DNA of 64,000 bases from Styela clava (GCF_964204865.1 NC_135259.1:5766001-5830000); one strand, 5' to 3'; positions 1 to 64,000 are shown, numbered from the stretch's first letter. Numbers and translations are program-made. Notes: generated by a model not told the origin, from the sequence alone.

Positions 1-523
1 TTCGTCTTTCGCTCTGAAAAAGGCTCTGCAGAAGCAGCCACTGACAGGTTAGGGGCTGCTATACTTTGGAATAACCAGGAATCCTTCGGTTCGGTACTGC
101 TCACCCAATTTATTTCGCTCTTGGTAAGATGGTGGGCATGGGATTAGATCTCAGTATGTAAACCTGCCTTTAGTGATGCCTCAATTAAGTCTATTGTCTT
201 AGCCTCTTAGGCCACTACACACACTACTTGAATGATTGTGGATTCATTGTTTCCTCGCTCAGTCAATTTGGTTTGCCATTTTTTTTTATTATAATCTAAG
301 GAAATTTGGGTAACTTTGTGGGTAGTTGATCATATTCAATATGAAGGCTATCCTTGAAGAGGTTGGAAAGCCTGAAAAGAAAAGAAATTAAATATACGAT
401 GAACTAAACATCTAGTTACCAGTCGAAATGGGTATAAATAATAGTTATCCAGTTGATCATTCCTGATGGTGATTATGAATTTTGTTTTATTTATGTAGTT
501 AATTTTCCATTCCTGTTTTTCAG

Positions 524-1031
524 ATTACTATACTTTAGTACTGACGACTTTGATGCTCCAATTCGAGAAAGAAGGTTGCATGACCATTTAGTGCCAGATG
601 TGTTAGAATATGAAACTGGTTATGATCCAGAAGTTATAAAAAAATTGAAAGAAATAGGACATTATGTAAGTTGATTGATATCATTATATTCTCAATAAAT
701 TTATTTTCAATACTTTCAATTTTGAAAAAATCTTAGTTTTGTCAATTTCTATTGCTATATAGAAATCTGTGCAATCTGTATGCGGGTGCTAAAGTCTGTG
801 GGTGTAAATGTCAGTGGGTACAATAGTACGCAGGTACAATTTCCATGTACAAATGTATGTGAGTGCATACGTGCTGTCACCGATTTATTAATATGTTTCT
901 GACTTATTACTTACAAACAGGTGAAAATTATGGATGGTGAAAGTCACGTTAATGGTATAAAATATCACACGTCTCACATTCATGCATTCTCTGATCTAAG
1001 AAATGAAGGTGCAGGACCAAGTGGTTGGTGA
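524..1031 (+). CDS. Gamma-glutamyltranspeptidase (glutathione hydrolase) family gene, last two coding exons; 5' part lies outside the window
   Basis: Exon 524-665 (cag|...|gtaagt) encodes LLYFSTDDFDAPIRERRLHDHLVPDVLEYETGYDPEVIKKLKEIGHY. Exon 921-1031 encodes VKIMDGESHVNGIKYHTSHIHAFSDLRNEGAGPSGW*. This matches the GGT C-terminus (RLH, L..GH, SDxR..G) and has the same exon boundaries as the two - strand paralogues. Confidence 0.9.
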
Positions 1032-4000
1032 CGAAAAGCAGAACCTCAAATTCAACAGAATTTTAAAGGATTATTAAGTTAAAAAAATTGTTTTTGAGAT
1101 TCATTTTCTTATAAAAACAATTCTTATTGTTTTTAATTGAACTTTTAATATGGTAAAACATTGGTGTTGTTTTATGGTATGGTTGTCCACTGTTAGTATT
1201 TGATTGTTAAAATATTTTACGATACTTTTACTAACCAGCTTCAAATATTATATTTTATCCAACCCTAGTGCACTAAAATTATGATGTATGATACGTTTTG
1301 AAAAACTTGACAGTTCGTGACTTTTGACACAAAGCAGTCTTATCTTCGTGAATGTTGCAAATTTTGAGAAGCACAATTCGTTGATAGTTAACAGTTTGAA
1401 AAACAATATCCGGTTCAAGTTTTTTTTTTAATTTTTGTTGTAATTTCGTTCCGTGGGACTAAAAGCCAATAAAACAAATGAAACAGAGTCCATATCATGA
1501 TAGACTATGATTTCATCAATGAAGCTTTGTGAGACCATATTGTAAGTGCTAGTTGACATGTCACATGCGCTCACAGTGCTGGGATGATGCTAGACAACTT
1601 CATGGGATTTTCAACTGTTCCACACACGCAAATGTAGTCTCAGTTTCAGATTTACAACCAGTGTTTTCAAATTTTATTGTGTATTTTCTTGAAATTTTTC
1701 AATTTTATATACTAGAAGAGCATTGCAAAAAGTCTTTGAATCAAATTCAATCATACGCTAATTTGGCATGTTTTTTTCTAATCCAAAGAATTATGAAGTA
1801 TTTTAAAAAATAATTTCAACAGATATATTCTTGAATAGGAAGTGCTGTCATCAGCATAACACAGATGGATTGGACAGTATTGTCATCAAGTATATGCTAT
1901 ATGTTATTAGCTTGAGATTTTTGACTGATTTCGTGCACTAAATTTTATATTTATTATCACTTTTTCTATTATTTTAAATTATTGTCTAGTTCAGAGTTTG
2001 GCAATTAACTCAATATGAAAAACAGTTCATTTACGAGAGCTAGTCCCACTGCTAGGCTAACGTTTATATAATGATAAGAGACACAATGTAACAATCGGGG
2101 TCAATATGACATTATTTTCATTGATATTTTTAATGAAAATTTATATCCATAAGGAGTATAGCCATAGTTTCAGCCGACACAAGTGAGCCATATTTGGCCC
2201 ACTGGCTGTAATTTTCCCACCCTTGGTCTTGTTGCATTATAGAAGTATTCAACTTTTAATGTTCTTCATAACTTTGGAATGTTTGCCCTGAGCACTTGAG
2301 CTTCCACCTGTGATACCAATATATCAGCTAGCATGCCAACCACCAGACAAGGTCTTTACTGTTTTTTTTACAATTTGTGCTTGATTTGAGATTGAAAGTA
2401 AAATTTTCATTTGTTAATTATTACTAACGATTTTAAACCGCTGAATACTTGAACTTTTTAAAATCTTGAAGTGACTATTTTCTCGCCATCTTGGATATTA
2501 AGATATTACTTTTTGGAAATGCTTGTGTGCCACTAGCTAGGTTGCAAACTTAGTAGCGTTTTGTTGTTTGAGTTTAGAACAAAGTATATTCAGAATCTTA
2601 ATATATTTTTCATATAATGATCCATTGGTGCTAATAATATCTTACAAGGACATCAAAACATAGCTTCTACTGAATTGCTAATAAAGTCAACTTTTTGTGG
2701 TGTCATCATCTTTGACACCAACCTCTTCTAAGAAATTTTGATTTGTGATTTGTAAACATTTTTTGCAACTTGGTCCCATTTGGAATGTGCAGGGTGACCC
2801 CAAAACAGAACCCACATGTCTAAACTATAAGGAAAATTAATTCAACAGTTGATTTTGGTATGACACCCAAAAGTTATAGTTAGTTATTATTATTATGCGT
2901 TATACAATAGTTATTGTACTGTTTTTTAGAGGTTCAACCTGTATTATTTATACTAGTTTCAAAAAATCTGGTTTTAAGCATTCAGATAAATTGATTTTCC
3001 AGTCTTAACCATCCAGTGGCATTTTATGGGATATTAGAGTACTGAGGTATTATCTAGGAAAAAGCATTGGGATGGTTTCACAAATATGGCCTCCAATCTT
3101 GGTGATTTCCTTGTCCTGTTTGTATTACTCATTCTTTTGGTCTTTAATCTTTTATGGAAATCCTGCATCCTTTTATGTTATGCAATTTTTAATTCTGAAT
3201 ATTTCATCCTTATGAATTGCATATTTAAAGTTGTTAAGTTAAAGTATTACTTCAAGTGTTGCAGAATGTAGTAAACTACTATTCTGACAAAAAAAAAACT
3301 CAATCAGCAATCGGAAATGATTACTTGCTTGCTACCTAGGATCCAACCAGTGTTCACTTAATGAAAATCATAGCACTAATATGATTCTCAATATTTAGCT
3401 AAGAGCTTATTGATGTACATTTTCTGTTCCATGTGCTTTGGTTTTAAAATATTTTGACTTTGTGTATTAGTTTTTGTTAGAAAATCATACATGTGAAGGT
3501 TGAGAAAAATTTAACTATAACGATGGTGTAAATTTTGTAATTTCAACAAATTATATCATTTTAAAAATTTATTTCATACATTTATTTTTTCAAAAGTATA
3601 CCTCAACGTACACACACAAAAATATTTCAACTTTTTGGCAGAGTAAACATTTTGTTGGATGTTGAATGATTGGTATTGTAAGTCAAAGTCTGTCTACCTG
3701 GTTTATTCGCTGATATCATATTGCAGTTTTGATTACAGTAATCACTTATGCTTACTCAAAGACAGATAACATTTACTAGTACTCTACTAATGAATTTGTA
3801 TAATGTAAAGTAGTACTATAATTATTTTTGTTCTGTGATCATGTTAATATTGCTCATTTTTTTCTGAGAGTAGGTAATTTATCAAGTGTTTTAATTTTTC
3901 AAAAAGTTGTTCTACTATTAGAAATGAGGTTTGATTTTGAATTCTGTTGTCTTCCAGACTAATTCCTAATTAAATTTAAACATATAATAATGAAAGAATG

Positions 4001-4319
4001 AAAATTGTCTAATTATTTAATGATCAGATCTGTGTTGGGAATATCTGGAAATGCGGAAAACTGTTCTTCCGCGTCGAACGCCAGGAACAGAGTTTCCACC
4101 GCACTGATGATAAACTTGATGCATGGCCTTGACATCCGAATTCAGTGATAGATATCATTTGAATTTAAAGACCAAAAAAATCTTTACGAATGTAAGTCGG
4201 GTCTCATTTAGTTCACAATTATCAAAAAACACTACTAATATATACTAACCACACTAATATATATCCCTCATGTAAGAGGTTAGTTACAATATTATGAAGC
4301 AATTCAGATAGCAAACAAC

Positions 4320-4425
4320 TTGTCCCACGTGGTACTAGTGGAACAAGTCGGACACGTGGAACAAGTAAAACACGTGGTACAAGAGGAACATGACATTTTG
4401 GTGACACCTCTTATCTGCCACGTGA
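4320..4425. repeat. Short degenerate 9/18-bp tandem repeat carrying four CACGTG E-boxes
   Basis: cacgtggtac/cacgtggaac units, with CACGTG at 4326, 4353, 4371 and 4419. Confidence 0.6.
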
Positions 4426-4784
4426 GGCTTTCCCAAATCTAGAATTGATTCCTAATCATTTTAGATAGCCATGCACCATAATTAGCAGCATAAATCACTG
4501 TTAAAATGGATTTCATATTTGAAAATGTGTCTTGGAATTATGTTGTTCTTGTGAGCAGTTTTAACCGTTTTCTGCTGCAGCGATCGGCCGTGTTTTTTTC
4601 GTTATTCGCCATTCGATTAGATATTTGGTTGTATCAATTAGGATTATAATCTTGTTAATATCTTGTACCGGTTGATTGGGGTTGAAAGAAATTCAACTGT
4701 TGGATTTCTTTCTTGGAATAATGCGATATACCAATACACTGGATTTAACTAGTAACATACATCTAATTAACCATAACTAACAGG

Positions 4785-5560
4785 GTGGATTATCCTGTTG
4801 CGGTCGTCGGGCAATATGACATCCAAGGTAAGCGACCATGCTCTGTGGTCTCAGAGGTGAGTGAAAATATCGCTTTACCATCCATTTTAGATATACTTTC
4901 GAACTCTTCAACCACTGAAGCATACGCGAAAGAACTCACTGCTCTATATGAGACGCGTCCTCGGTTCTGGGTCCTATAATTTTGACACTGGACACCAACG
5001 ATACGAATAAGTCCAAAAGAGACGACTTTCTGTGGGACAACAGGGAAATCCTATTCGCAGGAAGTGTAAGCACACAATTCTTACCTCCGACGCGTATTAG
5101 TTTAAAAGGCGAGTCTGATGAGACAAAGCGCCAAGCTGTACTCGACTAAATGCGGTGAGACACGAAATATAAACGAGCTGTATCCCCGAGGAACGTTTCT
5201 GTACAATGAGTAGCCTACATCGCGGCTTGAATCACCGACTTCGACCAGGCCAAGCCTCCATCCTTCCTCGACATCGATGGAGCGCCGTGCAAGACATACT
5301 TACCAACAGAATTGCACAGGTCATTCTACCTGAATTGCTTAGAATCTGGTTACACTGCACTGAACTGTAGCAAGCCAAAACAATGTCGCCTGTTCCTAGG
5401 CGAGGGCCACATTCAGTCGAAGTTTCCTAGGAAGCCAGAAAACCAGGATTCCTTAAAATCCTGGCTGAAAGCCACTGTCGTAAATAAGCGTCAAGCCATG
5501 AACCAGTATAGTCCCGGAAAAATAAAGCCCAGAGGTCAACCAACCTCAAGGTACTCGTTT
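4785..5560 (+). mobile_element. Decayed non-LTR retrotransposon ORF1/gag-like relic (Tx1/L1-like) with degenerate CCHC zinc knuckles
   Basis: GC-richer island with stops and frameshifts. Translates to ...KPPSFLDIDGAPCKTYLP...YLNCLESGYTALNC...CRLFLGEGHIQSKF, i.e. two eroded CX2CX4HX4C knuckles. Confidence 0.6.
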
Positions 5561-6710
5561 GTACTGGACTACTACTTGTCATTTCAGGGTAGGTCTTATT
5601 TTCGGGGAAACACGGTATATGATGGTAGTGATGGTACACAGATATATATGTTTATACCGTGAGATAGAATTTATATATATTTCTTGGTTTCTTGATGAAT
5701 AACACTCCCAATGCTGAATAATATATATATATATTAAACTAAATTTAAGAGGATTTTGGTTAATGTCAATCGATAAAACTAATATTTTGGGTTTCGGCAT
5801 TTTACTTTTTTACCCAGACAAAGCAAACTTACTGTAATACAAGGGCAGTTTGCCAATTAGTTTTGACGAACGTTCTACGAAGTGATCAGATATATAGCCA
5901 CCTTAAAATTCAATATGAAGTCTGCGATCATACGTCATCACAAAATAGTAGTTAATGTTTTTCTCGCCGAATTTGGGGACTCTATGGTCAATAGATAAGA
6001 ACCCTAATATCCAATTTTAATATATTCTGCAGTCATCAGCATTGTTAGATAAACTTTAAAAGCAGTCAAGAATAGGTTGATTGGTTATCTGATTGTAGAA
6101 TTGTGCTGGACATCCCGGACACAGAACTCGACAATGAGCTTCAGGATATTTAGGACAAGAAGCACCGAGGCATCCTCTAGTACAAAGGCCGATTGAGTTT
6201 ATTCCAGGCTGACAAGTTGCTAAAGAAAAAATAAAAATGCTCAGTATTATGTGTTAAAAAAAAAAATATGCACATGTTTAAAAAGTAGTAATTGAGGTGT
6301 ATCCTAAATTTTTAAAATTCCACTTTAAAACATTAGAAACATCTTTCGCAAATTTTATTTGTAGTGATGCCTGATTTTAAAAAAAACATCGTTTCATCGT
6401 ATGGAATTAATCGTAAAAATTTATATAAATTTACTAAATATGTATATATATATATATATATTTACGGATATATTCTGGTCAAGTCGTCATTAAATTCATA
6501 AAACCGAGGCTTAAATTTGCAATGCCAAATGAGTTTGACTGTGATCATTCCGAAAATAAAACTATAAAATCTTATGTTCCGACGAACACAATTATAATAC
6601 AATAGCTCAGGCTAATATAGGATTATTTGTCAAGTTTATATCTGGGACAGCTCGTAAATAAAATAAGGTTCTACTATTTAGATAGTGAATAGATATATAT
6701 AAAACTAAGA

Positions 6711-9700
6711 TTAAAAAATACTCAGAATATCAACTGCATTCAACGAACTTTTTTCTCTACATGGCAGTCGTCGTCCAAATCTATCGAAAAACTGTAAATA
6801 GCATGTTTGACCACAACCGTACACACGACACTGAGCTTGTGGGAAGTTCGCACATCCAACTCCGTTGCACATATATCCACCACAATAATGGTTTGGTTGA
6901 CTACCCGGTGGACATGTACCTTAGTAGATTCAAAAACATAAGGAAATTGTCAGATTCAAATAAGTTTCATTTCATGGATCATTGCACCATTATCCTTGAA
7001 TTTTTAATAATGCGTAATGAATTCGGTAATACATGCGATATGTTTGTAAATTACTTTACAATTCTATATGAACCGCGATATATATAGTTCCAAATGCTGA
7101 AAACAAATTGATGGGAACCTAATATGAGAAAATATGAAAATATTTACTAACATCGGCTTGTAATATCATGTTTGAGATTGGATGGATTAATGAAATATGC
7201 TCTACATCCATTACAGCTTGTTCTGCACACTGCATTGAGAAACGTTGGACAACTGGTGTGGCTGCAAGCGTTTACGTTACATCTTGGACATACAGGCCGA
7301 GATGCGGGACGCTGCCGTCTGTTTCCATTGGCAAGCAAGAGAGCAAGCACTGCTGCTTTATTCAGGTCTAAAACAATTTTTAAATATAAACAAAAAATAT
7401 TTTAATTAATACCTGTGACAAACATAATATGGTTATGCCGTTGTAGATTTTGATTTGCTGTTCAGCAATATTTATTCACTAGCATTAACTACAACAAAAC
7501 AAGATCATTTTCTAAATCAGCAGAAAATTTTCACTTACTTAGAAATGGCTTTTTGGTATCGTCTTTAATTTTTTTACATGTCAGTCCGCATGAACTCTTA
7601 CAACAAAGTTCTGATTCTTTACAATCTGAATTTGTTTCACAATTATCAACGCAAGTTGATGGTTCTAGAGCATCTTCACATCTTGGATCGAAAACTAAAC
7701 ATCAAGAATTATGTCAATATCAGCTAACAGACATGCATAAAAAAATATTTGCATTATGCCACATTATGTTACAGTTCATTAATTGAAAGTAAATTAGAAA
7801 CTATAACATCTGTTGTAAGCAGATAATATTTGTTAACTTAATGTGATAGCAAAAAAACTTTAGTGTTTTAGCAAGTCATGTCTTTAAACAAGTTAAAATT
7901 CACAATTGAAAGTTGATGACAATTGAGTCTCTTAATTGCAAATGAATGAGATATATCCGACAGAATGTAAATAAAAAATTTCGTTTTTGTAATTTTCCCT
8001 CATTTCCTATTAAATTTTTATTTAAATTGGATTTGCAGAACTTACGTTTGCATTTCGGAACTAGAGCTGACCATTGTCCATTAGCTCGACATGTTATTTC
8101 ATCTTCTCCGTAAAGTATCAACGGGAAATTGCATTTGAAGCTAAATATATAAATATATTATTTGGAAAAAGGTAAACGTTTTAACGCTTATTTGAATTAG
8201 TCAATATATGAAGAATAATAAAGTATAGAAATCACGATATTGCAAAAGTAGAATGCTGTAAGCAAAAATTAGAATTTTGTTGATAACTGACGTGCATTCA
8301 CTGGAATACTCCCATCCGTCTGAACAATCAACAGTCCCGCCTTCTAATGATAATTCCGGACAAAAGACATCTAAACAAAAGATATTATATTACAAAGAGT
8401 CAATATATAGACAGAAAGAAAATTTTTAAACAACAGAACCCGCCAATATGTCCACGGAATCCCATTAACAAAGCATGCAACATTTTACCTAAACATGTTG
8501 GTTCAATATCATCCCACATTCCATTTTCTTGGCAAGTTAGTGTTTCTGATCCTTTCAGTTCGTAGCCATCCTTGCACCTGAAGCTAAAACAAGCCACAAT
8601 CCATTGTAACGAAAATACTTAACCTGACTCGGCTGATTAGCTATTCCAAGATTTTATCTAACATTTCTAGGTAATACCTCGTAATTCCAAATTCGAGTTC
8701 TATTTATAAATGTATGTATATATGTTAATTTGCCTCAAAAATGCAACAGGATCTGCATAATAATTGAACAAAATAACAAAAACAGGATACATGCCCAATA
8801 TCTTATTGGCCTAAGACACAGTTGTGCAACGTTGAATAATAGGATTCACTTATTTATCCCGGGGAGCAGAAAAGCCGTCAAGGCGGCTTAGTCATATGGT
8901 GAACCCCTGCCTCTCGTCCAATAACCAGTTCATGTCGGGTATGGGGTTGGTTAGGCAGTTATTTTGTTTTCAGATGCATTAACGTGATGATGGATATTTT
9001 TGGGCTATAACCATAACAGATCTATAAAAAGTGTCGATGACATTTTTGATTGTCAAATTGTATTTTACTATTGCCATACTAGCACCAGAGTTTTCTTCCT
9101 TTATCCTAGTATACAAAACCTTGAGAAAATACCTGCAAGTACTTGGGTAACTGAAACCAGAAGGATTGCAAGCCATTAGTCCAGGCTGGTTGCTGAAATC
9201 AAGTTCAAGACAAACTATTCCTGAAATACAGAAATATTTTCCGCTGATTTTCTTGACGAGATAATTAAATTGTTTCATACTTGGTAATATTATTACTCTA
9301 CTTACTTTCACACTCGAGAGGTGGATCACTCCATTGTCCATCGGCCATGCACTGTGATTGAGAATTCTTTTCTCTGAAACCTGGTCTGCACTCGACCCTG
9401 AAAGCGTATGATTCATTGAATAAATAATTTCCAGCGTGTTGCAACGTGCCTTATTACCTTTTTTAAAACAAGATTTAACATAGTTTGTCTTCAAATACAC
9501 CGTCATGTGAGTGAAATGAACGAATGTACATGGATGCTTTCCCGAGCGTCGATTTCCTTGTTTCTATTCGTGAATATCACCAATCAGCAAAAAGTCTATG
9601 ATGACGTAACATCTCTATTTTGCAGCAACTCAGTTCAGACACTTCGATTTCTAGGGATGTGCCGGGATTCGAATCTGGACTCAGATTGGAGTCGAATCCA

Positions 9701-12700
9701 GGCATATTTTGGACTCGGATTCGATTTCGAGTCCACGTCATTTTTTATCGAGAATATAATCAATTCCGTTTTTACTAATTTACGCTTATATTTCTACTTT
9801 TGCCTCTATGAATCTCACTACATACCTTAACTAGTTAAAATTCAAGGTTATATCTGTAAAAATATCCCTCGTGTGTATTATAAACACTCCTAATAAAAAC
9901 GACCACAGATATCCAGATAATATAACGCAAGTTAAAAACTATTGATCGCTTTTAACAATGATGTCGCGCCAGTCGCCTTCAACCTATCTATCCTTTTTGG
10001 TATACATGTGGTACATAATAAAATATGGGTTAGCCCAAGTTTTTGATTTGCGTAGAAATGATGAACATGCTCTGGAGTCTTGATCAAACCAATGGGGTAT
10101 TTCATCAACACCTCTTTTAAAACGAGTTTATTACGTGCAATCCTTTCTCTAAAAAGGGAGCAATGGCATGAAGAGTTCTAGAACGTTTACATGAAATACA
10201 AAATTGCAAGCATATGTACCACATTGTATTGACGACGAGCGGCATTTTTCTACCATTTACGCACGTGAGATAGTAAATTTACGGCTAGAAATATCTGGAA
10301 TTATGGGGAAGCATTGTGGTAAGAAGCTTTTTATTTTTCATATTGACATGTAAGAGTTTCTGTATAGCCGACAAAAATTGACGCAAGGTGGTGGGCTGGA
10401 AATCCAGTTCGTAGCCAAGGCGCACATTAACCCACGTTTACGTTTGCATTATGGCCGCCAAAAAAGAGAAAAAATATATTTTCAAAATGATTCAACAGTT
10501 ATCTGCGGAACCATTAGGCAAAAAATATGAGCTACAGCGTATGTTTGGGAGCGTACATTGCTGTAGCATGATCAAAAACGTGTTTTTCTGCTTTTACATT
10601 GTGACGTCACGCACTCGGAGGATTTGATTCGAGTCTTTGACTTATTACTCGGATTCGTCGAATCACTGTAATGCCGGACTCGTCCCATCCCTATCGATTT
10701 CTCAGACAGATAATCAAGCATTGCTGTTAGCATTGCCCTATTTTCGCGGTTTTGCATGTTATTTTTCATATGAGCGTCAGTTTAGTTACAATAATCAAAA
10801 ATGAGTCCCGGAAAAGCTGCGATAGGATAACCTAAAATTAGATATTACTGCATATAAACGTCACGGGGTTGTATGTTTCAATGAAAACAATGGTTTTGAG
10901 CATGTAAATCAGTTAATAAGTGTCAACGATCCGAAACACACTCAAAATGAGCATCCAAAATTTTGCACTGGTAAAGTATAGGGAGAATTTCAGGGGTTGG
11001 GGAAACCTGCATTAGTTCCAGAACCAGTGCTCTGAAATTACCACCGCTATTTTTCAGTGTTACGTGCAACATTTGTTTTACCAGCTGAACATGTTCTGTT
11101 GAAATTGCATTCATCACTCGCAGAACTTGTATAACTGTTGCAACATGTAATTGGTTGGCCCTAGCTCGTATCGGTTAGTTTATTATGATACAAATCTTAA
11201 ATTATGAGTGTATCAAGTGCTGGTAATATAGGGTGCGTGTGGTGCACTTGATAAACTTGGTAAACGTCATTTATAGCACGTCGTTTTATTAGTTGTCGAC
11301 GGAGTATTGACTTGTTAAACAAAAATCTTGCATATTTTAATTTGTATGAATACTACAGATGGATTACACGTTAAAAAATGACAGAATTGGGCGGATGTTG
11401 ATATATCGGAATATCTAAGTTTTTGATTACCAGATATCGTCATTGACGTTTATGCCCGTCGGGCAAAACGCATTTTGAATTCTGTTGTCTATCTGAGACT
11501 AACTTGATGTGGACATGAAAGAACTTATTGCTTCTCAGGGAGAATATTTGACAAAACTGGTGAAAATATCTGGAGTGTACAATGAAATATATAATCTTAA
11601 GATAAAACGAAGACTATAATCAAGAAATACTTATTGCTGTTCTTGCTGAAGTGACTGAATAGGTATTTTTCGTAACATTGTGAAATGATAAGGTGAACAA
11701 TTAGTACGACTTACGAGCAGGTTTTCTGATATGTTGTATCCTCACATTTAGATTCCCCGTTTATAATATCCGGATAATTTCCGCAGTTAACAGCTGAAAT
11801 GGAGATATGAACGCAGTTTACATCGCAGTTTCGTAAACGATATGTGCGACATATTCGATTTAAATAGGTTTATAAAAGTGATTTCTTACGTTGACATGAC
11901 GTTGGCATATTTCCAGACCAATTTTGATCCGCTTCACAAGTCATTGTCAACCCTGGCACGTCAGGCTCGTAACCGGGTTCGCACTCAAAACTATATTGAA
12001 ATAAAGAAATTGAAATACTATTAAAAATCTTCCTTTTTAAATAAATTAAAATTCAAGTGAAAATATTATACAAGTATTATAATTACATTCAGGAGTCTTT
12101 CATTAAACGGAAATTGAAATGGTATTGCGTACTCTCACATCTGGAAACTAAAACTATTGTATAATCGAACATATATATATGAAGCGAGCGGCGAGAATGA
12201 TTTAGTTTAGATTTAATACACATCCCTGTCGACGGCATTTACAGAATAAAATATTATCCGGTTACCTGCATTCAGTTCCGTAATCAATTGTGTTCGGTGG
12301 ATCGCAAGCAACAGATCCAGCAGGAAAAGTTAGCGGCTGGCACATTACAGCTGAATAAATAGCATAGATATTGTGAATAGTGCGGAGGGTTAAAAATTGA
12401 AAGCTGCAACAATTTGCATATTTACTCATCCATGATTGTTTTGATCAGAAAAGCCACTAAAAATGTTTAATATATAGAATGACCGAATAAAGTTTTAATA
12501 TAATGATATCATGAACTTTAACAGCACTGTTTTGGAAATGTTTTTATTTAATGTGAATACTATAATCCCGTCAAACTTCGACTCCCTCACCTCCGCAAAC
12601 TGGCATAATTCCACTCCATTGCTCATCTTCTTGACAAACTCTTACAATATCACCCGATATTTTTTGTTTACCCAAAGGACAGATGAAACTAGAAATAAAA

Positions 12701-15700
12701 GTTGCCTTTTACTTTAACAACTAAATTTATGATTGTAAGAATTCAATGAGGTTAGAAAATTGTTTGTAAATCTCAAGTTTTAATTACCGTCTCGTGTAAA
12801 CTTCAATTGGTACCAACAAAATTGTTTATTTCAGCTGCTTTTTTCAATGGGTTCGTTTTTCCAAAATTGCGAATTTCTACCAAGGCAAGGCAATTTGTTT
12901 TGCTGTCGTAACAAAAAATGACCAAAATTATCCGTAATTGGCAATTATATCATTGTAGCCTGTGCTGTCCATTCATATACAACCAGAGAAATGTTTTAAA
13001 TATCTTGAATATAGACTATAGTAGTCATGAATTGTTTTGTTAAATTTTTGATGTTGCATTTGTTAGAGTGATTATTGTTGTTGGGATTTTCGCGAGCATA
13101 TCACGTGGTTTTAATTGAACTATTGAAATATAAACAAAAACAATGTGACGCATTTATCATTGACACTTTCAAATTTTTAATAAAAACTCACAGAAGGTAA
13201 ACTTACAAGCAAATTGTTTCAAAGTCAGTGCTATCTTCTGGGCTGCATCCAATGGTTCCTTCGAAAACAAGGTCAGGGCAAGTGATGGCTGAAATAAAAA
13301 AAAAACTAATTCAAAATTATGAACCAAGCTTAAGGATTACTATAAAATAAACAATTGAGTACAAACATTTAGTATTTTCAATTGAATTCTCAAGATTTTA
13401 TGAAAAAGAATAAGCTTTAAGTTTCAAAAATATTTCTCAAAAATATTTGAAACGTTTACTTCAGAGACGAAGTGTTAACTCGTTGACTGAATTAAAATAT
13501 AATTATCAGTAAGTTTTTACTACCAGTTTTCAAGTTGGGCCTCTAGATGAGATGCCAATTTAATAAATTAATCACAGCGCTGTAAATGGTGTCTCTGGTA
13601 TGGCGCTTAAACAATATTTGCTTGCTATTAACAGAACTTTGACTTTGTATTATATACGGTATATATCACACCTTTGCAAAAGTGTCCGCCTTGTCCGGAC
13701 CATTCACCAGGCTCTTCGCAACTTCTTGATGGTTGGCCCTCTAGTGTATATCCCGAATTACATTCGTAACTCGAAAATAAATCCATTTGTTATAAGATAT
13801 TGTTGAATCACAAAAAATGATTTTATATGTATTTTTTCTATCAGAACTTGCATGAAATTTTACATAAACACAAACATGCTGCTAAGGAATCATAAACGCT
13901 ACTCCAGGCACCTCATAAGCATTCCGAAATTGTGTCTGAGCAGTAATTTTCGTATTATAGTTACTACAATGGTCTCAAATTTTAATTTACAATATGATGC
14001 ACAAGTCATGTTATACGCTAAATGAATAATAATGTTCAAAAATTTTGAAATTTATTTTTCATTCAACGAACATTATTACAAAAAGAAACAAAATAGTTTT
14101 GGTATTGCAAATATCAAGGGTAAGTCTGTAAGCCTAACAAACGCCACAAAACGAATCAGTATAAAAATAATGTTTATGCATACCTGCATACTGTGCCAAC
14201 TGGTGCGTCGATTTCATTATTACAACCAGTGATTCGACCCTTGGGGTCATTAAAGATCAGCGCGGTACAAGTAATAGCTGCAAAATCAATCGTGTATCGA
14301 GTTTAATGCCTGATCACATATTATCATGTTTGGGGAAATTCGAGCATTATCATAAAACCTATAACGTTAGCATATTCTGCGCATTGCCAATGGGATATTT
14401 GATGCTACCAGATATATTTTATAAAACAGTAGATTTTGTACGACTGACTTGAAGTTTTGTTTTAAAACAGTTTTCTGAAATTTAGTTTTTTCACCCGTTA
14501 TGTTTAAAATTTGTTTCTTTTGTATTAAATAGGATAAAACGAGTGAAATGATGCGAAAACTTGCCTAATCGATTATTATTGTCAAGAAACAGTTCGAAAT
14601 CCGACAGGTAGCAATAACACGCCCGCCCAAGCTGCAGCGCAATGCTAGCGCCAAACCACCGCATGTTGAAATCGCGATCAACAAGATTCCCATGCGTCCA
14701 GATTTTAAGTTTTATTTAGACTATCCCGTGTCGAACGCTGGCGGCCAGGTCGTTTGTCAAAGGCGGTGATCGATATCGTATTTATTGAATGACTGGTAGA
14801 AGGGCAAATTAAATATGGTGTCTCTATAGCGAAACTCCACCTGATACAATGAAAGGTAAAACACATTACATAAGTACTTAGTACACGTATTGCGACAAAA
14901 ACATTGTCGCATAGGCTAGTAGATCTCATAGCAAAAGTCAAGATACGTTCACATTCTTATTTTTCTGTATAATCTGATGGTAAATTTTATTGCTCTAGTT
15001 TAGAAGACTAGTTATGAAGTATATAATACTGCAAGAATTTTTTCATAAGAATTTGTTTCAAATCAGCTTTTTGCGTAGTTTTACGGCGATGCAAGGAGTA
15101 TTTCAATAATAATACAAAAGATACAGAAAAAAGTTGAATTAAAACAAGCCCTTGTTTTAAAACAGGCTGGTTCATCAAACAACAGCGCGATAAGAGTAAC
15201 TGGTGCAAATATAAATTGTATATTAAGTTTGATGCCTGATGATATTACCATGGGTGGGAGAAGACGAGCATTCTCAAGAAACCAATGGCATCAAGATATT
15301 TTTGTACAAGTCCAATTTTGATAAAAACAAATATTTTATGTTTCATTGAATGGTAGATTTTGCGTTACTGACTGGAAAACATAGTGGGAACATCGACTTG
15401 ATATAGTATGAGGTTATGCATTTTCGCAATTTATTAATTACGTTAATATTTTGATTTTATATATATATGTCTGTTCACTATACGCTGAATAGTATTTTTA
15501 TATCGTTCAATTATAGAAATATATCATACCTTTGCACGAGTGATCATCGGTGCCGGACCATAGCCCATCATTTTGACAAGTTCGCGTTTCAAAACCTTCC
15601 AAATCATATCCTGGTTTACACGCATAGCTGCAAAATTGGGAATTCATTTTGTTTAAAATTTAGATTGATTTTCTATCACTCGATCGGGAAAAAGTTTGTG

Positions 15701-18700
15701 CTGGCAGTAAAAATACTTCGTAATTGTAAACGTATTTAAAAAAAGCTACATGGCCACTCATCTCACGGATAATTAAATCATATATATTTCAAGTTTCAAT
15801 CTTGCATGTCAGTGTGGGTTTGAATAGTTCAAAAATCAGGGAGTGGAGCTTCAAAAAATGTGTATATAAGAAAATTACATTATTTTTAATGTGTATTACG
15901 TACCTAACAATATTTTAATAATTATTCGAATTCAACATACTGAACAGAAATCGTGAATTCATCGACTATTTTGAATTGAAGTTCTTAAAAAATCAGCCAA
16001 ATATTTTAAAAAATAATTGGTGAAATGCGATAAAGTTCATCATAACATGAAATGCACCTTAACCAATTACAATAATCTATTTATCAAATAAAATAATCAC
16101 ATGATTTTTCTAACCTCGACTTGTTCAGTCTCGATGGAATTTTTATATCTAGAAAGTTTATTACCACACGTTGTTGTTAGTGTCGGACAACAATGTTATT
16201 TATGTAAAAAAAATGCTAGAAATTATAAGTTGTTGAAGAAAAAAATCGATACAATATCTTTTGTTTCGAAAGTTTGCCTGTATTTTGTAACGTAGTTGAA
16301 GCATATATATATATATTTTTCTATTTACAATAATTCCGTTATTGAGAACATGATAAAAAACATAATATACTCTAGTAGAAGATCATCATTTAGCATATAC
16401 ATACCGACATACTGTTGTGGGCACATCTTCTCCTGTGTTTTCACATTCGGTTATCAGACCATTGGGATCATCAAACTTCAATATTGGACAAGTGACAGCT
16501 GCAATAAATATTTATCTCATTTAGGCAGAGGAGAAAGAATGATCCTCCACTATTTCAGTCAACAGAAATACACTTTATCGTGTATGACTTCTCATATAGG
16601 ATTTTACCCAGGATTTAAGATGATGTTTTTTTTTAGTGTGCGATCTTGTATATATATATACTAAAGTTTAGTATCACTGATATATACATAATACACGCTG
16701 ATATAAAGTATCAATCGGTATCTGATGTTTTAAATTGGGTTTTTACTCACCATTAGTGTCATCCACCCTAGCAGTGGTTGCAGCGGTTGCTTGTCACTCC
16801 TTTTTATTTTAGACAAAGGAGAATGATCTACACGATAATTTACAATAAAATTATATATCATTTATTGAAAGATTATTAGTCTTACGTTCAGCAAATACTT
16901 CACAAACAAAGGAGTTAGTTGCAGTACACCACCAATCTTTCCATACGTTTGTTTGCGAGTTAATGTTCACACATTTCTGCCCGTTGTTGTCGGGTTCATC
17001 CGACTCCCATGCTACTGAGTAGGAAAAAACTGATCCATCGGCCCATTGCCAGCCGTTTGTTTTTGTCTGAACTGATGGTTGACTTGGATTATTATTTAGT
17101 CGTAAAAAGATTTAAATACTATTTTTTGTTATCCCGAGATTATGCGCCTTATAAAAAATCGAAGTTTTTGCTAGGAAAATACCAAAATGGCCGGGATTGG
17201 GAAAGAAACCCATGCAGCACCAAATGCCGATGAAAAATAAACGGAAAGAATTGACTGGAAGCATCAAACTCTCATCGACAACGTCTAAACTCTATAGCTT
17301 AAAAATCTCTATATCAGATCAATGAGGGCATAGAAATGGACAGGTTTGCAAAATTTCTGAAAAACCTTTGGACAATAGGACGCAGTTGTATTGGTAAAAA
17401 CTTATTTATTTAAAAAAATAAAATCAATGTCAGTAATGTCTAGAAGGTTTGAATCAATCAATGTTTAGTACTAACTCTCCATTGGCTGGAAAAATAATAA
17501 AGAAATTAAAAATCGGTTCAGTAGTATAATTTTTTTTATTCGGTTTTTTATTTTATTTTACTCGGTCTTGTTTGGTGATACAACTAAGGATGTTAGTAAT
17601 ATTATTTGAGTAGACTATGCGCTATTTTTTAGTTGGATATGTTTTTCTATTTTACATTTCTTAAAAAAAACAGAATTTTACCTGATTCAGTTGAAAATAA
17701 TCCAATCCAATAATAAATGTAGTTTGGAAATAATGAGTTAACGATTGACTGTTCATCTTTTGATTCGATGCTGGCAAGGTATCCATTTAGACTTTCACAG
17801 TAAGCACCAGCATCGTCGTAATTTAGATTACTAAAAAAAAAATGCTTAAGCAAATATATATACCTTTTTTCAGCTTTGATCGCCTTGGGTTTATCTATGA
17901 TCAGTTTGTTATCTAAAAAATAATCTGACAAAATCTAAATGCTACTTCATTCGAATATTCAGAACAGATCTCACCGGGGTTGTCATTTACTGAACTAACG
18001 GTTAGTCTTCAATCTACATCATTCAAAACTGCATTATGCCTAGCATGGGTGGGCAATTATATGCAAATAGTAGACATGGTTACTGGGCCGGAGAATCAAA
18101 AATCAATATGATCAAAAACGATTTATTTGCAAATTACTAGACACGACGATAAATGGGACTTTATTACGGGGGATGGGAAATAACGGCAGTTGCAGATAGG
18201 AAGTTGATAGAAAAAGAAGCTCAACAACTACGCTAACGTTTGATATTAAAGACAGCACAATGTAACAATTGAGGTCATTATATGTTATTTGATCAATAGG
18301 TCATTCAAAGAGAGTAAATGATGCTCATCCCTGTGGTTTACCAGGTTAGGATTCAGGTTGTGCGACATTTTTGTGCGCATACTTCAGGAGCACCCTATAA
18401 TTGATGTACTACAGTGGTTCTGAAACTTTTTTGTACCGTTGCCCCCCTACTGTACTTCTTACGTTATCATAGCCCCTCAAAACCAGAACAGAACATGTAG
18501 TTACCGACAAATGTATTGAAAATAATTGAATAAATAAACTGGTTATGGTGCAGGTGTTTTCAATGAGATGGACGAATTTTAACAAGATTTTTTTCGATAG
18601 TTGAAGACATTTTAGTCAGGTACAATTTCAAATCATCAGCAATCTTTGATTGGATTCCATTTCTACCAAATATGACGTTAGAAATGGAAGAATCAAGAGT

Positions 18701-21333
18701 TCTACTTCGTCAAAAATGCCAGATGACTTGCACCAATCTATACTCTCAGTAAATTTTTATTTTGTATTTAAAGTCAGAAACGGAAATTCCGATGGAAACA
18801 GTCGTCGTGATTACGTCCATGGCCGATGCGACCATTAAAATTGTCTTGCCATATTAATTTAATTATCTTCAAAAAATACGCGGTATACAGCCTGATTATT
18901 ATGAAAATACTTGAATTTTTGTGATCTTGGTAATTTGTTTAATTTGAGCCGCTTAAGCTTGTTTTTAATATATCACTGTTTGCAAAATCCCACGATCGGC
19001 CATAAAATCATATGTCCACAATTTATTGCGATAAAGTAAGGGCATTACAACTCTGAAATAATTTAGCAATCTGGAGCCGAGCGAACAGAATGTATGGTAA
19101 CCGCTGAACAATGCTATAGTTTCCGATCGAAAATTCCGAACTTTTTGCGACTTACCTCGTCTGAAACGGATTTTTTAATCTGTCGAGGGACCTTCAATAA
19201 AATTTATGATGTTTTCCTTTAGATTTCATATTTTTATATATTAAGACACCGTTTTGTACTTACAACATTCACTTTCTCATTTTCAGTCAAAACGGGATTT
19301 GGCGATTTAATCCTTAGTTTGTATGTAGCGTCTCGTCTCAGATCATCTCATAATAAGAAATTTTTTAGACTTTACGCGCAGTTCTGGGGTAAAACTTTTT
19401 TCGACGTCCTCGTGGCACATGTCCAGCGGAATGCACACAAGAGAGATATAATTCTCCGAAATAAGTCATGATAGCGATGTTCACCTCCTAAATACCCACG
19501 TCATGCTGAAGAAAACAATCGGCGAATTTAACCTAATTTTCCTCACCGAGAATGCGCAATCGCCCCCCTGCCGCCCCGTTTGGATTTTTCGCCCATTGTC
19601 CTATCTGTTTCGGGGGTCGGTATCGTCCACTTTAAGAACGAACGGAAGAAACATGTGTTGGGTGCATTCAGGAACGCAAGGAAAAATTTGAAGGCCCAAA
19701 TGCTGATATATCAGGAGCTAGAGTTTTTGAATGACATGAATAATTCGGATGGATGGTTTTGTACATTATATTTAGTGCTGATAATACGTGAGGAATTATG
19801 GTATTTACTGTAGCCGACGATTCGTTATTTCGTCGTTTCAGCAGGCTCAAGTGGGCCAGATCCGGCCCGCGGGCCGTAATTGCCCACCCCTGGCCTAGCA
19901 TGTGCGTTTGCAATATAGTATCACCACGGGATGTACGTTTCGAATATTTTACTATCACATCGAATTTCGAACCAGAATGTTCCAATTTAAATATATTCGA
20001 ATCTGATTCTATTTATTGTAATCTAATACTATCACTGACTTTTTAGTTTTAAATTTAAAATTGCACCATGTGATTAAATTAAAATAATAAACCAAAGAAC
20101 GAACATGCTCAATAGGTAAAATGCATACGAATAAAATACATATCCAATATTCATTTACGGTGTACGCTAGTCTAATGCACTTGTGCTATGATTCTAACAG
20201 GAACAATGACTTCGAAGGAAACAGCAAATATTCATATTTAATTAGAAATAATGATGTTGCTTTTAGCAATGATATTAATTGGAAATGTTCATATAGTAGG
20301 CCTACTTCAAACAAGCGCTCGGCAAAACATATTTGTAAAATTTCGAACCATTTTAGGTGGTCGATTAAACTAGTGAAGCCATTGTAGCCCTAAAACGGTA
20401 ACCGACTTAAAACTTAACTACTCCAAGATTGTTACGACCGTGAAAACTACAAACGCATGGATAGTAAGCGAAGTAGACGTGTTGACCAACGTAGTAACAA
20501 ATTCCAAAACTTACATGTTTAATCACCAATATACATATTGGTAGTGATAAAAATATATAGATAGATAAATAGTTTCTGAAAAAAGTAAAATCATCACAGG
20601 GTTTGACTGAATTTTTCATTTGATTAGTAAAGTGACAGAAAACGAATCTTACATTTTTATTAAACCTACGTCATAATTTACAACACTGTATCGAGCATTG
20701 CGGCTTTGTTGTGATGTACGTAAAAAGGTTGATACCGAATTTAATGAAGCATTCATACAAATCAATCTTAATTTCTGAATACTTTGCAATTACTCCACTT
20801 TTTAAAATAAAAAAAATGTTTCCAACAATGTTTACATTTACTATATTTTCAAATACCACTTCTCTAAACATTTGTGTAGATTGACTTACTTTCCCAAACC
20901 AACAGAAGAACCAAACGCTTTGTAACAACTCCCTCCAAAAAGTGTCCATGTTGCGTCTTGACAGCGCACTGGTCCTAGATAAAGCAATATTAAAAAGACC
21001 ATTTCAATATCAGTTCATAGGTCATACACTACTTAAAATTATATTTTATTCTTGTTTAAATCGTGTTTGTGTGAAGCAACACATGATGATGAAAAGCCTT
21101 GGGTAGGCTACATTTTGAATTTAGCTATAATGATACTATAGCAAATAATTGAGAAGGAAACCTGGTAAAAACTGAATTGGAACAATATTCTATAATATAT
21201 ATGCCTAAAAATCGTGAGAAATAAGTAGGAAAAATCATTACAATTTGATAAAATCAAATCACTCACCTGCCGAAAGTGTGGTTATATGCACTAATATTGC
21301 CACAAGAAAAAACAGTACTTTCAAATTCTTCAT
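6711..21333 (-). CDS. Secreted selectin-like mosaic protein: signal peptide, C-type lectin (EPD), 7 sushi/CCP, WAP, 2 Cys-rich repeats
   Basis: Phase-compatible GT-AG exons. Signal peptide 21267-21333 (MKNLKVLFFLVAILVHITTLSA). CTL 20890-20974, 17682-17830, 16886-17071 (CY..F, WIGL, EPDN, WKD..C...FVCE). Possible linker micro-exon 16751-16789. Sushi half-exon pairs 16405-16498/15530-15627, 14184-14277/13672-13769, 13207-13288/12591-12688, 12266-12350/11890-11990, 11715-11793/9306-9397, 9133-9220/8489-8583, 8292-8370/8046-8140. WAP 7539-7694. Cys-rich 7152-7367 and 6711-6919 (TAA). Confidence 0.85.
8850..8962 (-). mobile_element. Probable SINE 3' fragment in an intron
   Basis: GC-rich ~110-bp island ending on the - strand in ...ctccccgggataaataa. 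A loosely similar stretch occurs at 48304-48400. Confidence 0.35.
9652..10693. mobile_element. Non-autonomous hAT-type DNA transposon
   Basis: TIRs tagggatg...catcccta, perfect 8-bp TSD tcgatttc (9644-9651 and 10694-10701), and subterminal ggactc/ggattcg repeats. Confidence 0.85.
18044..19892. mobile_element. Degenerate hAT-type element with a nested hAT-like end (cagtggttctgaaac at ~18412)
   Basis: Ends catgggtgggcaatt / aattgcccacccctg with gcctag on both flanks; ggcccgcgggcc subterminal motif. Confidence 0.6.
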
Positions 21334-22540
21334 GACTCCCAATTTTACGTGGTAAGGCTTCAACGTCACCCTGCTCAGGCTTCAGCTCACAACTTGTGGA
21401 ATATTTTGAATTGCTTAGGCCACCGTCAAAGTAATTAATTCGCTTGGGGCGATATAGGAAGTGACGGTTTACCAAGGAAGTGAACAGCCCGGTATATGTT
21501 TTTAATTATGTAATTAATACTTTGTGATATTTTCGAAACGTGTCGATTATTACTTATTTAAATATTTCTGTAGCTGAGCGTTATTTTTCACGCATTAAAA
21601 TCGTATTTTGATTTTGAGATGATTTGGTAGTGTCATGCGGATCATGGCACTATTATATATATATGAACTTACTAGGTAAAACTAAATTTTCTGCTAGAGT
21701 AATTTTATTAACCGATTTACAAATATTTCCCAAAAACGGAATCGCCCTCGGGCTGTCATTAACAACATGTTAAAATTTAATCAGGTCATTTTAAAGTTAG
21801 GAAGCCCATTCTCATTTCAAAGCTCATACAGATTTAACAGAGATCATAATTAGAGAGATTACAATCAAAACGCGTAGTGTTCAGGCCAAAAACATATTTG
21901 GGACAACCCCATTCTCTAATAAAATTTCCTAATGGCATTGCCCAATCGTGGGGGTATGATTTATTAATACAATATATGATATTCTGAATCAGTAATCAGT
22001 ATTTCTTTTATCACCATAAAGAAAATACACTTAATGCGAACAATAGAAAGAGAAGCGTAAATATATATTACTACTAGATGTCCAACTCCGCTCGCCGTAT
22101 AATAAACAAACAAAGGCGATGTTGCACCCCAAGTGGCGGGCGTCACGGTCGGTTAGGTTCTGACAAAGGGCTTAACGACGACGACGTCTGCATCACAGCT
22201 GGCAAACTCGCCCTGTTCATTGATGACTGATCCAAATATTTGCAAAATATAAGGACGTGGAGAATTTGATATTGTGAAAATGAAGACACAGTCTGTCCTG
22301 CAAATGACGAAGAGGATGTGACAACTTCGTTGTCGAAAAAAAGCAAGGCATCGAAAATGCGATGCATTGCAAAAAATGTCAGTCAGATGTAGGTAAAGTG
22401 GTGACGAAAGAGAATACTTTGCACTTTATATATGAAAAAAAAAACGCCTAGTATAGCACAGTTTTTCGTCTCACTACATTTCAAGTATTGTAGCTTTTTT
22501 TTATTGTAACAGAAGTTTTTTTCTCCACTTGACCTATAAT

Positions 22541-22665
22541 CAGGGCTGCCATAACGTCCTTATTTTTCGAATTTGTCCTTATTTCGGAGGTCTTTGTCTT
22601 GGGAAATATTTTTTTCTTTTTTCCGAAACGTCTTTATTTTGACGTGTGTCCTTATTTTTAACCTT
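22541..22665. mobile_element. hAT MITE end (cagggctgcca family with gtccttattt repeats)
   Basis: Same TIR and subterminal repeats as the complete element at 54437-54902. Confidence 0.6.
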
Positions 22666-23222
22666 ATGAATGAATATACCGGTAAATTAAACTTTGAATT
22701 TAGTTTAGATCTGGAACTTCATAGGAGATAAAATGAGGAAAAGTAAAAACATTTGCCGTGATGATTATGAGAAAGAATTCAACTGCGTCAAACGAAACGA
22801 AGGGCCAGTGATTTGCGCACTGCATGCTTTGTGAATGGCAATAATCTAGAATCCACAGGTAAAGTAGCAATTTCTGTTCACAATGCAAACCAGAAACACA
22901 AGGCTCTGCTCAAGAAATGAATCAAACCAATCTATAAATAACTTTTTCAAGAGTCAATAATTATACAAGGGCTATCTCAATACATGCAAGCACCCGAAAT
23001 TTATTTAAAAGAAAAGTATTTTCAAATCATTCATTAGCGAATACCTATTAAACAATGTAGCTGAATGTCAAGATGTAACAACACTACTTGAAAAAGAGCA
23101 CTCAAAAAATTAGAGCAAATGTTTACGCAAAGTACTGCAGCCAAAATAATAACAACAAGACGGACAATAGGACTCATGGAATACGAAAACAATAAACACA
23201 GCAGCTCACCATCAAGTTTCCT

Positions 23223-23451
23223 TACTCCTGAAGTATGGGTACCAAGAAATGAGAACACTGGAACGTAGCGTGTGTACCACTTTAGGGTTAGGCCATAATT
23301 TTATTCCAATTTTTCTTATTTCAGTTCTATTACGAGTTCAGGGACTAACCAAGTGAGTTTTGTAGTATTTGTACCTAATATTATGGCTTTACCTGGTACA
23401 CATACTATGTTCCGTTGTCCGTCATCTTGGTACACGTATTTCTGGACTACC
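23223..23451. mobile_element. Palindromic MITE, degenerate copy of 47711-47942
   Basis: Long imperfect inverted repeats tactcc..gaagtatg...tagggttaggccataatt. Confidence 0.7.
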
Positions 23452-23762
23452 CAAGTTTTTTTCTCAATAACCCATAGAACTACAAATTATTATTTTAATT
23501 ACTATTGTGATTAAACACTGAATATCGAGTTATGTTAATAGTGGTATTGATGTTTTTTAAGGCTTTGGGAGTGGTTTTTAGTTGGGGTAAAAGGCAATTT
23601 AGGTTCTATCACGTGGACATTGCTACATTTTTCTTTTTCTATGCTGCTTTTCAATCAACTGGAGCACCAATGAATTCTCAGTCCCGCGACCTGAAAAATA
23701 ATCATCTTTTAGACCGAAAATCTTTTGGCGATACATTCAATATTTAGTGTGAGGCCCTACGG

Positions 23763-24221
23763 CAGGGGTCGGTAACTTTTTGTCGTTTGCGGGATATAAT
23801 TAAGGGTTGCAAGCCATTGGTGGACCGCACATATTTTTAGAAAGTTGAAAACGGAACGGATGAAACTTTTTATAAAAAAAAAATTAAGCAGTGATACATC
23901 TCTCGAATAGCATATATATTTATTTCCTCGTTGCACTGCATTTTAATAAATTCCATTTGAATATTTTCATCGCCATTAAGCCCTTTGCACTCAGCATTAA
24001 CGCCATTAAGCCCTTTGCACCCGGCTCATTAAACGAGTAATTGTGATTTTTATACTTGTTAGATTATAATATAATTTAATCTACACGTGTCTCAATAATT
24101 TCTGTTACGTAAAAAAAATAATCGTCAAAACTGGCTGTTTTGTTACTATAATTCGGTGAACCGTCGTGGGCCCGATTCTATTACTCGCATCCGGCCCGCG
24201 GGACGTATGTTTCCATCCCTG
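23763..24221. mobile_element. hAT-Charlie-like MITE, inverted copy of 42422-42904
   Basis: caggggtcgg...ccctg termini. The internal sequence is the reverse complement of the 42.4-42.9 kb element. Confidence 0.75.
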
Positions 24222-24427
24222 CATTATGGGCATAGCTGACGATTTTGAGGGGGGGGGGGGGGCTGAATTTTTTAATTGACAAGTTAGATCAAAACATCTA
24301 GCAGGTCTGATGGTAAATGTCGGACAATGTCGCACCCTGGTCTTGTAATATATATAAGGTGTTTTAGTTAGAACGAGTAGGTGCTCTAGCAAGAATTCTA
24401 GCAGCCCTATTTTGTAGAACCTCTAAT

Positions 24428-25870
24428 TTATGCAAGCAGATTGGAAGCAGATCTCCATTCACCTATACCATACTGAATAGGGGTCTGAAAAAGGGCAAAG
24501 TATACAGTTTGCTGGGTTGCTGTATGCGTGTTCCATTTTAGTTGGTTGTCGATAAAAACCGCCAGTTGTTTATATGAGTTGACAACTTTCATCGCGATAC
24601 CCTTAATTTTAATTGAGATGTTTGAATGTTTAGTGCGAGGTTTGGGGTTGAACAACATAACTTTTGATTTATCTACGTTAACTGTAAATTTGTTGCATAT
24701 CATCCAATCATAAATTTTGGTGATTTCAGTGTTCACCTTGATTTGAAGCATATTCAAGTCTTTTGCACTGGCAGGTTGGCACGCATCGTCAGCGAATAGT
24801 TTGGTTAAGAAATTGAAGCAAGACGACAGATCATTTATCGCGACAAAGAAACCAAGAGGTCCTAATACCGATCCTTGAGGAATTTCGCAATGGATGGAGA
24901 CGTTTGGGAATTTACCTCCACAAATTGTTGTCGACCAAACAGGTAATCGCAGAATTAGTTGCCCGCAGCACCTCGAAAACCAAGGTGTCTTAGTTTTTGT
25001 GAAGACATACTGTGATTTACAGTGTCCAATCCTTTTTTGAGATCTAGGTAAATACAACATACAAACTCTCCTTTGTCAAGCTTTTCATGAATATAGAAAA
25101 TTAAATCTAAAGTTCCATGGTTAGATGAATTAAAAAAATGCCTGAGCACAGGTGATATAATATCAGCGAAAATTTTTAAAATGTTGGATGGAATACCATC
25201 GGGCCCAACTGCTTTCCCCTTTTTCAGGTTTAATATTATCTGGAGAATCTCCGTGGGTGACGTAGGATCAAAAAAAAAAGAATTTTGCAAGAGAGCACCT
25301 CGGAGATTGTCTGCAAGTTTTTTCCCTAATGTGGAATAGAATTTATTGAATTCACTGGCAACCGTGACTGCGTCTGACACAATGATTCCGTTTTCAAGCT
25401 TCAATTCTGAGATGGAAGTGTCATCTCTGGACTTAATCCTAATAATGTCATTGAAAGTTTTTCATGTGTGGTTTACATTTCCTCGGTTGTTCTGGAGCAT
25501 ATTACGATAAAACAGTTCTTTTGATTTCCTCTGCAAATTACCCAACATATTTCTTTACTTTTTGAAATGGGCACGCTCACCACTCAGGAATCTATTTTTG
25601 TACATTTTATTTTTTTGTTTGATGGATGTCCCCAAGTGATCCAAGTTTTGTAGAAGAGTTTGTTTTCTCTGCGTATTAAGGGTCGTAAAGGAGCATGTTT
25701 GTTGATTAATCATTTCATGTCACCGAGGAAAGTATCAAAAGAGTTATTGAAATTTTCCTTACAAAGAATAGCTTTTGTGGAGTTGTTGCACAATAACGCA
25801 ACATCGTATCTAAAAGAGTCACTAGAAAATGATCCACTAATTATGCAAAAAACCACTGTAGTTCATCGCC
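24428..25870 (-). mobile_element. Truncated, frameshifted LINE reverse transcriptase (CR1/L2-like)
   Basis: Motifs K(A)VGPDGI, YLDLKKGLDTVNH, PQGSVLGP, LFADD, NVDKSK and LKWNTH are spread over several frames. Confidence 0.9.
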
Positions 25871-26800
25871 GATATACAGACTTGAACGTTTAAACAACTC
25901 GTAATATAACTTAGCTGACCTAGCTTATGTTGCTTCGCATGGATACGGTTTTAGTGGAAATGTCTGTGACTTTAACACCTTTGATTCCATTGCACTTCAT
26001 CGAAAACTCATATCGTCGTAGATGTTGTACGCCATAGCTTGTGTGTACTTCTCTGTGATAGCTTTTTAGGATGCTTTCTGCTTGTGAGAACAGCACGAAA
26101 TATCGTAAAATCTTGGGGTTTAGACTAAATATTTGCGTGAAGGATACTTTATATATATATATAATCTATTGATATTGTTTTTTTTTCACACAGAGTATTG
26201 GTATCAAAGGTTACACCATAATGATTCTTTTATATAACATTGTGCAAAATAAGCCTCCCCTCCATAAAGTTCTGATTACACTCCTAGTTATAATCGTTTA
26301 ATACGATAAGGTTCGACAGAAGCTAGAAAAATAGCGTAGGGGTTCGGAAGGCTCGCAAAGGTTAAGAACTACTGGCATAGGAGAACTATAAGTAGTAAGT
26401 CCCACTTAAACCAAATCAAATGTCCACTTATGTTGTACGAAAATTATACCCGTTAATAATAACCTAGCAGAACTATTGTCCGTTGGTGAAGACAAGCATG
26501 TATTTATACAATAATAAAGAAACACATTACGTCTAATATTATTTCAAAGAAGTTTCACCAAGAGAAGAGAAGTTTCACCAAGAAACTGCAAAACCTTTTA
26601 CTTATGGAAAGCGGAATAATATGGTGGACATCAAAATGTCGACCTAATGTTATCGTTATTATAACTGTATCTTTTGTACCACGGTCCATGGTATGTCTTA
26701 ACTATCGTATTAGCCATAGATATATAATGACCAACATTTCATTTATTTGTTTTCGAAACGGTTCAGTTTATAGTCTTTTTGTCTTCAGTCTGTTCTATTT

Positions 26801-29800
26801 TTACCATCCGCTCGGCCCGGCACCTTCGTTTCTCATGTCAGAGAAAGCGTGTATTTGAGAATTTTTCAACTGGATGGCGTTTACTCTGGCTTTACTAGTC
26901 ATGATTTTCTGTATACATATAAAAGAAATGAAAATACATAAAGCAATTTCGCTACTAATTGTGGATATCAACAACATCGCTTGCTATTCAAGGAGAACAG
27001 AAAACAGTATTAGGGTCGATACAGAAAGGGATAAACATAACTAGTAGGTTATGTCTGCCTATTTCTGGCGCAAAATTTATTATCAAAAATCAAAAGCATT
27101 AGGCAGTTCTTTTCGTATACCTGAATTGGCTGTAACTGCATTCTATGCTAGGGTTGCCATACAGTCCGGAAAATTCCGGACATGACCGGAATTTAGGGTT
27201 AAATTTTGCGTCCGGTAAGAATTAAAAACAAAATGCTCAAATGTCCGGAATCCGGTATTTCACTGCATCTGCAATCGTACTGTGAACACTGCTAATACAG
27301 AACATTGTTATTTCGTACCGTGCGCATATTTTCTACTACGAGGTCATGAAAATAGTCATGCACTGTCCGGAATTTTGCTTTTTTAAATGTTGTGACCATA
27401 TCCTATGCTAACCAGAGAAAGTAGTTTAGGTCATTTGAAACGTGAACTTCGCGATTTTTAAAACTGCATTCTATAAAACTCAAGTTCTATTTTTTTTTTT
27501 ATATATTTATATATATATAGATTGTAGAGAGATATAGTTTTTCTCAAATGCCAATCACGCCAAGTCGAAATTACCTTTTATCTATTGTTTGCCCTATTGC
27601 TGAGACACACATGCACAAATTTACTTACAGATTTAACAAACTTACAGATTTATGTCCGATCCTTTTGAGTTCTTCGACGATATCAGGATCAAACCTATCC
27701 TCGTATTCAAATGCGCCAGAGCTTGATAAACTGTCGTGGAGTCTTCTTTTATTTATAGATGATTCAATGCTAAAATCAGTTCCGAAGTACAAGATTCTGG
27801 AAAAATGGGTTAATTATAAGCCGTATTTTCCAATGCAAGCTGACTTTCTGACACACAAAGGGCATTAAACGAGGGGCGTAAATGGAGATTTATTATTCTC
27901 GAGTGAAATTTTTTTGCATTTGTAGAGATTGATTAAAACAAAAATTAGGAGGAGCAACAAAGTTACCTATGAGTTGATTTCAAAATATCAACTCAAATGA
28001 GCGGAAATGACGCCTGTTGAACGAATAGATCGCCACAGAAAGGGTATATATACATATCCTTTACAATTTATTACGATTTTAATTTGTGAATAGACTTTGT
28101 GAAAATTTCTGTGTTCGAGTACATGTTTTTAGTACAGGGTGAACCCAAAAAAACGGGAACCATGAATTCTCTAATTAGCCTACTTCCGTGAAAATGAAGT
28201 AAATTATTTTATTTTGTGCATACTCAAACTCCTGTTTGTGCATGATTCCATGAGTCCATCACAATGAAAGACTACTTTTCGCTTAAATTGATCACCTGAG
28301 CATAACTTGTGCGATTGATGTAGGTATACGTACACCACCAGCAGACCCAACAATGAAAGCAGGGGATGAATTTTCATCTAAAAATATTGCAGGAGACATA
28401 GTTGATCGGGCTCGTTTCCCACCTTCAATTTGATTGGATGGAACCAGTTTGGAATCGTGATCTGGATCGCCGGCTTTGAATATAAAAAATTAACAGATAG
28501 TAGATGCTTTAGGCAAAAATAAAGACATTAGAAAAAAATCGCTTTGTTTATAATTCCGTGGGCCACACGATTAACAATCCCACGGCCCTGTGTGCACCGG
28601 ACATTTCTGTAGAATTTTCTATCTTTTGGTTATTTTCATGCTGTTATTGATCAAGTCAGTTCAATTCTTGCTCAAATTGGCATATGCTTGTGCGTGATGC
28701 ATTACCACAAATTGTAGATTCCTAGATAGAGTTTTAGTAGTCATTATGATTTCAGTATTAGTCCTTAAATTTGCTTAGAAATATGCCTTCTCCACTTATG
28801 GCTGAATACTTTCTTTGAGCAAATTTTTTTAAAATTGCTAGCATGTTTTTTTGTCAGCTTTGTGCTAGTCATAACTCCACAACAGGCAAATACCATACTC
28901 GTTGGACAAATTGTGTTTATGACATAAAAGTTTACTTACTTGGATATGAAAAAACTGACATTACGTTGTTATATACAATTCCTGTTGTTGGCGACATGAA
29001 ATAAGAACCCCACAGTGAAGAAATGGTTGATGTGATTGCAACACCGATCTTGTTTTGGTCAATGACTGATACGTGCGTAGTAAATGTTTCTTTGGGGTAG
29101 GTTAGGTAAGTTGCGCCGTAATATGCTGGATCGGGGGAGGTTTCATCATCATGAATTTTTTCTATTGCCGATTTTGCATATTCACCCGATACAATTTGAT
29201 CTTCTACGTCCTGTGATTCCGGATACATATCCGGATCTCCCATCTCGTAACGGACCCCAAAAGAGTGTCTGAACGCTTCAATTGTACGGTGCCACTGAAG
29301 TGCGGCACTGTTGTCGTAATCTTGTGGGCTGATATCAAAGAGATCCATGATAGATAGCGTTGCTCCCAATATTGAACCACCCATCGGTAAAGGAGCTGTA
29401 TGCATGGTATATCCGGCATTTGGAAGTTGAATTGGAATAGCAGCTTCTTCAATTACGTCGAAGTCCTAGGATATATAAAATAAAAAAAAATTTGTATTAA
29501 ATAATTTCCAAATTGTGGTTTCATGTGATAGTGAGTTAAGTATACCCTAACAACCCACCATTAAGTCTTTTTTTGTCATTATTCCTCCCTGTGCCCGAAA
29601 CTCATTGATTGTGATGTCTGCCATTTCGCCCGTGTAAAACCCTTCTACACCATGCTGTTGAATTTTTATCAGCGTATCAGCTAATAGTAGATTTATGACA
29701 ATATCACCCTTTTGCTTCACCTATTCATATGTAATAAAATATAAAAACATGCACTACATATGACGTTAATTCAATTACCTCAATACAAAAACTTTGTACT

Positions 29801-31301
29801 TACTCTTGTTCTGTCCTCATTACAATAAATATCGCAAAATACAGAATTTGTATCATGGACAATCACGTTCTCATATAGACTTGTCAATGCAATTGACAAT
29901 TGTCCACTGACTTTAAATCCGTTTCTTGCTTTATCGATGGAGGGCTGGAGAAGAGCAGCCCAACTTACCCTCCCCCCATATTTATTGTAGGCGTATCTGT
30001 TATAAAACAAAACACAGTAGTCGTAAAATGTCTATGAAACTTTTGAAATGAAACAATTATTCTTATTTAAAAATTGTTTGAATACAATACTGTGCGCTTA
30101 TCTCTTCAAGAATAAACTAATACAATTGTCGTGTTTTAATGAACATTTACTACGTTATACCTAATTTTAAATAAGTTATTGATGGATTACCATGCCCGCT
30201 ACAGGGCGAATTCTTAAATAACGAATGCTAAGTATAAATGGAAAATTTTCAAACAAAAATATCTTACTCCAGGCCTCTTAATTGTCCTGGTACACCTATA
30301 GATTTTACTCCTCTCGAAGGATTTGCATCCCCAATATACATATTTGGAGTAGCATCAGCGGGAGCTTTTTCTTTGGAGAGTATACTCGTTACTGACTTTG
30401 TAGTCGAATTGTAAATCAGCATCGTGGCCCCTCCGCCTGTAAAACAAACAAGTGAGTCTTTCAGGCTTGATTATTTACGACTTCTGGTTTCTCTTTTTTG
30501 CTACGATTACCTATTGATGTGTGGTATGGTTCAACTACGCCTTCGCACATTGTCGTAGCGATTGCCGCGTCTACTGCATTCCCACCGGCTTGCATAATGT
30601 CTGTTCCGACAACCGAGCATTCAAGTTGACCTGAACATATAAAAACATTCAATGTTTGTAATATATACTCATATATATAATATTGATAGAGAATATCATA
30701 TTGCTGCGAAGAAGTAAAATAAATTTCTCATACTTGCGGCAACTGCAGCATGCTCAAATACGTTATCTCGACTTTCTTGAGTTTCGTCGGGCTGTGAAAG
30801 CAATTTTTTTTTTCTAATTATTATAAATCAATCTCTATTTAGCACCTACTATATTAAAATAATACATAACGCAATTTTCGTCTTATTACTTCTGAGCTTG
30901 TCCAGTTTGCTATTTCAATACAATGTTTAATTCGCTGAATAGCGCTCGTGGTTAGGAAAACGACTGTGGTACGAAATATTGTTTATTAACATGTGTATTT
31001 GTTATCATACAACTCGCAAGCTAAATGCTGGAATCGATACAGACTTATATTGCGGGTCGCTTCTTCATTAATATCCATATCAAAACTTTGAGTAATAAAA
31101 TGAGTTCTTGAAAATTCCTGTAATCACTCGTTTATAGTGACGGTCACTTTTACTTATTTTAGGTAAAATTGAGATTTAACAATTTCATACCTGATTTATC
31201 AGATAAGCACGTATATCTTCTGATGCAGAACGATTGCCAAATATGGCTAGGATACATGCTGCAATAAGCATGAACCCAACACTCATTCGTCTATTTCCCA
31301 T
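26801..31301 (-). CDS. Gamma-glutamyltranspeptidase-like paralogue A (10 coding exons, intact ORF, divergent substrate pocket)
   Basis: Exons 31191-31301 (MGNRRMSVGFMLIAACILAIFG signal/anchor), 30734-30791, 30511-30630 (GGNAVDAAIA), 30268-30436 (GVPGQLRG), 29804-29996, 29559-29720, 28940-29465 (TTHVSV nucleophile, TSTI), 28296-28473 (GSAGG), 27646-27796, 26801-26908 (SDMR..GPSGW*). All GT-AG and in phase. Confidence 0.93.
27149..27400. mobile_element. hAT-type MITE in the last intron of GGT-A
   Basis: tagggttgcca terminus, tccgga subterminal repeats, 8-bp TSD ttctatgc/tcctatgc. Confidence 0.75.
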
Positions 31302-33245
31302 TCTTAGTGTATTTTATTAAATTAAATTAATCTCTTGTAGCTGTCAATGTCATGTCAATAAAACATAAATAATTTTGTAAACAGTTTGGATTTGAATTCT
31401 CTGCAAACAACTACATAACAGTAACGCTACATCGCCTCTCTTTTTCTCATGTAAAGCGGTTCCTATTTGTGTTGCATGTTCAATAGCAACAGTATTTTAA
31501 AAAACAAATCTTCTCGTAAACCCAATTTTGACCTTATGCATTTCCCTCAATACTGTTCTTAGGAAACCATATCGCTTCCGATGATCAGGAAATTCACGTT
31601 TCAATAGTTCCTTTTTGTCAAATACGTTGTCGTGGCGTGTCTTTGCTTGCGTACATATTTACTATTTTCTAGTTTATTCTAAATTCTCGTGTCAGGGAAT
31701 CCATTCTTATTATACAATACTTGCATATAACACAATCGGGATTACTTCCCCCAGTACCCTTAAATTTAACTATTAATCGTTCATCTTTATTTTATATATA
31801 TCTCTGTAGATGCCTATCACAGGGGACCGCAGGAATTTGCTAGTTAAATAATAGGAGGAATCTCCGATCAGTAATACAAGTGTTACAAATTGGTTTTCCG
31901 TGAGGGTTTTCACATTTTAACGTGATACCTACTCTAGACCGGCCTTAGAAATAACGCGCTATCCGATATATCTTTGTTTAGTATTACTAATGATCCAAAC
32001 GCGCTCTACACGCAGGGATGTGCCATAACGATGCCATAAAATTAGGGCTAGTTGAATTGAAATGGAAGCGAGTTTGTCAGAAGCGAAGCAATAAAACTTT
32101 TTGCTACTATAGATCCTCACTCGATTACAATCGTATACTGCTGTTAAAAAAGGTATGCATAACCTACTATCACAACGTCACTTTCACCACTTGAAGTTGT
32201 CTGGCCATTTTTATCGAACTATTACGAAAAAATACCGAATACGACTTATTCCACTCCACTTGAGTGACAAGCAGCTTCTTGGATATTGTTTATAGCACAT
32301 ATAGGCTACAAATCACTGAAGAATATTTTTAAAATGAGTCTCGTTTCCTAGCTTTTCCACTGGGTGTTCTGTCATGTTATCCAGAATAGATAGCCTTAGG
32401 GGTCCTGTACTAGTATATATATATGTATTTTATTACACTCGGCTGGTCAAGCAATTCTAACGAAGTGGAACTTTTTTCGTTTTTATCATCAAGATATTTG
32501 AAACCTATTCCCGAGTGCAAAGTCACGTTCGGCCTCTTGACAGTGTCACAGCAATTTTCGTGAATAAAATTGTTTTATGCTACTCTATGCAACACTGTAT
32601 ATTTTCTTTAATCTTTACTGTATTCTATATTCGCAATATACTTATCTTCCATTGTTGATTCATACTAACGCGAAGTGATGGAATTAGCAGACACGGATAA
32701 TGCAGTTATGGAAGAACAAAATTCGTGACTGATTGCCGAAGCGCCCATGATGTGAGAACGTGATACATGTATCATATATTTCCATTTTGATTTGAACGAT
32801 CACAAGATTGAATCCTTATAAAATAGATTAATCATACACGGAATTCTATAATTGGAATTTACACTGGAAACCTGTCGATTTTACACGTGGGATTATTGGA
32901 CACGAAATGGGCCTATGGATCGTTGCTGTTGTGCTTTGAAATTCTCAGTGGCTAAAGATTATTGCTGTCGATGATTCGTTTTTTAACTTTCAGTTGTGTG
33001 TGATGACAAAATTAAAAACTGCACGCCGTGTAGCGGTTCCGCAATCACATTACAGCGACCTCGTGGTTAGACTACCGGTACTGTAAAATATTTGATGCTA
33101 CGCCGTTTTGTCCTTCGTGTTTATATATTTTAGAATTGCTCTCCTGTTATTACATAATTTCACTTCATATTAGTCGCTTTTTACATCGTACCAGCGAATG
33201 ACTTACGACCGTGAAAAGATAGGACTATATTCATAGTTTATTATT

Positions 33246-33333
33246 AGGGCTGGGAATGGTTAACCGGTTAATCAGTTAACCTATTTAAGATGGTTAACGG
33301 TTATGATTTATTTTAACCGTTAACTGACATCTC
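33246..33333. mobile_element. Small hAT-like MITE with ttaacc/ggttaa repeats
   Basis: tagggctgg start and repeated palindromic gttaac motifs. Confidence 0.45.
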
Positions 33334-33738
33334 AGGTACAAATCACCTTTATATATCACGTACAAGTCTTTCAAAAATGAATACGTCATCGCAAAAAACG
33401 CCTGTGGCGTTTAATTCAAAAGAATATCAATAACTTGTATTGGTAAGGACCCAATGGATGTGATAAAATATTTGAGGTACCAAGATTGCTGAATATGAAA
33501 ATTTGACAATAACTAATTATAAATCAGTTTTCAGTCGAATTATATTGTTCGCTATATTATTTCAACTAACAAGTGTGTAGTTGATCATAAGATCACAGTT
33601 TCAAAACACGGTAGTTGATACTCATGTATAATTCATGTATTTAAAATCTAAGAAATGCAGAGGAAAGGCTTGATAGTTTCAATTTATTTTTGAGTCAGAT
33701 ATGGCACTCTATGTCATGATACTTTTGCATTGTCTTTT

Positions 33739-36700
33739 TCACCATCCACTTGCTCCAGCTCCCTTGTCTCTTAGGTCCGAATATGCATTGATTTGAGATT
33801 TTGTAATTTGGATTCCATTAACGCGGGGTTTTGCAATCATCGTTTTCTGTAAGACGAGAAACAAATTTATTTTCATGAAGAAAAATGAATAATTTTCTAC
33901 ACTTTTGAATTGAGCTAATGGAACTTTTAAAAGCGATTGGCCGAATAGTTTAAAAAAAAATCGAATTTTCTTCCAATAATAAGAACAAGTCAGCAAAACG
34001 ATCTAAATATTTATTGCTATAAACTATTTTACTTTTCATTTACTCATAATAGTTTATTTACTTCAAAGCCAGCAATTTTTGTCGTAAGTATCTCGCTACA
34101 ATTTATTTAACTTTTGCATTGATTTATAAATTCGTTACTCAACTTACAATATTATGTCCGATTTTCCGTAATTTTTCCACTACTCCTGGAACGAAACCTC
34201 CTTCATATTCCATGTAATCCGGTATCAAACTGTCGTGCAGTCTTTTTTCTTTAATTGCAGACGTGATGTCTTCATCGGAACCAAAGTATAATAACCTGAA
34301 TTAAATCAAATCATCTTGTTATATTTTATTGTGTACTTAGTGCTTTAAATCTTCATTTTTGCCATGAATCATGCATTATACATTTAAAGTTATTCCCGCT
34401 GTAAATTTAATACCGAATGATACGCACAACCTTCATGATATCGGAAGAGAGCAAGACTCAAATACATATAACTTCGCCAGTGCCAAGTATATCGTACCGA
34501 CAGTTGCTCAACTTCACAAGGTTACCTACCATATGCTATTTATGGACCAGCACTGCTTGTCAATATCTGTCATCCCATTTCATGGAATTATAAAATAGAA
34601 ATACAGAAGACACTTCCATCTTTATTTATTTTGCCACAATTACAACAACACGAAAAACTAATAAAAAAACGATTTACGGGTTCGGTTCGTCTCAAGATGC
34701 ATTTCCATCACTGATGGAAATTGAGCGACAAATTTCTATTTTAATTTGTTGTGGGTTTTGATTTTCACAGAACATTTAGCCCTAAGACGTCGTCTAAAAT
34801 TCAATTTTTCCAAACACGTTAACACGAAAATGAGGTATTTTAAGGCTTCATTCATTTCATCAGGCTGAAGCCAAAAATAGTCACGGTAAATGCGAGTCGC
34901 GCTAAATATTCAATTAAATATATTTATTACCAACAAAAATTTGCCGCAAACAACAAATTTATTTTGTAAGACGCGTATAAAGTATGATATGAAATCTCTA
35001 TTTATAGCATCTAAAACAACTCTACCTGAGTAATACTTGTGCAACAGATGTTGGAATCCTCAATCCACCAGCTCCTCCGATGACGAATACTGGTTGTTGG
35101 TTATTATCCAGCAATATCGCTGGAGTCATGGATGATAAGGGACGTTTTCCGCCTTCTATTTGGTTTTCTGCATATAGCTCAGAGTCGTGAGCAGGATCTC
35201 CAGCTTATATAATATGGACACAGAATTATTATTTTCATTTTTTGCCTTCAATTCAGGAACTCTTGAACTGATAAATAAAGAATTATTTCCTCGACGATTA
35301 GTTAGACAGAAATCTATTCGTAAAATTTTGAATATATGGAAAAAATGACAACTTTTATCTTAACCAAAAAAAAAAGAAACATGCTTATATGCATCACTAG
35401 TAGCTGAACTGGAATAGAAAGACAAACTCACTTGGAAATGAAAAATCCGCCATATTATCGTTAAAAATAACTCCAGTTGATGGTGATATTACATACGACC
35501 CCCATGCGTAGGCAATGGTGGATGTGATTGCAACAGCATTTTTATTTTGATCAAGAACTGATAAATGTGAAGTAGATGATTCTGTAGGTTTCATAAATTT
35601 TGCGCCGTAATAAGCAGGATCATGAAAAGTTCTATCACTGAATATTTTACTTATAGTCTCCTTTGCAAAGTCTCCAGATACTATTTTATCTTCTATAATC
35701 TGGGCTTGAGAAGCAAAGATTGGGTCACCCATGCTATACCGTGCTCCATAAGCATGTCGGAATGATTCTATTGTTCTTTGCCATTGAATTGTTGCATTGC
35801 TCTGGTAGTCTTGTGGAGTGATGCCAAAAAGGTCCATGACAGATAGTATCGCTCCTAACACCGGACCTCCCATAGGTAACGGGGATGCGTGCATTGTGTA
35901 ACCCGCATTTGGAAGTGGAATTTTTATTGATGGATTTTCAATGACATCATAATCCTGATAAATATAAAATATAAATTTCAAGCAATTTGCGAACGTTACA
36001 ATGCTGTAAGTCTGAATAAGTATTTGACATCCTAGGAATGCTACCTTGTTTAGTTTACATCGGCAGGCTGTGTCATATATATATCTCATCTATTATTACC
36101 CTACTTTACTAGGGTAATCAGAGTAGCAAGTTGGATTACTTTTTCAGCCCATTCCCAGTCCTAAATAACCTTTTTTTACCGATTATCTCTACAATTTTGT
36201 AACAATATTGTTGCATTTCTTACTTATATCTCATCATAAACTAACCAACAAATCTTTCTTGGTTATGATACCTCCTTGACCCAGAATTTCATCAATTATT
36301 TGATCTGCTATTTCACCATTGTAAAATACGTCTACTCCATATTGCTGAATTTTTGTCAACGTTTCAGCAAGCAGAGGATTTTTTACAGTATCGCCTTCCT
36401 GCTTCATCTAAATAAAAGCATTAAATTTTCGATAAAAATTGTTGGTAGTCCAGTCACCAGGAAACAGAATCTGAGATGGCCAGCTTCCAAGGATGTCAAT
36501 ATTTTATTCAGTGGTATGTTGCATGCAGCGCCGGATCAACCATTAAACAATATAAGCACGTGCTTAGCGCGACAAGCAAAGAGTGGCACCACAGAAATTT
36601 TTATAGCATGATTTTATATAGTTTATCGGTGTTTATTTAAAATATTACGAGTTCACCATACGACTCAAACTTCGAAATGTTTGCCTATTTTTTGTCTTCA

Positions 36701-39700
36701 AGTACCACATTATCCTTCTTTATCAAAAATAACCACTGAAGCTTATTTATTGGACACGGAATGGGCCTATGAGTCGTTTTGTAAAAAAAAAATTCTTATC
36801 ATTCCCCTCGTTGCTGCATTTTTGTTTTAAAAAAATTTCTTCTCTCTTCAACAATTGGACCAATAAACTGTCATGCTGCTACATTCCGTGCGGCCCGCAG
36901 AACAATTTTAGCGTATATTTGTATCCAACAGCAGAGCGTTTTTGAGTTTTTTCGATATTCCAACTGAGGTTGGAATCCCGATATTCAAACTTTTTTTTCT
37001 AACGCTTTGTGCTTTTATTTCAGTAAAAACACTTCTCTGTTTTCCAGCGTGGGCCATGTGACAGTAGTGACGAAACACAGAGCCGACTTAATGCCGCGCA
37101 ATCCAGTTTTTTTTTTCAGCAAGGTCCCGAAATACCAACTTAGACGGACTTGGATGTTATTTGACGATGTCACTAAGCTTGCTCACGCTGCAAGTTTTCA
37201 AATTACTCAAATATAACAATTCGTAATAAAATGATTGTCACAAGAAAAGTGGCATGAGGAAAACACGGCGGAAGCGTATTTCCTTGCCCATCACAAAGTG
37301 TCTGGTTTGATTTCAAGTAATATCTGCACGAAAGAATATAATTTGAAGCGAAAATAAACGCGAGATGCGGAAAATACAACGGTAATTTTAGGGAATTAAT
37401 TTTTAAATAACTGAAGGCTTTATATATATATCTTCCGACAATGCGAGAAATTTTAAAAAAACGCCACTAATGCAACATAATAATGATCTGATTAGAACGG
37501 TAAACTCTGGTTGTTTATTGAATTAAAAGTAATTAAACTCGCGATATTTCGATCACTATGGGTTTTCTCCGACTTGCGGCCCGCGAGACCTCCTCAAAAG
37601 TTTTTGCGGTCCTTCAACTTAGCAACCTTGAACCACGCTGAGGTAGACTACTAGGTACCCGTGAAATTATAAACTACAGTTGTGACTTGTATCCTTTGGT
37701 ATTTCGATTCACGTTGAGACTGTAGGCATGAATCTTTATTGTCACACTCCTTCAGGATTAGAGCTCAACCGTTATATCGGCCCGATGTTGTGTGTTTGCC
37801 GATATATCATATCGGCAGTAAACAGCCGATATATATATCGGCTATATATAACAGTAAAAAATCTGAAAATGTTCGTGAAAGTTGTTTTATTTACTGTTTG
37901 TTGTGATTATTTTTAATAGATGGGGTAATGGGGTTTATTGTTTTTATAATTAAATTAAACATAAGGGGGCACCAAAGTATTCAGTGCTTTGGGCACCAAA
38001 GGGGCATAATCCGCCTCTGGTTACATGAAGGAATATTGCGATTTCGATACCGACAGAAATCTTTAGCTGCAGAATGGGGCTTTTGTATACACAAAATATA
38101 AATTTACTGGAATAATTTGCTCAAATCACAGTATTGAATAAGAAGTATTCTACGTTTTTAACATATAATGTGAAGAATAAGATTTAGGTATTAAACCTCA
38201 ATGCATGGAAACACGATTGAACTTCAAGCGATCTTATATAAAGTCTTATTTAAAGGAACGGTAGTATATAGTAAACTAGACCAATTGTATTTATTCGGAA
38301 ATAGTTACCCCAGTTTTATCTTCATTGCAATAAATATCACAAAACAACGAATCTAGTTCCCATGCTACGACATCTTTGTAAAGCGTTTCCAGCATAATCG
38401 CTAATTCTCCGCTTACTGTAAATCCATTTTTAGCTTTATCAATGGCGGGTTGGAAAAGAGAAGTCCAAGATATCTTTCCACCGTATTTCTTGTAGGCATA
38501 TCTGAATGATGATTTAGGAATTTAGGATTTAGGAATTTTTCTTAAATTTGCGAAGGTGATATTTTCTTGGTTGCTGAGATTTACTTCACTAATTTGCTTC
38601 AACTCGGGATCGACAAATGAGATTACAGAATTCTGAACTGACTAATTTCAAATATGTTTTGTGAAACAATTCAGATATAGACTCCATGATCCCGGGTCTT
38701 CATATTCTATTTGAGACCACGCAGTGACATAGTGATCAATGGACCTAAGTATGCTGATGTCAAAGGTCACCGATCTCTGGTTTATGTTCAACTCCTAACA
38801 ACTTACGAGTAAATCGAGTAGGCAATGCACAGCTGGGAATAAGCTGACATTTCAGTAGCTGCTTTGTTTGGCTTGATGGTGTGTGAAGGCCTTACAGTAA
38901 TTAAAAAAATGATTGCTTTGCGACTAGTCGTTTTGCTCTTGAACGACTAACAATCCTATGACTGGAAACTATATAGTTATATTATATGATTTTACAACGC
39001 GGGTTTGTATTCAACAATATTAAATCTTACTCTAAGCCTCTTAGTTGACCTGGTACTGCGATAAGCTTTGCACCTCTTTTGGGATTCTCAATCCCGACAA
39101 ACATATCGCTGGTGGCAGCTGACGGTGCTTTCTCTCTAGATAATATGGTTGTTGTTGACTTTGTTGTGTGATTGTAAATTACCATAATTGCTCCTCCACC
39201 TGGAAATATACAGAAGTGTATTAAATACATTTAAAAGACCATTAGTATCTAACACAGGAGCTTTTAACTGAGGTTTCTGCAGCACAGTCCTGGGGTTCCT
39301 TCACTTTCCCAATCAAATCCGAGAGTCCCTATCAATATATATATGTATATTGTTTTAAATATAATTAAATACCTATAATGTGTGTCACTATTATGAAAAT
39401 TGCTAAAGGTCAAAAATAATTTGTTTTGTCAGTATTGTCAGTATATATATATATATATATATGTTAATAGTTTATTATACAAGTCAAACAATTTAAACGA
39501 TTCCACAGGGGTCTCTGGAGCATCTGGATTTTTTTTACCGCGGTTCCTCTCTATCAAAAGTTGTAAGACACTGGTCTAAGATAATTACCAGTAGATTTGG
39601 TATGCGCCATGATGTTGGATGGGGGAAATTCGATCAAATGCCAAAAATAATTTCTATACAAAAAAAGTTGAAAGTCGGAATATTCATTATGAACTTGAGA

Positions 39701-40584
39701 ATCATGATAATGCACTAGTATACTAAATAATCAAATAGAAATCATCATAATCAAATTCAATTTAGGGCTGAAGATGTGAAGAGTCGCTCAAATAATAATT
39801 TTGGTTATTGATTGAGGAATATGAATACGTCAAAAACGTCATTCTTTAACCTTATTTTGTCAGCCCTAACCCTAATATTAACATAATAATAAGGAAAAAG
39901 AAGCCCAGTGCTTGAATATATTGGTGACAACAAGTCAACAAAATACCATTCAAATATTGATGGTAATTGTACCGAATGTCATATGAAGGCGTGTACCGAA
40001 TTTATTTCATATATAGGTGCGTTTATGAATTACATAAAATATTTTCAAATGCTGAAAGTTTGCCCCCCCCCCCAATTGAAGAAAAGGAAACATAAGTTCA
40101 ATTCGTGTCCAATAAATTGTTTTCTCACCAATTCCGGAATGATAAGGTTCAACAACCCCTTCACATAGTGTTGATGCAATTGCGGCATCAACTGCATTGC
40201 CACCTGCTTTTAGAATGTCTTTTCCAACGATAGAACACTCAAGCTGACCTAGTTTAGTAAATAAAACAACAGATGATTACTAAATTGTCCTTCTCAGTTA
40301 TGGATATTCTCCATTCGAATTGTCGTGTCAGAAATTGTTGATTGTGAAGGTTGGTAATTATTGAAACCTTCTAAGAGTGCCGCAAGGGAATGTGTCATGT
40401 TTGTTACAGTTACTACAAGAAATTGTATTTCTGGGTGTTGCGAATTCATCTACTGATTGTAACGAACAAAATCAATACCAAAATAGGACGTTTTGACAAT
40501 ATACATACTTGAAGCAACCGCAGCATGATAATACACGTCATTGTTTTCGTTGAGAAATTTAGTCACTTTATGCTCGATATTGAC
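33739..40584 (-). CDS. Gamma-glutamyltranspeptidase paralogue B (coding exons 2-10; exon 1 uncertain)
   Basis: Exons 40509-40584, 40129-40248 (GGNAVDAAIA), 39031-39199 (SREKAP, AVPG), 38309-38501, 36246-36407, 35432-35954 (TSHLSV, TSTI, NDNMADFS), 35026-35203 (KRPLSSM, GGAGG), 34148-34295, 33739-33846. Exon structure is identical to paralogue A. Confidence 0.92.
36877..37641. mobile_element. Degenerate hAT-Charlie-like element in a GGT-B intron
   Basis: gcggcccgc subterminal motifs at both ends and a ttgaaccacgctg terminus. Confidence 0.45.
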
Positions 40585-42421
40585 CTGTGAAAATAACAGC
40601 GAATTCTAAATAGAATGAAGTCGTTCTTGAGAGACATGCAACCAGGTTCATTAATTATGTGAACAATGCTCAAATATAATATTGACACTGAGGTCACGCA
40701 GCGGCAGTATTGAGCATCGAGTTGGATGAGAAAGCCATCGAACAAACGTGGCGGTTAAATTGTTACCATCCCTCATAAAAAGCTTTGACAAGAAATAGAA
40801 TAAAATATAAAAACAACTTTTGAGGAAATATCGCGTTCCAAACGACTAAGGAGAAATTTAACAATGAAGAGTAATAGCTTTCTCTTCTATTATTAAGAAT
40901 TTGAATTCAATTGGTCCATTAGTTGCGAAGAACAGCTATTTTTCGATCATCAACAAGAAAATTGAAAACAAAATCAATTTACAATTCAAACAACAATTTA
41001 CCAAAACGATTAAAAAGTACACGTTGAATTCAATGATGTTCCATGTAAGTTTGACATACTTATGTGACATACTTACGCCAAGTATAATGTATGATATGTC
41101 AGGACTATTCAACTACTTTTTACCGCAGATCCGTTTCAAAACTTCAAAATTATCGGGACCCGGTCATTCCAAAGTTATATTTTACAGTACGCGCAAATAT
41201 ATATTAGTGCCCTTAACTCGGAGATTGAAGACTTGAACAGAAACACGATTCCTAAAAAACTGTGTAACCGCAAAAAAATTCGGCATCCCCCAAAGTGCAT
41301 TATAGTTCCCTGGTAATTGATTCTTCACATATCCAAAGTTAATAGGAACACTGTCATAGAACAAAGAACAGACGCATTGCGAATCGAATACTCCAAAGGT
41401 TCGGATTCATACCGAACCATGAGCCCTGCTATATGTCATGAATGGAAAATTATGCTCGTTTCCATCTTTGGGAATCTCCTCATTAGTAATATACATTTTC
41501 CTAATCAATTCACAGCAAAAAATACTAGCAACAAACCTCTTCGGAAAAGCTATACTTCAGCTTATAGAAATGCTCGATCACATTACTCGGCAAATTCGTG
41601 AAGATTGCCAGGCTGAATGCCGCAGATGCGAACACAATTTTAGCTAATGCAGGGCTTAGCATAGTTAACGTTTAATCATGGAATCTTAAAAAAAAGTGAT
41701 GATAAAAGTAACCAATTCGTCATAATTTTAGTGTTTTGCTGACAGTAACAGTGCTGACAGTAACAAATTGCAAGAAAGACGGGATACTTCTATCTGAGTT
41801 TGAAAAACATGACACAGGCGATGCCAACAATAAGCCAAGTTAAGCACAGCCGCACAACACATCGTTTTTAATGCATTTTACTGATATAAAATTCTTTTTG
41901 ATATAATTTTTTAGCTGTGAAAAAATGGTGAAAACCAACCATGTGTCAACCGTGATGAAAAAACAATTTGCAATAATTGTAAATGACAATCAATTAGGGA
42001 CCAAGAAAGACTGAAAATAAATTTTAATAAAAATAAACAACACCATAGTGATATTTTTAATAGCAAGTCGAGTACGGTGACTTCAATAAGCATTGATTAA
42101 AGATACGTGTTTTATCAATTTGCGTCAAAATAGCGACTTAAACAGTTTTCTCGATTAGAGAGTAGCATCTATTTCGATCTTATGCTTGTAATTTGTGTAC
42201 GCACATTTTTTATTAAAATTCTGATCATTTAACTTGTCCCAGTTTAAAATTAGGGTTTTGACTTATATAGACCGGTTAGCGTCTTTTTCAAACTCATTTT
42301 GCCATAAATTCGATTTTGGAAGTTGACCTAACCATTTGCCTATAACGTAGAACATAGCATCAACTCAAATGTCACTACAATCACTTCAAAATATATCTGT
42401 TCTCTCGTAAAGCTTACAATT

Positions 42422-42904
42422 CAGGGGTCGGCAACATACGGCCCGCGGGCCGAATGCGGCCCGCGGTGTAATATAATCCGGCCCGCGACACTTCACTGAA
42501 TTATAGTAACAAAACAGCTGTTTTGGCGATTATATTCTCTACGTAACATAATTTGTTGTGAGACACGTGTAGACTAATTTATATTATAACCTAACAAGCC
42601 TATAATTCACAATTACTCGTTCAATGAGCCTATAATTTAATTGTAATTAGACAAATGGCAACAAACGCAGATAAGTTGATGCTAAGCACAAAGGGTTCAA
42701 TGACGCTGAAAATATTCAAATATAATTTTGTGAGATGCAATGTAATGAGAAAATAAATCTATATTTTATTCGAGAGATGTATCACTGCTTGATTTTTATT
42801 ATGTAAGAGTATCACCTGTTCGGTTTCTAAAAATATGTCGGCCCGCCAATGACAATGAAACCCTTAATTTTGGCCCGCGAGCGACAAAAGGTTGCCGACC
42901 CCTG
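42422..42904. mobile_element. hAT-Charlie-like MITE
   Basis: Perfect 14-bp TIR caggggtcggcaac / gttgccgacccctg, with ggcccgc repeats. Confidence 0.85.
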
Positions 42905-42924
42905 GCATACATATATAATATACC

Positions 42925-43399
42925 CAGGGATTCCATCGATCTGGAACCCAAAATAAGGACGACCGGAAAAATTTCTGCATTGTGAGCAGAAATAGCTGGC
43001 TTTCCTATGGCCTCCAGGTTAATGTCACAATTACATACGTCACGGTGTGCGAAGCACTCACCCCTCAAGCTACGTTTGACTTTGAATTCTTTCCCGTACT
43101 CATCACAAAAAACGTTCTTACATTTGCTCATTTTAAAAATTAGGCTAAAACAACCACCACCACGACAAAACCTAAGAATCGCCACACTAACAATGCTTTA
43201 TGCCTCTCTGTGCCTTGCTTCTTTGTGTTCCAAATAAGATTGTGTTGCTTTTATGATGCCACAAAAAAGCTTTGGCGATGAAAAACAACAACACAAAGCT
43301 TCCTTTATGAAGTCCAAATAGCCAAAAAAAAGGACGCAAGCTAAAAATAAGTCAAAAATAAGGACAAATCTTAGAAATAAGGACGGTATGGAATCCCTG
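42925..43399. mobile_element. hAT MITE (cagggattccat TIR)
   Basis: TIR cagggattccat / atggaatccctg, 8-bp TSD aatatacc/aatatacg, aataaggac repeats. Confidence 0.85.
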
Positions 43400-43787
43400 A
43401 ATATACGTAATCTCACATATAGAGTCAATCACCGAGCAGTGCCACTAAGCCTGAATCTGAATATGCAAAAACAAAGACAAACAAAAAATTCATTGATCTT
43501 CTTCGACACTTTATAGCGCAGTTTAAACAGTGACGAGACACACAGCTACGTGACAACTGTTTCTAGACTATGAGCTTGTTCGATATGCTCATATTGCAAC
43601 GTGTTCAAATCTATATGATAAGAGGATTTACAATGCTGGGCATACAAGGAAGATGATATTGCATTGTCACATTATTGATGAGGCAAGTAATTCAACCTTT
43701 CAATGCATATCACTCTGAATAACGTATTCGTAATAAATAATTTTTTTCACAGATTCCTGTATTCTAGACTAAATAGAATAATATTAC

Positions 43788-43935
43788 CATCGTCAATCGC
43801 TGACTCAAAACGCTAACTTTTATAACGCTTGCATAAGGGATACATTTATGTTTAGCCAAACAAAACCACAATAAAAGCAATTAGCGCAAAAACTTGAACA
43901 CCAATACGATAGGAACTGCTGAATTTAACACCCAT
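43788..43935 (-). other. Candidate first exon of GGT-B (signal anchor), interrupted by an apparent 1-nt frameshift
   Basis: ATG at 43935 gives MGVKFSSSYRIGVQVFALIAFIVVLFG then TAA. Shifting by one base continues open to a phase-0 GT donor, which exon 2 requires. Confidence 0.45.
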
Positions 43936-45505
43936 GTTTTGCAAACGTAGCGACCTAGTCACTCCGTGATCAAACATTTGAACCTTTTGTTGGTTTACTA
44001 TGAGCTATAGTATCAATTCAAGAACAAATGCTTTTTGAGCGGGTAACACCAGTTGCAATCATTTTGACGCAACCTTCTAGAATATTTTACAATAAATCGA
44101 AGTTTTTTTCTACAGCGTCTGTGACACAAGCCACGCCGTTTATTCCGCGGTTATTAGCGTCTACAAAACAGTAGTTATACACAATTATATTTTTTGAAAG
44201 GATTTCCTGTCTAATAGCCTGGCTTTACGACTGACTTATCTTCCTGTGTTGCACATATTCAATCGTGAAAATGTTCTTTATCAGATGTGCATTTCCCCTA
44301 TATTTTAATCGACTCATCTATCCGATCAAAGTCCGTAGAAAAAATCCTTAATATCATGTACTGTATTTAGTTTGATAATTATTTGAAACAACATCCAAAG
44401 CTTTAGCGACTATGATAACAACTCAATCTTAATCTCAATGTGTAGATGAATAATGTGTCCATTTTTCGTCTGGCCGTGCTATCGTTGCAAGACTTTACGA
44501 TGTAAGAAGTACTCAGACTTTAAAAGCTTTTTCGGTTAAATTAATGCACAGAATGCATGAATTACGTATACGGACTATACATTTTGATAATAAATATATC
44601 TCGTCGTTTTCAATTTTCATTAGAAAGTTTGTCTCGGGTACTATTGCTGTCAAAACCTTTATATTATGGTGTCACAAACCAATAGTTCTTCGATGTTAAA
44701 TAACAGTCGCAGGAAATGTACTTTGGCGATACTAATAACGCAATTGTATGTCTATAGTGGTGCACAGAAATGCATGGACTTCAATATTATCTTTGCGTCT
44801 CGCAATCAACAACAACTATAGTTTTTACCTTCTTGTTATACAAATGCGTTTTGAAACCTGCAAAAAATCATAAAAGTTCACTTTAAATACTCTTTTTCAC
44901 TTTGTTCGGAGTTTCCTTGCTTAGCTAGTTATTGTTCTGATACTATTGTTTCCGTTTAGTTGCAAAACATTTGATATTCAAATTTGTGTTTTCATGCTGC
45001 TGGGAGAAATAACTCGCTTGGAAATTTGTGATTCCCACCTTCAAATAAAGTAAATTGTCAGAAAAACTACTAAAATTTAATTGATTCGTCAATATACCGC
45101 ACCAAACAGAACTATTTTTTAATTCTCATGAGCGCCGAGTTCCTTTGAATATTTAGGTTAGGTGTACCAGTAATTAGAGTCAACTCCAGAAACTTTATCT
45201 TGTCATATCTGCGCAATGCTGGTAAGACTTACGATGTTTTGTGATTCAATTGCTAAATTTAAATTCTAAATATTCCAATCCGAATAAATATTCAAATATT
45301 GTGTTTTTTATTTGCAGAATATCCAATAATTTTTGATAGCGTTATAAATAATTTATTTAAAAAATACTTAATTTGAAGGAATTTCTGTCGCGTCTTCTGT
45401 GTCACGTTCACTCGTATATAAATAAATAACCATAATCAAAATTTAGCTGAAATGAATATTAAAATAATATCACATTCGCAAATAGCCGTATTTTTATGAA
45501 ATATT

Positions 45506-45818
45506 AAACGAGAATATCGGTCAGAGACCGAAGACTTATCGATCGAAAGTTAGGGGATCCCAAAACAGCACTTTTACTCCATAGTGACACCTTGTGTCCC
45601 ATCACTAATTAATTAATAACTCGTTAATTATACGACATAATTCATCCAAAATCAACAGGGCTTCTGGTCCGACTTATGATGAATGCACATGGAAAATCTG
45701 GAGCAGATTCAATCTCGCTTTCGTGAAATATCGCGTGCATCTAACAGACAGACAAACAGACAGACAAACAGACAAATACCTATCAACATACTTACCTATT
45801 AAAATCGATAAGTAATAA
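45506..45818. mobile_element. Helentron-associated / DINE-1-like non-autonomous element
   Basis: Subterminal inverted repeat acttatcgat (45534-45543) / atcgataagt (45804-45813), and an internal (cagacaaa/caga)n microsatellite at 45744-45776. Confidence 0.6.
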
Positions 45819-46639
45819 AACTTCCCCCTGTACGGAGCATTGATAACCTTAATCTGATTTTTTCCTCGCTAAGTGATGAGAGGCTACTATTGATGGCATC
45901 GCCGCTTAAATATCAATTTAAATTCCATGCCCACTCCTCACCCAGAGTGGTGTAAATTGGATAGACAATGCTGAACTACAGAAATTGCCGTCTTTACACA
46001 AACTATAGTTTCTCCTTAAATAGCTGTGTGTTGTGCGCAGCCTTGTTCGGGGCAAAAGCCGCATAAATACTTCGTAAATAAAAAGAAATATCAAACGAAC
46101 AAATCCACCTTTTATATATTTTATTTGCAAAAAATAAACGAAATGAAATGTCTTGCACTCATACATTATAATTTATTGAACGTCAAAATTAGATAAAATA
46201 TCAAATTCGACATTATTGAACAGTCGAAAAAAAACACGTTTCAAATTATATGTTTGCTATTGTATATATTGCTACAGTATATATATAACTTTTACTGGCC
46301 AACCGATACGCTTGCAAATTTGCAAACGTGAAACACAGTACAACAGATGATAAAAATTAACTTGACTTAAATCTATTTGCTTATACTATATATAACGTTC
46401 GTGATTCTTAACTATATTTCATATTTTTACAACTCAAAAAATGAATATGCTCGAAAAATTAACAAAAAAGCCAGAATAAATAGCATAAATACAACAATTG
46501 TCATTCGGATAAAGCGGTTTACAAATAAAAATTTTCGAAAGTACTTGACATATGGCACACTGTCTATGATGAACACCGAATACTACAAACTTGCTACATC
46601 GGACATCCCTTTTGGATAATATATTCTGTTACAAATATA

Positions 46640-49600
46640 TCATCGTGGCTCAACAATCATTTTTCCCGTTTCAGGCCTCATTGTCAAAGCGTACTCAGTC
46701 GCTGGTAGTCCGGGATGGTCGGGATGCATTGATAGTTTACAATTTCTTATGATTTCGGTTGTATAAAGAAACATTTCTATCTTTGCGAGTAATCTTCCTG
46801 GGCAAATTCTTCTTCCCATACCAAACAAGACAACTTGATCGCCGATTTCCTTACGAAACTCACCGTCTGCATCCAGAAATCTCTCTGGTCTGCAGTTATA
46901 AAAAATGGTTTAGTAATTAAATTATTAACCGATTTTTTTACTGAAGGGAATGTTTCATACGGTATGTCATGAAAAATCAAAAATCCTTGACCCTAGTTTA
47001 TCATTTGTGGTGGAATAAATTATATTTGAAACAGACGATCTGATTATTACGTTTCAGATGGAATTTAGGGATTATCCCTAAGTACAGAACCCAGATTATT
47101 AGAAACATATTCTAGAGAGAACCGTCCAATATTACTTTTGGGTTTAATCATATGCAAACACAAGTTCAAGTGTTAAAGAAATTTTCTTCATTTTCGCAAA
47201 GTAATTAGGAAATTATGGATTCTGTTATTACTTATTTGGTTCACTCTCTTATGTCTGACTACGAATTGTGTGATATCTTTCGATAAAATATACTTCTTCC
47301 TGTTTTGAAACGCTTATTTTATTAACAAATGCTTGTTACTTACCGGAAATGGTCTGGACTATTCCAAGTCAACTCCTCATGATTAATTGACCATTGGTTT
47401 ATAAATACGATAGTTCCACGAGGAAGGTCATATCCAAGTAGGCGGACGTTGTCACGGGTCACTGCATGAGGTATTGTGAAAGGAACGAACGATGAATGAC
47501 GCAATACTTCGTGGATAAATGCATTTGTGTATGGAAGCTCGTGTCGATCAGCAAAGCTGTTGAAAATTTAGAAACATTTTGATTTTATTTAAGAAAAACA
47601 AAAAAATGAATGATGGATTCAAAGCAACGACGACGTGAATTGAATTTTAGATGTACAAAAGTAAAGTTAAGCAAAATGGTTATTCCGTACTTTATTGATA
47701 CAGTTTATTTGGTACTCCCGAAGTATGTGAACCAAGATGGCGGACACCGGAACGTAGAATGTGTACCAAGATAGGGTTATGCCATAATTTCATGTACAAA
47801 TACTACAGGAGTCACTTGGCTAGTCCCCAAACTCGTAAAAAGAACTAGAAGAAATTGGAATAAAATTATGGCCTAACCCTAACCTGGTACACATACTACG
47901 TTCTGGTGTACGCCATCTTGGTTCACATACCTCGGGAGTACCATTTATTATGTATTTTCGTTTTTTTTTTTTAAATTTAAAATACAGAATAAACACAGTC
48001 ATAAGAAAAGCAATAAAATTTCTAGTTCTCTTTACCTCGGATTCTTTTTGTTTCGGCCAATAAACGAATCAATTTCATGCTTTATTTTTTCTTGAGCATC
48101 TTCAAACACGGATGCGTAAACGAAAATCCACATCAGAGCTTTTGCTACGGTGTCAAATCCAGCACCCATCAGATCAATTGACTATAAACAAAATAGGTAA
48201 GTGAAAATATATTTTTTATAATAATGTAAATTTGTGCTATATTTTAATTGAGTTAATTTGAAGATTTAAATATTTGAAAGTTCGTGTATTCGTAACCATG
48301 CACTGATTAACTGTCCCCATGCCCGAACTAGACTTGTCACATAAAAGAAAACAGCGAGCCGCCATGTGACTGGCCATCTCCCCCTCGCCAGGATTAAATA
48401 TGGGAATTATTAATCACTTACGACTAAAGAAATCGGTCAATTTTAGTTATCACGAGAGAGAAACACAATATTGAATTCAAGCGTAGTTGTATGCTCGTTA
48501 GAATATCACTAAATTTTTCGTCTTCTGAGTTAGTTCATGGAAAATGTTTCTACCAACTAATCTCATGCAACTAGTACCTCCAATGCCTTTACTTCATACT
48601 TACGCTAAAATGGCTGTAAATTATCATTAGCTGTATTACTGGTACGTATATTGTTAGCGTTTTTGCTCTGAATTGCTCAATAGTTCTAACAATGATATAT
48701 AAATTATTACCGTGTTCATAATGTGCTCGTCCTTGAAGAGAGGATTATTTTTGTATTTCCTACATTTCATAATCAATCCGTCCAGCACATTTTTCGGTTC
48801 ATGTGAAACATTTTCCTGGCCATAAACTTGATCAAAATTTTCCATATGAGTTTTGATATTATCGTGCATGAAGCTGAAACATGAAAATTATTAATAGTTT
48901 TATTTTTAATCAAAAATATGTGATGAAGATACGAAAACAAAAATAAGCTAACTTACTCATAAAATTTTTTTGAAACGGCAATGAAGTTTTTCAGTATTCC
49001 GGGATAAATCTTTCTGACCCATGGCATCATGTCTGATATTGACGATGCGGATTGAAATTTGCTGAATTCATTGGAGCTGTCAATCACAAACTTTATCTGT
49101 GAATCACCTGGTGCATAACTGAAAAGAAAAATGAGAGTTTTATATTAAAACAGAATGACATGAAACCTAGTTTCTGGCAACGCTAGTTTTTACCGTGGAT
49201 TATACCTATTGGTCACTGGTAAATAACCCGAAAAGATAGGTAACCATTGGCTGTTTATCTGGAAATTGTTTGAAATCGGAACAAAGGAATACAAAGGAGA
49301 AACCGTTCAAGTAACTATATCTAAAGTGAAAACTTACCGTTCGCCAAACATGAAAGAGCAGAATATGTTGCACGTCGTCCATGCGATGTTATTAAATGTA
49401 CCAGTCATTTCATCATCTGATGTAATAACACCGTGCTCTTCCTCTTTTGATCCATTTTCCTTCTGTGATTTTATTAGTCTGTTAGAAAGATTAGATATTT
49501 CTTCTTTGATAATCTGCTCCACTATTGACTTAGGCCTTGCTGCAAATTTGTTGTTGTTTTCGTCAGGCCTGACCTTTTTCAGGGCAAAGTCACTGAGAGC

Positions 49601-50023
49601 ATCAACGATTAACTTTCGATATCTTTTGTGTTCGTCTACCGGCATTGAAGCGAATGCAACGCTGTGACCATCGCATATGTATTTAGTTGAGTGCATTTCA
49701 GGTCTTGAAATAAAATCTCCAGATTGTTTTACCAAGGCTTGCTTGATAGCATCTTTACCATTTACCACAATGACCATTCTGGAACCGAGTTTGAGACGAT
49801 ATACGGATCCGTACTTCTTGGCAAACTCAGTCATAGTGAGATGTGGATTCGGCCCAAGTTGAAGTATGTTTCCGATGATTGGCAATCCCCTGGGACCTGG
49901 CGGGAGCTTGAGTTTCTTGCTGCGACGCAAGATGTACCGCACAAGCAACAAAATGGCGGTGAAAGCAAACGATAGCCGGAAAGAACCGGCGAATGCGGAC
50001 AAGACATGTGGAAGGAAATACAT
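46640..50023 (-). CDS. Cytochrome P450, CYP1 family-like (6 coding exons)
   Basis: Exons 49338-50023 (TM anchor, PPGPRGLPIIGN), 48957-49118, 48711-48873, 48036-48181 (I-helix DLMGAGFDT), 47344-47556 (K-helix EVLRHSSFVPFTIPH, FINQWSINH), 46640-46889 (PERF, heme FGMGRRICPG). AGFDT and SSFVPFTIPH are CYP1 signatures. Confidence 0.92.
47711..47942. mobile_element. Palindromic MITE in CYP1 intron 4
   Basis: ~80-bp TIRs ggtactcccga...tcgggagtacc, with attt on both flanks. Confidence 0.85.
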
Positions 50024-50081
50024 TGCTCGACGGTCGCGAGAGAACGATGAGAAATTGTGTCTCGATTCGATACGAGCTTCG

Positions 50082-50192
50082 TTTTATACTTATCTGCGCA
50101 CGCGACGATCAGTTTTGCGGTCAACTTTTACACGCTAATTTGCCACAAAATGTCCGCCCTTAATTCTCTCCTATTCATTCACAAATTCCAAT
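50082..50192 (-). promoter_or_regulatory. CYP1 core promoter: TATA box, two proximal XREs, GC box
   Basis: On the - strand: TATAAAA at 50082-50088 (~60 nt upstream of the ATG), TCGCGTG 50099-50105, TAGCGTG 50131-50137, GGGCGG 50154-50159. ccaat on the + strand at ~50188. Confidence 0.7.
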
Positions 50193-53100
50193 CTTATTCC
50201 GTTTTTGTAAATATGCTTAGGGCAAGATCGTAAACGCTATACAATAGAGTCTAAAATATTACGACGAAGGCGGTGTTGATTTTGTTAGAATTGCAAAAAA
50301 TATTTAAAGGCAATTAAAGAAAGTTTTACGAAGAATAAGAAGTCTCAATGACACTGCAAAACATACACCTTATACACGAATATTGGATAGGATTGAGTAA
50401 GGCAAATGTTTTGCATTACAAGTTTACAAATTTATTCTGTAACTTTTCGTCTGACCAAAGTCGTCAGCATTGCCCAGACAAGCACACAACCAATTTCCCA
50501 TTAACGTTGTTTTCATAATTTATAAAATCATTAGTAACCGCATTCCCAATTTATCATATATAGGATGTTCTTATGAGTCGTTTTTACATCCTCAGACCTC
50601 GGCCAAGGCTTTTTTACGATATCCACTGAGACATAGGAAGCGGAACTTTTCCCGTTTGGCATTGATAGGTTACTATCGTACACACCTATTGGACTCTCAT
50701 GTCCATTTATTTGATACCCTACATAGAAAAATTTACGTTATGAAGATATAGGACAGTCTGAAAAAGCAGACATAAATATGTTCATGGTTAGGTGGATGTT
50801 ACGGTTCAATTTAAAACTATCGACGGGATTCAATGCAATAGGGCCCCGTTAATATGGAATATAGTAATTAGTTTCTAAAATGGTCAAACATGGTGTGAAC
50901 TGTAAAGTACCCGTAAGCTGCAGTTTGACACATACTTAGCTATTAGTTATAAGTATCACGACAGTTTCGGCCTTGGTTAACGAATTACATCCCTGGGTTA
51001 TCAATCCCACCGTCGTTAATATTTCGCGTGTGAACAATAATTGTTTTGATGCCCGACATCTCCGTGTAAAGGTTTTATTCATACATGGTCAGTGGATGGA
51101 TGCTTTCTATTTTTAAATACGAGAGAGATATCTTGAGATTACATGACCAGAAGAAATCGTACTGCCGTAATCGCACGATTGAATTCGACTCTCGCACGCG
51201 AACAATCATTCACCACACGCAATAATTATAACAATCTCACCGCATTGCGTGTGAGACAATACTCGCGGGAAATTTAAAATGGAAGAAGAGTCGGCAATTT
51301 ATTTGAATTACATAAGATTTAGTAATAATTAATATCATTAGACGAGAACAATCGCGTGAGAAATTTAGAACCATTAAAAACCAATGTTAGAGATTCTAAC
51401 CGTTCGCTAAAAAAGTTTGTGATCATGGAGCATATGTACCATAATCGTATATTTGAAATAGATATTTCCACTTTTTGTACAGCCTCGATTATTTTCAATA
51501 TCATAATTAAAGTGGGCATTTATGTATCATTAAACGACATATTCAGTTTTATTTTACATTTGCTTCGCCTGAATAAAAGAAATTGTGACTCATCCATTTA
51601 AATCTATTTAGAGACGCGAAACCTTAAAAAATTTGCTATCTAAAAGTCACGTAGGGTCAAAAACTAAAATTTATAATAGTAAAGAAGGTTAATAATTCTA
51701 CTTCAGCAAATAAAAAATATTGCGAGCTGCTCTGTTATTGTCGCACCTTCTATCTTACTTCAATCGGGATTAAAATAAATTTAAAACAGATCAGGAAATA
51801 GTGATGGAGCAATATTTCAAATCAACAAGAATTAAAAAGCATCTATGTTTGATATGAAGTATATTGATTGTCATCTATTTGGTTCGTTGCTAAAAATACT
51901 TAGAAACAAACCTCGAACCAAATCATTTTCTACAAAACGGATGCGTCGATGTAGATAAAGTGGCTGATAAGACCTCGTTTTGATAAAAGGAAGTCAATTT
52001 TAATTCGTCATTGTTAAATCGCTGATGTTCTTGTCACAAACATGCGGGAGATTTAACTTCGCACGCAAGTTTTTAAAGTAGTAGTGCAACTTGAGTGCCA
52101 CAGGCAAGTATATGCTAATTTATAACCAAACTTGTCTTGTTTTTGTCACGTTAGGGCCCTACCACTTCATCTATCATGTCTGTTATATTAATAATATCTG
52201 TAACGGTATAGGGTTGAGTAAGTCTAATTGAGAACAACACATCTTATATTCGTAAGTGTTTGAACAAGATTGAATGTAAGAAAATTGTCCTATTTGCACG
52301 GATTTTACGAGCGCAATGATTCATTCAGATAAAGCACGCGAGTGTCGATGTTTTGCATTCGTCCTCACGCAATATATGTTTAAATATGTCGACCAATAGT
52401 CGGAATAGTGATAAGTGGCCAAGAAAAAAATGTGCTCAAAATACTTAAAAAATACAGTATACCCGATAGCTTAGAATGCAGTTGGATAAATGGTTTCAAT
52501 AAGCATTTTAATCACCTCTTTTGTAATAGGCATTTGCACTGCCGTATAGACAGCGGTTTTTGTGTTTGTCACCACGCAACATTTGTTTTACAAGTCGAAT
52601 AAAAAATGAAATACTAGTAATGGGCCAAAGAAAAAAAATCGCTCAAAATATTATACCTAAAACGTGAAGTTATTTTAAGTCGTTCAGCAAAATGTGTAGT
52701 GGGCCTGTATTACACGTTCTGATTCGTAAATGGGCCTCTTTTCATTCGGGATCCCGATACGAATCAGAAACTAGCCGTCGTAAAAAAAGGTTCTTACATC
52801 ACCGCGATTAACACTTTGAAAAATAAAAACGGGATTTTGTGGGTTAATCTGTAAATCCCATAATACTTTGGATCACTTTTTATCTTAAAGATTTAATTTC
52901 ATTACCCCTCCGGAAAAAATTTGCGAGAAATCGTGCGGAACTTAGATTTTCTTGTTTGCACGAAATGGTATTGTTACATCTATTTGTTTCAAGAACTGGA
53001 TTAGAAAATTGTGTTGCATGCGAATGATTGCGTGCTTGAACATAATTCTCTCGTTTCATCTGCACGCAAACCCAGGTACTTTGAGGTCGTTTTTCTCTCC

Positions 53101-53403
53101 TTTCGGAAGCGAACTCACGCGAATAATAACAATAGGATGACAACAGACATGAAGAGTTTCTTCTCAATGTTCACGATAATTGAATTTAGTGACTCTAAAA
53201 ACGATTGAACAGTGGTTACAAATAAACTTTTTTTGAATTTTCTGATTGAATTCTCGCTCTTCCGATACCAGAAACCGCAACAACTTTACCATGGGCATAA
53301 ATTATCTCCAAACAGCAAAAATTCATTTACATTTCAAAACAAGTGGAAATGATCCAGTAGTTTGATATTACAAACTAATTTTTTAAAATTCTGGATTTCG
53401 GTT

Positions 53404-53575
53404 CGGCCCCACCACTTCATCTATCATGTATGTTATATTAATAATAGCTGGAACGGTCTAGGGTTGAGTAAGCCTAATTGACAACAACACATCTTATATT
53501 CGTAACTGTTTGAACAAGATTGAATGAAAGAAAAATGTCATATTTGCAGGGATTTTACGAGCGCAATGATTCATA
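53404..53575 (+). repeat. ~170-bp local duplicate of 52155-52325
   Basis: ggccc.accacttcatctatcatg...acgagcgcaatgattcat is present at both positions. Confidence 0.85.
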
Positions 53576-54436
53576 AATATGCATTAAATTTGATAACACA
53601 ATGTTAGTCACGCAATGTATCACAAAAAGTAAAATATTTAAAAAAACATTTCCAATCATTTCATTTAATATAAATGACAAAAAATTTATCTGACATGACT
53701 ATTGCGTGTCTGAATCAAATTAGAATCTATGGTTTCTCGAAGTAATATGCTAATTACTCTGCGTAGTTTTAAAATATTCTGAGAAAAACATTTCGTTTCT
53801 CACGCGATGTCACTAATAGCAGAACGATTTCCGATCGTCCAATATATCTGTCTGATCGTAACTTTGTCTTCAAATTTATGCTTTGTCACTCTAAAAAAAT
53901 AATGTGTGCCTGCTTTTCTTTTTTGAATTATTGTATCAAAATGTGTCATTTATCATATTTCAGAATTAAAACAGTTAAGAAACAAATGGATAATCATATA
54001 ATTTTATTAGTGGTTTGATATAAAAAAGATAACCTTCAATAAACATCTGATTTTACTGTATGAAAACATTTACTGCAAATCTGATAGAATTAATAGTAAT
54101 ATTATTGAATCAATGTGATTGAAATTTCAAAATTGTCGATTTCCTTCACAATTTCAAAATCAACTGTCTCACCTTAGAACATGATTAAATAAAGAAAAAA
54201 ATATATTCGAGATTGTTGAAATCTTGTAAATTTACCATAAATATGGGAATTGCAAACAAATATTTTTAAACAGAGAACATCAAAGGAATCATACTATGAA
54301 ACTAGTTCAAACCTGAAGCTATACAGTACTTCATTTCATTTGAATAAAAAAAAAAATTGCAAAAATTTATTTATACCCACAAAAATAAATGAGTACGAAG
54401 AGTACACAGAATTTCACCACGAAATTTGTGTATATG

Positions 54437-54902
54437 CAGGGCTGCCAAGGGCTACCTCCTTATTTCTAAGACTTGTCCTTATTTTGACATGTGTCCTTAT
54501 TTTGGTCCTTATTTTTATGGGTAGAGGTCCTGATACCAGGCACTTAGATTGGTCAATTCCAATGACTGATTTTCTAGAAATGATATTTTACGACCTCATT
54601 GATTACCACGCGCAATCTTTACGTAATAACCGCAAATTAATTGACACAGTGACAAAACAATAGCCTACCGGCCAAAATCAGTTCGTGTAACTTGAATCCA
54701 AATACAACTTGGAAATGAGATGGAACAGATTGTTTATATGAATAAAGAACTGCTGGAGCAAATCTTTTCTAGTGCAAAGTATGACTAGACACGGGTCGCA
54801 CTGGCACGAATACATTTTGTTTATTACATTTCGTTCTTTGTTATTCTATTATTATTTTTTCCTGATGTCCTTATTCTTGGGTTCATATCGATGGCAGCCC
54901 TG
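54437..54902. mobile_element. hAT MITE inserted in duplication copy 1 only
   Basis: TIR cagggctgcca / tggcagccctg, TSD tgtatatg/tgtatata. The empty site is visible in copy 2 at ~59960. Confidence 0.9.
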
Positions 54903-57707
54903 TGTATATATATATTGTCTTATTATCATGATCATCGATATACGTTACATAGAGGCTTAAATCTACGCCCGGTAAATGATATACGAAGTGTACATAGCGG
55001 AAATAGAATGAAGTATAAGATTCACAGCAGAGTAAGAAATACTCCATACTGAATTTTTTCAGTTTTTTACAGGAAAAAAATTCTAAACAAGAAATGCGAT
55101 TTATATCGCAACCATTCTGGGTAAAAACAATTAGAAGAGAATAATTCTGAGCTAATTTATAGGTTACTAACGAAATCCGAATAACTAGGGTGGTGCATTA
55201 TGCTGGAGTATGTATGTTTTTCTTAATTTGAACACAATTTCGAACTGGAATCTAGTTGAGGGTGAACTCTGTGACTATATGTGTACATGATGATTACTGA
55301 AAATGAAATGCAACACTACTCTGAATACCTAAGATTAGTCGATTAAGCCGTATTAGTATGTTTTGCATGAAATGTTGTGTTGCTTGCAGCTAGGTTGAAA
55401 ACAAATTCATTTGCTAAAACCTGAATATAAACGCTGAGCTACGGTCCAGCCTTGAAAAGTTTTAGAATAACTTTGTACAATGGTAAAGCCGCGGAGTATA
55501 TTCTATTTTTATTTCAAATTTGAACCAGAAATGTCTTTGTGACTCTTAATATGTGATCTTCTTTTTTTTTGGAAAAAATATTGTTTTATTCACTGTTAAA
55601 ACGCCTATGACTAACTCTGGCTGTGAAGTCTGAATAGCCGACTTCCTATATATATTAATTTGTTTGAACGTGGAAAGGTCATTTAACGAATATGTATTCT
55701 TTGAAGTTCAAAATCTAACAAACTTATAAAAATCATTGTGATTCATTCAAAAATCAATAGCGTTATTCTTTCGTGAAGAAGGATAATTCAATTTATCGGA
55801 TCAACCAATTAATATGGAAAAACAAACGTCCACTCCCACTAACACGAGCTCAAACCAAAATGGCGGATCAGATTCAAACAACGGTTTTACAAGTCGTGTT
55901 TCGCCCGCGGCTGTAACGCAAATCTCGGTCTGGGAAATGCATAAATTTCCATTCGTTGCGTGCGAACTATTCTAGCTTTAAACATCATTTACAAGTTCGG
56001 CAACCCTGATTATAGAATGATAATCAAACATCTGTCTTGTTTTCCGCGACATTGCGTGCAGACGATGACCGCACAAAGAACCACTACATCAAACTTCTTA
56101 GAAAAGCTACTTCCGAAATATCATAGAAAAATTAACATTCATTTCTTTTACCAATTATGAACTGTGAATAAAGTTAATATCCAGATCCGGTTTACAATTG
56201 GCCCATAAGTATTAAACGATATTAACGAGTTAAATAAAGAATTCTTTTTCTTGGATCTAATAACGGTCACAACATCTCGTGCTAATTCAGTCAATAACAG
56301 AGATTATCACGACCACGAAATACATCATCTTAACTATTCATATCATCACACGTCAAGTTTAGAGAATACCAGGCCGACATTTTTGCTTTTTCGAAGAAAG
56401 CATGACATATTATGGAAAGTATTTTTGACATTGTCTTTATACAGATACAGTATTTCGAAGCTTTTTTATTTCAAGTTTGAAACACTACCCCTTGTAAAAA
56501 AAATCAATTTTGTATAACTCTATTATGAGATTTGCAATTTACCATACAATTTTATTTAATCTTGGGGTATCCTTGCAATAATACGATAACATAAATGCAA
56601 GAAAAAAAGAATCGTTATTTGCCACCAAATCGAGTGACCATTGGGTTTCGCACAAACGACGTTTTCATTATCTGTGTTTTTGAGAAAAGTGATTTTTATG
56701 AATCTGAAGTTTAGAATGCGAAAAGTTGTTGTATATAATTAGGAGCGCTTGCCAAAAAAGTCAGTCTGACAAATAGACTGGATTATTTTTTTTTATTCTA
56801 TATCAGTGAGACCTTTGCTGCTGCATTAACGCTGATAGATATTTTATATTGGGTTTATATTTCCTAACTTTCAAATAAATACACGGACTACCGGTACTGG
56901 TTTCATCTTACAGGTTACTCCTATTACGAGACTTAATGAAGTTCATAATTGAGAACAGAGATTCACAAGCATATGTAGATGAAAATATGTAGAATTGTAG
57001 AGTAATGCAGTTGCAAAGTTTTTAAGACACGGGAAATTTTCGGGAATGGCATCCCAATCACGCAAGCAATAGTTCGTTTTGTTCACTTCTCTCTTGTTAC
57101 CCTCCCTAATCGCTTATATTTCTTTCGAAATCAATTTATAACAGTTAGTTAGCAAGTGACTATAACCAACGTGGGCTTTACAACTTTTAAATCAAGCAGA
57201 AATGACGAAAAAGGGTGCTGGCACAGACGATCTATATTACGTAAAAGTGTGACCAAATGAATGCTGAGCTTTTCTCGACAAAATTTCGCGAGAGCTCACT
57301 CATTTGTTACGTCAAAATTTATTCTTTGTAGCCAAATGTCATGAAAGGACAAAAAGAGTTTAAATAAATACCGGATTGTTAACAATCGATAATGAACAAA
57401 CGAACACCTATTTTCATCAGATAATTCATAGTCTTGAAACTTTTTATATAAAATAGAATGATCTCGTTTCCGAGGCCTCGCTCGCGTGCCGAATAAATGG
57501 GCTCACGTGCCAAGTTTGGCACGCCTGCGAGGGGTTGCCCACCCCTGGCTTAAACCATTCCCAACTCTTCACGTTCCTGCTCGAGCACGACTACTGGCGG
57601 ATAAAGTAAGCGATAAAAATCTTCTTAGCTCCGAGAATAGTTGCCACAGCTAAAATCAGACTGCAAGAAACAAAACCATTTCTAAAAATTGCAGCAAAAG
57701 CAACAAA

Positions 57708-60700
57708 GTTTTGCGTTTGTCATCACGCAATATTTGTATTACTGTGTCGAATAATAGTCGGAATACTGATAATAGGCCAAGACAAAATGACGCTTGAAAT
57801 ATTACATGAAAAACGTGGAATTTTGGTGAGTTGTACAGCAAAATGTATAAAGGCCCTATATTAAGCATTCTGAATCATAGGGGGCCTCTTGTTATTAGGA
57901 ATCCCGATACGAATCAGAAACTAGCCGTCGTAAAATGAGTTCTTACACCACCACAATTAACATTTTAAAAAAAATTTTTTTTGTGAGTTAATCTGTAAAT
58001 CCCAATAATACTTTGGATCACTCTTCATCTTAAAGATTAAAATTTCATTCCCTCTCCGAGAAGAATTTGCGAGAAATCGTGCGGAATTTGGATTTTCTAG
58101 TTTGCACGAAATGGTATTGTTGCATCTATTTGTTTCAGAACTGGATTAGATGATTGTGTTGCATGCGAATGATTGCGTGATTGAACATAATTCTCTCGTT
58201 TCATCTGCACGCAAGGTACTTTGAGGACGTTTTTCTCTCCTTTCGAAAGCGAACTCACGCGAGTAATAACAATAGGATGAAAACATGCATGAAGAATTTC
58301 ACATCATTGTTCACGATAATTGAATTTAGTGACTTTAAAACCGATTAAACAGTGGTTACAAATAAGCTTTTCTAAAATTTTCTAGTTGTTGTCTCGCTCT
58401 TTCGCTACCAAAAACTGTAACGTGAACGGCAACTCGTTTACATTTTGAAACAAGTAAAAACAATCCAGTAGTTTGATATTACGAACTAATTTTTTCAAAA
58501 TTCTCGATTTCGGTTGGTAACGCAATTTTGTGATTCAATTACACTTGCATTTGTATCCGAGTGTGCCATTCAAACACACAAGAAAACGCTCCTTCCTCAA
58601 CATAATACATGCAAATAATTTTCAAGCACTAAAAGTAAAATAAAATTTACAAAATATTTTAGTTTGAATTGGTTCAGATCATTGAATAAATATTACAAAA
58701 TTCTTGTTTTTTCATCTAATTTTAATAGGTTAACGTCGGTCGCATTGTCGGATGGACAGCAGCATAGTGTCCTCATATTTTTTACCAGTAATAATTTTAA
58801 ACTTTTATTTTCACCTGCTTTTCCACTCAAATAATAAATTCCATTAATCTTGTAAGAAGTACTTGACGAAATATACAAAAAGTGGTTCGATAAATATGAA
58901 TACAAGCATATAGTAAATTCCTCAACCAGTAAAATAAATAGCTATACATCAATGTTCGCCTGTATGGAGTTAAAAAAAATAGACATCGGTAAAAATGGCA
59001 TAGAATTTGATAACACAATGTTAGTCACGCAATGTATCATAAAAAGTAAAATATTTTGGAAAACATTTCTAAACGTCCATTAGCCATTTATAAAATCATC
59101 GGTTAAACTACTCTCATGTAATTAGGTATTATTTTTAAACAAGTTTTGCTTTTAAAAGTCATTTCGGATTATAAAAATGACAAAAACTTACCTGACATGA
59201 CTATTGCGTGTCTGAATCAAATTAGAATCTAGGATTTATTTGAAGTAATGTTTTAATTACTGTGCGTAGTTTTAAAATATTCTGAGAAAAACATTTAGTT
59301 TCGCACGCGATGTCACTAATAGCAGAGCGATTTCCGATCGTCCAATATATCTGTCTGATCGTAAATTTGCTTTAAAATTTATGCTTTGTCACTCTGAAAA
59401 AATAATGTGTGGCTGCCTTTTATTTTTGAATTATTGTTGCATCAAACAATTATCATTTACCACATTTCAGAATTAAATCATTCAAGAAACGAATGAATAA
59501 TGAAATAATTTTTATTAGTGTTTTGCTACAAAAGACAACAGAGAATATACATCTGTTTTTACTATATGGTCACTTTTACCGCGAATATAATAGATTTAAT
59601 AGTAATAATATTGAATCAATGTGATTGCAATTTTAAAATTTTAGATTTATTTCACAATTTCAAAATCAACGGTTTTCTCATTTTAGAAGTTGACTGAATA
59701 TAAAAAAATATTATAGATTGGTGAAATCTTGTAAATTCACCATAAATATGGGAATCAAAAACACTGTTTTCAAACAATAAACATCAAAGAAATCTCACTA
59801 TAATAAAATATTGTGCTTATCCTTCTTAGACGAGAAACTAGTTCAAAACTGAAACTACCAAATGCCCGATTTTATTCGGAATAAAAAAATTGCAAAAATC
59901 TATTTATACCCACAAAAATAAATGAGTACAAGGGGTACACAGAATTTCACAACAAAATTTGTGTATATATATATTGTCTTATTATCATGATCATTGATAT
60001 ACGTTATATAGAGCCCTAAATATAAGTCCGGTAAATCATATACGAAGTCCATAAAGTGAGAACAGAATGAAGCGTGAAGATTCACAGAGTAGGAAATAAT
60101 CCATACAGATTTTTTTTTAGTTTTTTTACAATAAAGAAATGTGATTTACATCGAAATCATTCTGAGTAAAAAATAAAAGAGAATATTTCTGAGCCAATTT
60201 ATGGGTAACTACTGAAATCCGATGAACTAGAGTGGTGCATTATGCTGGAGTATGTATGTTTTCTTAATTTGAACACAATTTCAAACTGGAATCTAGTTAA
60301 GGGTGAACTCTGACGATATATGTACATGGTGATTACCGAAAATAAAATGCAACACATCCCTGAATACTTAAGATTAGTCGATTGTGCCGTATTAGTATGT
60401 TTTGCTTGAAATGTTGTGTGGCTTGCAGATAGGTTGAAAGCATATTTATTTGCTAAGACCTGAATAAAAACGCTGAGTCACGAAAATTTTTTTTTAACTC
60501 TATATACAATGGTAAAGTTTGCAAAATAGAATCTGTCTTCATTTCGAATTTGAACCAGAAATGTCTTTGCGCCTCTTAATATGTGATGTAAGCACACGAG
60601 CACTAACGATTTATTCAAAGATGTTTTTAAAAAATCATTTTTTTTTTGGAGAAGATATTATTTTATTCACTGTTAAAACGCTGTTGTGCACTGTTTATAT

Positions 60701-61469
60701 CAACTCTGTTTGTGTAGTCTGAATAGCCGACTTCCTTAGAAATTAATTTGTTTACACGTAGAAAGCATAGCATATGATATTAGAATAAATTATATTGTTT
60801 ATTTGTGGGAAAATGCACAAGTAATGATCTTTTACGAATATGTATTATTTGAAGTTTAAAATCCAACAAACTTATAATAATCATTGTGATTCATTTAAAA
60901 ACCATGAGCGTAATTTCTTTTTTAAAGAAGAGTAATTCAACTTTTCAGATCAATCAATTATAGAAAAAACGACCACTCCCACTAACACGATCTCAAAACC
61001 AAAATGGCGGATCAGATTTCAACAACGGTTTTACAAGTTGTGTTTCGCCCGCGGCTGTAACGTAGATCTCGGTCTGGGAAATGCATAAATTTCCATTCGT
61101 TGCGTGCGAACTATTCTAGCTTTAAACATCATTTACAAGTTCGGCAACCCTGATTAGAGAACGGTAATCAAACTTTTGTCTTGTTTTCTGCGACATTGCG
61201 TGCAAACGATGACCGCACAAACAACCACTACATCAAACTTCGTAGAAAAGCTACTTCCGAAAAATTATACAAAAATTAACGTTTAGTGCTTTTACCAAAT
61301 ATGAACTGTAAATAAAGTTAATTTTCAGATCCGGTTTACATCAGGTCCATAAATATAAAACTATATTTATTTCTGGGATCTAATCAAGGTCACAATATCG
61401 CGTGCTAACTCAGTCAAAAACAGATATTAGCACGACCACGAAACACATCATTTTACCTATTCATATCAT
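57708..61469 (+). repeat. Tandem segmental duplication, copy 2
   Basis: Collinear with 52556-56347. Confidence 0.92.
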
Positions 61470-64000
61470 TTCGTGATGAATATATATATATATATATTTC
61501 TATTTTATCGATTTGGTCGACAACACGAAGTTATTTTCGCTGTATTTGGGCGATTTTTGGGCCACAATTTGTTGTCGCCCAAATAGTTTGGGCTTTATTT
61601 TCTACATAAATCCCTCAAGCAAAAAGTGAAACTTTTCGTCATTTTCAACATTACCCTCAACTATCACCACATAATGTTGGATTTGAAATTCAAGCAAAAA
61701 AACTCTGGTTTTTGCCGACAGTTTCTAGGCCTAGCTATATCCCGTTTTGCTATTTTTGCTAAATTGTGGCTACAAAAATAAATCATGATTTTCTCTTTTC
61801 TAGCCCGGTTATCTTTTGGCCAGAATTGGAGGATTAACAAGAAAAAATTTTCGCTATCGTATGGTATTCCAATAATTCACCGGAAACTTATCTGGGACTT
61901 GCGACACTGCTATGGTATATTTCACTCTGACAAAATGTGCAAATTGCAGACGAGACATATGACGTCATATATGGTCTGCGTCTGCTCTGTCAGGAGCGAT
62001 GAGAGAAGTTGGTTTTAGTTATCGTTTTGAATCAAAGGCAATTCAGTTTGTACATAAGGATGCGGGACATGTTATTATGTAAAACAAAGGCTCTGAGATA
62101 TTGTATGCAAAGAAATAGTTTGAGATGATGTTATCACTTTGAGTCTGCAAAGTATCTCGCTACCTAATTATGGAAGACATTAAAAAATATATGGAACAGA
62201 CGTGATAGTCCTATCCAGTGCGACAGAATAGGATTTCGCAGTAAATGTAGTCTAGTCCAATATTTTTTAAAAAAAGGTAAACTTTATATTATTTTGTAAA
62301 ATAAATTTATGTTTTGTTTTCCTAGTCACAGATTTGGGAAAAAACGAAGCTGACAGAAGATCATTGAACGTGTACGGAAGTCTGTCAGAGATCAGGAAAA
62401 GGAAAACTTTCCAAGCAAACTCGAGAACATTAAAATAGAAAGTTTATAGTATATATTTATAAGATAATTTTGAGTCATTTAAAAACATGTGGAAGGAAAA
62501 CTGTTATTTGAAGAACAAAAGGTTCAATGAGGATAAGACAAGTGAATATTGTCAGAAAAGCGTAAGGTCAATCTGGAAAAAGGTAGACACAGTAAATATG
62601 GGGAAAAAGACAAATTGGTTGCATCTCTATTAATTTATTTATAAGCCAGAACTATTGTACTCTAGAAAAGGTTATCTATTACAATCCATGAATATAAATA
62701 TAAGTTCAATAAAATTTCGGCAGGAGACGCACGCACCAATCGAATTTTGTAATCTGTGTATTGGGTTTCTCATGTCTTAAAATAGGACTGACCGGATTTT
62801 GAAACCCATGCCTATTTAGCAAAAAAATAGGTTATGATATATAGCGGTTATTGTAATATATATTCTTGATTACTATGTACTTTTCGCATGCAAATGTACT
62901 TTGTTCGAACACAATTTTTTGGAAATAAATCATGTGTGACCAGGTGTATACCACCGTGCTTATTTTAGCCGGAGATGTTAAAATACAACGCTGAGTTGAA
63001 TTGTTTGTCGGTCAATGGTACAAAACAGTCACTATAAACTGCATGGTCAGCGTAGGTCATTTTGCTGTTACCGATTTTGAAAGACTGATATTGGAGTGAG
63101 GGGTGGTCATGAGACGTTATAACAGTTGAAAAGCTGGATTGGTCGTGTAAAGCTGGGCGATTTTACTTCTATATAAAGCAACGATCTGCATTGCGTTGCA
63201 ATATTGCCATATCATCTTTATTGAACATATCAAGAAATGCGCATTTACGTTTTAATATTACTCCTACGCCCCTCTCTTTGAAGTCCCAGATGAGCGATTT
63301 CATAAAATTACAAAGAGGGTAAGATTTGGGTAAGTCCCTGCACCCTTGGCACAAATAGAAATAGCTACTATGACTTCAAGTTTACTGGTGACGCGGTTTA
63401 ACTTATTATCCAGTATACTTGCGTGAATAACATACGGATCTTCCGTACAACGGCAATTTTCGTATTCTGCGAAATTTTTTATATTAATTTATGACATCAT
63501 ATCACATGAACATCTCTGCTATGACGCCAAAATTAATTTCACTCAAAAAAACCGTATGACGTCACTATAATTTTTCACATTGTCGGAAATACATAATACT
63601 AATTACATTAACTGGTGTCACTAATTTCCGACTATCAAATGAGTTATGGTAACCTCTTGTACATTATAGGCTATTTTGGACGCATCTCACTCGGAAAAAT
63701 ACATTATCTGAAAATCGGAAATCGAACACTGCGCAGTTGAAATTCAGATTACAAAGAGCTAATTAGCCCTAAAATATATTTTAACGAACAGTGGCATATT
63801 TGAAACATCTGTGATCCTTTTAGCGACAGTATTCCTAATTAACAAATGGGATAAAAATTGTTACTTAGATTAGCGGAAATGTAGGAATTAGAAAAACTTT
63901 CTATATAGGAAGACTAGGTCGCTCATGCCGATGCCGGGTTATTTCGTTTTCCACTTTCATTCCCTTTGTTCTCCAGTTTTAATTATATGATTAAGCACGG

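What the first reader, a model, noticed from the sequence alone, without database searches (positions are those of the whole stretch)
50099..63425. Dense array of ~32 AHR/ARNT xenobiotic response elements upstream of an invertebrate CYP1
Seen: about 32 TNGCGTG sites (almost all TTGCGTG or TCGCGTG, both orientations) in 13.3 kb immediately 5' of the CYP1 start, versus roughly 6 noticed in the first 50 kb. A rough base-composition estimate gives ~2 expected here, and ~22 sites remain after discounting duplication copy 2. Known: TNGCGTG is the AHR:ARNT element that drives vertebrate CYP1A/1B induction, whereas the invertebrate AHRs tested generally do not bind dioxin-type ligands. Inference: this is a strongly bHLH-PAS-driven, probably chemically inducible CYP1 enhancer in a non-vertebrate, and so a candidate for ancestral AHR-CYP1 wiring.
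Basis: partly seen in the sequence, partly recalled or inferred. Interest (0 to 1): 0.85.

Follow-up and report, generated by a model that had tools for sequence, protein, structure and literature searches.

The report
AHR-site array upstream of tunicate CYP1
A sea-squirt detoxification gene of the CYP1 family sits behind an exceptionally dense, selectively maintained array of binding sites for the dioxin receptor pair AHR:ARNT, which argues that the AHR-to-CYP1 control circuit known from vertebrates was already wired before vertebrates arose, although binding and chemical inducibility are still untested.

Summary
Of the 32, 31 are T[T/C]GCGTG. Genome-wide this motif occurs 1.42 times per 10 kb, so about 1.9 are expected. 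After removing a tandem ~5 kb duplication and one transposon-borne site, 21-22 independent sites remain against about 1.4-2 expected.

The array is not a dispersed repeat. The enrichment needs the full AHR:ARNT heptamer; sites of other ARNT partners, the reversed motif and CpG are not enriched. Nine of ten alignable sites are identical in two duplicate copies that are only 81% alike.

A paralogue on another chromosome has its own, unalignable cluster of 18 sites in 10 kb. Ten other P450 genes, including a CYP1B-like pair, have 0-1 sites in their ~1.5 kb upstream.

The gene is CYP1-like, expressed and spliced, with a TATA box 10 nt from the nearest site. The genome is a tunicate's by its cellulose synthase hallmark. 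It encodes one AHR and two ARNTs whose DNA-reading regions are identical to the human proteins.

Verdict: a real, very probably functional AHR:ARNT response-element array. The kind is known, since XREs were reported upstream of Ciona CYP1 genes in 2007. Binding and inducibility remain unshown.

The parts
50099..63425 (.). Whole array of 32 TNGCGTG sites (31 within 50099-61404, one outlier at 63419-63425); 18 in the sense of the gene, 14 opposite
50099..50137 (-). Proximal pair: TCGCGTG (50105-50099) and TAGCGTG (50137-50131), 76 and 108 bp upstream of the ATG
50082..50088 (-). TATAAAA box, 10 nt downstream of the proximal TCGCGTG and 59 nt upstream of the ATG
   Evidence: read from sequence; RNA-like contigs reach 50036-50076 unspliced
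51024..51358 (.). Module at about -1.0 to -1.3 kb with five sites (51024, 51195, 51216, 51245, 51352); three of them within 57 bp. The paralogue has a similarly arranged triple site at the same distance (suggestive only)
   Evidence: the similarity is not significant by local alignment
52062..53807 (.). Densest block: 10 sites in 1.75 kb
   Evidence: 10 sites in the 52-54 kb bin
52558..56346 (+). Tandem duplication, copy 1 (9 intact sites, one decayed to TCTCGTG at 56275)
57709..61469 (+). Tandem duplication, copy 2 (10 sites); 80.7% identical to copy 1 over 3262 aligned columns, 9 of 10 sites letter-identical
54436..54900 (.). About 450-bp dispersed repeat inserted in copy 1 only (more than 40 copies genome-wide at 80-88%); carries no TNGCGTG; not part of the regulatory array
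57470..57530 (.). Fragment of a dispersed element whose full copies carry two TCGCGTG 14 nt apart; the site at 57482 belongs to it and is discounted
49338..50076 (-). First exon of the CYP1-like gene: 5'UTR of at least 53 nt, ATG at 50023, codes residues 1-229
46500..49118 (-). Remaining exons seen in spliced contigs: 48957-49118, 48711-48873, 48039-48181, 47344-47558, 46889 down to at least 46500 (last sense codon ends at 46643); all introns GT..AG on the minus strand

Best explanation
This is a cis-regulatory array of AHR:ARNT response elements (XRE/DRE/AHRE) that controls transcription of a tunicate CYP1-family monooxygenase gene. The animal's single AHR pairs with ARNT. The pair reads T[T/C]GCGTG, with AHR on the TNGC half and ARNT on the GTG half. 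About 21-22 independently arisen sites, raised to 32 by an old tandem duplication of a 5 kb enhancer block, recruit it from -76 bp to about -11 kb. Together they drive the TATA promoter that starts 10 nt downstream of the nearest site.

Shown: the motif excess, its specificity, its preservation, the independent cluster at the paralogue, the presence and unchanged DNA-contact sequence of AHR and ARNT, and the CYP1 affinity and expression of the gene.

Inferred: physical binding, activation rather than repression, and dependence on a ligand. My estimates: about 0.5 that some small-molecule ligand (dietary, microbial or tryptophan-derived, or PAH-type) induces the gene through these sites, and 0.1-0.2 that dioxin-type ligands do.
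For: Density:
- 31 TYGCGTG against 1.9 expected from the whole-genome count.
- 28 TNGCGTG in the densest 10 kb, against 0-6 (mean 2.2) in 23 background 10-kb stretches.

Not a repeat:
- Only a 450-bp insert is dispersed in the genome. The rest matches nothing but its own tandem copy.

Specificity:
- TNGCGTG is 10.9x background.
- GCGTG without the 5' T is 0.4x, ACGTG 1.1x, TCGTG 1.6x, CACGTG 0.6x, the reversed motif 1.5x and CpG 1.1x.

Motif detail matches functional vertebrate XREs:
- N is T or C in 31 of 32 sites. PMC8708342 states that C/T at N gives stronger transcription than G/A.
- In both paralogues' sites, G is avoided at +7 (1 of 41) and preferred at +8 (20 of 41 against 17% expected, p=3e-6).

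Constraint:
- 9 of 10 alignable sites are identical in duplicate copies that are 80.7% identical. Only 36% of 7-column windows are fully conserved (P=8e-4).

Independent replicate:
- The paralogue on C14 (61-64% identical in exon 1) has 18 TNGCGTG in its 10 kb upstream, 12 of them TY against 1.4 expected (4e-8).
- The two upstream regions do not align.

Controls:
- Ten other P450 loci have 0-1 sites in about 1.5 kb upstream, against 7 and 4 for these two genes.

Trans factors:
- One AHR bHLH exon scores 82 bits to AHR chains against 31 for the next family. Its basic region is identical to human AHR in 5NJ8.
- Two ARNT genes score 529 bits. Their basic region and helix 1 are identical to mammalian ARNT.

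Target:
- The database gene model P0001 scores 312, 292 and 275 bits to CYP1A1, 1A2 and 1B1 against 203 for the best CYP2.
- The nearest Atlas clusters are chordate 'Cytochrome P450 1A'.
- Spliced contigs appear in four runs, and a TATA box adjoins the first site.
Against: - No binding, chromatin or reporter data exist for this locus.
- The ligand-binding PAS-B part of the AHR gene was not found by the Pfam scan and could not be fetched, so nothing can be said about ligand competence.
- Published invertebrate AHRs do not bind dioxin, and the tunicate Oikopleura has lost AHR and CYP1 altogether (PMC3292500).
- The flanks within 20 bp of the sites are also well conserved between the duplicate copies (93%). 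Measured against these local flanks, the motif-specific excess is only marginal (about p=0.04, my calculation).
- The CYP1B-like pair on C18 shows 0-1 sites in the ~1.5 kb visible, so not every CYP1-like gene here is wired this way.
- The apparent shared triple-site module at -1.2 kb is not significant by alignment score.
- A full genome-wide sliding-window ranking could not be done.
Confidence: 0.75

Rival explanations
1. The sites are real regulatory elements but are read by a factor other than AHR:ARNT. Candidates are a HES/Hairy-type repressor on the CACGCG (class C) version, a CAMTA-like CGCG-box binder, or an uncharacterised zinc-finger protein.
For: CACGCG is 6.8x enriched. Eleven sites are TCGCGTG, which contains it. 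No binding data exist.
Against: Twenty of 32 sites are TTGCGTG, which contains neither CACGCG nor a CGCG box. The strict need for T two bases before GCGTG, the C/T preference at N and the A/C-then-G flank fit the AHR:ARNT element. That the downstream flank matches the published extended vertebrate consensus is from my own memory, not checked here.
Confidence: 0.13
2. The excess is a neutral by-product of the locus's duplication history or of local mutation bias, and has no function.
For: Ten sites are copies made by one tandem duplication, further small internal duplications exist, and one site rides on a transposon fragment.
Against: After removing all detectable copies, 21-22 sites remain against about 2 expected. 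Sites survive where surrounding duplicate sequence has diverged by 19%. The unalignable upstream region of the paralogue is enriched too. CpG and the reversed motif are not enriched.
Confidence: 0.04
3. The array binds AHR:ARNT but serves a developmental or tissue-specific, ligand-independent programme, as with Drosophila spineless or C. elegans AHR-1. CYP1-like expression would then be constitutive in AHR-expressing tissues and not chemically inducible.
For: Invertebrate AHRs tested lack dioxin binding and have developmental roles (PMC3292500). Ciona AhR mRNA is expressed in gut, neural complex and gill without any demonstrated ligand (PMC7068557). The gene is present in all four unlabelled RNA-like runs at modest depth.
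Against: Nothing here speaks directly against it. It is a sub-case of the best explanation that differs only in ligand dependence. Arrays of this density are, in vertebrates, typical of strongly inducible genes (established knowledge of CYP1A1, not tested here).
Confidence: 0.35

Closest known systems
Vertebrate CYP1A1/CYP1A2/CYP1B1 dioxin-responsive enhancers (clusters of XRE/DRE/AHRE sites bound by AHR:ARNT)
   Same: The same heptamer TNGCGTG, the same C/T preference at N, and multiple sites in both orientations spread over several kb upstream. There is a TATA promoter, the target is a CYP1-family gene, and AHR and ARNT have identical DNA-contact sequences.
   Different: The host is a tunicate. 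The site number (32; 21-22 independent) is at or above what I recall for vertebrate CYP1A loci (memory, not checked here). Part of the array was built by tandem duplication of a 5 kb block. Ligand dependence is unknown. No AHRR-type feedback partner was sought.
Putative XREs upstream of the Ciona CYP1E/CYP1F genes (Goldstone et al. 2007, Mol Biol Evol 24:2619, as summarised in PMC7068557)
   Same: A tunicate CYP1-family gene with AHR-type elements upstream, proposed as evidence that AHR may transactivate CYP1 before vertebrates, and functionally untested.
   Different: I could not read the 2007 paper, so the number and statistics of the Ciona sites are unknown to me. New here are the genome-calibrated excess, the specificity controls, the preservation test across duplicates and the replicate at a paralogue. 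The species and family (a stolidobranch, by earlier notes Styela clava) differ.
CYP1-like genes of the annelid Capitella teleta (CYP3060A1, CYP3061A1)
   Same: Invertebrate CYP1-like genes that were searched for TNGCGTG in the 10 kb upstream.
   Different: Capitella has one site per 10 kb, i.e. background, with q-value 1 (PMC4229089). The two genes here have 28 and 18.

Membership tests
AHR:ARNT response-element (XRE/DRE) enhancer | Core heptamer TNGCGTG present in several copies near the regulated promoter, above background | tested here: met
   32 sites, 31 TYGCGTG against 1.9 expected from the whole-genome count; nearest site is 76 bp from the ATG
AHR:ARNT response-element (XRE/DRE) enhancer | Enrichment specific to the AHR half-site, not shared by sites of other ARNT partners or generic CG-rich words | tested here: met
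   TNGCGTG 10.9x; non-T NNGCGTG 0.4x; ACGTG 1.1x; TCGTG 1.6x; CACGTG 0.6x; reversed motif 1.5x; CpG 1.1x
AHR:ARNT response-element (XRE/DRE) enhancer | Preferred bases of functional XREs (N = C or T; flank preferences 3' of GCGTG) | tested here: met
   N = T 20, C 11, A 1, G 0, agreeing with PMC8708342. G at +7 in 1 of 41 and G at +8 in 20 of 41 sites across both paralogues. The comparison of the 3' flank with the published extended consensus rests on my memory.
AHR:ARNT response-element (XRE/DRE) enhancer | Cognate AHR and ARNT encoded in the genome with intact DNA-contact residues | tested here: met
   AHR bHLH exon L041:1324-1587(-), basic region identical to 5NJ8_A. ARNT ORFs L033:574-2316 and L034:637-2238, basic region and helix 1 identical to 8XS6_A.
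AHR:ARNT response-element (XRE/DRE) enhancer | Evolutionary constraint on the sites | tested here: met
   9 of 10 sites identical between duplicate copies that are 80.7% identical (P=8e-4 against the whole duplicate, about 0.04 against local flanks). An independent cluster lies at the unalignable paralogue promoter.
AHR:ARNT response-element (XRE/DRE) enhancer | Physical binding of AHR:ARNT to the sites | not testable with these tools
   Needs EMSA, ChIP or CUT&RUN
AHR:ARNT response-element (XRE/DRE) enhancer | Ligand-dependent induction of the linked gene through the sites | not testable with these tools
   No exposure data. The RNA-like runs are unlabelled. The AHR PAS-B domain was not retrievable.
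Cytochrome P450 family 1 (CYP1) | Closer to CYP1A/1B than to any other P450 family | tested here: met
   P0001: 312, 292 and 275 bits to CYP1A1, 1A2 and 1B1 against 203 for the best CYP2 and 189 for CYP17. Exon 1 alone gives the same order. Atlas nearest clusters are 'Cytochrome P450 1A', Chordata.
Cytochrome P450 family 1 (CYP1) | Haem-thiolate signature FxxGxRxCxG | tested here: met
   FGMGRRICPG in P0001 (sequence printed)
Cytochrome P450 family 1 (CYP1) | Nomenclature rule of more than 40% amino-acid identity to a named CYP1, and placement in a labelled phylogeny with Ciona CYP1E/CYP1F | not tested
I therefore call the gene CYP1-like.

The most novel reading that the evidence does not exclude
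Vertebrate-grade AHR-to-CYP1 wiring was already in place in the common ancestor of tunicates and vertebrates, and in this sea squirt it is ligand-inducible. By this I mean a dense, selectively kept XRE array on a TATA promoter, duplicated to raise site number. Chemical sensing through AHR would then not be a vertebrate innovation, contrary to the conclusion drawn from Oikopleura and from dioxin-binding assays of invertebrate AHRs.
Probability: 0.35. Interest if true: 0.75.

Novelty: new member of a known kind. Interest (0 to 1): 0.55.

Why it matters
It is still debated whether AHR regulated CYP1 genes, and so acted in chemical defence, before vertebrates. Invertebrate AHRs tested do not bind dioxin, Oikopleura lacks the pathway, and the XREs noted near Ciona CYP1 genes in 2007 were still functionally untested in 2020 (PMC7068557).

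This locus gives the strongest purely genomic argument I could assemble that the transcriptional link is real in a tunicate. The excess is genome-calibrated and motif-specific. It is preserved through an old duplication and replicated at a paralogue, and the transcription factors' DNA-reading residues are unchanged.

It also hands experimenters compact test pieces in an animal group where embryo electroporation and genome editing are routine. These are the 110-bp proximal promoter with two sites, the triple site at -1.2 kb, and the 1.75-kb block with ten sites.

Tried and rejected
1. Dispersed-repeat explanation: rejected. Only window 54436-54900 is dispersed, and one site (57482) lies in a fragment of a transposon that carries paired TCGCGTG.
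2. Shared conserved module between the two paralogue promoters. By eye and in MAFFT, a triple site plus a downstream TCGTGCG lie at about -1.2 kb in both. An unbiased local alignment of 3 kb against 3 kb scores 17, against a null of 17.6 +/- 1.7, so I keep it only as a hint.
3. Genome-wide cluster scan by pair pattern. The output lists only the first 100 of 394 matches and is dominated by one transposon family, so it is not usable for ranking loci.
The background therefore rests on 230 kb of sampled sequence plus whole-genome counts.
5. AHR PAS-B ligand domain: not detected by PF08447 or PF00989 near the AHR bHLH exon, even at E up to 10.
7. Goldstone 2007 and Hahn 2017 are not held in the library.
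8. A divergent neighbour gene sharing the array, as at human CYP1A1/1A2: the 10 kb beyond the window shows only transposon-like ORFs, judged by eye from their translations.
9. Other readings of the motif (HIF, SIM, NPAS4, E-box, MRE, ARE): none enriched.

Full-length searches used P0001, a database protein returned.


Full report
OBSERVATION

A pattern search finds 38 TNGCGTG in the window, 32 of them between 50099 and 63425 and six in the first 50 kb. No dinucleotide shuffle of 100 reaches 38. Twenty sites are TTGCGTG, eleven TCGCGTG, one TAGCGTG and none TGGCGTG.

I contrasted all k-mers of the last 14 kb with the first 50 kb without choosing a motif in advance. CACGCAA (the reverse complement of TTGCGTG) is the most enriched 7-mer (20 vs 2), and ATTGCGTG the most enriched 8-mer (12 vs 0).

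The region is not compositionally odd: GC is 33% against 35%, and CpG observed/expected is 1.19 against 0.99.

GENOME CALIBRATION

The window is G000:C13:5766001-5830000 of a 377-Mb assembly. The whole genome holds 53,549 TYGCGTG, or 1.42 per 10 kb. The motif read backwards is no rarer (59,201), so the word is not generally favoured.
- Expected in 13.3 kb: 1.9. Observed: 31 (Poisson 8e-27).
- In 23 background stretches of 10 kb (17 random loci, four from the window, two neighbours), TNGCGTG counts run from 0 to 6, mean 2.2. The array has 28 in its densest 10 kb.

REDUNDANCY

The array contains a tandem duplication, 52558-56346 and 57709-61469, with 3262 aligned columns at 80.7% identity. Grouping sites by flank similarity gives 23 groups. 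One further pair is homologous by alignment, and one site (57482) lies in a fragment of a dispersed element whose full copies carry two TCGCGTG. So 21-22 sites are independent, against about 1.4-2 expected (2e-19).

A whole-genome DNA search with 4.1 kb of the array finds only its own tandem copy, plus more than 40 copies of a 450-bp element. That element is inserted at 54436-54900 in copy 1 only and carries no site. The array is therefore not a repeat family.

SPECIFICITY

Relative to 230 kb of background:
- TNGCGTG is 10.9-fold enriched.
- GCGTG preceded by anything but T-N is depleted (0.4x).
- ACGTG (HIF/SIM type) is 1.1x, TCGTG 1.6x, CACGTG 0.6x, the metal and antioxidant elements 1.4-1.6x, the reversed motif 1.5x and CpG 1.1x.
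- CACGCG is 6.8x only because it is contained in TCGCGTG.

The near-exclusive use of T or C at the free position matches what a review reports for vertebrate elements, which transcribe better with C or T than with G or A (PMC8708342).

Outside the heptamer, the sites of this gene and of its paralogue share further preferences that played no part in finding them. G is almost absent at the first base after GCGTG (1 of 41). G is preferred at the next base (20 of 41 against 17% expected, p=3e-6).

CONSTRAINT

Nine of the ten sites that can be aligned between the two duplicate copies are identical in all seven letters; the tenth is TCTCGTG in copy 1. Only 36% of 7-column windows of the alignment are fully identical, and ten random windows reach nine in 0.08% of trials.

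The 20 bp on either side of the sites are also better kept than average (93%). The sites therefore sit in conserved islands, and against these flanks alone the excess is marginal (about 0.04 by my calculation).

REPLICATE AT A PARALOGUE

The genome has one close paralogue, on C14 (61-64% identical in the first coding exon, ATG at C14:7157306, minus strand). Its 10 kb upstream (L014) carries 18 TNGCGTG: 12 TY (expected 1.4, 4e-8) and 6 TAGCGTG, two of which lie in the inverted ends of a small element.

Sensitive blastn and Smith-Waterman find no alignable similarity between the two upstream regions. The enrichment is thus maintained, or gained, independently of the surrounding sequence. Both genes show three sites in the same order about 1.2 kb from the ATG, but this resemblance is not significant.

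Ten other P450 first-exon loci have 0-1 site in their ~1.5 kb upstream, against seven and four for these two genes. Two of the ten (C18, 20 kb apart) look CYP1B-like; I tested one, which scored 110 bits to CYP1B1 against 60 to CYP2. The wiring is therefore a property of this gene pair, at least proximally.

THE GENE

The first coding exon is 49337-50023 on the minus strand. The database holds a 539-residue model, P0001, identical to it over residues 1-229. I used that protein as returned and joined no exons myself.
- P0001 scores 312, 292 and 275 bits to human CYP1A1, CYP1A2 and CYP1B1, against 203 to the best CYP2 chain. Exon 1 alone gives the same order.
- The protein atlas places it beside chordate 'Cytochrome P450 1A' clusters.
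- It keeps the haem signature FGMGRRICPG.
- Contigs of four runs of one study lay on the locus as a spliced transcript of six exons with GT..AG introns. They run unspliced from the ATG exon to 50036-50076. The gene is therefore expressed and the ATG exon is the first exon in these data. Contigs cannot give a true start or a level.
- A TATAAAA box lies at 50088-50082, ten nucleotides downstream of the proximal TCGCGTG (50105-50099). A TAGCGTG lies 25 nt further up.

THE FACTORS

A back-translated AHR basic-region signature hits the genome once, at C13:21456026-21456049. The exon around it scores 82 bits to AHR chains and 31 to the next family, and reads KSNPSKRHRDRLN, exactly as human AHR crystallised on DNA (5NJ8).

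Two intronless ARNT genes (580 and 533 residues) score up to 529 bits to mammalian ARNT. They are identical to it through the basic region and first helix. The predicted DNA target of the pair is thus unchanged.

Inducibility therefore cannot be judged from sequence here.

THE ORGANISM

Earlier notes of the scan call the genome the sea squirt Styela clava, which I treat as a lead. Independently, a cellulose-synthase match and a GH6 match lie 2 kb apart on one strand of C9. This is the fused CesA layout that, to my knowledge, is peculiar to tunicates among animals. The CYP1 and ARNT affinities are also chordate.

COMPARISON WITH WHAT IS KNOWN

Clusters of XREs upstream of CYP1A1, 1A2 and 1B1 are the textbook AHR target in vertebrates.
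- Ciona: Goldstone et al. 2007 reported XREs upstream of the five CYP1 homologues. A 2020 paper states that whether Ci-AhR activates them was still unevaluated (PMC7068557). I could not read the 2007 paper.
- Capitella: CYP1-like genes have one site per 10 kb (PMC4229089).
- Oikopleura: it lacks AHR and CYP1, which led its authors to doubt a pre-vertebrate defence role of AHR (PMC3292500).
- This species: I found nothing on AHR, ARNT or CYP1 promoters.

The finding is therefore a new and unusually strong member of a known kind, not a new kind.

VERDICT

The reading as an AHR:ARNT-driven CYP1 control region is well supported by sequence evidence (0.75). Chemical inducibility and actual binding remain to be shown.

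Noticed in passing
window 57470-57530; genome-wide, e.g. G000:C1:1989355-1989382: A dispersed element carries two TCGCGTG 14 nt apart (TCGCGTG-CCGAATAAATGGGC-TCGCGTG). It supplies a large share of the 394 same-strand motif pairs in the genome (control 135). A mobile carrier of paired XRE-like words could seed AHR sites near genes.
   Followed up: partly
window 47700-47950 (intron of the CYP1-like gene): Summed contig depth of 20,000-46,000 in four RNA-like runs, against about 10 on the exons, with many variant joints and loose ends. This is an extremely abundant repeat or small-RNA-like sequence family.
   Followed up: no
L033:574-2316 (C6:11.36 Mb) and L034:637-2238 (C13:20.66 Mb): Two full-length ARNT genes, each a single uninterrupted ORF (580 and 533 aa). 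They look like an intronless duplicated pair, possibly retrogene-derived.
   Followed up: partly
L006 and L007 (C18:6898451 and 6918672, plus strand): A tandem pair of further P450 genes that look CYP1B-like. L006 was tested and scored 110 bits to CYP1B1 against 60 to CYP2; L007 was judged by eye. They have 0 and 1 TNGCGTG in the ~1.5 kb upstream that could be seen.
   Followed up: partly
window 54436-54900: A roughly 450-bp dispersed repeat with more than 40 genomic copies at 80-88% identity, inserted into duplication copy 1 after the duplication.
   Followed up: partly
L014:5474-5525 and 6252-6303: 52-bp inverted repeats (92% identical) about 730 bp apart upstream of the paralogue, each holding a TAGCGTG; probably the ends of a small DNA transposon.
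   Followed up: no
G000:C9:16177457-16180164 (+): Cellulose synthase (PF03552) and glycoside hydrolase 6 (PF01341) matches lie 2 kb apart on one strand: the tunicate CesA gene.
   Followed up: partly
window 24428-25404 (-), 28932-29405 (-), 35397-36089 (-): Reverse-transcriptase-like ORFs (LINE) and two exons that look like gamma-glutamyltranspeptidase paralogues. Judged by eye from the ORF translations and not searched.
   Followed up: no
L013:1407-3555 (-) and 9030-9572 (+) (window-equivalent 65400-73600): Beyond the array lie transposon-like ORFs, judged by eye from the translations and not searched. No obvious divergent host gene shares the array within 10 kb.
   Followed up: no
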